From: Takakia lepidozioides
Lineage: Eukaryota; Plantae; Bryophyta
Direction: 5' to 3'
Length of the DNA: 64,000 nt
NCBI GenBank assembly: GCA_030704615.1
Contig: CM060731.1
Span: 38,378,001-38,442,000 of the forward strand
Shown here: in pieces, positions 1-64,000 of the stretch
Position numbering within the stretch: position 1 is the stretch's first letter
Layout: the number at the start of each line of letters is the position of its first letter
Translations under genes and position numbers: made by a program
Notes under the pieces: model-generated
What the model was told of the DNA's origin: nothing
The model's input: only the letters and a program-made list of their open reading frames with translations
The model's database searches: none

Positions 1-2635
1 CCAGAGCCATCAAGCTTCCTTCTTTGGTGGCTAAGTTCATTACAGTTTCTATTTTTGAGGAACAGTTGGATGTGATTTGTCATATTGTAGAGGGGCAGGT
101 CATTACAAAGCTAATTGCCCCAGCATGAAGCGGGAGTCGATCGAACCGTAGATTTATATTCCTGCTTCCTCGTCTCCTCTGCCCCTTCCTTCCTTCCCCC
201 TTAGTAACTCTGGCCATTCATAATCAAGCTGTGCTTTCTATGTAGCCAGTTGGGCTTGTCCCATCCCTCCTACTTGTTTGCACTACTCACCCTTCTCACC
301 CATTTGATCAAATGTACAACAACGTTAATACTTAGCATCTCATTTTCTGAAAATCAGGGTGTGTTGTATTCCTGCTTCTTTGTATAACTAGTGACTCTCG
401 TGTATATATCATGACATTACTCTCAGTTGGATATGTATAAGAAACAAGCATGATGTTTCCCTAAGTCATAGACTGCCCAATAGATCATTTATGGTGCACT
501 CCCTGTGGAAGCCTTGTAACGTACTTACCTCGTCAACTGCACTACCTTGACGATGTGGACACGCTGATGGCCGCAGCGTACCGCTGGTTGATAGGGAATT
601 CGACGAACTGCCAAGATTTGATGCGGACACCGAATGGAGTACGAAACTGGCAAGACGTGGTAGTCAAAGCAAAACAATCGTAACTCACTCAAGCTGGATC
701 AGCGACCAGAGGAAACAACTGCAAGTGGCACGACACCTGGGAGTTCGACGCATATGTCCACAACGAGAAGAGCTTTTGGGCACACCTTGGCCAGTGGGGA
801 ATAACCTGGTGCAATCTAGAAAGTAGCTGGCAAGGTTGTCGCCAAGTTCACTTTCTATCAGAATACTTACGAGCGCGCAATGCATGCCCCAGCTCACTGC
901 CGGGAAGTATTATGTTCCTTGTCAACTGCCACTCTCTGCATTCGTCTCTATAGATACGAACTTGTTGCAAGTTGGAGACCCTCAACCAAAAACCAGGAAA
1001 CCCAGCAGGCAAGCCAAAATGGATAGTGCGTAAAAAGTAAAAAGCCGGGACAACACAGCTTTCATCAGGCGCAGGCATGCCTGAAAGGAGGAGATCCTTT
1101 ACAGCATGCCTGGATAAGACCCTCTTATCTTGGCCAAGGCGCTACCCATTTTGCCTAGCTCGCCGGCCTTCCTGTCTTTCTGAAAACCCCAGCCCTCCAT
1201 GGCAAGCTACATGAAGGTGCAGGTGTAGCCAGTTGACGCACCCCACAAGAAGCACAATCGACCAGCTCAACAAAGGTAGTAAGAACTTCGGGCGGTAGCG
1301 TGAGGAAGCTAGCCTACTAGTCTTGAACACCTCAAGCACTGGTGCGTTCCCGCTTTATAGCAAATGCAACTGGAAATGGGACGCAAGATACAACTGGGCC
1401 CCGCTCCAGAAATCATACCGGCCACCAAACCCCGGAGACTTCATTGACTTTCCTCGGGAAAGCATCGGACACATTCCCTATCCCACGTGGAGAAGTCCGT
1501 GCTCAACAAAAGGCTGGACTTGTCATATTTCATTGTGGTAGCGGCAAACATGCATCCAGCAAAGCAAAGGCCGAGCTACCGACTGGGCTACCCTACAGGA
1601 GGAATACTGAAAAGAGCACAATCAGGCACCAGACCCACACCCACCGAGCAAAGAGACAAGACGGTGATTGGACATGGGAAGTTGGCGCACTGCACAACCT
1701 GTGCAGCTATTGATGAGCACTACTCTGATCACATGTCTCTGCCAAGTTCATGCCCACCAGTCCAGAAGATCCTCGCGAAGATGAGTGCTTCCATGAGGAT
1801 GGTTTCAGCTCAGCACCGCGCATTCAAGTGGGGTCTGTTATAAAGAAAGGAACAATCCACCTTGTCAATTATAATGCAGGGTTGACCATGAGCCTCTGGT
1901 TAGGAGCAAGGCCAACATCCTTTGTCAACTTAAATTGTTTGACAATGTTTTCTTAAGCTTACATGTACAGAAGTGTGTGCTACATTTCCACATTCATTTC
2001 TGCTCACTTGCAACTTCAGAAAAGGGAAGACACTGAATTAGTTGAAGGGCTAGTTGAAGGGCCTCTGTACTATGTTTGTTACAGGGGCTTTCCAGACGGT
2101 TGGAAAGCATCAACTCCACAAGTACTTGAAAGTAGGCCCAGCTTTTCTTGCATTTCAATTCTATCTCAACTTTTGGTGATAGTGGGTCTAACCATGACCT
2201 TAAATACTTACCTGTGATGCAGTTGAGATTAACCATTGGCTGAATGGAGCTTCAATTTAAGATCATAAAAAGCATGCAATACATAGTTGAAGGGCCAAAT
2301 CTGACATGGTCTGCAACCATATTTACTGCGGTCCTGACTATTGCAACTGCCCTACGCAGACTCCCCAAATTCCGGCCACCACACCATCTCAAAGAGCTCA
2401 GTAAACTTTCAAATCTTTCTTGGCAATCTGTTTCTTACAGTTTAACAGCTCTCTGGGATGCTGCATATTTCAATGCCTTTGCGATATGACCCTGACGCTG
2501 ATGAGTCCAGAACCCAGACGTGAAATATGCTACAGGAATAGTGTGCAGAGTGGGTGGGTAGAGCCGAGTCCCCTCTCAACCCTGCCAGTTCTCTTCAATG
2601 TAAACTTCGTTCAAATCAAGAAGGCCCATCCCACC

Positions 2636-4646
2636 CTATGGTACCATCAGACGTTCTTTAATTAGGCTGGCTACACGGTCAGCTTCCACAGTCACTGCCA
2701 CTTTTACTGCAGGTTTATTGCACCATTCTGTTACCTGACTCCACCTGCATATCACCAAAATTATGCTCTGATACATCACAGTTCAGTCAAAAAGCATGTA
2801 ACAAACATATAGGACATGAAAACGGGGGTAAAGAAAGGTGAGAGGAAAATCTTGCAGTCAATTTTGCTATGGGAAAGACATACAATTTACTTGTGTTGTT
2901 GCAGACAGTAAGACCCCAACAGATGCCCTCTTGCTGCACTCTTACCACCCCCTCTACGAATGTCATAAGGGAGGGGTCGATTGCTGCCACCATGGTTGTG
3001 GGATCATGCAGATAGATTGCTGCAGAGGGCATTGAACACACGATCAGCATCAAGTAGCCTGAGTAGACTGGCCAATTCAGTCATGGAACGATTCGCACAC
3101 ACAACTCCGACAACCTCCTTAGACACCAGATGCCATCTGACAACCTTTCAGAGCAAGAATTTCCTGTAGGATTGGACCCAGAGATCAATGAAGAACAGCC
3201 ACAGATTAACAGGTGGAAGAGTTGGTTACCATCAATATTATATGAGCTGCGATGATAGTCAGCATAAAATCGGGATACATCATACAGATACTTGCTGTAT
3301 TTACCATTTGCTTTTCCCAAGTCTTCCAAGTCCTTCCCTTCACAGACAGAGGCAAAGAACACAATCTTACACCTTACACTGATGAGAAAGAGGGGAGAGA
3401 GGAGAGAGGAATGCGAGACGAGTATGGTCTACCATGCAGCAAGCTCCTCTGAGAATGAAGGATGGCAATTCTGTGATTCATTTAAAAAAGTTATGGGGAC
3501 ATCCCCTATAATGCATTTACTTAGTTGCTAGCTGGTTGAATAGGCTGTCTAAGTTGACCTTCCCCAGCCTTCAGCACTGTCTCAAGCCTCTCCAACTTTG
3601 GTGCAGTAGCTATCTTCTGAATGTGTGTGTGAGAGAGATACGCACCTGTCCAAACGACTTGGTGGGTAATATTGATCCCTATGACCAGGATGTCAGCCCC
3701 ACATGTGAACACAATGTCTGCAGCTTCAGGGTCCCCAAATACCTACACAAATGCTTAACCACTGCAACTTCAACAAAGAGATAAGTGTTTTATATTGATC
3801 AAAATTTAAGGAGAAACATGAAGGCTTCAGAAAAAATTGGTAACAAGAAACAAGCACTGCACTGACTCTGCTTACTACACATCGACATCACCATCGAAAT
3901 AGTAAACACCCATGAAGATGATTAGTGCGAAAGGGGTACAAGCTCTTGGCCTCGGTCTAGATTTAAGAATGCACTCGAAATAGTACTAAACCACGGAACT
4001 TCGAAAGTTCGACCCCCTTCTGCCCCAAACTCAGCCCGAGTGGCAATTGCATTCACTTCATATACAGAACTTATCAGGTGCCACAAGGAAGTCGACCAGA
4101 CACAGATATGTAGAGATGCAATAGATTGCTGTTCATTTGCACAGAAACAAGATTTGCTATTCAGGCCTCAAATCAGACATGTTTCGAGTCTCTTTCATAG
4201 GACAGAATAAACATCCACCTCCCATTTCTTGCAAATTCAGACATGTATACTTGGGCACATGCAAACAAAATGTCCATCATATCAAACTGAACTTTACCAG
4301 GAACTGTACAGGTTTTCAGAGTAAGAGAATCATACATTTGCTTCTGCGGCCGGATTGACATTGCCATTGACAGAGAAAGCACCCCCCAAAATTACAATTT
4401 GCCCCACTTTCTTTGCAAATGTTGGATCTGATTCCACTGCCTGAACATCCAGCAACCACATTGGTGCTTATAAGGGTAAACATCTCTCCTGCAACATCAG
4501 TTGTTTTGGCCATCCAGCACATGTAATGTATCTCTCTCTCTCTCTACCAATGTCAGCCCCTGAGGTAGGTTCTGTCCCTTTTGTTTCCGCTCAAACTGGG
4601 CGCGGGGTCAATGGCCACAAGGCTACGGCAAACAATGTCTTATGAG

Positions 4647-4695
<49 letters not shown>

Positions 4696-7600
4696 GGAAA
4701 TTGTCTGATGAAAATGAAGTTAGGCAGAAAACTTCCCTGAACTTGTTTCCAGTCTGTGCCATGGGGGAGGCCATCATGGATGACCTCAAGGGTTTAGAGA
4801 GGAAAAGGGATTGTAAGTGCCCGTTCTGTGGGCAACCTGAGGATATCCACTTCCTGATTCCTTGTCCTGGCTACTCTCACCAGAGAGACACCCTCTTCAA
4901 TTCCATCAAGGGAATTGTTCCCGTACCTCTGTTTCCCAACTTCGAAAATCTCAAGGCTGAGCCAAAAGCCCAGGGCCCTTTTGGGGTCTAGTTATTGGGC
5001 AAATCACACACAGCAGATTGGTGTTTGTGTGAAGGGATTTCTAGAGGATATCTGGAAAGCTCAGATCAATTGCATATCAATGGCCAGAAGGCCACGGCAA
5101 ACAATGTCTTATGAGTACATTCTCTCTCCTGGTTGTTCTACTTCTCCCTTGGTCCATTTGGGCTCCCTGAATATTTTTTTGTGAAGTTAGAATGGAGAAC
5201 TTGTTGGTCGAGATGATAGTCCGTGGTGATATCACTAGTATTCGGCCTGAACAAATACTTCTTATTGTTGGGGATCCTGCAGCTCGGTGTTTTCTATAAT
5301 CAGGAGATGGAGCGGAGATTGGCCAGGTATAGGGTTTATGAGGCTTACAACCAGAGATTTTACGACACGACACAGTTCTTGGTGAGGAAGTACAGAGAAG
5401 TATACCAGCCTACCTTGGCAACATTCGTGAGGGGTCCCAGTGCTACAACAGTGACCTTGCCAGGGTATTGGTTTACTTTTTCTATCAGAAAATCAGGTGC
5501 AAATGTGTCAATTGCTTTCTTCTTTGGTGTGGAAGGGTTGGTGTTTCCAAGCCCATCAGAACCATGTACAAAGTCTGCAATGCGCTCCTTCGCAACCCCC
5601 TGCTTTCCCACCCACCATGTCATGAAATTTTTCTTCTGTATGTAAATCGATGATTGGAGGAACAAGTCCGAGCTATCTCATCTACAAGCGATATGCTTAT
5701 ATCCCAGTCAGGCAACAGTGGTAACAAGGCTACGGCAGCAAATACATGTGATCAAACTTATCTAGCTTGTCCTGATTCTAGATGACACACGCTAGAAAAG
5801 TTCTTAAGAGACATCATGGCAAGATTGATGTTGAAGATGAAATTGCCTAACAAGTTCACTCTCTCCTCCCAATTCCCTCCTGGTGATATATACACCATAC
5901 GAAATTAGCATCAAGAAAGGTATGAAAAATGCATACCCTGAGAGATGTGAGCAAACCTTGTGCCACAGGAACATCTTCTCTGCCAGCCAGCTCACACTAT
6001 AAGACAAACAAGTGCACACCCATATATGTGTGTGAGAAAGTTGCTTGCCATAGCAATGTGGCCATGGACCCAATGCCCCGTTGGACAAGTGCAAAAGGGG
6101 CACTGATGGAGGGAGGAGTGGCTGCAACTACCTTCACAGAAGGCTTGCTTGGTAAGCTGATTAGTCCCTTCTTATTTTTCACTAAAGTTCTTCACAGTGG
6201 CATCAATTTGATGAGACCATACACCCCAGGATGCCAGAGGGTCGCCATTCACCATTTCTCCTCCTGAATTTAGCAAAAGGAGGTGCAGTGACAGCTTTCT
6301 TGATACTTTGAAGATGACTCTTGTTCATAAGAACACACAGAAAATGCCTCAGAAAATATACACAGTCCTTACAAACCTGTCCATAGATTGGGGAAAACGG
6401 GATTCCTTTTTCCAGGTGGTTCAAATTACAGTGCACAGGTAGGTAGCCCACTGCTAGTGTGAACTTCAGGCTAGTGAAAACGCCCATCAGGTACTCCTTG
6501 AGTCCCAGTTGTCATCCAAGGCTTTGAAGAGGTTTGCACTGGATTCATGCTGGGCTTCAGCTCTTTCATTTTATATCAACATTCCTCCACAGCCCTTATC
6601 TTTGCCCTTGTTGTCATTACTTTAGACAGAACAAAGAAGAAAAAAACAATTATACGTCCACATGAGGCCATGGTAGACAGTGGAACAATGGAACAATACA
6701 CTAGAGAAACAGAGAGAATTGGAGGTTGGGAACCTCCTGGAGCAAAACCCTCATGGATACAGTCTGAGGGTGCACATAATGTGAGTGTGCATGGTTTGCC
6801 AGGGCATATGCCCGCAATTGAACATGCCTTAGAAATCACAAAACAGCCTCCCTCTTTCATGCTTCTTTTTTCACATGCCTCCTTAGCATCCTATGTGACC
6901 TCCCCCCACACAACTACCAAACAAACGTTTGGTCCGAGAAGGATAGGAAGAGAACCAGATGGAGTGCATTGTAAGTTGCCATGGTTGTGCGCACATTTCC
7001 AAATGTCGTGGTGAGGCCTATCACATCCAATTCCGGTGACTGAAAAGCAAACAAAATTGCCATGGCATCATCTGCACCCATGGCCACACAAAGATCTCAG
7101 TGCTGGAAAGTACTGTGCGGAATTTTTGTAGTACTCTTTCCCCTTACCCCCTGCAGGATGGAGCATGAATCAACTAATCAGTCAATGAGAGGATCACCTA
7201 ACACAAGGTTTATAGCCCATTCATACATCCTGATTTGTATCTTTCAGAGCCAGTGCACTGCTAAGACGAAACACCCCAACAATACAAGGTCTGGACATAC
7301 CACGATGCACTTCTGGACAGAATTTCTGCATAAATCTTTGCCAATCAGGCATTGTTTGCTGGCTGTTCCACAAGAATTACCCACCATTAAGAAAACCCAC
7401 TCAAAATCACACTGTTCCAACTTGATAAATCGACGGTGTTGTTCGCTTTAATGGATTTGATCCACGATTAAAATTTCAAGATCTCCTATTGATAGGTCAA
7501 CAGTTACCCAACACTGAGACGGAACCATACGGGTGACGGCATCGGGTACTGTCTGTTTAATGATGTACAGTAAGAATATGGCTAAAAAACATCCTGCTGC

Positions 7601-7997
7601 TGCTCAGTCACTCCCCACCCCACCCCACAAACCACAATTTTGCTTGCTAAGAGCAATCCAAATATCATTCCGTGTGCTTACGAAGCTTCTCTTGCGAATT
7701 TTCAAACGCCTAGGAATTGCAATGCATGAACCATTCAGCTGCAATTGATCAACCGCCATGAGATGAGGGTGCCCAGTTGGACGTCCCAAAGTACAGGAAG
7801 TCTCTATGCTTTCTTTTCAGTCACTTTTCACCTGATTCGGCCGCATTCTACTGAAACACCCAAAGCTCTAACACAGAACCTGAGTGATTAAGACGCTGAG
7901 CGCGAGCTATCAGAGAGCATCACACAGTAGGTAGGGAGGGCGTACCAATGCCAGGATCGGTGTCAATGATCACCTTCTTTCGAGAAATGGGAGCCAT
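2636..7997 (-). CDS. URH2: Nucleoside hydrolase, NSH2/URH2 (purine-riboside-preferring) subclass; 9 exons: 7997-7946, 7071-6956, 5996-5937, 5599-5414, 4440-4336, 3742-3646, 3337-3230, 3019-2884, 2744-2636
   Basis: Spliced translation with GT-AG introns and matching phases: MAPISRKKVIIDTDPGI/DDAMAILFAFQSPELDVIGLTTTFGNV.../CELAGREDVPVAQG.../ADFVHGSDGLGN...VTVVALGPLTNVAK/...GNVNPAAEAN/VFGDPEAAD.../FYADYHRSSYNID/AIYLHDP.../EWCNKPAVKVAVTVEADRVASLIKERL. Has the DTDPGIDD Ca-binding motif. The Tyr in SSYNID and the C-terminal KPxVKVAVTV match the URH2-type subclass. Confidence 0.92.
4550..5127 (+). mobile_element. 3' fragments of a non-LTR retrotransposon (family B) around a (TC)n microsatellite, in an NSH2 intron
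   Basis: Remnant C-terminal zinc knuckle CKCPFCGQPEDIHFLIPCPG. A closely similar, longer copy lies at about 33875-34440. Ends in ...ACGGCAAACAATGTCTTATGAGTACA followed by TCTC. Confidence 0.7.
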
Positions 7998-8618
7998 ATC
8001 TGCTGCAATTTGCGCCTCTGCCAGCGACCGAAGAGACAGGAACGAAAGTATTTGTTGGAAACACGGCCTAACTTGAAACCCAATTCTCGAATCCGGGGGA
8101 GATTTCTCTCAGAACTCGGTGACAACTTCAGACAGACGAGAGTGCGAGAGACTGGATTCCAGGGAGAGAATGGACAATGGACCGAGAAGGGTCGAAAAGT
8201 TGCTTTGCACGCAAATGTTTTTCTAATACTAATGTTCTTCCGAGTCCCTATCGCCTTCCTCCCCTGTTACATAAGCATGATGCATGCAGCTGCTCTCGGA
8301 CCTTTGAACAGGCTAACAACTATACTTGATCTATAGAGGTCACCTGTATGTGTTTCGGGATGTCCACTAACTTATACCTAGAGGAGACATGAGGAAGAAG
8401 AGAAGATTTTTGTGACTTGTATGTAACCTGGAGTCAGCATTTGCGGAGGCAGATGCTTCCTGGTTTCTCAAATGGACTCGTAGGTAAGGTAATGGGTGTT
8501 GGTGTGGTATCACATAGCAGCCTGGTAGAGTACCACAGGTTTCATAAAATGTTCATACCAGTCTGGTATATATAATGGCCCATGTATTTTGTCTAGATAA
8601 GGCTACCGTGCTTACTAA

Positions 8619-9370
8619 GGGCCCTGCCCCACCTGCAATTAGGCACCCAATAGTTAGTGTCATTTCAGCTAACTATTGGGTTTAGGTGCCCCACTTACAG
8701 ATATACTAACTAGCACTCCTAATAGTTAGTGCACCTCACTAACTGAGATAGAGTAGTTTGGCGTAAAAGTTAACGGGTCTGAAATAGGTTCTTTAAGCTA
8801 ACAGGTGCACGTCCTCTCCACGGTGGCTTGCCATTTCCTTGACCGTGAGAAAGAGTGTTTCAAGGATCGTGGAGTATCGCGAGAGTGTACGGTCGCGGAG
8901 GAGCGTGGAGTGGAGGCTGGTTGGCGAGCTTCATCTACATGCAAGAAAGAGCAGAATGCGCAGTGAAGAAAGTGCACCCTAATCAAAGACTGTGCAGATT
9001 TCTCCTCAAATCTGCGTGTGAACCAGTGAATCTCAAGGCAATGCGGAGGTAGAAAGCTGCAACATAACATAGGATTCAAGGGCCCTGCTAGTTGTCTTGC
9101 TATATTGCAGGAAGTCTGCCTCTACCGTTTGTGGCATCTGCGCAGCACAAGGCTTGCGTGGAAATATTGCTCTACGTGGCTGAGAATCGCCGTACAAACA
9201 GGGCACTAACTGAAATCTTGGGGGGGCACCAGCATACTTAAGTTCTTCAGTTAGTGATTCTATTATTAGTGTTAACTGTGAGTAGGGCACCAAATTGAGT
9301 TAAGACTAACTGAGCACCTAATAGTGAGACACTAACTATTGGGTGCCTAACTGCAGGTGCGGCAGGGCCT
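8619..9370. mobile_element. Tourist/PIF-Harbinger-like MITE
   Basis: About 43-bp imperfect TIRs GGCCCTGCC(C/G)CACCTGCA(A/G)TTAGGCACCCAATAGTTAGTGTC at both ends, with subterminal TAGTTAGT/ACTAACT motifs. Flanked by TAA and TTA (TSD imperfect). No coding capacity. Confidence 0.7.
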
Positions 9371-9574
9371 TACCGGTGTTGGACTGGTATCACGAAAATA
9401 TGATACCAGACTGGTCATGGTATCACAAGGGCCCACATTTCATTTTCCAATACTGGTGTGGTCCCGATATTGGGGTAAGGGGCCGGATAGGGTAATAGGG
9501 TATAGGAGGGGTATCAATATTTGTTTTTTTCATTTCTTGTTTCTTTTCTTTTTTGCAGAACAGCCTTGGACAGA

Positions 9575-10720
9575 GGCCTTGGTTAATTTATTAAAAGCAA
9601 GGAAAAAATAACCTTACAAGAGCCATGAAAGCAGAGAATCAAGGCATCACTCATATCCATTAGTTCAAAAATAGAAGAGGAGACTAGAAAAGAAACCAGA
9701 AGAGAAGCACAAAGTACTGCACTAAAGGAGAGAGAGATCTGAAACCTAAGAGAGGATTTGAAGCACTACAGTCCTTTTGGGGGCATCAAAGGAAAGATGA
9801 ACCTTTGATTTACCCTTCCTAAGACTACGTGGCTCATGTCTCCAATTTGTGATCTCCGCGTCAACTACTTCCAGAGGTGAAAGCCTGGCATCAACTAAGC
9901 TCTCAACAGGCTAGGAATTCACTTTCCAGATGGCTTTGGAGTCAGAGACTCTCCTGCAGAAGATGTCTTTCTTTCTAGGAATTGTCGAATGCAGCAAGAA
10001 GTTGGGTCCCGCCTCCTACAACCACATTTTGCCAAAGCTGCCACAAGAACATCCCACAATTTCCAAGCTTTAGACAGGAGGTCTGAGTGAGCTTCTGTAG
10101 ACAGGGCAAGGAATCTTGTAAGAGAACAGAACATCTCATTTTCCAAATATGCCACAAGATAAATGCTTCTAAGAAACTCCCAGAAAGGGCAAGAGCATAA
10201 GGCACTGCCTTGATTAGAATTAAGAAGGCTAGAGGATCCGAAATGATGGCCCCCACTTGGACAATTATGTTAGCAACTCTCCATAGACAGGCATAATTTT
10301 TAGAGGGTCTATGCTTCCGCCAAATATCTGCCCACACATGTTTCCAAGAAACCGGATGACCAGGGATATGGGCCCACTTCTTGGTCTACTTCTGATCAAA
10401 GCTTTGTTTAGGCATAAGCAAAGAATAGCCAAGCTTAGTCAAGCCAAGCCAAGAATAGCCAAGTGATCGTGGTTCTTATTCATCCATGACCACTCTCTAG
10501 GGTCAAACTGGAGCAAGCTTATAGGAGCATAAAGGAACCAACAGAAGGAATCAAGTAGTGATGCAGTTCATCAAGAGGGGTGGGGTTTGCTTTACCAGAG
10601 TTGTAATAGTAAACCCTAATTTCAAAGTAGCCAGTGCAGTCCAACAGAGACACTGGCTTTGGATTGGTGGAAAAACCAATTTAATTACTATGTTATTGCA
10701 TATCTGAATGAAAGCCAAGT
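9575..10720 (-). mobile_element. Degenerate L1-like LINE 3' (zf-RVT-region) fragment
   Basis: Broken Trp-rich frames (KWAHIPGHPVSWKHVWADIWRK...CLWRVAN, FILWHIWKMRC) typical of the plant L1 ORF2 C-terminus. Confidence 0.55.
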
Positions 10721-10814
10721 GGTTTTTCCACTAAAACCTGAATGATCAACAAGTTGCAGAATCTGCTACTTTGAATCTCCCTTGCAATCATGGTATTGGT
10801 TTGGCTGTTTGCAC

Positions 10815-11350
10815 CAGTGTTGGACTGGTATTGTATTTTGAACACACCAGGCTGGTACTGGTATATAGGCCTCTCGCCAATTGTGATACCATGGAGGTAC
10901 TGGTATTGGCAAAAATCTATGATTCGGATACCATGTGGGTATCAATAATACCTGATTGGTGTGGTGTTTTACGGGCATCAATAACAAGAGTTTTTAGAAA
11001 TCGATACCAGAGTATTATCAATACTGGTCTGGTATCAAAAAATCTCATGATATGTTAAATATTGAAAAATCCACTTCTCATATAAATGTGTACAAGCATG
11101 ATTTCATTCATCAAAGTATTCCTCAAGTTCCTCAAAGTATTGATACCAGGTTTTCCTTACAAAAATGGATCTGGTACTGGTATTAGGTACCAAACTGGTA
11201 GGGTATCGTCCATAATATTAGGAAAAAAATACCAGGCCAATACTGGTATATGATATGGACTGAGGTGATACCAGACTGGTCTGGTACTTCATACTAGTAT
11301 ACATACCAATATTGATACCAGTTTCTTATCAGTATACCAGTCCAGCACTG
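10815..11350. mobile_element. hAT-family non-autonomous element (536 bp)
   Basis: TIRs CAGTG(T/C)TGGACTGGTAT. Exact 8-bp TSD GTTTGCAC at 10807-10814 and 11351-11358. Interior rich in TGGTAT/ATACCA motifs. Confidence 0.9.
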
Positions 11351-11359
11351 GTTTGCACC

Positions 11360-12345
11360 TAGATAGATCGGGTTTCCAAGAGGTTGAATATACTTGAAGC
11401 AAATAACCAAAACCTTTGTAGGCTTTGTTCTTTTGCACATTAAAGCAAAGTCCCAAGAGCTGATTTTTGCGCCTGGAAGTAGCATATAAGGTTTTTTTTG
11501 TCGCGCAGCTCATTTCGGTAAACTCCCATTCACATCATAGTTACTCGCTTTGATGCGCGCGCCTAACTCCTAAACCAGCCGCTAGGCCAACTCGGAGCTT
11601 CGACTGCTCACCGGGGCATAACGGTCCCCCTCACTCCCACTCGACCCTCGAGCTGCTGGGCTTGGTGGAAATTCCCTTTGGTAGATGGCAGTCCGGAATA
11701 GCTCCCCACACCTTGGTCGCTTTCCGGTTCACATGTTTACTCACTAGTTTTTGGTCACCAATGGGCCTGCACCGTTCTCGGGGTTACTGTTCCCTATATA
11801 TACTTCTGTAGGTGTCCGCGGGGGTTCCACAAGTACCACAGTCCAAATTTGGTGCACCGCCACTTAGACCCTCGATCATCCCAGTGGTGGCCGCGATGAG
11901 TCTTGGCCCCTTCCCCACGGCCCTAATGGACCGTGTTGAGTCCCAAGACTCCTCACGACTCCCACCACAAGGCCTCAGCCCCATGGTGAATCCTATGCCA
12001 CCCCCACTACGACTCCCTAAGCTACCACCACCCCTCGTGGAGCCCCCACCACCGCCATCCTGTTGCGGGGCTCCACCTAGTGAGCGCCTCCGCCTCCTTG
12101 AGTGCCTTCGACACTCAAGGGTGCTTCAGCCCCCTTTCCTATTTGTTGCCATTGCCCCCACCATAGGGACAACCCCTCTTGTGTTCCGACCCCCCGCCCT
12201 CAAGACAAAGGGCCGCGATATTTTTGCTCCACTCTGCTGTTCAGATAGGAATATTAAATTGGTTGCGCTGGTAGTAGGTGATCCAACCAGAAGGGGGCCG
12301 GGAGACTGCCAACGATCTGATTCCAGCCCAAAGAAACTCTCCTAG
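11360..12345 (-). mobile_element. Probable degenerate L1 5'/ORF1-like remnant
   Basis: Gly/Arg-rich low-complexity frame followed by a broken frame (...KGFGYLL...). Same strand as, and upstream of, the L1 fragment at 9.6-10.7 kb. Confidence 0.3.
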
Positions 12346-12349
12346 ATGA

Positions 12350-13802
12350 AAGCTCGATGAAAGGTAGCAGTAACACTGGCTGGAGAAATTACATTACCAG
12401 AATCAAAGTCCCAAAAATGCAACATGTGGGAGAGATGGCATGCTGCCTCCTAATAAGCCCATCTTTTGCTACAAAGAACTAGGTCCTTAAAGTCGCGGTT
12501 AAATTTTCCAAATAAATGGTGCCTTATAACTTCATCAAATGAGGAAGGCTTGCCAGTCTAGAAGAGGAACCCTCACATTTTGCACCAAGACGTCCAGATG
12601 GACTACCACGCTTTAGATCCAACCCTAGGTTTGTCATTTAGGCTCCCACCTTGCACTGTCCATCTCAAAGAAGCAAGCCATAGAGGGCTAGTCTTTGGAG
12701 TTGCATCGGTCAGATATATCTGACAATTCTGCTCCAAGGACTAGCGAATTGTGTAAACATACTGAGGGGATTGGATTTTGACCTCTATTTCTGTTATTTG
12801 ATATATCTACATAGATATTATAATTTTACTGCTCTATAGGCATAATTATTAGCCAGGGTTGACTGTAATAGGTAGGTGGTAGTGAAGGCTCTCCTCCCCA
12901 CTCCCTCCCTTTATTGAATTACTTGGTTGAATTTTGCTTTAATCAATTGTCCTGTTGGGCATGCCTGAGAGCACTTACACTTTGCAATCTTTGGAAAGCC
13001 AGGTGCTCATGGGTTCATGAGGGTAAACCCCCCATCATCGGATCGGCGTTATTGAACATTTTCCTTGATCTGATGATGACTGAGGGGAAAAAGGCTTGGG
13101 TCTCTGTTTGTGCAGCTCTTCCCCGAGCTTCGAATCATCACCGGGCCCAATTGCTCAAGGAATTTGATATCACTTGGGGCAAGAGCAGCCTGCTCTTCGC
13201 CTGTCTTTCCAACACACGGGTGCAATGGAAAAACACCGTCCCCGCGCAATGGAAAATCTCCATTGGAAAGGGAGGAAGGGGATTTCAACTGGCGCCACAA
13301 ACGATCTAAGTTCCGAAGCTCAAAATGCAGCTCAAGTTTTGAATCAAGTCTTGAATCTAGTTATGTTCCTGTTTGTTTGGCTCTATTCTCGAGCCTGCTA
13401 TTAGTCTCGGGAAACTTCCCTCTAGTTTTGTCTGGTAGTTTCTTGGATGGACTCCCAGGTTACGCCCTCTGGTTTGTGGCTCTTCGTCTTTCTGCCTCCT
13501 TAGGACTCATGGATCCATAATTCCGGATTCTTGTATGCCCTCTTTCATCTCGGCCTTGCAGGTCTTACTTAGTCCAATCTCCTCCTCCCTCCCTCTCTCT
13601 CCCCCCTTTCATCTCTCCTTTGAGTGTAGCTTCTGGTTATGGAGTAGTTTCACCTCCGTAAGCCTTCATGGCCTTAGAGGAGGTTTTTTCCACCCGGACT
13701 TCCAAATTTTATAATTCCGGACGTTTTAATTCCCTATGATATAAAGTTTCGCGAGGCCACCGTCCCTCATTCTTTTACATTAAAAAAAAAAAAAAAAAAA
13801 AA
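12350..13802 (+). mobile_element. 5'-truncated L1-like LINE with poly(A) tail
   Basis: Broken Trp-rich ORF2 C-terminal frames (LCNLWKARCSWVHEG), a pyrimidine-rich 3' UTR, and a poly(A) run at 13782-13802. Confidence 0.6.
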
Positions 13803-14079
13803 GTCTTACCTATACCTACACATCTAGTATAATCCTAATTTTCTTTGCTTATGTTTTTTGTAAGGGAGAACCGGTTGGAGGCACTGGAAGTCGCAAGGCG
13901 TCAAAGGTACGGTAACAGCCACAACCATCGGAAGTTGGAGGCTGCAAAGATCGTCATTAGGAGGATCAAGAGGGCGCCTCTGACTAAGAGGTACCTTATC
14001 ACTGCCTCTTGAATTTGATATTCTTGGACTTTGATCATTGTTAATTGTTGTGCAAGCACCATGCCACATTCCAATATTA

Positions 14080-14433
14080 ACCATGTTCTCTAAGGTCAAC
14101 AAAGACCAACATCTAAAGAAGGTTTGGAAACAAGGTGAAGAGTTAGGCCCAATGGACAAGAAGGGGTTGACTGCGGAGCCTACAAAGCAGAGAGTAGGAC
14201 GCCCACACATTATTAGAGAATCAGCTCAGCAGGCACCATTGGCTTATCCATTTTCATCTCGGTCTAGACTTGAAAAACAAGCTCAACCTGAAGTTCTCCT
14301 TGAAACCACTCAGGGATCTACCTTAGAACAAAGTTGCAAGTGCAAAGCAAGAGGAACATATACCAATTGGTTTAGGTCAAAGACATGGCCACAGATTGCA
14401 GCTGCAATGAAGCAGCACAATTTTTTTTATTGA
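14080..14433 (+). pseudogene. Possible DNA-transposase N-terminal fragment
   Basis: KQRVGRPH...TYTNWFRSKTWPQIAAAMKQH resembles transposase-associated ORFs. Family not established. Confidence 0.3.
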
Positions 14434-14509
14434 TGCTAGCGTATTATTTAGCTAGTTTCACACTAATAGTTAATTTAACTTGACAATGCAATGAATCATC
14501 TCCAAACTA

Positions 14510-15060
14510 GTATGTTGGGCTGGTATGTAGGTGAAGCACTGGTATCATTTGGGAGAATACGTGGTCGTATACCAGACCAGGCTGGTATCAGTTCTTTCAG
14601 ACCATCCACAATACCAGTACTCCCCCACCATCTTCCTCATTTACTCTGGTATGTATACTGAGTTAATTTATAGGTACATATACCTATACATTTGTACTTA
14701 AGTATATTTTCTTCTTGATGTAATTTGATAAATTTGTAACTCAAGATGGCTTTGGAAGTTGATATCTCATACCAGCCTGGTATTGTGGTCATAATACTTA
14801 TACTCTAGGAAAAACATACATCCACCATTATCTAGACCAGACCGGTATAAAAGTTTTGTGATACATCTAGTACCCGGACCAGTTTGGTATGTAAAAAACT
14901 TGATACCAATCCAACATTGACTGGTGCGTACAGGGTCCATGGAGAGCCTACAAGTCCCGCTATCGCAATTGGACGAAGGCCTCTATACCACTACCTGTCT
15001 GGTATGTTCATAATACAATACGAGTCCAAAGTCATCTAACCACTGGCACTGACTGGCGAA
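14510..15060. repeat. Decayed hAT-related terminal/subterminal sequence (TGGTAT/ATACCAG-rich); related pieces at about 8490-8600 and 9374-9520
   Basis: TIR-like words at 9374 (CGGTGTTGGACTGGTAT), about 14512 (TGTTGGGCTGGTAT) and 14903-14919 (ATACCAATCCAACATTG) match the TIR of the 10815-11350 element. No TSD pair found. Confidence 0.55.
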
Positions 15061-15798
15061 TTTTTCCGTTTAAATCCCCCATAATTCCTTAGTACAACAA
15101 TTAGCCCACCCATATTCCAGTCCTTTTTCTTGCGAAAAATCGCCAGATTCGACCTCGGACACTGAAGTTTCAACATAGCATATTCCTAGAATATTCTAGG
15201 AATATGTAGAATATGCCTCTGTCCTCCCGGGAGCGTGCTCATGGAAGCGTGAGCCTGTTCTCATTGCTTCCCAAGCTCCTCCTTTGAAGATGTGATGCAT
15301 AGATGCGCTATCAATCATCCCCAAGCATCTTACCCATTGAACCCACAAGATGAAAAAACAAAACAACCCACAACGAAAAGATGAAGAAACAAGGGAAAAA
15401 CAGAAGAAAAGAACAGAGGGTGATGAACTCTGAGGTGAGACTCCCTGAACTCCTCGGTACCCGCTGGTGAGAGAGAGAGAGGACACGATCCGGCAAAAGG
15501 AGGACTGGAGATGGGAGCAAAACCGAGGTGGAGCCTTACTTGAGGCTCAATTGAAAGTGGGATAAGGGAAAGCCGGGCAAAGAAGAGAAAGAGAGCCTGG
15601 GAGGAAGGGTAGGGGCGCTACATCAGCTCGCGGCTCCTCTCTATTCTTCTCGTCAGGCAATCACAAGGAAGAATTTCTTGTGAGAAACTTTTGGGTCGCT
15701 TCATTGGCATTTCTTTCTTCACTCTAGTCCTCTGATTGGCAGATTACTGCTTTTTCTCACCTGTTCCACAAGTGGTGCCGAGGGAGGAGGGATATACG

Positions 15799-15926
15799 AT
15801 GGTGCTCAATCTGGAGGGTCTCAGCATAGAGGGTTTACACAGTGGTGGTGGCGGCGGCCACTGTGGTCAGCCTCCCAGACAATCGCAGCGCAAGAAGATC
15901 ATCATTGACACTGACCCTGGCATTGG

Positions 15927-15968
<42 letters not shown>

Positions 15969-18900
15969 GCACTTCACCACACACATACACTCCCACAACT
16001 GTTGAGTTGAAATTTCTTTGAGTTGGGTGCTTCCCGTGCGCATCTGGTCGAGTTCCCTTAATCGCGGATTGCAGCCGTCTGCTAATACTTATCGGCAGCG
16101 CAATGAAGCTTCTCAAAGCTGGATGGAACTCTGGTGATTTGGTGGTGACGTGCAATTGGCTCAGGTTATAAATCAGAGATCCTACAGACCGGAAACCTGG
16201 GTATCCCGTCGTGGATGTTTTAGTTAGGTGGCCTGTCAGAGATGTCGAGCTCAAATATGGTAGCCTCAGACTCAATTCAAGCCATCGTTTAAGCTAATGC
16301 ATTGTACCTACAGATAGTTGGCCCCTGAAATTTGGACTGTCAGAGACCCACAATGATATAGTGGGTCCACCTCAAGACATGCAGACTCATGTAAGGCCCC
16401 AGTAGATCAGGGAGCTAAAAAAATGTGGAGGAACCATTGTTTTCATGGGGCCAAATGTAGTTCATGAAATCCATGGGGGCCACCAGCATGCTTAATTGAA
16501 GAGGACCTCTGCAGGGGAGGTTAGAATTATTGATTGGGACTGTGTCAGCATCTGCTGCAATGGAATGAGGTGGTTCTAGGCTTGATCTTTCCATCAAATG
16601 TTGGAAGAGATTGGGTCTGTGGAGTACTCACATGAGAGTGCAGATGTAGTTACCTCACCTGGCACCAAGAAATTACCATTCACTCTCTCCCCATAGATCC
16701 AAGGTTGGGATCCAGGCATAGGTCACCAGAGAATATGCCCCTTGGTTGCGACTTGATTTTATGCATAGTATGCCTTTAGATATATCTGACTTTGGGTAAT
16801 GTTAAATTCATCTGACAGGTCTTTGCTTGCCCAACAGATGACATGATGGCAATTTTAATGGCATTCCAATCACCCGAAATTGAAGTGCTAGGGCTCACCA
16901 CCGTCTTTGGGAATGTGGAAACTTCACTTGCAACCACCAATGCACTATACCTGGTTCATCTCTTCTCATTGAGAATTACAAACGTGTCTCCATTATGTAG
17001 CCTGGTTCTAATGGACTGAATTACTTGGATAAAGGAATCAACAGGTTGTACCTGCTGTGCCCATTGATAAAAACCGGCATCAGCAGTGCCTTCTCAACTT
17101 ACACTTGTTTCTCTAGGTGTCACTGCATTTAAGTTGGACTTTGCTGTTGCCTTCTTCATGGTAATAATTAGGCGTTGAGCATAAATCACTCACTGTTTTG
17201 CTTAATGTTGGGTTGAGCAGTGTGAGGTGGCGGGTTTTCCTACCGTCCCAGTTGCTGAAGGCAGCCCATTACCATTGAAGGTACTTTCTTCTCCCCCCAC
17301 CACCATTGTTCCTCTCCCTCTCTAATTCTCAAAATGCCTAGCTCTCATTGATTTCATTGTCAAAAGTAGTCTCTGCATTCACAAATCGGTCTTTTCATAT
17401 CTCTCAGTGGGTTGTCCACAGGGAGTTCAACCGCGAATTGCGGACTTTGTGCATGGAACAGATGGGCTTGGAAACACGCATCAGGCTAAGCCGCATACCT
17501 GTAAAATAAAACAAAGTGCTTGTGATTTTCTGGTAGAGAAGGTGGCAGAGTTTCCAGGCAAAGTCACAGTTGTGGCTCTGGGACCCCTGACCAACATTGC
17601 TAAGGTCAGCGCTTCAGTACCCTCGAGTGCTTTTGAGTGGTGTGTCTATCCGTATACAGGAGGGCTGATGATCTCTCTCATTAATTCACTGTGTGGAAGA
17701 GGCCTATAGAGGCATTCAGCACCATTCTTGCTATTATATTATCAGCCCTGACATAAAATACTAAGCGTGCTGTTGGTATGGATGGCCAGTCTGGTTGATG
17801 CCAGGAAGGGCCATACCCAGCTGGGACATCCGCAAGTCATAGCCAACATGCAGAAGGAACAAAAACAAGTCTCCCAACCGAAAATGCTCTGATTAGTTCC
17901 TTGTTGGTGCTCATTATGCAAAAAGGATTGTGCTGATGCTTGTCATTTTGTTGTAGGCCATTCAAAAAGACCCAAATTTTGCTAAGAATGTGGCTCAATT
18001 GGTGGTGCTTGGGGGCTCATTTTTCGCAAGTGGAAATGTTAATCCTGCTGCTGAAGCCAATGTGAGTTTACAGGGCAGGAACCAAACTTGTGGTCGCTCC
18101 CCTTCCATCCCTTATCTTCCAGATGAACAGAACATACAATTGGAAATACTAGTCACCTCTTTCCTTGCTGTATTTTTACCCTCTTTGAGTTCCTCATGTT
18201 TCATCTCAGGTCCTACTGTTTTGTGCAAGGCATTAACTTGGTCAGCATCAGTAATATTAGGTTATGGATTTAACTTCATAATACCAATATCTGAATGTCA
18301 ATTCTGCAGATTTATGGTGACCCTGAAGCGGCGGACATCACATTCACCAGTGGTGCAGACGCTGTCGTGATTGGCATAAATTTGACCACTCAGGTGACTT
18401 TTACTGGTAAGTTCTTTGAGTTTTTGGGTTTGAAGGACGTTCTTGTGTGTATTTTTGCATACTCCGGCGGAAGAACCTTGAGTGGTTGAAGCAATCTTCC
18501 TCTTTGGTGTGGTTGTTCTCTATCTTCCCTCCACAGCCTCCCCTGGGTCTCTGTGTAATTGCACTTTTTGTGCACCACTGTGGATACGACAGCCGCTTGT
18601 CATATCTGTGCAGCAGAGTTGTGGAATCCACATTGTGCTTTCTGTCACACAATGCTAGCCCTTCAATCAGACCATAATCCCTTACTGTCACAGATGTGTG
18701 AGGGCTATCATTTTCAGACCAAGCTTCCCTCATCTTAGTGGGTTATAACCCCAAAACTGGCTTCGGTAGTGCTACTACTCTGCCAGGAAACACCTGAAGC
18801 ATATTTAAAAGGACAATGTTTGCATGGAAGGGTCAGCAAATATATATCTTAACATGTTGTCTCCCTCTGCTTTTCAGAAGAAGACCTATGCGATATACGG

Positions 18901-19980
18901 GATTCAAAAGGAAGACATGGCTCCTATGTGTATGAGTGCTGTCAATTTTACAAAAAGTGGCACGGGGAGTCGGATCATATGGATGGTACATTGTTCTTAA
19001 TTAAAGGCAAAACAGGAATTGAAATGTGCCTGTGTCCCTTCAACTAAGCTCTCATGCATCGGTTGAGACATGCCAATCCTTACATAATGTGTGTATGTAC
19101 ATTTGTGTTTGGAACAGCAGATGCTAATTAGAATATGAGATGGACGTAGCAGATGTTATGAGCTTAGTGACTTTAAGTAAGTTGAAATGTTTGTTTTCCA
19201 GCACTTGAACCTTTGCAGCTGCTGAGAAGCTCGTTTACCCGCGGTTCAGTTATTACGTCTTTGCCATCAACATAGATATCTGTTTTACTCTGTTCTGACA
19301 TGCACACATGCGGCAGGATTTGGGTCCCCTGTGATACTCAACTTCGTGGCATATTAGATTACTAACAGTTCCATTTAACATTAAAGCATTTCAACACAGG
19401 AAACCTGATAAGTTTTAGGGTGTCTGTTGCCAGGATTATTCCTCCATGATCCCACATGCATGGTGGCGTTGCTTAACCCCTCTCTTTTTACATTCAAAAC
19501 GGGAGCATTGAGGGTGGAGACTGAAGGCATCTGTGTGGGCCTCACTCTTATGGATACAGGTCTTAAGAAGTACGTTTTCACACCCTTGTTGGTTAAGTTT
19601 TCCTGGTATTTCTGCTTCAGTGTGACTGTTTTACCATGGGTCTTGTATCGCTGTGTAGTATTGTCTCCTGACAGGTATGTGGTCAGGGTTTACTTATGAC
19701 AGTGGGGAGGATTGTTGGATTGGTTATCTCTTGGTCTCCCTTTCTCCCGTCCCTCCGTGAATATTATGAAGTCCCTTTTCTTTCTGTCTGGGCTTTTCTT
19801 CTAAGTTGATATTGGTCATGCTAACACAGAAAAAGTCTAACACATGGTATGTGGTCCAACTTTTGAAACAGTTGGGTGGGCAACAATCCATGGATGGGCC
19901 AACCACCGGTGAAAGTGGGATGGACAGTTGATGCTGAAGGGGTCAAAACCCTTGTAAAAGAAGTTCTATGTAGGCCTTAA
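15799..19980 (+). CDS. URH1: Nucleoside hydrolase, NSH1/URH1 (uridine/xanthosine) subclass; 9 exons: 15799-15925, 16838-16953, 17221-17280, 17422-17604, 17957-18061, 18310-18406, 18878-18985, 19434-19569, 19872-19980
   Basis: Spliced ORF: KKIIIDTDPGI/DDMMAILMAFQSPEIEVLGLTTVFGNV/CEVAGFPTVPVAEG/ADFVHGTDGLGN/GGSFFASGNVNPAAEAN/IYGDPEAAD/FYKKWHGESDHMD/GLFLHDP...DTGLK/NWVGNNPWMGQPPVKVGWTVD. Asp at the specificity position and the W-x-G-x-NPW...WTVD tail match URH1-type enzymes. Confidence 0.93.
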
Positions 19981-20439
19981 CATGTTCTAATGCAATCACT
20001 CTTCGTCACCTTCACCAATTAATTCTGAAGCTGCAAATCTTCTTTTGATTGTGAAGGGTGCCTGAAATTCTAATTAGTATTGTCAGATGTATATGCCAGC
20101 AACAAATTAGCTGGCATTTAATTTTCCCTCTGAATGTTGAAGGCACAACATTATCTCATGTTGGGAAGACTCCCTGCGGCATTCATTTGTTTGGAAGGAA
20201 TTTGCCTGCGCAAGCTTACAGGCTGCATCTCCTAATTTTTTTTTCTACCCCTCCCTTCCTCTTCCACCCAGTTTTTTCTGTCTCCGTCTTTGGTTGAACT
20301 TAATCTCCAGTAGTTCTTTGGTTTGGTCTACTAGTGTCATTGAGCCCTTTGGGGTTCTCTCTTTCTCAGTCTCTCTACTTGTGTCCATGGGTTCTCTCGG
20401 CCTTCTGCCGAAGTAACGAGCTTTTTTCTTTCTTTCTTT

Positions 20440-21186
20440 ACGGATCTACGGATAGAGACTGGCAGATGGGAAAGCCTGCAATGGGAGGACCGCCTACAAC
20501 CAGGAAACTGAAACTGAAGAACATTTCTTCTCTTATTGCCCTCTGTATTATGAGATCCGTGGGAGATTCCACTGTCTATCCCGTGGAACTCAATCTCTCA
20601 CTGAAGTCTTCCACTATAAGGTTCAGAAATGCTTGGCAGCTCACCTGCACGAGGCCTTGACCCTTAGACAATCCCTTGAGCAGTAGTTGCTTTTGGGCTG
20701 TTTCTTTGGCTCTGGTTTTGTTTCCTCTGTCTTGTTTTTTTCCATTTTGTCCCATAAGCTCTTTGAGGTTTCCGCAGATGTCATAACGTACCATTTCATT
20801 TCATTTCATTGTTGTACAAACTTATCTTTATCTTTATCTTTCACACACACAGCTCCACCAGTTGGAGAGGGCCACCCTGGTGATGCTGGGTTCGGTGTTC
20901 TTTCTCTTCTTCTACACTTCTTCTACTGCCCTCTATACTACGAGATCCGTGGGAGAATCCACTGTTTATTCAGTGGAACCCAAACTCTCACCGATGTCTT
21001 TCACTATAAGGATAAAAAATGCTTGGCAGCCTACCTACACGAGGCCTTCACCCTTAGACAATCGCTAGAACATTAATTGCGGTTTCTGGATTTGTTCCTC
21101 TCTCATGTGTTCTTCCATTTTGTCCCATAAGCTCTATGAGCTTTCCGCGGACCTTATAAGGGACCATTTCATTTCATTTCATTTCT
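20440..21186 (+). mobile_element. Two tandem 5'-truncated 3' ends of RTE/RTEX-like LINE family A (about 20440-20810 and 20915-21186)
   Basis: Both match the 3' end of the long copy at 59560-61410. The second is near-identical to 61140-61410. Both end in (CATTT)n tails. Confidence 0.85.
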
Positions 21187-22404
21187 TCAAACAAGGTAAA
21201 CTGAAACTGATAGAAACCGGTAAGACATTATCCTGCAGAATACCAGAGCTTGGTTTGGAGAAAAAGCTGCAGCCTGTGCCTGCAAGGCTGCATGAAAGTA
21301 AACCTGCAGTTTTTGACCAGCACCTAGTGGCAGGCAAGGCCCCTTGCTCATGTGAGCACAGATCTGCATGTCACTTTTGCCTACACCACATCATGGGCAC
21401 CTTCTGCACATCCCCAGAGTGTCCCAGGATTGTCTGAATTCCCCCCTAACGTTTACTATAATATAGTCAACCGTTGCTTCTTAGAAGCAAACTTCCTAAA
21501 CCTTCCGCAACCACAACATCTATGCCATTGGCGTTCATGTTTTCTTCTCCCTCGAGTAAAATTATGGTTCTTTGCTCTCAACCGTCTCACAAAACAAATC
21601 TAGACATATCGACAGATCTGATTTGCTTACAGTTGTCTGTTTTGTAGTCATTTGGGTGGCCATGCAAACTGGGCACAAGCAAAGTAATCAGCTCCTGTCC
21701 TGTTGGGGATCAGTATCTGCAACTTACAAGCAACCCCACCTCTGAGAAATGAGATGGAACACATGACACGGTACCAGAGATCACATGACCATGCACACCT
21801 CAAACACAGGCTGCCACTAGATTTTGAGATCTCAGGAATTGCAGTCAACAGAACTCCAAGGTATGCAGTGGCACAGTGCTGTCACAATCCCAAGAGAACC
21901 TCAGCAAGCATGAACACGTCAAATGAAAGAACCAAATCTGGACCAGCAGATTCCCCGCACGATAAGAAATCAGGTGAAGGCAAAAGCATTCCTAGTCACG
22001 TTGTGGGTCACGAGTCACGACAAAAGTCGTTGATTCCCACTTCCTGGATGCAACCACGGAGCAAGAAGTCATTCCTCAACAACTTGCTTTCATCATGAAC
22101 TGGTCCCTGCCTTGTACTACAAACAGACCGGTTGATCTTTGATGGATTCATTGATTGAATCACGATTATAGGAAGAAGATGATGAACTACCGTCCACGCT
22201 GACAAGAATGAGCTCCTGGCTTTCCCAAATGTAGTATGATTCGTTGTGCTTGCTCTTTTTTTGGATGGCGGCGTGTTGGTGTACAAATGCCGTCTCTCTG
22301 TCTCCTCTGTCTCTATCATGTTATTGAGTTTTTCTCCTTCTGGGTTTGTGGAGGTTGTTACGCTCCTTTTCTTGAATCTTTCTTCCGCTGAGTGACTTTC
22401 CAAG

Positions 22405-25283
22405 ATGGGTGGAAACTTGGAGGATTGTGCGAGCAGAATGGAAAGGAATGGTCATGGCGTGAGCGCAAGTGTCCCAAGCGCACCGCGATGGAAAGCGGCA
22501 GTAGATCGTGCCCTGGGTTGCTCCACGGACAGTGTGGGAGGCTCCATCCAGTTTAAGATGGAGGGTTCTGTTGAGCCGATTCGATGTCTCGTGCAGGGGA
22601 ATGCGCAATTTATCATGCACGACGCATTGGGTATGGATGGGCAGCTATGGAGCCGCCTTCCAGAGCACATGATGGAGACGATTATTGCCAGGCTCCCGCT
22701 AGAAAGTCTTTTGAAATATCGTTCTGTCTGCAAGCAATGGAATGAAATCCTTCACTCTCCCAGTTTCCGCAGTATCTGTGCTCGGATTCCGTCAGAAAAA
22801 CAGTCATGGTTTCTGTTCAGAGGCGAGGGAAGGAAGTGCGCGGCATTCAACCCTCGCACGGACCAGTGGTACCAAATTCCTCTCTCATTTCTTCCTTCTC
22901 GTGTGCGAGTGGTGGCTGCGGCAGGAGGATTTCTCTGTGTACAGAATCGGGAGGACCACCTCTATGTGTGTAATCCTTTGACCAAATCCTGGGTTAGGCT
23001 ACCTCGCAAGCTCAACAATTGGAAACACCCCATTGTAGGTACGCAGATTTCCGGTGTTGATGATCAACTCGGACACCGATCAAACTGAGAGCAGATGTAA
23101 TTCCTGGTCAATTTGGCTTTCTTGATTGGAAGAAGTGCGGTCGTTTTGTTTTGCGACATTCACTGATCATTCATACACACTGTATTTCTGGCAAATTTCG
23201 ATTTGGTTTCAATCACGGAAAGCAGGGGCTTATGTTTGCCTCTCTTTTCTGGCTCCAAAAAAAGATAAAACAAAATCAAGAAGAAGAGTCGTGCACCTTG
23301 CTGGAAAGCAAAACATAGTTCTTACGCCACAGGTTGGGTTGAATTGGGTCCAGGTATGGTGATCGATGAAGAGACAAGGGCTTACAAAGTGGTGGTGGCA
23401 GGAAGCCATAGCGCGAGGGACAAGGATTTGACCACAGAGATCTATGATTCGTCAACAAAGAGTTGGAAGCTGGTAGGTACCAGCCCCCTCAAGCATCAAC
23501 ATGCGACCAACGCTGTTTTCTTCAACGGCTCTCTATACATTGCAGGTGTGATTTGTCTTCCCCTAGTTTGTCTCGGAAACAACAAAAAGTAAAAGGTCTA
23601 AAACTTACTCCCTACTATGGAGTTTAGCCAGGCAGTCCAGATCGCCAAAGCCAGAATCTGGTTGACAAGAGGTAGGATTTACTTGTTTCGCAGCTTGTCA
23701 GGATACATTTGTTTGATGGCTTGGCTAGTTTGCTGCGCCCGTCATCAATGCTATTATATCTTAGATAAATCAGGTTAAATTGCAACCCATTCAAGCCCAC
23801 TGTAGTTTTATTTCCCAGTTTCAATGCAATCTAACTTGGAAGATGGATAAACCAATTCAACCCTGTTATACAAGGGAAGGATGTGGTCCAAGGAAATGTT
23901 CAAATGCTGCAATTCAAACAAATGGTTGCTGCTGACAACACAACCATGAAACCGAGTAGAATGTTGATATTTACCTGGTCCATTTACTCGGTTGTATTTA
24001 GGATCTTCCCCTTCCTGAGCGAGATACTATCAATTCAGTCTTTATTCTTTGATAGCGATTTTACCCTCTCAATTTACGGATAGAGACTGGTAGGCTGGAA
24101 AACCTGCAGCGGGAAGACCGCTGGTGTATCGAGACTGAAGAACACTTCTTCTGTTACTGCCCTCCCTACTATGAGATCCATGGGATATTCAACTGTCTAT
24201 TCCGTGAAACCCAATCTCTCACAGAAGTCTTCCATTATGAGGATCACAAATGCTTGGCAGCTTACCTGCATGAATCTTTGACCCTTAGGCAAACCCTTTG
24301 AGCAGTAGTTGCTTTTGGGCTGCTTCTGGCTCCCTCTTTTTTTTTTGTTTTTCTTTCTCGTTTCTTGTTTTCCTTTTGTCCCATAAACTCTTTGAGCTTT
24401 CTGCGGATATTATAAAGTACCATTTCATTTTCTCATGTGTTGACTGGCATGATAAACACAAAGCTACTTTCCTAAGTGTGGACTTTTATCCTTTAGCCGT
24501 ACGCTTTGCAACTAAGACAATTGAAAACCAGAAAATCTGTCTGTGCTGAAACCCATCTGTGCTGCAGGTTTCAATGCAATTTCAGCTTTCAACCTTGAGC
24601 AAGAACAATGGAGTGAGCTGACTGGGCCCGTGATGGAATACACGCAGCTTATGTTGCCTCAAATCTGTGAGTGCAATGGCTGCCTGCTCATGGTGCAGGT
24701 AGCCAGCGAGCGCTTTTTTATGACACATGTATCCATCTGGGAGTTCCCAAAGTTGGGCGATTCCTGGATTAAAGTTGCATCCATGCCTGAGAACCTACTC
24801 AAAGAGGTCATCAGCATATCAGGTAAATAGGCGGTGTCTTATCTGTGGTTCCCCTCTGTTGTCCTTAAGTTGTGGCATATTTACTGGTGAGGAAAAGAGA
24901 AACACCCCAGAATGGAATTCTCTGCAATCATCGCTCCCACCTTCCTGCATCTATGAACTTCAGACGTAGATCCTCACCTGCCGACCCTGCCTGCCTCATT
25001 TTCAGCTCACCAACCAAGTGTGAATGCCATGGCCAAGCACAGCTGACATCAGGGTACATATATGGTAATGATGACATGGTAGTCCAATACTGCAGGGAGC
25101 AGCTTATTCACATTTTTTGGGCAGGGCGATCTCATCTGTTTTACGATTGCAAGACGGAGAGTGCTAGCATACAGCATCAGTCAAGAATCGTGGAGATGGC
25201 TACCTTGTTGCCCTTTTGTGCGAGGGTTTACCCGTGGGTCTACAATTTTATCATTTGAACCAAGGGTGGATGCTGCAGTCTAA
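22405..25283 (+). CDS. F-box protein with kelch/beta-propeller C-terminus; exons 22405-23038, 23354-23545, 24568-24822, 25096-25283 (start codon uncertain)
   Basis: F-box LWSRLPEHMMETIIARLPLESLLKYRSVCKQWN, then AAAGGFLC...YVCNPLTKSW, YKVVVAG...TEIYDSSTKSW, and C-terminal WRWLPCCPF...FEPRVDA. Phase-1 GT-AG introns are consistent. Confidence 0.88.
24075..24432 (+). mobile_element. 5'-truncated 3' end of LINE family A in the F-box intron
   Basis: GGATAGAGACTGG...CCCATAAACTCTTTGAGCTTT...CATTTCATTT matches 61040-61410. Confidence 0.8.
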
Positions 25284-26358
25284 CATGACAGAACATAATA
25301 TTCAAACCAGAACTGCATTCTAGAATTTCACAAACTTGATACTACTGACCACAAAGGGTGCAGGGTCATGGCAATTTTGTTTTGGGGTGGACTTCTCATC
25401 CATAATTGCTGACAGTCAAAGTGTAGAACACAGCTATGGTCCTAAGGCTCGAGAGTCTCAAATAGTTGTCTGTTGAAACGAAAATTACAGTTGCATATTC
25501 AGAAACGTCTCACAAGTCAAGTGAGAATGTCAACACTGTTCTGTAGTCACCTTACCATGATTCTGTGACTGGAAGGTGATGCAAATAAAACATGAATTTG
25601 TGGGTAGAAACAACTTTCTTACGAGTCTTCCCTCCACAGCAAACCTTGACAAATCTTCTTAAGAGTCTTATGAGCAAGATAATGTACATGGCCATATTGT
25701 GACTGGCAGTTGAGCCTGCATCTCCATTGGAGTAGCACATCTGAGGAGATGCAAGTAACTTTGTTCAATGAGCTTGATGACATGTTCTATCTCTAGCACA
25801 ATGCACTATTTTACAAGTCTCCGCAAGAGAGATTGAGAGTCAAACAATTTGACAACATGATGCCTGTTTCTGTAAAAAAGCGTCTCACCCCATGGACATG
25901 AGATGAAAACTTGTCTGAAGATTTAGATCCTCAATTTGGCTGCAAGACAAGCAAAAGGTTAGTCAGTATGTATGTTCCAAGCCATAGCATTCTGGTTATA
26001 TGGGAATAGATTGTTGGATTATAAGCTGGCTGTCAGATCATACCTATTAGAAAGCCCCTTTGCTAGAGTTCTCTAGCTGGTAACGAAACATGCTGTTTAC
26101 AGTGACACTGCAGAGAGTGATACTGATCTATAGGGATGCTCAAAGAGGTTATGGCAGAGAAGACAGCAGAAAGAAAGTGGGATCGTCTACAAGAAATCCA
26201 AAAGCAACCATTGATCAAGAGAGGCGAAGATGGAAAACCTCATGCAGATATGCGTTAAAGCATTTGTGATCATCGTAGTGGAAGATCTAAGCAAGGGATT
26301 GGCTCTGCCCGAAGGGTAACATGGATCTCATAGTATAGAGGACAGTTGAAATAAATTT

Positions 26359-29300
26359 CTAGGCGAGAGATGGATCAAAGATCCTCAGAGCCGGCAATAC
26401 CTTGCAGAAACGGAAGTCTGCGGGGGAGAGCGTGTAGCCATGATGTAGGAACTTGTCGTCCACAGCCTTTTTGCAACGCTTCCTTGCTCCTTTCAAGAGA
26501 ACGCTCTTGAAGGTCTTGCAGACTGACACCTGTGTCCACCATTGTTGTAGGAGAAGGTCAGAAGTGCAGGGCCTACAGTTCCTTTAGAAGCTCTGATCAC
26601 TTTTCCCTTGTGTGTGCAAGCTGTGAAACATGATCTACAAAGGTGACATCATGAAACCATGGCCCTGAACCTGCTCTGATCTCTTCTTTGAACCATAATC
26701 CAGCGCTTTCTGGATGGGTAAAAGTACTTACAACAAATCTAGCTCCTCGACGAAGTACTCGAGGTCTTCTCCACCTAGTGCGCATCTTTGCCTTCATTGG
26801 AAATCTTCTCTTCTTTGACATCAGGTCTGCAGCAGGAGATAATAATTCCAAGGTAGCTGTGTAGGCTGGTGATCGACACCCTTCCTCCACATCCTTTGGC
26901 AGGGCAGCAAGTACCAGGCGCCTATCCGTGACGTGCCCAGGACTGCTCGGGCTAAGCGAATTTTCGCCCCTTAATATTAGTGATGCAGGCGAGAACTTGA
27001 CGCCCAGACGAGCATTAAAGTCGGGGTTCGGAGCCTTGCAGTCATCTATAGCTGATTCTTGTTCAGCGATTGAGGGCATCTTGTATGGCAGTCTGGTTGA
27101 ACATTTTGGAGGCTCCAAAGAACTTAACTCAAGATCACTGGCAGCCTCCAAGGTAACCTCTGCAGGAACTGGCAGCCCATAACTGTCAACCTGCAGTCCG
27201 CTCATTGACGCTGCTCCTTTCACTTCCAGAGACTGAAAGTAGGTAGCGAGAGTGGGAGACCAAATCTCCGGACTGTATTTTGTTCCCACTTTCTGGTGAT
27301 GTTTGGACCTTCCCCAGCGGCTCCCACTCTTGCACAGTTTGATGAGAGCTTTCACACTTTCAGAAGCCCCTGCAGCCCCATTAGCAGAAGAATGGTCTGC
27401 ATTCGTAGGGCCCAGATCTCTGTAAGGGGAGCCGACGGGGTCTTGATATGGAACCATGTCAAAGGCCAGGGGAGGACTGTGAGTAGGGCTTCCGTGTTCT
27501 CCAATATCTTGTTCAAAAGACTTGTATGACGCAGTGGAGTTTGAATTTGAAAGACAGGCAGAGTGAGGGGTAGCAGAATTTCCGGATGCGTCTCCGTCAG
27601 AACTTGAAGATGGGTTTGAGGATAGTGCATCGAGCCGGCAAAGGATACTTGTGGGAGACCACAGATCGGTAGAAGAAAATCCATGATTTTTCTTGTGCAT
27701 CCAGGGGTGAGACGCCAGGAGCTCTGAGCTATGGTGTCTTCGGGGTAACTCATCTGAATGTGTGCTACAAACCGGCCCAGAAAAAGAAGACTTGGACCTC
27801 GAATTGCCAGAGTTGGTGGCCGCTTTAGCTTTGATCATGCATCCCTCGAGGGGATTTGAGCTGCAGTTGGCTACAAGGGCCTGTCGGAAACTCCTGGAAA
27901 GAGATCGATATGCATCCTCTGACGGATCCAATGAACTAGGGGCCTTGGGAGGTAATTGCTTGGCCAGTGTAATGATTTTTGAAGGTGACCAATACTGTTT
28001 CCGTGGGGGAACTTGCTGCTGCCCACCCTGGGAGGAGACGGCTGTAGAGGAAGGGTAAATCCCAGCTAATGGAGCGCTCCTAGAGTAATCGATATACTTA
28101 TCTCGAAGCTCTTGCGACATAGTACCGGCGTTTTGAGAAGGTGCTGCAAGCCGGGGGGGCAGCTGGAGAGAGTGAGGCTTTGAGGCTGCCACATCTGCCC
28201 AGGGCTTTCCTGGGGATTCCTCCCACTTGAAAGGCACAGCTGCTGGGTTCTTCACGGGAGTAAGAACAGGAGATACTGGGGGCTCTACCAAAAACTTAGC
28301 TGCAGCTGGGGCCACCAGATCAATGTGGGTTCCAGTTTCCACCTGGTTCCCAGCGTGTCCACTGGACCTGGCACCGAAGCTCCTTTCCTTGGAGATTGTT
28401 CTGGTATAACTATGGCTGCTTTTGCAACTGCGTTCTCCATCTCCAACTGCCGGACTTCCTCCAGGTGTTCGTTGCCATCCCTCAGGAAGAAACTCGCTGA
28501 ACATGCTTTCATCCATGGAGTGTGACTTCTTCAAGGAGAAACTGTTCGTATCCATAGAGGTGCTCCTCTCCACTCCCTGCCTTGAAAGCTTTCTTGCCAA
28601 AGCTCTCTCCGCAGCTGCAGCAATTGTCTTGGGCTTTCCATGGACATCCTCCCATCCGAAGGAAATTGCAGCTGCTGATCGCATGGTGGTTTGCTCTGAC
28701 GACTTGCACAGGCTGTCCCAAGCAAAGGCCGGTGAAGCTCTCGAATTACTTTCTCCGGGCTCTCTTTCTCTATCCGTCTGCGAGGATCCATTTGGGGGGA
28801 TCGTCTCTTCCTTGAAGAGTTCCACACGCGGAGATCGGATTCCCTGTACGCCGCTCTTATCTTTCTTCATGAAATGGGAGTCCCTCCAAGGAGAGTGAGT
28901 CCACTGTTTCTTTTCCTGCGGCCCCGGATCACCAGCCAGCTTGTCCCCTGCAGAGAGTTCATACTCTTCCCACAATGCTAGACTCTCCCGCTCTCGACTA
29001 TTCTCTGATCGAAAACTATTACCTGCTGAGGGTGCTACACTCCAGTGACGCACTCCGACGGTGACCCCACTTACAGGTCCTCTCCACTCAGTGAGAGCAA
29101 GTCGATTGGATGTATCGCCAGCCAGATGGCTTTGTCGAGAATTTGGGCTGGAGTATAAGAGATGCCCATTTCGTGAGTCGGAGCTGATGATGCTAGTACT
29201 GGAGAAAGCCTCCAGGTCAGGCACGTCCAGAGCTGTATCCTTCCAAGGTGAACTAGTTTTCTTACTAGACACATCGAGGGTTCTATGACCAAGCATTTGG

Positions 29301-29368
29301 TCTTCCCCACGAACGGGAGATGAGGATTCGTGCAACGATCGAGTATCCGGTGCTGTTGTGTACTCCAT
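26359..29368 (-). CDS. Large Ser/Pro-rich plant protein with DUF688-type motifs; exons 29368-26732 and 26529-26359
   Basis: 923-codon open frame containing AAAISFGWEDVHGKPK and PAAVPFKWEESPGKP...LQLPPRL. A GTAAGT donor at 26731 and an in-frame terminal exon (VSVCKTFKSVLL...) support the second exon. Confidence 0.8.
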
Positions 29369-30849
29369 CTATCTGAATTGAATGCTAAGTACTGTCAGCT
29401 AGCTAGCACAACATTCCGAGCTCCCAGCTGGCATTGCCCACCTCTCGGCCACCTCAGTCTCTCAATCTCGCAGTCAGTCAAGTGCTGTTTAGGCCGGGCT
29501 ACGAGAATCACCGTCGCCCTCTCTCTTTCCCTCCATGAATAGATTTGATTTTCTTGTCTCCAAAGCTGAAAGCGTCACCCTGCCAAGATTGTCTGTGTCA
29601 AGATTCCCCAATAGCAATTGAGATCCGATAAGTCCCTGGAGTCTTCACAGCGTCTCTTTCTTGCTAGTTTAGCTCCACCGAATGCCATACAGTGCACCAC
29701 TACTCACTTTTCAAGAGCTCAGGCAAAGCGTCCGGATGCAATTTCAACTACATTAATCCCAGTATAGTCTCTAAGTTCTGAGGGCGAAGAACTGAATTGA
29801 GAAGGCAGTGCTTTATTACCGACTCAATAGCGCCTATTCAGTGGAGGAGGGGGACCAGAAAGAGACTACCTAGGAGCTGGTGAGGAGTTGCTGCAGGAGA
29901 CCTGCGCTAGATTGCGGCCTTTATGAGGCTCTCTGTGGGCCTGGCTTCTATTAGCGGATATCTGGGTACAGAGTTCAGATATAGGTAGATCCCAAAGATA
30001 GCAACCTGAACTCAATAACACCTAACAAAGAGATCAACTGCAAAAGTGGACTCTTTGGCAGTGCCATTCCGTTAGCGCACGTGATCGTCCTGAGTTTTCG
30101 AGGTCAAGATGATCAAATCACCTCTCAAAGGTACGCAATACGCACCATGAATTAGCACTGTACATAACTTGTCAGGTCTATCTCACCAGGTTAGTTTGCT
30201 GATAGCAGGGATGCCAGACAATGGATCCCATTGTGCGTCCATCGACAACCCAGACCAGATGCATCTAAAGTCTAGAAGATAGGAAAGATCACAACTTTAG
30301 AACAACGTTGGAAGGAAAAAAAAGTTTGAACACCAGTTGTTTTTGCTTGTACTAGTCGAATAGGTGGTGGAGGGTTTGCGTTGCAAGCACAAGATCATAA
30401 AAGCAGCCAACTACCTATGTAATCTAGATAGTTGCTAAGATGTAGCGACTCAAATTTGAATTCTAAGAAAGAGGGAAGCTCTATGTATGGTGTAGATCAC
30501 CAACTTCACGGTGTGCACTCCAGAACAGGAACCACCGATCTGTACAATTAAAGCCGCAAGAATGTCAGGTGTAGATTGGTTCCAGTTGCCTTTCTACTGT
30601 TAGCTACCATGTCCGACGGCCATTCTGGTGGAGAAGAGAGCGTGCGGGTCATTTATGAGGACTGGTATCCTCCCATGAAAGTCGTCCCCTGCAGCAGATT
30701 CATCGCCCGTGACCTGCAAGCACTGCAACCGGCCATTATAATTAGATAAACGGTTTCGTCGCATCAACTTTGTACATAGCATTTGACTACTACCTTTGTA
30801 GGCTCAACTCATTCTCAAGCTCATCTGCTTTTTAGTACTCAGACGAATT

Positions 30850-31500
30850 TCTTTAGAAAGCTGGGCAGGTGATTGTGGCAGGTTATGATGACCTTTTAGC
30901 TTTTTGGCCTCTTCAGAAGTGAGCACCCATAACCCTACCACGACTCTAAGTACTCTAGGCTTTATGTGCCACGGATAGTATGTGACTAGTGCAGCTTCTG
31001 ACGACCCGACAACGTGGTTCTAAAGCTTTTGGGGATCATACACAACAGTTGATAACCATGCTGTGAGAACTGTTCCATCCATGATCAGACACCTTCGCAT
31101 CTTGGGATGTATCAAAACATAACCCTGTAGTTCACTGTAGTTCTTTGAATGTTTCAAGTTTGCTTGGGAGGACTGATTCTTATCTGTCTTTCACTCACCT
31201 GCAGCCTCAGTAGAGGGCCCATGATATAAGGCGAACGTATGATGATATGGAAGAACTCAACACTGAATCGACCCATCTTGATTCTTGCTTGTTGGACAAT
31301 GAATGATGTGGACCCTGCGTATACTTCAAAGCCAAGAAAGCTGAGGATCCTACATCTCCCTGGATGTTGCAAAATGTCCCGCGATCTGAAAAGTTGATCT
31401 GACCGACTGTTGAAGACTAGTGAATGCGTAAACATAATGTCGGCAGGGGAATGTCTAAAATTCGATGTGAAGAGGCTGTTCTCTTTCTCAAACGAGTAGC
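30850..31500 (-). mobile_element. Possible highly decayed retroelement (DIRS-like RT) remnant
   Basis: Fragment PGRCRILSFLGFEVYAGSTSFIVQQARI resembles the DIRS RT thumb motif (FLGF). Otherwise unrecognisable. Confidence 0.25.
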
Positions 31501-32956
31501 CCTGATTCCTGAATATGTTCGAAGCTCATCCCACAATCAATACTATCAAGGGGAAAATCCGGAGACAAAATTTGAAAATGCTGAACTGCGCGACCCATGA
31601 TTTCTCGCTGCGAGCTCTTCTCAAATGTGAAAGCAGTGAAATCCACGCTATACTAATAAGTACTGATGCGTACGTCTTTGCTGGTGCATGGAGGGGTCAA
31701 GGATCTAGGCATGAGAGGTGGGCCTGGAGTAGAATTGACATGACCATACTTACGATACAATCAGCAATGCTGCGGTCCGCAGGCATAGCTGCTATTGCAA
31801 GTCACTCCGAAATATTCGGTGCACATGATCCTGACACAGGGCCCCAACATTGATCGGTGGCCGAGTCCAATGGATGGAACCTACTTGCCTTGATTCCTAT
31901 ATTTCATGCTTTCATCTTGCAAGATCACCAATCAACGACCGTGCCTGGTATGTAGCGACTGTCAGAGAGAAGCAAGCTTTCCGTTCATCTCCGATAACTG
32001 TGCCAAGTTCTCCCTCAAGTGGGTCGCAGGAGGAGGGCTTTCGGGGCCTAGATAAGAAGCCATGGGCTTCGGCCGAAACCCCAGGGATATGGCGCTTCCG
32101 GCTGTTAGGACACTTCCACCGTTGGGCCTGGCTTGTCTCTCTCAGATATCATACTAGGTATGGGCTTTTGCAACTTACCTTCCTCCGATGTGACTCCTTC
32201 CACTGCAACACTCATTCGCTTCCCAGAGTGTAGCATCATTGGAGAGATTTTTGTACTGTTTTCTGCTTGAATTCGATATCTGAGACCGAAGGAAGTTTGC
32301 CCCCCAAAAACATGGAACAGCAGAACCAAATTGTGGACAACAAGGAGCTAAATATCCTACAATGCCCGGGATTAGGAAGGGATTAGGAACCCCTCTGCCA
32401 ATCCCAGTCTTCTACAAGAACACGAGGCTGGCAATCAGTTATGGTTAGCAGACACCCATATTCCCATTGGTAGTGAGAAAGGGATACAAGTACTCTGCAT
32501 ATGGAGAAAAAGAAAAACCATGAGCTTATCTGCCAGCAATTGTATAACCCTTGTTACCCCTATCACTTCATAAATCTCTTTCTGAGCCCGCTCACTTGCT
32601 CCAATACAGGAGCTGTGATTGAGTCTTCTGCTGACTAGGGTTCAAGGATGAAGACATATTGCAGTCGCCGAGAGGCTCTACTACCCAGCGTGCAAAATGT
32701 TCATCTTGGGGTGGGGGGTCCGGGGTGATCCATCGTGGTTGCAGATTCTTTTTCCTGCCTAACGTGCTTCCTCGTCCTTCTCCTAACCCACACTCTACCC
32801 CTAACACAAGCACACACGAAGGCTCGTGGCCCCTCTTCTCTGGTGCCTACACAGTCAGGCTGCAGGTTGTGGGCAGAATCTTTACAATGATTAGACTTGG
32901 GAGAACCTGCCATTTGAAATAAGTGATGCGTTGCGGCACGCATGCAAGCCAAAGAC

Positions 32957-35138
32957 ATGGCGTCCTCACCAAAATCTCCCAAATCCCCCAAATTTGATAT
33001 TGGCGCCCTGTTGGAGAGAATTGACGAAGCAGTGCAAAAGGCTTTGGACGACACAGACGAGATATTCATTACAAAGTACTCCGGCCATTCGCCCATTTGA
33101 ACAGGTTTTATCATGCATAATTGGGAGGGGAAGGGAGGGGCGGGTGTAAACTTATTTTGTTCAAGGAAGTCCAAAGAGAAATGAAATGAAATGCCACATT
33201 ATGAATTCTCAGAAAGAATAAATAATAGGAGGTCCACGAACACAATCAGAGGTAGGAAGAGAGAGAAGGAAAAAGGGTGAAAGAACTCCATAATCTCCAG
33301 GGTGCCCCAAAGAATGTACTCATAAGACGTTGTTTATCGTAGCCTTGTGGCCATTGACCCCAAAGAGAGAGAAGATTTTCAAGCAATACATGAAACCATT
33401 GGATTCTTCTACCCCTTTGTGGATTCTGGTTAACAAATGCCTACATCCCTTGCGAGATAACTGTTGAACAGATTTTAGTGATCAGGCTCAAGAGTCTGTC
33501 TGAGGACAACTGAGCCATTGCTTGGAGCAAGGTCACTAAATGAAGCCTTTGTGTTAGAGAGCAGAACATTACACTATGAGAGAGAAACTTACACAAATGT
33601 TGGCTGGATTACTGCTTGATGAAGTGTGAGTGAACAGAGATCCATTCTGGAAGATGCCAGAGAATGTATCAACAAGCTCATTCAAGAGAATGAGGCGATC
33701 CAAGAGCACTTTAAGAAGCGGGAAGGGGAAGCCGTGAGCTCTCTCTCCCTTTGTGGCCCCTCTGTCTTTCGTGTTTCTTTGTTCCCCTTGTCCCAGAAGG
33801 TCTTTGAGCTTCCCATAGATGTTTATAAAGTACCACTGCATTTCATTTCATTTCTGCATTTCACTTCATTTTACAATGAAGTTAGGCAGAAAACTTCCCT
33901 GAACTTTTTTCCAGCCTGTGACATGGGGAAGGCCATCATGGATGACCTCAAGCGTTTACCCACTCTCGGCACTAGACTGAAATTTAAACTCAGGGCAGGA
34001 AGCCTACCTTTGAACAGCAAACAGATGCAGAGAGGAAAGGGGGATTGCAAATGCCCGTTATGCGGGCAACCTGAAGACAACATTCATTTTCTGATTCATT
34101 GTCCTGGGCACTCTCCCCAGAGAGATGCCCTCTTCAAATCCATCAAGAAATTTGTGCCTGGACCTCTGTTGACCAACTTTGAAAATCTCGAGGCTGAGCC
34201 AAAAGCCCAGGCCCTTTTGGGGCCTAGTTATTGGGCATATCAGACTTAGCAGATTGATGCTTGTGTACAGGGATTTCTAGAGGATATCTGGAAAACTCGG
34301 TCAATTTTCTTTTCCCAGGTAAGTCATACTACTGGCGTCAGCCCCTGACAAAGGTAGTTTCTGTCGTGTTCCGCTCAAAGTGGGTGCGGGTTCAATGGCC
34401 ACGAGGCTACGGCAAACAGTCTTATGAGTACATTCTCTCTCTAAACATCCAAATTGGGTGCAGGGTCTAGGCTGCATCAAACAAAGTCCTATGAGTACAT
34501 TCTCTCTGTAAAGTACCATTGCATTTCATTTCTCTGTGTAGTGGTACTGGTCTGACAGTTGGGGGATATTTTCTTTTGCTCTGTCTCTGTGGTGTGTTCA
34601 TGGGCCATGTGAGCCCCCTGTGGACAGTAAAATTTCTTTTGTACTGTCACTTTGCTGTTGTCTCACCACAGTGGTGTGGCCAATTTGGGGATTAAGCAGC
34701 TCACCTTGTCTTTCTGAGTGTCATGTCCACTAGCCCATAATACGAACAGTCAATCCCCTTAAAGTGGATTGTTGTAGGCTGCTCTGGTGATTCTGGGGTG
34801 AGTATGAATGTGTGCTTACTCTCTTCTTTCCGCGGACGTTATAACGTACCATTTCATTTCATTTCATTCCATTCCTCTCCTCTCTTTTTCAAACATGCCT
34901 CACAACAACCAAAGGCTGATATGAACTAAGAAATTACCCATTCAGTTTTCATCAATTGAATTGTTGGATTATGTCAACTACTTTCCATGTGCATCAAGTT
35001 GTACTATTGAGAGGGAGTAACTAATCAGAGCATATGCATTGGGGCAGTTTGCACTGCAAGAGGTGCAAACAGAGGACATATTCCAGAAAAAGGAGCGCAT
35101 TGAGGATCTGGAGGCTGATGTCGTGCAGGTCTGCAAAT

Positions 35139-35200
<62 letters not shown>

Positions 35201-38200
35201 GAGGAAGGTAAGGCTACGGCAAACAACGTCTTATGAGTACATTTCTCTTAAGAGGAAGGGGCAGACCCCATGTCAAACTTAAATCTAATTTGTGTACCTT
35301 GGGCCCTTTGGCCTCCCGCCGCACAATGAATTTCTTCGTTTCTTTTGTTTGTGTCTCTGTGTCTCTGTTTGTCACTGTGCCGAAGTAGTTCTATGGTTCT
35401 GTTCTGTTCTGTGTCCCTTGGGTCCTATTCCTCCTTCAGACGTAATTGTTTTCTTTTCCTTCTTCCTTTCTTCCTCTCTGTCTCAGATGAAAGATATAAC
35501 TTAGTATATAAGGGGACAATTCTATATGCCATGGTCGAAGTACACCTTTTGCAGTACTTCTGGGCTCAAAGTTACCCCGAGCACTCAGCAACTGTGTGGC
35601 AATGGGTTTCCTCTATATCATTATTATGGATAGGGAAGTAAGGTGAAGGAAGTAAAGCTTCCACCACTAATGCATCAATGAAAGTACAATTCACATATGA
35701 AGCCTGAGCTGCTTCTTGGACATGCTGGATGACATAGGGCAGAAGGAGATGGACATTGCAAAACTACATGAGGACTACAAGATAGAGATTGGAAGAGTTC
35801 AAGATGAAGCCAAACTCCAGCGCAAAACACTTACAGATGGATTCCAGAAGGAAATTCAACAACTACAGAAGACACTGGCAGGTGTCCGAGACTTTCAAAA
35901 AAGACAGGTATGTGTCAGTGACCCAGCAAAAGAAGTACCCATTCAGTCAGTAAGTAATTGGATTTTTCCCTTCTAATGTGCTAGCAAACCCTTGTCTCCC
36001 AATCATGGTACTCTATAACTTCATTTGGTGGTGCAGCATACCATTCTTTCTCTAGGCTTCCTGTGGATATTATAGAGTTGCATTGTTCTTTCTTTACCTC
36101 TCTTCTGTAGTTTTTTGTCCAGAGGTTTGATATCAGCATCTCAACTTTGAGCTCTGAATTCCAGATAGGGCCTCAGCACAAACACTAAAAGATACACCCT
36201 GACACTCTTTAGCCCCTCATAGCCCCGAGAGGATGCCTGGAGATTAAGCCCTTCTCTCTCCCTCTTTCTATTTGTCTTTTGTTATTGCGCACATTCTATG
36301 TCTTTCTTTCTTTAGATCTGTCTTCAGAGACTGCTCATTACTGTTAGGTTTGAAGACCGGAAATGCTTGGCAGCCCACCTATCAGGCACTCCAGCTGCGT
36401 GGTACTCTTCCTGTACAGCTACAAGGCTGCCATGTAACTGTGGCTATAAGCCGAAGTGCTTGACAAGTGGTACCTCGATTATGGATCCATATGGTTGTTC
36501 AAACGGAACAGCTACAGGTCAAAGAGGGCAAAAGAGAAATGAAATGAAATGAATGGTACTTTATAACGACTGCGGAAACAAAGATGGAGAGAGAAAGATG
36601 GAGAGAAATGACATGGTACTATGTAACGTCTGCGGAGAGCTCAAAGAGCTTATGGGACAAAATCGGAAAAAACATTGAGAGAGGAAAGAAAACCAGAGCG
36701 AAAGATGGAGAACTATGCATCCGACTGAGCCACACATGCATCCTTCATTGGTAATGGTTATTTGTTTTGGGGAATGTCAGATTGAGGTGGAGACAGCAAT
36801 GGAGGCAGCAATAAAAGAGGCAGCAGAAATGCGACAGAAGATGGCAGATTTATTGCCTGGCTATGAGCGCAAGTATTTTGAGCAAGTCAGAAACTTGACA
36901 AAACTCTTTTTCTCTCTTTAACAAAATATGATTCCTCTTACTTAGACTACGGAGCAACTTATGCACATGGGCTTAGCTCCGAAATGTGCTATGGCAGTCT
37001 TCACACTTGTGGCAGTGGTTAACTGCTGACCAGGAACTGGTTAGAAATTGCATTCCACCTACTCAGAAAATTACATTGTCTGTTTGTTGCATAAGTTGTA
37101 GTTCGATGAATCCTTAGCCACTTTTCTGGCAAATGCCTGTGAACCTAATAGCAGTGTTTGCTGAAACAGTCCAACAACAGTTTTTAAAGTTCTAAAAAAC
37201 AATCCCCATACCATCATATGGACTCAAAAGACGGTATGGTGATGTGCAGTGTGCCAAACATAAAGAGGACTATGAGCGCAAGCTCGTGAAAATCATGGAG
37301 ACTTTTAGGGAAGAGATTGAGGACCGGATTGGTTCCCGAATCCACCAGGTTCTTGGAGAGGTATCCTCCAGCTTTATGTGTGTTTCACATTCATATATGC
37401 TTTGTGTCTTCATGAAATTACAACCGTGGCAAGCCCACCCTGCAAAGCGCAGGAGTGAACAAACTTATCTTCTGTCGGCCATTTGTGCCTACTGTGCAGA
37501 CATAATGGAGTTTTCTTTGTGTTTTTCTCTTTTTTCCTCTTCTTTTCCTGGCACTCCTTTGTGCAATGGTTGGGGTTTGATGTGTGCTTTGGTTTCTTCT
37601 GCTGTCCCATGGACCCTCTGGGCCTCCAGTGGGCACATTGACTAACGGTTTTTCTCGTGTCTCCCTCTCTGTTGCCCGAGTGATAGCAACCAAGCATGGC
37701 ACCCTGAAATTGCAATGTATTAGCTGGCAAGACATAAGGAAAGTAGAGTCATTCCCATAATGTAAAACGAGCCACAAACTCTCAGCGACCTGCCATCCAG
37801 CTGGGTTCAAAGTTGAAAAACCATATAGTGCACCGAAGTATTACAAGTGAAAGATGCAAGATAAATCCAATACAGATGATGTATCATCGTATGGATGGCT
37901 GCAGAATGCTGTACTAGTGGAGGAGATAGATGTGCACACTAAGACAACAACTGAGCTTCAGATTGAGAAAGAAAAATTTGAAACTGTGAGTGTTACATTG
38001 AGGCTCGATATTGAGTTACTGCGTCAGGCTGAGGTCCTGCATGTGAAGCGTAACAGATACCAGGCCCGTGCCATTCAAGGCAGTGAGAGTAAGGTATTCT
38101 TTCTCCCCGGTCTCTGCCTCTGTCATCACCACACTTGTCGTCTCTATTTCTACCTCATGTCTCTTGCTTACGGCATATCAATTGGCCCACCTTATGAGAT

Positions 38201-39478
38201 ATTGCAACTAAAGTATAAATACCCCTGGTGACTGGATCAATCCTGGGATTACACATGTTGAGCATGACAGATGACTGTGATTCTTTCCACCTGATACTTA
38301 GAAGTACTGCGAGTAAGATATTTATGTTGCAATGTATCTTAAACAAAGTCTTCGTGAATCATTTGACGAGAACAATTTCCATGTTGTGATGATCTCCACA
38401 CTCATGTTAAATAGAGGCTCCATTTTAGAACTTACATGATGACCACCAGAAAAAAACAGACAATTCGTGCAAATGAGCAGGTCCACAATTTGGAGAATAG
38501 TTTGAGGCAAGTAATACGGCAATACAGTGAAGAGAGACGTCTTCTCCAAGAGAAGCACAACTATGTGGTTGCTGAGCTCCGGTCTGAGCAACAGGTTAGC
38601 TCAATCAGCATTTCTGGGCTGTCAACTAAACCTTTCATGTCCATAGGGGGAGTGGACTTTCTCAGAGGATGTTGTTGTAGTTTTGTTTCCGCACAGCAAT
38701 ACTTTTAATGCTCCTAAGGAGATTCAAATAAGTGAGTGTAATGGAGGCGAGGGAAAGATTGTTGATCTTTTGCGGTGCATCAGCCTGTTCCTCAACGACA
38801 GGTAACTGACAAGAGTCAAAGGGAAACCAAAACACTTCCATTTGCACGCAGAAACTGAAGAGCATGGTATTGCAAAAAGCACGAGAGCTTAAGAAGTTCA
38901 GGCATCTGGCGCAGCACGTTCTCCGCCAACGTGGTGAAGTTGAGCTCTTCCTCATCGACTCTATCCAATTTGTGAAGAACCAGGTTCAACATCAGATGCC
39001 GAGATCCCAGACGCAGGCCTCCAACATGACTGAGGAAGGGGATCAAAGAGGCAATGCAAACCACAAGTCGGGAGACCACTCTGCAACACACCGTTTGACT
39101 GCAATTCGTCCATCCGAATCCTGGCCTGGGTCGGGCCCATACACCAAGCTGCCACCCAAGTCTATGACCAGATCTCCGGAGGGCGAACCAACTGATGCTG
39201 CAAAAGGCAGAAGAAAGGAGGAGTTTCTGGAGTACCTTAGCAAGGTTGACGAGGACAATCAGATGGACAATCTGGATGACTTGGGAGAAACAGTACTACT
39301 CCCTGAGAGGATCTTGCCCAAGATCGACATCTCAGAGCTTTCTTGGCCAGACAGGGAGAAGGTCTTGAGGTACTTGTTCAAGAAAATCAATACTGCTCAC
39401 CAGGCTGGTGGGGACACGCGAAGATCAACCCAGTTCGCAAGCGGCTATACAAGTGCCGCTGGCAGAACTATTGTATAG
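32957..39478 (+). CDS. BBOF1: Basal body orientation factor 1 (CCDC176/DUF4515 coiled-coil); exons about 32957-33075, about 33640-33733, 35048-35128, 35743-35907, 36781-36885, 37250-37360, 37905-38093, 38481-38594, 38852-39478
   Basis: Coiled-coil exons in consistent phase. Diagnostic segments KARELKKFRHLAQHVLRQRGEVELFLIDSIQFVK and KIDISELSWPDREKVLRYLFKKIN. The first two exons are less certain. Confidence 0.82.
33750..34530 (+). mobile_element. Composite LINE 3' ends in a BBOF1 intron: a family A tail followed by a family B fragment
   Basis: Family A tail (...GAGCTT...CATTTCATTT) at about 33780-33870. Then RLKFKLRAGSLPLN...CKCPLCGQPEDNIHFLIHCP, ending GGCTACGGCAAACAGTCTTATGAGTACATTCTCTCT. 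Confidence 0.75.
35142..35195. repeat. (TC)n microsatellite; others at about 4653-4692, 15928-15966 and 59519-59559
   Basis: Read directly from the sequence. Confidence 0.95.
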
Positions 39479-39939
39479 AATTTCTCCATAACAACACAAC
39501 ACGTCCTTCACAACTTACCTCATGAGGCTGCATGAATGTGTTGGAGAGACAGAAGCAATAAGTAAACTAAACACTCCTCCTCACATTTCCATCAAAGGAA
39601 AGAAGAAAACGCTTGCCATTGCCCACCAACATGAAACCCACGGAGCTTATGATATCAACAATAAACATGGACACAAATGTGAAGAGACAGGCTAACCCCA
39701 TTCTTCCTCTACTGCCCACATGTTGGTAGGCATGAACTTGTGTCCCTAGCTGTCTAAAGTCAGAACCCACATGCACCCATTATGCATTCTCCTTTTTAAT
39801 CTTCCAAGCACTTGGTAGCAATCATTCCTCATCACTTTTGAAAAGAAAAGAATGGAAAGGAAAGGGTGTTCATCATCTACTTTTGCAATCTATGAAATGA
39901 GGCTTTTAAGTTCATCACTTATATCTCACCATCAACAAC

Positions 39940-42320
39940 GGAAGATAATAGGAATAATGTAAGAACTTAATGCAAGCGCGTCAGGACGGTCCAGCCCTAA
40001 CACCCGTACCGCCGGTTCTTCGCATCCGGCAGACATCGAAAGGCAGCCGGCTGGGCTCGGTCAATCCCTCCCCACCCCCGCCCTCATCCCATTGGCGTCG
40101 TCGTTCTGCGACACCAGTCCGCCCGCTTCCAGCAGTCCGCCAATTCCCTGTAACCCCTGCCCCGGATTCAACCATCACCCCCATGTAACCCTCTGTAATT
40201 CCGCCGAGTGTAACCATATAACCCCATGACCCTCTATAACCCTCACCACCATGTAACCCTCTGTAACCCATGTAACCCTCTATAACACCGCAGAGTGTCA
40301 CCCCCACCCCTATGTAACCCTCACTCCATGTAACCCTATGTAACCCTTTGTAACCCATGTAATCCTCTGTGACCCTCTGTAACCCATGTAACCCTCTGTG
40401 ACCCTTTGTAACCCTCACCACCATGTAACCCTCTGTAACACCGCAGAGTGTCACCCTCGCCCGTTTGTAACCCTCACTCCATGTAACCCTCTCTGACCCT
40501 CTGTAACCCTCTGTAACACCGCAGAGTGTCACCCTTGCCACCATGTAACCCTCCGTAACCCTCACAAACCCTCTGTAACACCGCAGAGTGTCACCCTCAT
40601 CCCATGTAACCCTCACTCCATGTAACCCTCACAAACCCTCTGTGGCTCTGTAACCCATGTAACCCTCTGTAACCCATGTAACCCTCTGTGACCCTTTGTA
40701 ACCCTCACCACCATGTAACCCTCTGTAACACCGCAGAGTGTCACCCTCACCTCTATGTAACCCTCTCTGACCCTCTGTAACCCGCACCACCATGTAACCC
40801 TCTGTAACCCATGTAACCCTTTGTGACCCTCTATATCCCTCACCGGGTGTAACCCTTACCACCATGTAACCCTCTGTAACACCGCAGAGTGTCACCCTCG
40901 CCACCATGTAACCCTCCATAACCCTCACAAACCCTCTGTGACACCGCAGAGTGTCACCCTCATCCCCATGTAACCCTCACAAACCCTCTGTGGCTCTGTA
41001 ACCCATGTAACCCATGTAACCCTCTGTAACACCGCGGAGTATCACCCTCATCCCTTATGTAACCCTCACTCCATGTAACCCTCTGTAACCCATGTAACCC
41101 TCTTCGACCCTCTATATCCCTCACCAGGTGTAACCCTTACCACCATGTAACCCTCTTTAACACCGCAGAGTGTCACCCTCGCCACCATGTAACCCTCCGT
41201 AACCCTCACAAACCCTCTGTGACACCGCAGAGTGTCACCCTCATCCCCATGTAACCCTCACAAACCCTCTGTGGCTCTGTAACCTATGTAACCCTCTGTA
41301 ACACCGCGGAGTGTCACCCTCACCCCTTATGTAACCCTCTGTAACCCATGTAACCCTCTGTGACCCTTTGTAACCCTCTGTAACACCGCAGAGTGTCACC
41401 CTCACCCCTATGTACCCCTCATTCCATGTAACCCTCTCTGACCCTCTGTAACCCTCACCACCATGTAACTCTCTGTAACCCATGTAACCCTCTGTGACCC
41501 TCTATATCCCTCACCAGGTGTAACCCTTACCACCATGTAACCCTCTGTAACACCGCAGAGTGTCACCCTCGCCACCATGTAACCCTCACTCCATGTAACC
41601 CTCACAAACCCTCTGTGGCTCTGTAACCCATGTAACCCTCTGTAACACTGTAGAGTGTCGCCCTCACCCCTTATGTAACCCTCACTCCATGTAACCCTCT
41701 GTAACCCATGTAACCCTCTGTGACCCTTTGTAACCCTCACCACCATGTAACCCTCTGTAACACCGCAGAGTGTAACCCTCACCCCTATGTACCCCTCATT
41801 CCATGTAACCCTCTCTGACCCTCTGTAACCCTCACCACCATGTAACCCTCTGTAACCCATGTAACCCTCTGTGACCCTCTATATCCCTCACCAGGTGTAA
41901 CCCTTACCACCATGTAACCCTCTGTAACACCACAGAGTGTCACCCTCGCCACCATGTAACCCTCACTCCATGTAACCCTCACAAACCCTCTGTGGCTCTG
42001 TAACCCATGTAACCCTCTGTAACATTGCAGAGTGTCGCCCTTACCCCTTATGTAACCCTCTGTAACCCATGTAACCCTCTGTGACCCTTTGTAACCCTCA
42101 CCACCATGTAACCCTCACTCCATGTAACCCTCTCTGACCCTCTGTAACCCTCACCACCATGTAACCCGCTGTAACCCATGTAACCCTCTGTAACACCGCA
42201 GAGTGTCACCGTCACCCCTATGTAACCCTCACTCCATGTAACCCTCTCTGACCCTCTGTAACCCTCACCACCATGTAACCCGCTGTAACCCATGTAACCC
42301 TCTGTAACACCGCAGAGTGT
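39940..42320. repeat. Left TIR: about 210-bp unique end plus about 2.2-kb modular TGTAACCC array
   Basis: Repeated modules ATGTAACCC, TCTGTAACCC, TCACCACC and ACCGCAGAGTGTCACCC. Reverse complement of the right-end array. Confidence 0.95.
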
Positions 42321-42475
42321 ACATCATACACGTGTAAACTATCCGACAGCCGAATGGAGGTTTAAATAGAGGCCGAAACCCTAATTTGCTCTCTCCATCC
42401 GTTTTTCAGATTCCTCACTTTTTTTTTTGCTTTGGGGCATCAGCTTTCTGCAATTCCCATGGCGCCCAATCGGCT

Positions 42476-42830
42476 TCACACATCAATGCGAAAGATTTGT
42501 AGTTCATTTAGTTCAGTATCGTCATCCCAGCAACATACAAGACAACGCTTTCCGCGCAACGATCCGTCAAATCTATTACTACGGTTTTCTCTACGATTGA
42601 TACGGTTGTCTCTATTCTTTTTCTTTCTCAATGTCATTCTTGTTGTTTTGTCACCGTCCCCGATGGCTATGGTATTCCTAAGATCCGCATTAGGAAAGGG
42701 TTTTGTTTCTTTCGGTCTAGCCATGCAAGCAGCCGCTCATTTGACGGGGTGCCCATTCACTCTCCTCTCGTGTATCTTTTGTTCACACACCAGCCGGGGC
42801 AGCCTACTCATCGCTATTATGGATGCAATA
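42476..42830 (-). pseudogene. Degenerate inverted copy of the N-terminal zinc-finger-like region of the 43623 gene
   Basis: KIHERRVNGHPVK*AAACMARPKETKPFPNADLR...NRRENRSNRF aligns with KVDKSRLNRHIVDGTAACMARPKGTKPFPDAELK...NRGNRSSRF. Has an in-frame stop. Confidence 0.75.
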
Positions 42831-43622
42831 CGTATCGAATCATGCGTGTTTTGCAAGCACTGTCAACCGGTTACATGTCTGATGGTTTATATGACTACCT
42901 CACGTGTGCTATGGTTACACACAGGGGGTTACACGGTGTTTTCTTTCTCAATACATGCTGGCTTGGTAGACGGTTTAGTAATGGAGGTTTAGATGGGGTT
43001 GACATGTTTGATGGGTTACGTGGATGTTGCGCTCGCGGAGCCACATAGGCTAGGGTTACATGGGTGGGGCATTACATTGACCATGTTTACCTGGAGGTTG
43101 CATACTAATGGTTTGATATGACAGGGTTACATCGATGTTGTGTTCGGGAGTCACATAGACTAGGGGTACATGAGGTTGTGACGAAGGGTTACATCATATG
43201 TGGGTACCTGACGGAGGGTTACACTCGACGTGCCTGGCATGCGGGTAACGGCCGGTTTGTCGCGCTCACAAGTGTAGGGTTACGGGTTACACTCCGCTAT
43301 TCCGGGTGACACCGGGATTGCAACTCATACACGTGTGAGTCAGTGCGGATATAATTGATTGCAAGCCGCCAGATTTTAATGAACCGCCGTCTTTCGCTTA
43401 ACCGACGTGCCTTACGGGTGACATCTAGCTAGCTTCGTTCTTCGTTCTTTGATCATTGTTCAGTTTTCCCCTTCTCGCAGCCTTTCCTATTCTTCCTGCA
43501 CTCCTTGTTGTGCGTGCTCCCTGTTGTGCGTTCTTCGGAATTCTCTTGGTCTTGGTCTTTTCTTGTCTTGTCTTTTCTTGCTCTTGCTCTTCTCTTCTCT
43601 TCTGTCAGCTTTTTCTTTTGTC

Positions 43623-46600
43623 ATGGCTGATTGTTATTTGTTCCCTGGAGAGGCTACTATTCCATTTGATCACTTGAAAAGGGATGGCGAACGAGTTCGC
43701 TTCTGGTACACTGAGCATGAGCATGCTACAATGATCGCGTACTGCCACACCAGGTGTAGAGAGGCCAAGGTGGAGGGAGCAAAGGGCCGGCCTAAGTTCA
43801 AATGTCCTTATTGTGGGGCAGTAAAGGTAGATAAGAGCAGATTGAATCGGCATATTGTCGATGGAACGGCCGCATGTATGGCCAGACCGAAAGGAACAAA
43901 ACCGTTTCCTGATGCGGAGCTCAAGCATGCCATGGCTGTTGAAAATGTGATGAATTCTGTTCCAGCTTCTTCTGTTGATGCATATCATGCATGGATTCTG
44001 CAAAATAGGGTGGCTTTGGGTGAGATTGCAGATCCTATTGAAGTGCCTGCTGTTGTACCTTCTTCGGCTATTTCTGCTACAGAGGTTCCATCTTCTGGTG
44101 CTCCTGCTGTTTCTGTCCCTGGTCCTTCTATTCGGCAGGTTTTAACGAGAGAGACAAGCGGCGATTGAGCCCGCCTCTACCTGTCCCTATTGCAAAGAAA
44201 ATCAACATTGGAAACCGGGGAAACCGGAGCTCAAGGTTCATCTTGCGAAAGCGAACTCCAGGCTCAATCCTTCTGCTACCGCATGGCCTTATTCCTCAGT
44301 TCCCATTTCCGAATGTCAATGAGAAGGGGTTTTGGCCGGCATTCCAAGAATTTGTTGCGCGAGGCGAGGGCGCAGTCCATGCGACAGCTGCAAAATCAAG
44401 TTGGGTTCTATCGACAGACAATCAAGTTGGATTCCCTGCCATTTCTCTGTTTTTCAAATTTTGGGCTGTTGTCTATCCATGTAACCCCTTGTGTTACCCC
44501 CCCTGTCTCTCCTGTGGCGTGTAACCCAGAGTGTAACCCACCTACAGAGGACCCCTTTTAAAAACCCCTATGGTGTGTAACCCACCTCTGTGTAACCCCG
44601 TGTAGCCCATCTTGTTTGTAACCCATTTTCATGTGTAACCCCTCGTGCTGTAACCCTTTTTCTCTGGTGTAACCCCTCACGCTGTATTGCGCAGGGACTC
44701 GATATCATCTTAGAAGCGATGATATGGACAGTGTTGTTGCTGCCCACAAGGCGTTTACTGCCCAGCCGGATCATGGTCCGTTAATGATAGAGGAATTGAA
44801 TCGGGTGAAGGAGTATTTAGAGAGCATTGGGCATCCTGACATGCCAAAGCAGAAAAAGAAAAAAGGTGGGAGACTTACACGAGTCCATCGAGAGAGCCAA
44901 GCCTCACATGATGATGACACGATGGACGAACTAGCTGTTGGCAATACCGACCTTGACGATGCCAGAACTTCAAATCCTCTTGTCATCACTATTACTGTAG
45001 ATGGAATCAAAGGTTTGGTTGTTCCAGATCCGTTGGAATTCACTCGTGGTTTTGCCGAAGGATTGATCAGTCAAATGGAGAATCTCACCAAACCGCACAT
45101 TGGACCGCCACCACTCCTTTTGAGAATTCTGGCCCACAACGATGTAAGAAATCATGGCAGGTCAGTTTCCCAAACGCATCCCAGGTTGGGGTTCACGACT
45201 GAACTTCTGGAAAGTGCTCTTACGGCCTCAAAGGTGAAGGACCTGGTCGATGAGTATTACGGCTTTAGTCTGATGTACTTTGCACAACCTGGTGACGGAA
45301 TTGCGACCTTGGATTCTGAGCTCGAAGACTTAAGATCGAGTTTGAGTACAGAAGAGTGGGGTGACCGGTCAATTAAGATCAACGGAGCTATACAGTTTTG
45401 CAAGGCAAGCCGTCGTCGCGCCGCCCATCACTTTGCGATCCAACAGAGAGAATCGTTTATCCAGCTTTGGTGTTGTGGCCTCTTCAGCGAATCACCAACA
45501 GAAATGGACTTCAATGCGCGTTTGGGCATCCAGTATATGAGAGACCTTGGGTCTGTAGTGCCTTGGTATCTCTGTAAGTGTTACTCCATCCACTGTCACC
45601 CCTCTCGTCGTGTAACCCCTTTGTGTGTAATCTTGTAATCATTGTAACCCTCGCTATGTGGAACCTTGTAACTCAGTGTAACCCTCGTTGTGTGTAACCC
45701 TGTAATCAGTGTAACCCTCGCTATGTGGAACCTTGTACTCAGTGTAACCCTCGCTGTGTGTAACCCTGTAATCAGTGTAACCCTCGGAGTATGTAACCCT
45801 GTAATCAGTGTACCCCTAATGGTACCCCTCGCTGTGTTACCCTAGATTTGTTACCCTCTCGTTGTGTAATCTCAGTAGTGTAACCCATGGTAGTGTAACC
45901 CATTGCAAACTACTGTCTCTAACAGGGTGGTGTAACCCACATCGTGTAATCCGAACCACTGTCTTGTCCTAGTCAGTGTAACCCTTACATAGTGTAACCC
46001 TTGCACTTTCAAAAACCTCGTTCCACGACTAAAAACCTTTGTCTTTTCCCCGATGCAGATGAGTCCGAGCTCATGACCAATCAAGTCGCCAATGCGTTCA
46101 AAAACCTTTTTGAGGCTCAACGTGAGCTTCACGAAGTTGTGTATGGGGCCCCTCCACAATGCGATACAGGGGGCGTAGGGGGCGCGCAGACGAGCGATGG
46201 GCCAATTTCCGCCCCGCAGAGCGACGATGTACATGACGAGGACATCATTCCAAGTCAATCTGCCGTTGTATCTTTGTCGCAGGTTGGTGAATTGTACTCA
46301 ACCCAGCTGCACTTAGGGGTGAACCTAGCAGACTTGACGCGGGATTTGCCCATGAATTCTGATACTGATACTGAAGATGATACATCAAGGTGGAACACCC
46401 AAGTGCGAACCTCTTTGTCCGCAGCCCCAGTCATTTCTTTTGAAGGTCTTAATCGAAGAATCGGGGACCCGCTTGACCCAGAGTCTGTGTATGACTTTGA
46501 ATCTGGAGATGCTGGGTTGAACCCTCGATGCAGCAATGTAAGTATTTGTCAGGATCATGTGGTCAACCTCTCTCAGAATGACCCAGCCTTCGTGGGTCCC

Positions 46601-48976
46601 ATTGATGCGCAGGGTGACACTGCAAGGGGAGGATGCCCTGAAACCGAGGGTTACACTGCACCTGAGGGTGACACTGTGCAGAGAGGAGCAACAGGGAAGG
46701 AGGGTTACACTGCACCTCAGGGTGACACTGCGGATACCGGTGTGGCTGACAATGCCGTGAGGGACATTGTCGTGGGTGACACACCATTGCCCTTGAACAC
46801 TGCAACTTCCGTTGAGAGTGACATTGACATGGGTTACACTGATAGGGGTGACACCCCACAGCCAACCCACATGGTAGATGTCAGTGAGTGTAACACTGCC
46901 ATGGATGACATTCCACTACCACTAGTCGTGGAAGGTGACACTCCTTTGCCACGGCCACTAGTCGCGACGGATGACGGTCTTCCGCTAGTCAACATGGTCT
47001 TGGAGGGTGCGGAGAAGGGCGACACAATCAAGGATGGCATTGAGGAGGTTGATGCAAAGAAGAGTGACATCGACATGGGTGACACGGGGAAGGGTGTCAC
47101 CGAGGAGGTTGTCAGTTGGAAGGGTGACACAAAGCAGGGTCACACTGAGAAGCGTTTCACTGTGGAGAGTCACGAAGAGAAGGATGTTGCGGAGCATCTA
47201 GACACTGAGAAGAGTGACACTGCCAAGGGTGACACACATAAGATTGTTACTCAGCAGAGTGACACTGGGAAGGAACCCGATGAGAAGGGTGACACTGCGA
47301 AGAGTGACACTGATAATGCGGCCAAAGAGAAGGGTGACACTGAGAAGGTAGCCGGAGAGAAGGGTGACACTGAGATGCGTGACTCTGAGGAGGTAGCCGA
47401 AGAGAAGGGTGACACTAAGAAGAGTGACACTGAGGAGGTAGCCGAAGAGAAGGGTGACATTGAGAAGGAAGCCGAAGAGAAGGGTGACACTGAGAATCGT
47501 GACACTGAGGAGGTAGCCGAAGAGAAGGGTGACACTAAGAAGCGTGACAAGGGGTTTGAACAGAAGGGTGACACTGACAGGGGTAGCACCGAGGAGGTGA
47601 GCTGTGACACTTCTGCCCTTGGTCAATCACCTCCCCAGCACGTCTCAGACGAGGGAGTGCAGTCTTCAGCACTTGCAGCAAACTCAGAACAAGGCACCTC
47701 TGGCTCAAAAATTCCCCCTACCGGCGGCATTGTCAGGGTTGCAGAGAATCCCAGGAGGTCAAAACGGCCGCCTGCTCAAAGAAAGCGGTTGGCTGAACCC
47801 CCTAGCGCTGACAAAGAAGTATCTGTTCTTGTCGCACCCAAAAAACAGCGAACCAAACCGAAAGGCAAAAGTGCAGGGGTCTCGGAGGTTGACGTTGTCC
47901 AGCAGCAAGAGGTCCTTGCCAAGCACTTGCGGGAGCGTTCGAGGTACCTCATTGTACTTTGACAAAGTTCAGAATGTGTCGGACCCTCCTGGGGCGCCCG
48001 AAGTGAAGTTTTATTATGGCGATGCCTTCCTGGCTTCTAGTCCGTTACAGTTTTACTTGGAAGAGACAGATTTTGAGCCGATGTATAAAATAAGAGCAAC
48101 TGTCACAGATGCATTGCTCTCGGGTTACAACAAACTTCTGGAGGCCAAATTGTTTAAGGCTATCGCACCTGAGTTTGTCATCTGTGCTCCTTTCCAATGG
48201 CATGTCATGCGTACCAATGGTAACGATCTGCAGACGCTATTCGGGTTGGTGCAAGAATGGTACACTCAGGATGCCCGAGGGATGGTGTTCACAAAGAATC
48301 GAGATCTTGTGGACGTGGTTGTCATCCCTATTGTCTTCGAGTAAGTAATTTCAGCGTTGACTGAGCATGTTGGGTTACACTCCTCTATTCTAGACTGAGT
48401 TGCACTAGTGACTGCTGACTAGTTGTGTAACACCGTTTAGAGTTACAGTACAAAGGGTTACACTATGGGTTACACCACAGCCGGGTTACACCACAATGGG
48501 TTTCATTGGAGATGTTTTTTTCTATTCTGACGTAACGGCTTTGTTTGTGTTGCAGTGATCACTGGAGTGTTGCTGTTTTAGAGCGCCGAGGTCGGATAGT
48601 ACATTTGGACTCCCATAAAACCATTGCCCGACCCAAACTCATTGAAGGAATTTTGCGAAATTTTGCCATAGCGTTCTTTGATTTCATGCCTGGATCTGAT
48701 GACTTCAGTTACGTCATGGAGAGGATGGAATGGTTTGAGGCCAGTGTCCCCCAGCAACGGAGCTGTTGGGAGTGCGGCTATTATGCACTTTGTTTTGTGC
48801 AATTTTACTTGGAGTGGAAGTTCAATGTGAAAACCACAGAAGATCGAACCCGTCATAGGCGGGCGTTTACTGCAAGTTGGTTCAACGAGTCAACCATGAT
48901 AGCTTCCCGTACTCATATGATTAGTTGGCTGTGTGACGAGATGGACAAAGACTTGGTCAGATGGCCAAAGAAATAA
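43623..48976 (+). CDS. TE-encoded multidomain protein: N-terminal C2H-type zinc-finger-like motif, unknown central domain, acidic KGDT repeats, C-terminal Ulp1/C48 SUMO-protease domain; exons about 43623-44019, 44139-~44400, 44695-45573, 46059-48340 (frame change near 47950), 48556-48976
   Basis: KFKCPYCGAVKVDKSRLNRHIVDG at the N-terminus. Ulp1 catalytic signature IPIVF-DDHWSVAVL...HLDS...QQRSCWECGYYAL (His, Asp, Gln, Cys). Introns 44020-44138, 45574-46058 and 48341-48555 are GT-AG and phase-consistent. The second donor and the 47950 junction are uncertain. Confidence 0.75.
47010..47610 (+). repeat. Coding minisatellite with a 15-bp unit (AAGGGTGACACTGAG) encoding KGDT/KSDT repeats
   Basis: Read directly. 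Higher 30- and 45-bp periodicity (EKGDTEKVAG, EKGDTKKSDTEEVAE). Confidence 0.9.
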
Positions 48977-50359
48977 ATAGCGTCTCTTGATGCATTTTTG
49001 CTTCTATGTGGTTTGTTCGTAACACTTCACAGTTTGGGTTTCATGCAATGGGCTTACATGGGGTTACACCTTATAAGGTTACATGAAGTGGAATCATAGA
49101 CAAGTACTTGGGTACACCTTTGGGCCCTGGGGCAATGGGCTTACACTCTGTGGGTTCACACATAAGTGATGGGTTACACCATGCCGGGTCTCACAACGTG
49201 GGGTTACATTATGGGTTACATACAATGGGCCTAGGGTTACATGGTTGGGCCTTCCTGGCTATGTCAGGGTCACGTTGCTGAAACAGTATACTTTCGTGGC
49301 ATGTAACCCCACCTCGACTATGCGCATTTGTTTTATTTTTTATTTTTTTCGCACTGAAGTGTTTGTGCACTGAAGTTCTCAGATTTATACTACATGGGGT
49401 TACATACATGAGGGCTATGTACAATGGGTTACATACGATGGGGTCACAATAGTGTGGGGGTAACATCTGGTCGGGCTACATACTTCTTGGAGTTACAACA
49501 CTCTGGGTTACACTCACTCAAGAGGGTTACACAGTTCTAAGTTACACTGTGCACAATGAAAGTGGGCAGGGTTGCCTATACAAGGGCTACGTGTCGTGGG
49601 GATACATAAGATGGGGTGATGTAGCATCGGGGTTTATAGCGTGCACCCCAAATTGTACAATGGGTTACATGCGATGGGGTGACATCAATGGGGGTTACAT
49701 GTGGTCGGGATACATACTTCTTGGGGTTACACAACAACAAGTTACACTCCGGAGGGCTACACTGGTCCATAACATAGGTTGAACGGAATGATTATCTATC
49801 TCATGGATTACACGTCCATGGGTTACACACAAATTGGGTTACACATAGAGGGGTTACACATACAGGGGCTAGTGTTGGTGACTAAAGGTGCTCGACTTCA
49901 GCATCTTCCCACTCTGTATTGAAGGGTCATGTAACCCCGGCAGACTAACCCAGACCCTGTAGTCACATTGTAGTCATCGACTTATAATTCTCAGAGTTAC
50001 ACCACTGACAGCAATATTCTATGGGGTTACATACTGGGTTACACTGTTGATAGTTACATTGCAGTTACACTTGGAGTTACACCACAATGAGTTACACTGA
50101 AGAGGTTCACACTCATCTGTGTCACTGTGTGGAGTACCACAGATGCGAGTTACACTAAGTAGAGCTATGTTACGTTATGAAACCCCAGACAGTGTAACCC
50201 TGCGGTGTGTCACCCCGGCCCATGGGTGTCCCATTGAGTGGGTTACATAGGTTGAATGTGGATGGAATGGCAAAGTGAATAACAACCCATGAACAGACAT
50301 GTACTTCATATTAAACTTGGTGATCACAAAATAAGTGTCATTGCCAATGGACTCAATGG

Positions 50360-53300
50360 TCACTTACTACGGAACCGGTCTACAAAATCTACTTTCCTGG
50401 CAAGGGACATGTTGTTTCCATCATCATTTTTTATGAATGGAACTGCTTGAAGAGGGTGCAACAGACCTTTGTCGATTCTAACTTGTAAAGTGGACAGCCT
50501 CCCACGAACACAACGAAGCTCGGCAAGCAAATGTTTGCGCATTGTTTCACTCTCATTGCCAAGAAGCGACAGGGACTTCATCTCAGATTCAATTGATGAA
50601 ACATCCGATGGCTCCTGCCGACCACGCTGGGATGATGCTGAGCACTCCGTAGGCTCTGCTAGATTCACAACTTCCTCCTCTGCATCAATATCTGGAAGTT
50701 CCGATTTCATCAACATGTGAAGACCTCCATGAATGGTCCCGAGCTTTGTGCCACAGAGCTTCACAATAAGCCCTTCCTTCAGATTTGGCTTCATCAATTG
50801 AAGAACGCGGATTTGATGTTTGCACAAGTTACCCTTCAAAGCCCATGGACAATCGCAACAAGCCCAGGTGGTCGCAGGTGCATAGATTGTGTAGCTTCGA
50901 CCGGCCGTTTGAACACTATCCACAATCGCCGGATGACCAGGAACAGTGGGCAAATGAACATTGACATCAGGGATCTCCCTTGCAGTCCAAACAACATTAC
51001 TGATAAATTCCTCCTGTCGTACATTCCTTTTGAAGCCTTTCGATTTCAAGTTATCTCTATACCAATAGTGGGTTAGAACAGGACCCACGAGTTCGCTGAT
51101 CAGCCAATCGATTCTCCTGCCATCAAGCCTTTGCTTTCCCGAGCGTAAACGAGCCTTCAAATTTCCGTGCCAAGATTCAATTGCGGCATTAGTATCCTGA
51201 CTTGCGTGGGGAATATAACGAGCCCCCGTGATCCACATGCTCAGTTTTGGGACCCATTCCATTCTGATGTAATGTAGGAAGTCACGCGCAAGCGGATAGG
51301 AATAATTCAAATCTTCCAGTCGCTCCAGCGCCCACTCTTCTGGGGTGACTCCCACACAGGCGTTAATGCCGTACATTACGTCGCCAAGCTGTTTCAAAAC
51401 AGCATTGCGAGTGTATGGATCGGGCATCTTACGCCACGAATGTTTCAGCCAAGCGCGGCGAACATGCCAAAGGCATAGAAATATCGCTACGTCCCCAAAC
51501 GATTCCCTGCACGCACACACATCAAATGCCACCCAATCCATCAGTGTAACTCTTGTCAGTGTAACTCTTATCAGAGGAACTCTTCGCAGTGTAACTCGTA
51601 GAAGTGTAACTCTTCAAAGTGTCACTCTTAGTAGTGTGACTCATGTAACCCCTCGTGCATCTGGTCATGTAACTATCAGTGAAACTCACAGCAGTGTAAC
51701 CCAACACATATAACCCCTCGCAGCGCTGTAACGCAATCCATGTTACACCGTGTAACTCTCAGAGCGACCCAACCCATACAACCCTCTGCGATGCTCCCAG
51801 TGTAACTCACAGGCTATAGCAGTGCAACCTAATCCATGGAGGACTGCGGATGACACGCCGTGTAACTCCTAGTGTAACTCGCAGTGTAACCCTCTGTCTA
51901 CCTCATAGCAGTGTAACCCTCGGTCTAACTCACAGCAGTGTAACCCTCCGTCCAACTCAAGGCAGTATAACCATCTGTCTAACTGATAGTGTAACCCTCA
52001 GTGTAACAGACAGCACTGCAACCCAATCCATGTAACCCCTCAAGCAACTGACAGTGTAACTCCAAGTGTTACAGGCAGCAATGCACCCCCTCGTGTAACT
52101 GGCAGTTTAACTCTTACTGTGATTCTCAGTGTAACTAGCAGCAGTGTAGCCCGATCCATGAAACCCCTCGTGCATGCAACTTGTAGTGTGAATTACTGTG
52201 TGACTCAGAACATTGTAACTTCTAGCCGTGTACCTGATAGCATTGATTTCTGCGTCTGCATCGTCGACAACAAAAGCATTTGGCCTCCAATCTGGTTTGC
52301 TCTGAAGAAGTCGGTCGCGAAGACGTTTCATCCAGGGGCTCAAGTCAGTCGTTTTGTTTCTCGCTGATATAATATAAGCAACAGGTATGCCGTTGAGCCA
52401 TTCGTCGAACACCATCATGGTATACATTGGGAACTGCAATGTCGCAATGGTACAAAAATGAATAAGGTGAGTGTTATAATATTGGCAACAGTTGCATGGC
52501 ACTCACATTTCAGAATGCAATGAAAGGTAAAGCGTGACACGAATACCTTATTTTTGTTGGTCCCAAATGTTGCATCGCAGGATACCACACGGTTGTGTCC
52601 CAGGTCGATCATTCTGTTTTTGCCACTCCGTTTGTATTCCAATTACGAACTTCAAATCACCCGCCACTGGCGCTGTCTCTTCATGGTAGAAGAAGACGCT
52701 TTCAAGATTGCTATCGACCCACATACGTACACTTTGTGCATCATCTGGATGTTTTTTGTAACTCTCAATCGCAAGCTTGTCGGCAATGTTTCTCACGTCG
52801 TACTCGAACAAGAAACAATCGCGACTCCACTCCATGCCTGGCTGAGATGCACAAGCTTCCTGGAGCTGTTGAGTGTGTTGTGTCATAATCATAGCTGGAG
52901 ATAGGCCACTGCGAAGACTATCGACGACCACTGTTTTATATCTTGGCTGAGACGAGGGGCATGCACGAATCGCGAGAAATGGGAAGAGGGGTCAGCTGAA
53001 CCATGACATGGCTTTCCTTTTGCATCCACATGCTGTTTCTGGAAGTATGTGATGATTGCCAACTCTGAATCTAGAAAACACTGGCCAACTTTGAAGCTAC
53101 ACGTACACCCACGTTTGTATGACTCTCCGAAATCCGCTGTCTTACGTCTGATTCGCTTGACTGGTTTTTGATTATCGGAGGTTGCTATCGGTTTTTCTTT
53201 CTTCTTCACAATCGGCGGGTCCGTGCGCCTATCTATCGGGCCGTAGCAGCAGTGGTACCTGCAAAAAAAGCATATAAAGCGAGGAGGTTATCGCCATATA

Positions 53301-53740
53301 CGACTTTGCTAGGCCAGCAGAAAGAAGTGGGGTGGGAATGTTATACAACCCTCATAAGTGACTTACTTATGCCACTGACGATAACTGTTTGCACGCGGTG
53401 TTGTCAAATCTGGCAACTCACGGTACCTTCGATCTTGAACATAAAATTGGGTCTTCCCATCCACTCTACTCCTTTCTCCCTCCAGAAAACCAGGAATGCG
53501 AGACCATGGAACGACAGCTACTTCGATGGATATCCGTTTCCCTTTTCCCTGGGAAACCTGGCGTATCCAACGGAGGTTTGTGTGATTGAAAAGCCCGTCT
53601 ATGGGCAGCTGTAGGATGCATTTCAAATGAGATACCAAATGCTGCAAATGACAGAGTTCTCCCGCCTCATCTTTCAAACCATTTGATTCCAATGCTGCTT
53701 TGCGTTCCTCGTCTAGCACCTTCGCGGAAGCACATGCCAT
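50360..53740 (-). pseudogene. MULE DDE transposase with SWIM zinc finger, two frameshifts (about 52930 and 52615); exons 53740-53367, 53258-52547, 52433-52234, 51506-50360
   Basis: YHCCYGP...KRGCTCSF...H...CHG...HAP N-terminal region; VIGIQTEWQ; catalytic D1 (SCDATFGTN), D2 (FVVDDADAE), CxxH (CLWHVRRAW) and E (TNAAIESWH); SWIM motif CDCPWALKGNLCKH. GT-AG introns are phase-consistent. Confidence 0.9.
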
Positions 53741-54239
53741 TAGCAGCAACAGTACCACCAGTACAGTACAAATCGCATAACACACGCGGGCAACGCAGCG
53801 GAGCCCTCGGGACTGCACGTCGTCTACGCACCTGGTGAAAAATGACGAGCGATGATGGAGTTACACGTGGGTTTTGATGTCACCGAATCGTGTAACCCAG
53901 GTTTGAATTCAAAATATCTGACACCTCTTGGAGCCCGCCAATTTTTGCCGGGCACCAAGGGGCTACACGAACAAGGGTGACATGCGTTGGGGATAAAGGA
54001 TCCGGGGTGACACGAGCTATAAGTGACACAATCGGGGGATACACGGAGGGGATTGATATAGTATCGGGGTTACATGGTGGGGTTACAATGTGAGAGTTAC
54101 ACAATGAGGGTTACACGAGGCGGAGCTAAAGGGCTAACGTGTAGAGGGTTACAGGGATGATGGGGTTACAAGGAACTGGAGTTACACGGAGAGGGGTATA
54201 TGGGATAACATGATACAAGCTTACATTGGGGTTACACGA

Positions 54240-57200
54240 TGCAGGATAAATGGAGTGAGGGTTACACCCCGCGGAGTAACAGAGGGTTACATGGGTTACA
54301 AAGGGTTACAGAGGGTCATGGGATTACATGGGTTACAGAGGGTGACATAGGGTTACATGGGAGGGTTACATGGAGTGAGGGTGACACTCAGTGGTGTTAC
54401 AGAGGGATAAACGGGTTACGGAGGGTTACATGGTGGTGAGGGTTACACCTGGTGAGGATTACAGAGGGTCACAGAGGGTCACAGAGGGTCACAGAGGGTT
54501 ACATGGAGTGAGGTTACACAGGGGTGAGGGTGACACTCTACGGTGTTATTGAGGGTTACTGAGGGTTACATGGTGGTGAAGGTTACACCTGGTGAGGGTT
54601 ATAGAGGGGAGGGTTACATGGGTTACAGAGGGTCAGAGAGGGTAACATGGAGTGAGGGTTACATGGGTTACACAGGGTCACAGAGGGTTACATAGGGTCA
54701 CAGAGGATTACATGGGTTACAAGGAGTGAGGGATTCATAGGGATGGGGGTGACACTCTGCGGTGTTACAGAGGGTTACATGGTGGTAAGGGTTACACCTA
54801 GTGAGGGATATAGAGGGTCACAGAGGGTTACATGGATTACAGAGGGTTATAGAGGGTCAGAGAGGGTTACATAGAGTGAGGATTACATAGGGGTGAGGGT
54901 GACATTCTGCGGTGTTACAGAGGGTTACATGGTGGTGAGGGTTACAAAGGGTCACACAGGGTTACATGGGTTACAGAGGGTTACATGGAGTGAGGGTTAC
55001 ATAAGGGGTGAGGATGACACTCCGCGGTGTTACTGAGGGTTACATAAGGGGTACAGAGCCACACTGAGGGTTACATGGGGATGAGGGTGACACTCTGCGG
55101 TGTCACAGAGGGTTTGTGAGGGTTACGGAGAGTTACATGGTGGCGAGGGTGACACTCTGCGGTGTTACGGAGGGTTACATGGTGGTAAGGGTTACACCTG
55201 GTGAGGGATATAGAGGGTCACAGAGGGTTACATGGATTACAGAGGGTTACATGGTGATGAGGGTTACAGAGGGTCAGAGAGGGTTACATGGAATGAGGGT
55301 TACATAGGGGTGAGGGTGACACTCTGCGGTGTTACAGAGGGTTACATGGTGGTGCGGGTTACAAAGGGTCACAGAGGGTTACATGGGTTACAGAGGGTTA
55401 CATAAGGGGTGAGGGTGACACTCCGCGGTGTTACAGAGGGTTATATGGGTTACAGAGCCACAGAGGGTTTGTGAGGGTTACGGAGGGTTACATGGTGGCG
55501 AGGGTGACACTCTGCGGTGTTACAGAGGGTTACATGGTGGTAAGGGTTACACCTGGTGAGGGATATAGAGGGTCACAGAGGGTTACATGGTGGTGAGGGT
55601 TACAGAGGGTCAGAGAGGGTTACATGGAATGAGGGTTACATAGGGGTGAGGGTGACACTCTGCGGTGTTACAAAGGGTTACATGGTGGTGAGGGTTACAA
55701 AGGGTCACAGAGGGTTACATGGGTTACTGAGGGTTACATGGAGTGAGGGTTACATAAGGGGTGAGGGTGACACTCCGCGGTGTTATAGAGGGTTACATGG
55801 GTTACAGAGCCACGGAGGGTTTGTGAGGGTTACATGGGGATGAGAGTGACACTCTACGGTGTCACAGAGGGTTTGTGAGGGTTACGGGGGGTTACATGGT
55901 GGCGAGGGTGACACTCTGCGGAGTTACAGAGGGTTACATGGTGGTAAGGGTTACACTTGGTGAGGGATATAGAGGGTCATAGAGGGTTTCATTGGTTACA
56001 GAGGCTTACATGGGTTACAGAGGGTTACATGGTGGTGAGGGTTACATGGGTTACAGAGGGTTACATGGAGTGAGGATTACATGGAGTGAGGGTTACATAA
56101 GGGTTGAGGGTGACACTCCGCGGTGTTACTGAGGGTTACATGGGTTACAGAGCCACACTGAGGGTTACATGGGGATGAGGGTGACACTCTGCGGTGTCAC
56201 AGAGGGTTTGTGAGGGTTACGGAGGTTTACATGGTGGCGAGGGTGACACTCTGCGGTGTTACAGAGGGTTACATGGTGGTAAGGGTTACACCTGGTGAGG
56301 GATATAGAGGGTCACAGAGGGTTACATGGGTTGCAGAGGGTTACATGGTGGTGAGGGTTACAAAGGGTCACAGAGGGTTACATGGAATGAGGGTTACATA
56401 GGGGTGAGGGTGACGCTCCGCGGTGTTACAGAGGGTTACATGGGTTACAGAGGGTTACATGGAGTGAGGGTTACATAAGGGGTGAGGGTGACACTCCGCA
56501 GTGTTATAGAGGGTTACATGGGTTACAGAGCCACAGAGGGTTTGTGAGGGTTTCATGGGGATGAGGGTGACACTCTGCGGTGTCATAGAGGGTTTGTGAG
56601 GGTTACGGAGGGTTACATGGTGGCGAGGGTGACACTCTGCGGTGTTACAGAGGGTTACATGGTGGTAAGGGTTACCTCCGGTGAGGGATATAGAGGGTCA
56701 CAGAGGGTTACATGGGTTGCAGAGGGTTACATGGTGGTGAGGGTTACAGAGGGTCAGAGAGGGTTACATAGGGGTGAGGGTGACACTTTTCGGTGTTAAA
56801 GAGGGTTACATGGTGGTGAGGGTTACAAAGGGTCACAGAGGGTTACATGGGTTACAGAGGGTTACATAAGGGGTGAGGGCGACACTCTGCGGTGTTACAG
56901 AGGGTTACATGGGTTACAGAGCCACAGAGGGTTTGTGAGGGTTACATGGAGTGAGGGTTACATGGGATGAGGGTGACACTCTGCGGTGTCACAGAGGGTT
57001 TGTGAGGGTTACGGAGGGTTACATGGTGGTGAGGGTGACACTCTGCGGTGTTAAAGAGGGTTACATGGTGGTGAGGGTTACAGAGGGTCATGGGGTTATA
57101 TGGGTTACAGAGGGTGACATGGTGGTGTGGGTTACACTCGGCGGAGTTACAGAGGGTTACATGGGGGGTGATGGTTGAACCCGGGGCGGGGGTTACAGGA

Positions 57201-57397
57201 ACTGGCGGACTGGTGTCGCAGAATGACGACGCAGGGGCCGATGACGCGCCTGGGCGACGACGCCGATGGGATGAGGGCGGGGGTGGGGAGGGATTGACCG
57301 AGCCCAGCCGGCTGCCTTTCGATGTACCGGCGGTACGGGTGTCAGGGCTGGACTGACGCGCTTGCATTAAGTTCTTACATTATTCCTATTATCTTCC
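54240..57397. repeat. Right TIR: about 3-kb modular GGGTTACA array plus unique end
   Basis: Modules AGGGTTACAT, GAGGGTTACAG, GGTGGTGA and GGGTGACACTCTGCGGTGTTAC. Degenerates gradually inward toward about 53860. Confidence 0.95.
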
Positions 57398-58871
57398 ATC
57401 AACAACAATCATCTGGGCTACATGCCACTATTCAGTTTTACAATTGCAAATCAGCAAAGTGCTCTACAAGGGGCCCAATTAAACTTGGGCATGTATGTAT
57501 GAAATCAAATCAAACAGTTGCTGGGTAAGTTACTTATTTCCAAGCGATATGCACAACCCAAAATCTAGATACTACCCACCTAATCTAGAACCTCAGCCTA
57601 CCCAAGGAAAGCATGTGGTGAAGCAGCGATCATCAGCAGAGACGTGGGGGAAGAAAGAGAGAGAGTGCATGTCAACGCCCACACATGGCAGTGGCATAAT
57701 GGGTACAGAGATTCAAGCCACAGTGTGGATCAGGATTCAGACTCCCGTGATAACACATCCACCGAGGTAGTGGGCCCCTGGGAAAGTTGATAGGCTGATC
57801 TTTTCATGTTTATCGCCACATTTATGGTTGTACCTTAGCACCCCACGGATATGCGTTGCTTGGGAGGAAATCAAATCGATTTGCTTTGTTTCCCGGGCCT
57901 GTTGTAATGTGTGGACTGTGAAAATGCACACGAGGTGGGCTTTGTACTAAGCATCCGAGGAAATTGTGCTTTCTCTAAAAGAGAAGGAGTGAAACGAAGA
58001 GGAACGAAGAGGGTGTTTCGCTAGTGAAAAGTAGCTCTCAGAAATTATCATTTGAGCAACGTGGGCGGAAGAGCACATGTAGGCCTCAGTTCAGCGACCC
58101 AGCTCAACTGCCATATCACACCAGTCAGAGTCTTACAGTGTTATATGCAGTTGCATCAGATGTGAAGTTCCATGGAAGCTGCAAAGTCACCCACACTCTC
58201 TTATCGTTTCCAAGTCAATGTGCGGGAGAAGTAGACTTTGGTGAGGGAGACGTGGCTGAGAGGCGGCAGTCAGATGGTGGTGCTACAGTAATGCGAGCAG
58301 TTAGCAAACGGTGGGCCAATGAAAGCGCTAGATTCTTGGACAGTTGCAGTGCTTGTGGGCAGATTCTTGCATCTTCTGGGTCCCCTTGTGGCGGCCGCTG
58401 CCATCGCAGGCGTTGGGTAGTGGAGGGAATTCTCAAGACGTGGTTTTGTCCCATTCCTGGACTCAAGCTGCTGCTTGATGCTTCATTTTTCTGCTCTTTG
58501 AGTCTCTGGTTCTTTTTGTCTGTCGAGCAGTATGGTCATCCCAACTGTTTCATTCATCGCAGGCTGCCGCACTCTGCGTGAGAGCTCCGGAGATGGAGCA
58601 CGTTGAGACGCTCAGGTCTTCAATCCGGACAGGAACGAGAGAGAGATCGAGATAGAGACAGAGATTGGGACGTAGACAACTTGCGATATCAATCCCAGCG
58701 ATTGAATCAAGCAAGGCTCGGCTTGCATTAACCACACCCTACGTAGGTGGGATACATGTTGACAAGGGTGTTGAGTAGAGGAGATAGAGGCAGATCAAAG
58801 GGCATTCAACCCAACTGGCCTGTACTTGCCAATAGGGAGCTTGCCTGAGACTCTGCATTGGACGAAAGAGG

Positions 58872-59517
58872 ATGCCATTCTGCGACGTAGAAGGGTATGT
58901 TGAGCAGGATGCGACTGGAAACTCCAGTCATGAGAGTGTGCGACTCTTCTATCAGCTATATGGTCATGCGGATACCAAGGTGTTGCTCATAACTGGTGCG
59001 CCCTCACACCTTCACTACATTGGCCATTTTTTTCTTGGTCCAGTAGTGCCTTGATGATTCTCCAATCAGAAGTATGTATTTGTAGATCGCGCTATCCGCA
59101 AAGAGAGATTGTTGTATCGAGAAGCCTAAGCCGAGTAATGTATGACAGGTGTGGCAGCCACTCATGATTCGTGGGGTCCCCAATTGGTCGGTCTGTGTGG
59201 CACCGATGTACCGAACGACCAAGAAGAACGGAAGACTGCAATTCCTGTCAGAGACGGTGATGGGGATCATGCAGAAGATAATATGAGCGCGTCCGGAAGG
59301 AATTCGATCGGTGATGGCAATACACAAACAGAGGAGACAGCTACTTCCGGATATGGAGTGCAGGTGTGCACCTTTGACAACCGAGGTGTTGGGCGAAGCT
59401 CCAAACCGAGACACAAACATAAATACACGTAGGAAACGTGCACCCCGACTGTTTCTAGACTATTCTGATCTCATCAGATTCGTTGCAAGCTAATTATCGC
59501 AGCTTTTGTCTGACCCT

Positions 59518-59561
<44 letters not shown>

Positions 59562-62500
59562 GGTGACAGGCTCGCACCAACAAACTATCGTACTATCATG
59601 GTGTCCTCATTACTTGCTAAACTGTTTGGGGCAGTAGTGGCCATGGAACTGGATGATTGGGCTGAGTACTCTCGCATTCGTGCTGAGGGACAGGCTGGTT
59701 TCCATCGCAACAGATCCACTATTGACCACATCTTCACTCTTCAGGTTATGGTGGAAAGTGCACGCTATGACAAAAGAATGGTCTATGTTTGCTTCGTGGA
59801 CTTTCACAAAGCCTTTGATTCAGTTCCTCGGGACCTTCTCTTCCAACGGCTCCATAGAGTGGAAGTCCCTCCAGACATCCTTTGTGCCATCTCTTCTATG
59901 TATGAGATTGTCACTGGCATGGTCAACGTCGCTGGTGAATTCTCAGCCGAGATCCACAGCAACATTGGAGTCAAACAGGGCTGCCCCTTTCACCTACCCT
60001 GTTCGGGATCTACATTGACGCCTTGGAGAATTACATATCAAAAAACCATGGGGTTGGGGTCCCATTGGATGGGGGACCAACCCAATCAGATCTCCTCTAC
60101 GGTGATGATGTTGCCCTTTTGGCACAATCCCTGGTCTTTCTGCAACGCCATCTCAAAATTTTGGAACAGTTCTGCAAAGACTATGGGATGCAAGTCAATC
60201 TTAGCAAGACCAAGATCATGGTCTTCAATGGCCAGGCTGATCGTAGATTCAGGAAATTGAGATTGTGAAATCATACCGGTACCTGGGTCTGGTTATCCAC
60301 TCCCCCAAGTTTCACTTTGCAGCCACTGCCTTGGACGGATTGACTAAAGGTAAGGTGGCCTCCGTCCGCCTTCAGGCCAAATGCAAGCAAATACATCTGC
60401 GGCATCCCCCGACCAAAAAGTGGCTGTTTGACACCGTTGTCAGCCCTGCTACTATCTATGGTTGTGAGTTCTGGGCACCTGGTGTCCCTGTCTCCTGGTG
60501 GGAAAAGAATTTGGAACCATTACAGTCATCTTTTCTCCAAGCAATGCTTGGCGCCAGGAGCACAACTCCATCTCAGATCCTAGGTGCAGAGTTCGCATGT
60601 GTACCATTGCAATCCGAGGCCCTCTTCAGGCTTACAATCTTTCTCCATAGATTGCAGGCCAAGGGCTAGTGGCAAGGGCCCTCACAACATCTATGAGGCT
60701 CAAAGCTGCAGGTTTCAGGAACTCCTGGTATGCTTGAGTGGACAGTTTATTTCAACGTAACGGACTTTCTACTGCTTTCCTATTACCAATGAACCCAGAT
60801 GAGGTGGACATCACATCCCGACATGACCGCAACAGACTCATTCGGAGAGAGCTTATGGAATTACATGTCAAGAGAACTTGGAAGCTACCCAATCTCACGA
60901 CAAAGCTCCACTTCTATCGAGAGACATTCTTGGTGCTCCGCGATGATAGAATCTTGAGACCAAATTACCTTTCAGCACCCTTATCTCCTTCCCTCCTGAG
61001 GGCATTGGGGTGGTTCAGGGTGGGTTCCCACAACCTACGGATAGAGACTGGCAGATGGGAAAACCTGCAACGGGATGACCGCCTATGTCCAGCTTGCATA
61101 GTACGCAGCAAGGAAATTGAAACTGAAGAACAGTTTTTCTTCTACTGCCCTCTATACTACGAGATCCGTGGGAGATTCCACTGTTTATTCAGTGGAACCC
61201 AAACTCTCACTGATGTCTTTCACTATGAGGATAAAAAATGCTTGGCAGCCTACCTACACGAGGCCTTCACCCTTAGACAATCGCTAGAACATTAATTGTG
61301 GTTTCTGGATTTGTTCCTCTCTCATGTGTTCTTCCATTTTGTCCCATAAGCTCTATGAGCTTTCCACGTACGTTATAAAGCACCGTTTAATTTCATTTCA
61401 TTTCATTTCTACCAATAGAATGTACTCATAAGACGTTGTTTGCCGTAGCCTTGTGGCCATTGAGACTGGTAGGTGGGACAACCTGCAACGTGAGGATCGC
61501 CTGTCCTCTCCCCTTGAGCTGGAAATAACATTGAAATCAAAAGTGAAGGACATTTCTTCTTTCACTGTCCTCTCTACTATGAGATCCGTGGGAGATTCTA
61601 CTGTCTATTCTGAGATACCCAATCTCTCACATAAGGCTTCCATTACTAGGATCAGAAATGTCTAGCAGCATATCTGCATGAGGCGTCGACTCTTAGACAA
61701 TCCCTTGGACAATAGTTGTTTCTGGGCCGCTTGTGGGGGGAAGGGGGGGTGTCTATCTTTTTTCTTCATGCTTTCTCTTGTCCCATAAGCTCGGCTACGG
61801 CAAACAACCTCTTATGAGTACAATCTCTTGTCCCATAAGCTCACTGAGCTTTCAGCAGACGTTATAAGTATCATTCCACGTCTCTCTTTTTCTCTTGAGA
61901 TTGGCACATACCTTGATAAGACATGAGGATGGGATTCGCCCAGCTTGCACCATGCAAGAACTGGAGACCTATCATCATTATTTATCTCCTAACCAGCTCA
62001 TTCTATCTGCTCGCTATTTCATCACAGGCTGTTCAATATCTGGCAGAGGTATTAGATTTGGATACAAAATGCGCAGCTTGCCTTCATGAGACGCCCGTCT
62101 TCATGCAGCACTCTAGGCATGGCTTTGTTCTTTATGTGTGCCTGTCCTATAAAGACTGCTTAGGTACTCATCATTAGCAAGCTAACTTGCTGACAGACAC
62201 CAGGATGGGGCTGTTTTGAACCTGAACTGCTGAAGTGAAGATGATTGGACCATTCAAACAAAACTGGACTTCAAACTATGTGTCCCAACATGGAAGTTAG
62301 AAGTTTGAGTTTCTTTCTCCTAAGAACATGTAGTGAACTAACTGAGAAACGTAGAAAATTTTCTTATATGTACTCTAATTTGGTGGCATCACCTCACAAC
62401 CGTCACCTCCCCCTCCCCATGCAGGTCCAGTGACCATTCCTGCCTTATTTCTTATTAAGGTCAAGTTAACAAGGAGCTTGAGAAATGAAGGATCTTGAGA

Positions 62501-63857
62501 AATGCTTTCTTGTGCTGCAGTACAACAGTAATGGCAAGGGATGCACTAGCTTTGATGGATCACTTGGGGTGGCAAAAAGTTCATGTGGCTGGGCATTCCA
62601 TGGGTATTAACTCATTTCTCCCTTCCGTTCCAGTTCCTCTTCCACTTGCGTTTTATTCTCTTTCCCTCTCTTTTTGCTGCTGACACAGCCATTGCCCTAA
62701 CTTGGTAATTAGAATGTTCAAATGGTAACACGCATCTTTCTGCTGTTTCTTCCCTCCAGGGGGTATGATAGCATGCAAACTGGCAGCCATCGCGCCGGAT
62801 CGCATCATATCCTTGGCTCTCATCAGTACCACAGGGGGTGGATATGAGTGCTTGCCAAAGGTACTTTCCATGTCTGCCTCCCTGTTTCTGCTGACACAGC
62901 CCTTTCTATTGCTTCTATTGCAGTGTTGAGAGGGTTATTGCTCTGATATGCACGTTTTTAAGGCCGGGGTTACTTGTGCTTGTGCCATCTGGGTTAGAAT
63001 GGGCAATTTATGATGCAGTGGATCTTCTTACCTTTCTATTGATATATCGTATGGTGTGTTCCAGCTTAACAAGAAGATGTTTTCCATTGCCTATCGCTTT
63101 ATTCGGGCAAAAACTCCAGAAGAAAGGGCGCATGTTGACCTTGACACTCATTATACCCAGGTGAGCTACTTACCAAATCCACTACATGGAAGTCGTGAGA
63201 GGGGAGTAGTATGAAGTTACACAAAAGATGTGAATAAATGCCCTTTCATAGTGATGAAATGTGGTGTGGAGTGCAGGACTATCTGAACACGGTTGTTGGT
63301 GGAGAGAAACGGAGAGCTGTGCTTTACGAGGTAGGGATGGCAGCCAATGAAAATAAGTGCCCTTTCATAGTGATGAAATGTGGTGTGGAGTGCAGGACTA
63401 TCTGAACACGGTTGTTGGTGGAGAGAAACGGAGGGCTGTGCTTTACAAGGTAGGGATGACAGCCATGCTGCCTATCGTCTTGTGATGATTCTGTCTCTTG
63501 GCAAATGCACACTAGTAGCAGTTCTGCTAGCTTTCACCGTGGTGAAGATTTTCTTGTCATGTTTGTGTATTATGCCAGAAATACCTGCAGACACTCTCTT
63601 CTGCTCTGCGGGCTGAACTGTCTGACCTGACTTTATTTGTTACACTAAAGGTCCTGTGGGTTGCTTTATCTTGTGGATCTTGACTTCACATTTTGGGTGG
63701 GTTTGTAGGAGTATGTGAGGAATCTGTCAGCAAGTGGGATGCAGCCTCGTCATGGGCTCGATGGACAGTTCAATGCCTGCTGGACCCACCATGTTGCGTC
63801 CCATGAGATTGAAAAGATACGCTCTTCTGGCATCATTGTTGGAGTCATTCACGGCAG
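58872..63857 (+). CDS. Alpha/beta-fold hydrolase (3'-incomplete in window); exons 58872-58995, 59149-59428, 62521-62603, 62760-62860, 63065-63160, 63277-63330 and/or 63396-63449, 63709-63857
   Basis: KVLLITG-VAATHDSWGPQ, CTFDNRGVGRSS, MARDALALMDHLGW, nucleophile elbow GHSMGG, DLDTHYTQ, VIHG(R). Phases are consistent. Confidence 0.9.
59560..61410 (+). mobile_element. 5'-truncated, frameshifted RTE/RTEX-like non-LTR retrotransposon (family A) in hydrolase intron 2
   Basis: RT motifs NYRTIMV, QAGF, CFVDFHKAFDSV, GVKQGCP, LLYGDD, YRYLG. C-terminal RVGSHNLRIETGRW...CPAC...CPLY. (CATTT)n tail. Starts directly after a (TC)n run. Confidence 0.92.
61463..61880 (+). mobile_element. Second, more diverged 3' fragment of LINE family A
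   Basis: GAGACTGGTAGGTGGGACAACCTGCAACG...CCCATAAGCTCACTGAGCTTT. Interrupted by a family B micro-insert. Confidence 0.8.
63239..63466 (+). repeat. 119-bp tandem duplication containing a whole 54-nt exon with both splice sites
   Basis: Copies start at 63239 and 63358 and encode DYLNTVVGGEKRRAVLYE and DYLNTVVGGEKRRAVLYK. Confidence 0.95.
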
Positions 63858-64000
63858 GCAAGAAAACCTTGCACCATCTTGCATCCTTGTGTGTATCTCT
63901 CGCCGTCACTCTGTGGGCCCTTGCTAATCATACGAGTCTGTGATGGAGAACCAGCCTCATAAAATGATCAGTGGGCGGGATTATGAAGGAAGTGTGAGTG

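What the first reader, a model, noticed from the sequence alone, without database searches (positions are those of the whole stretch)
39940..57397. Intact-ended 17.5-kb MULE whose TIRs are kilobase-long repeat arrays
Seen: perfect 9-bp TSD, 45 identical terminal bases, about 200 bp of imperfect unique TIR, then about 2.2 kb (left) and 3 kb (right) of mirror-image modular repeats. These enclose two convergent genes. Known: a 9-bp TSD plus a DDE/CxxH/SWIM transposase defines Mutator elements, and repeat-extended TIRs are a Foldback trait. Inference: the combination of large size, Foldback arms, a Ulp1 passenger and a seed-free-plant host may represent an undescribed MULE family that inserted recently.
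Basis: partly seen in the sequence, partly recalled or inferred. Interest (0 to 1): 0.85.

Follow-up and report, generated by a model that had tools for sequence, protein, structure and literature searches.

The report
Moss foldback Mutator painted with motif
This is a real but broken 17.5-kb copy of a multi-copy jumping gene of a moss-like plant, whose ends have grown into kilobases of one short DNA word that also fills its introns, most likely as landing sites for the element's own proteins, a mix of features known separately from other Mutator transposons.

Summary
Confirmed: a 17,458-bp Mutator-superfamily element (39940-57397) with an exact 9-bp TSD, 45 identical terminal bases, about 225 bp of unique TIR, mirror-image arrays of about 2.15 and 3.1 kb, and two convergent spliced genes: a WRKY/GCM1-DDE-SWIM transposase and a zinc-finger/Ulp1 gene. 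This copy is defective: public-run contigs of the family are in frame where it is frameshifted and hold about 95 bp that it lacks; it differs from them by about 0.4%. Depth suggests some tens of copies. Related transposons in moss-like metagenome contigs carry sister words (GTAAC, GAAAC, GATAC cores) that follow the transposase tree. Best reading: self-recognition sites for an element-encoded protein, more likely the transposase than the zinc-finger/Ulp1 protein; binding is untested. Foldback TIRs (Muta1, Tm1, FARE), Ulp1 cargo (Kaonashi) and motif painting (VANDAL) are each known; I found no paper on this lineage. The scan has already reported sister copies and the same reading elsewhere in this genome.

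The parts
39931..39939 (+). left target-site duplication, 9 bp
   Evidence: exact match to 57398-57406
39940..40165 (+). left unique TIR, about 225 bp, first 45 bp identical to right end; holds only one GTAAC
40166..42320 (+). left subterminal array, GTAACCC-based monomers, 95 copies of the word, 52 GTAAC per kb
43623..44433 (+). accessory gene exon 1 (3' boundary uncertain): C2HC zinc finger, first Cys codon at 43803; 1-bp deletion at about 44143 relative to family contig
   Evidence: Pfam zf-Di19/C2H2 below cut-off; family contig reads through
44434..44685 (+). predicted intron filled with the word (40 per kb)
44686..45573 (+). accessory gene exon 2, about 295 aa, no recognisable domain; 1-bp deletion near 44697
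   Evidence: blank; fold unusable
45574..46058 (+). predicted intron filled with the word (37 per kb)
46059..47943 (+). accessory gene exon 3: acidic low-complexity region whose KGDT-type peptide repeats are encoded by the GTGAC variant of the word (17 copies)
   Evidence: open for 653 codons; splice phases match
47958..48340 (+). accessory gene exon 4 (N-terminal part of the protease); about 95 bp of intron plus exon start are missing at about 47960 in this copy
   Evidence: family contigs hold the extra letters (tables 7 and 8)
48556..48976 (+). accessory gene exon 5: Ulp1/C48 catalytic part, His 48560, Asp 48608, Gln 48752, Cys 48773
   Evidence: PF02902 22.9 bits, above cut-off 20.7; weak SENP8 match
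48977..50359 (.). central spacer between the convergent genes, 25 GTAAC per kb
50360..51506 (-). transposase exon 4: CxxH (51475/51466), conserved Trp (51235), catalytic Glu (51178), SWIM finger
51507..52233 (-). transposase intron 3 filled with the word (33 per kb)
52234..52433 (-). transposase exon 3 with second catalytic Asp (52265)
52547..53258 (-). transposase exon 2: Zn ligands of the WRKY/GCM1-type domain, HTH, first catalytic Asp (52576); frameshifts at about 52927 and 52611 in this copy
53367..53740 (-). transposase exon 1, first part of the DNA-binding domain
   Evidence: aligns with homologues
54051..57170 (-). right subterminal array, 119 copies of the word, 46 GTAAC per kb, ragged inner edge
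57171..57397 (-). right unique TIR
57398..57406 (+). right target-site duplication

Best explanation
A defective copy of a young, multi-copy, two-gene foldback MULE family (identity: shown, about 0.97). Active members move by Mutator cut-and-paste using the DDE transposase, leaving 9-bp TSDs (established for the superfamily). The word (T)GTAACCC is most likely the binding site of the transposase's own N-terminal WRKY/GCM1-plus-HTH module (inferred). Local tandem duplication multiplied it wherever coding constraint allowed, most extremely next to the TIRs, where more sites load more transposase on the ends; the intronic and spacer clusters extend self-recognition over the whole element, probably to keep it transcribed or less methylated, with the zinc-finger/Ulp1 protein as a helper that removes SUMO-type marks (inferred, untested). 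The confidence given is for this mechanism, not for the identity.
For: Word density 46-52 per kb in arms, 25-40 in long introns and spacer, 0-2.6 in most exons, 0.9 in flanks; 68 seen vs 1.8 expected in the interior. Arms carry it in strict mirror orientation. Homologue DNA-binding region folds like AFT2/WRKY (Z 6.5, rmsd 2.5, 73 aligned; Foldseek top hits WRKY18 but E 0.11) plus an HTH like SETMAR/Mos1; this fold is the known MULE DNA-binding domain (PMC1702500). Related elements carry one sister word each, element-bound in 11 of 12 contigs, and word class follows the transposase tree. The GTAAC core is shared with L003/L010, whose transposase exon is 42-45% identical while their second gene shows no tblastn similarity to this one outside a zinc finger. 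L079 is word-rich with no detected second gene. Precedents: more subterminal repeats give more binding and excision in Muta1 (PMC5499845); AtMu1 transposase alone demethylates and activates its family (bioRxiv 10.64898/2026.08.24.746577).
Against: No binding data. The unique TIR itself has only one copy per end, and sites 5-9 kb from the ends have no known role in synapsis. A C2HC zinc-finger gene also recurs in relatives of all three word classes. Tree clustering reflects shared ancestry of the whole element, not co-evolution. The fold was predicted for a Riccia homologue, not this protein, and the Z scores are middling. L079 is decayed and could be a deletion derivative; the transposase-only L050 lacks a word.
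Confidence: 0.45

Rival explanations
1. The zinc-finger/Ulp1 accessory protein reads the word and acts as a separately evolved VANC/KIU-like anti-silencing factor; the transposase needs only the unique TIR.
For: Same-orientation clusters in introns and spacers, amplified by tandem repeats, are the VANC-target pattern (PMC5735166, PMC10398659); Ulp1-bearing VANCs (KIU) exist (PMC13317346); finger genes occur in GTAAC, GAAAC and (weakly) GATAC relatives; protease triad intact; the accessory protein has tandem peptide repeats as VANCs do; transposase-only L050 has no word.
Against: No DUF1985 or DUF287; one finger reads only 3-4 bp; accessory proteins of elements sharing the GTAAC core are otherwise unalike; the finger match to relatives is weak (12.8 bits).
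Confidence: 0.3
2. The word has no reader: one subterminal or ancestral site was spread by slippage, unequal crossing-over and gene conversion, and tolerated in non-coding DNA.
For: Foldback arrays are dynamic; arms differ in length and share recent blocks; short introns lack the word.
Against: Seven separate clusters in both orientations with different neighbouring sequence share only the word; distant relatives keep related words in their own non-coding parts.
Confidence: 0.15
3. The arrays mimic telomeric or telo-box DNA and recruit host telomere-repeat-binding Myb proteins.
For: AGGGTTA occurs 198 times; C-rich strand left, G-rich strand right.
Against: TTTAGGG 0, tandem TTAGGG 0, telo-box 1 in the whole element; sister words in relatives lack the CCC part.
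Confidence: 0.07
4. The copy is really intact and autonomous, and the frameshifts are long-read assembly errors in unpolished repeat DNA (this concerns the state of the copy, not the mechanism).
For: Most indels are 1-2-bp deletions, several in homopolymers.
Against: A roughly 95-bp deletion with short flanking homology and 23-33 substitutions, mostly non-synonymous where coding, also separate it from the family.
Confidence: 0.2

Closest known systems
Foldback-type MULEs: Muta1 (Aedes), Tm1 (Meloidogyne), FARE (Arabidopsis), FB-type Phantom
   Same: 9-bp TSD, MULE transposase, TIRs made of a terminal unique part plus tandem subterminal repeats of unequal number at the two ends (PMC5225508, PMC5499845, PMC3169594)
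   Different: Arms here are 2.4 and 3.3 kb against 145 bp in Muta1 and 1-9 units in Tm1; element is 17.5 kb with a second gene; the word also fills introns and spacers; different transposase lineage
VANDAL/VANC and Kaonashi (KIU) MULEs of Arabidopsis
   Same: Large multi-gene MULE, Ulp1 domain, short family-specific motif in same-orientation tandem clusters in non-coding parts, motif differs between families (PMC5735166, PMC13317346)
   Different: No DUF1985/DUF287; has long TIRs whereas KIU elements are non-TIR; accessory protein starts with a C2HC finger; anti-silencing untested
Rehavkus
   Same: 9-bp TSD, long TIRs, minisatellite near an end (PMC6446971)
   Different: Animal hosts, single ORF with PHD finger; here two genes and a SWIM finger
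Seed-plant 'SWIM zinc finger family' host genes (Amborella LOC18448602, Magnolia XP_058107082, Hevea, Perilla, Cryptomeria)
   Same: Homologous over the DNA-binding, catalytic and SWIM regions; 32% identity over 231 aa to the Amborella protein
   Different: Those are annotated as host genes; here the gene sits between TIRs and a TSD in a multi-copy family. Whether they were domesticated from this lineage was not tested with a rooted tree
Related TIR elements in metagenome contigs (L003, L010, L042, L074, L079)
   Same: Homologous transposase, TIRs (8-10-bp TSD on L074), convergent finger gene in L003/L010, a painted word
   Different: 7-10.5 kb, no kilobase arrays, no Ulp1 detected, far lower word density

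Membership tests
Mutator/MULE superfamily | 8-10-bp target-site duplication | tested here: met
   exact 9 bp
Mutator/MULE superfamily | long TIRs (over 100 bp) | tested here: met
   about 225 bp unique plus arrays
Mutator/MULE superfamily | DDE triad with CxxH after the second D and a conserved W before E | tested here: met
   positions; homologues reach PF10551 cut-off; joined model not searched
Mutator/MULE superfamily | N-terminal WRKY/GCM1-type DNA-binding domain and C-terminal SWIM | tested here: met
   ligands conserved; homologue fold matches AFT2/WRKY at middling scores; SWIM 18.8 bits, just under cut-off
Mutator/MULE superfamily | other copies at other sites, empty site | tested here: inconclusive
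Autonomous element | open transposase frame | tested here: not met
   two frameshifts in exon 2 in this copy; family contigs are in frame
Foldback-type TIR architecture | TIRs with internal tandem repeats, unequal between ends | tested here: met
VANDAL/VANC/KIU | DUF1985 or DUF287 anti-silencing domain | tested here: not met
   no Pfam hit in any accessory exon at E up to 1
VANDAL/VANC/KIU | short motif clustered in non-coding tandem repeats, family-specific | tested here: met
VANDAL/VANC/KIU | absent or degenerate TIRs | tested here: not met
VANDAL/VANC/KIU | protein binds the motif and demethylates cognate copies | not testable with these tools
   needs binding and methylome assays
Ulp1/C48 protease | His-Asp-Cys triad with oxyanion Gln | tested here: met
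Rehavkus | single ORF with PHD finger, animal host | tested here: not met
   PMC6446971 Table 1
Any Repbase/Dfam family | full-length nucleotide match | not testable with these tools
   libraries not available

The most novel reading that the evidence does not exclude
Moss MULEs of this lineage run a sequence-specific self-protection system that evolved apart from VANC: each family paints its non-coding DNA with its own variant of a TGT-NN-C word, read by the transposase or the zinc-finger/Ulp1 protein, and in this family the word ran away into kilobase foldback arms and even into a coding exon.
Probability: 0.3. Interest if true: 0.75.

Novelty: new variant of a known kind. Interest (0 to 1): 0.5.

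Why it matters
It links two things usually treated apart: how simple TIRs grow into Foldback arms, and how transposons mark themselves for sequence-specific escape from silencing. A series of related families with one-base changes in the word gives a natural specificity code that a single binding experiment can test. The lineage is also the mobile kin of an uncharacterised seed-plant SWIM gene family. As a single locus it is only a dead copy.

Tried and rejected
Terminal 24-mer scans of JGI metagenomes and bacterial genomes: none. Homologue searches for accessory exons found only the family's own contig or nothing; these see only similar lengths, so blanks are weak. Single-sequence fold of exon 2 was unusable (pLDDT 41). 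A second CPYC finger-like string in another frame near 44175-44250 is not a significant DNA duplicate (15 of 300 shuffles). Telomere mimicry rejected on counts. Host could not be named from exact look-ups. My recalled link to At4g13970/At1g60560 as described domesticated genes was not confirmed in papers. Two wanted papers were not held. The tree is the quick version; the careful search did not finish.
Full report
Observation. The element spans 39940-57397 (17,458 bp). The flanks carry an exact 9-bp duplication, the ends are identical for 45 bases and similar for about 225 bp with two indels, and the terminal 20-mer occurs nowhere else in the window. Inside lie arrays of about 2.15 kb (left) and 3.1 kb (right) with opposite GC skew. 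They are built from the same small set of 9-28-bp monomers, 24 of which make up 71% of all units, arranged in higher-order repeats of about 280-390 bp. The arms mirror each other in orientation and modules but not base for base; the longest exact match between arms (108 bp) is as long as within an arm (101-103 bp), which suggests ongoing homogenisation (inference).

Genes. The minus strand holds a four-exon transposase (53740 to 50360). Splice phases are consistent. It has the DDE triad, CxxH, the conserved Trp and a SWIM finger. Exon 4 finds 716 relatives; named ones are from Riccia sorocarpa, Adiantum, Cryptomeria, Amborella, Magnolia, Hevea and Perilla, several reaching the Pfam MULE cut-off. 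A model of the N-terminal 300 residues of a Riccia homologue matches AFT2 and WRKY domains, followed by an HTH like that of mariner transposases (middling scores), the known MULE arrangement (PMC1702500). The plus strand holds a five-exon gene (43623 to 48976): C2HC zinc finger, a 295-aa domain without relatives, an acidic repeat region, and a Ulp1/C48 domain above Pfam's cut-off with an intact triad. The models are predicted; no RNA run holds the stretch. Exons were searched one by one; the joined step was left out.

State of this copy. Contigs of three public runs (two samples) cover 47850-53820 fully and carry extra letters at 52927 and 52611 that keep the transposase in frame, and about 95 bp at 47960 that supply an intron and the start of the protease exon. 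A family contig also reads through the shifts near 44143 and 44697. The window differs from these contigs at 23-33 places in 5,971 bp (about 0.4-0.55%); 10 of 14 coding differences checked are non-synonymous. So this copy is non-autonomous, while the family majority is open over the stretch laid. Some 1-bp deletions may be assembly errors. Main contigs in run X3 have depth 1,600-2,300 and rare variant contigs 50-55, and a run with only 4.5 Mb of contigs recovers the genes at depth about 60; I infer roughly 30-45 near-identical copies, with the tool's caveat that depth is not copy number. Junctions and the empty site were not tested. The host is a seed-free plant by gene content; about 5,080 windows of 64 kb and other notes of the scan point to the moss Takakia, which I did not verify.

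The word. GTAACCC occurs 284 times in the element and twice in 46.5 kb of flank. Counting the GTAAC core per kb: arms 52 and 46, four longer introns 33-40, central spacer 25, transposase exons 0-1.4, flanks 0.9; the two short introns and the unique TIRs are nearly free. Each cluster is single-stranded in orientation, but orientation differs among clusters. A GTGAC variant entered the acidic exon, where it encodes KGDT-type repeats.

Relatives. Eighty loci from JGI metagenomes and three from ENA encode related transposases on contigs that look plant-derived. Several are TIR-bounded, one with an 8-10-bp TSD. Of those with enough flank, most are enriched for exactly one sister word: GTAAC, GAAAC, GATAC or GTGAC cores, confined to the element in 11 of 12 long contigs. 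On a quick tree GAAAC elements form one side of a fully supported branch, GATAC elements group likewise, and GTAAC recurs in several lineages. This shows that painting is a lineage-wide, family-specific trait; it does not show which gene co-evolves, since kin share everything. L003 and L010 have a convergent second gene with a similar finger but no other similarity and no detected Ulp1; finger remnants also appear in GAAAC and, weakly, GATAC elements. None has kilobase arms, so the arms are this family's addition.

Mechanism. Shown: anatomy, distribution of the word, family structure. Established: MULE cut-and-paste through a DDE transposase; extra subterminal repeats increase binding and excision in Muta1 (PMC5499845); VANC proteins bind short motifs clustered in non-coding tandem repeats and demethylate their family (PMC5735166); some VANCs carry Ulp1 (PMC13317346); AtMu1 transposase alone can bind and derepress its family (bioRxiv 10.64898/2026.08.24.746577). 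Inferred: the word is a binding site for an element protein (about 0.75), the transposase (0.45) ahead of the finger/Ulp1 protein (0.30), because the word core is conserved where the transposase is and the accessory gene mostly is not, and because density peaks symmetrically beside the TIRs. Neutral spread (0.15) and telomere mimicry (0.07; no true telomeric repeats) are less likely.

Verdict. A member of the Mutator superfamily with Foldback architecture; it works like Muta1 at the ends and looks like VANDAL inside, but is not a VANDAL/KIU member (no DUF1985/DUF287, long TIRs). No paper on this lineage turned up, though Repbase/Dfam were unavailable. New variant of a known kind. The scan had already noted sister copies of 15-18 kb and reached a similar reading; those notes are not independent support, and the points above rest on my own tests.

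Noticed in passing
window 38864-39478 (+): ORF ending 462 bp before the element; from memory it resembles the C-terminus of the ciliary protein BBOF1/CCDC176, which would fit a plant with motile sperm. Pfam blank.
   Followed up: partly
window 59200-59430 (+) and 59598-61295 (+): Alpha/beta-hydrolase-like exon followed by a LINE reverse-transcriptase remnant (RVT_1, E 1e-9).
   Followed up: partly
window 46600-47600 (+): The element's word, in its GTGAC form, is reused as coding sequence for acidic peptide repeats.
   Followed up: partly
window 44175-44250 (+): A second CPYC-to-His finger-like string in a frame other than the open one, also in the family contig; could point to an unresolved splice form.
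   Followed up: partly
P0033, P0173, P0032, P0058 (database proteins): The transposase lineage is homologous end to end with conserved, uncharacterised seed-plant SWIM zinc-finger genes, candidates for domestication.
   Followed up: partly
L003 5539-8826 (-), L010 4491-8024 (-), L077, L049, L023: An unannotated family of accessory proteins (C2HC finger, proline-rich linker, about 300-aa Trp-rich domain) convergent with the transposase; no Pfam hit.
   Followed up: partly
L002 about 6836 versus L003 about 91: Same element end with different left flanks, showing several insertion sites of the relative in its host.
   Followed up: no
L050 2-5436: A 5.4-kb TIR element with open transposase frames, no second gene and no painted word.
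   Followed up: partly
window 4581-4991 and 33626-34249 (+): Two related short LINE-like 3' remnants with a CPxC-H-C finger.
   Followed up: no
window 22405-23088 (+) and 26597-29368 (-): Host F-box/kelch-like gene and a DUF688-like gene.
   Followed up: no
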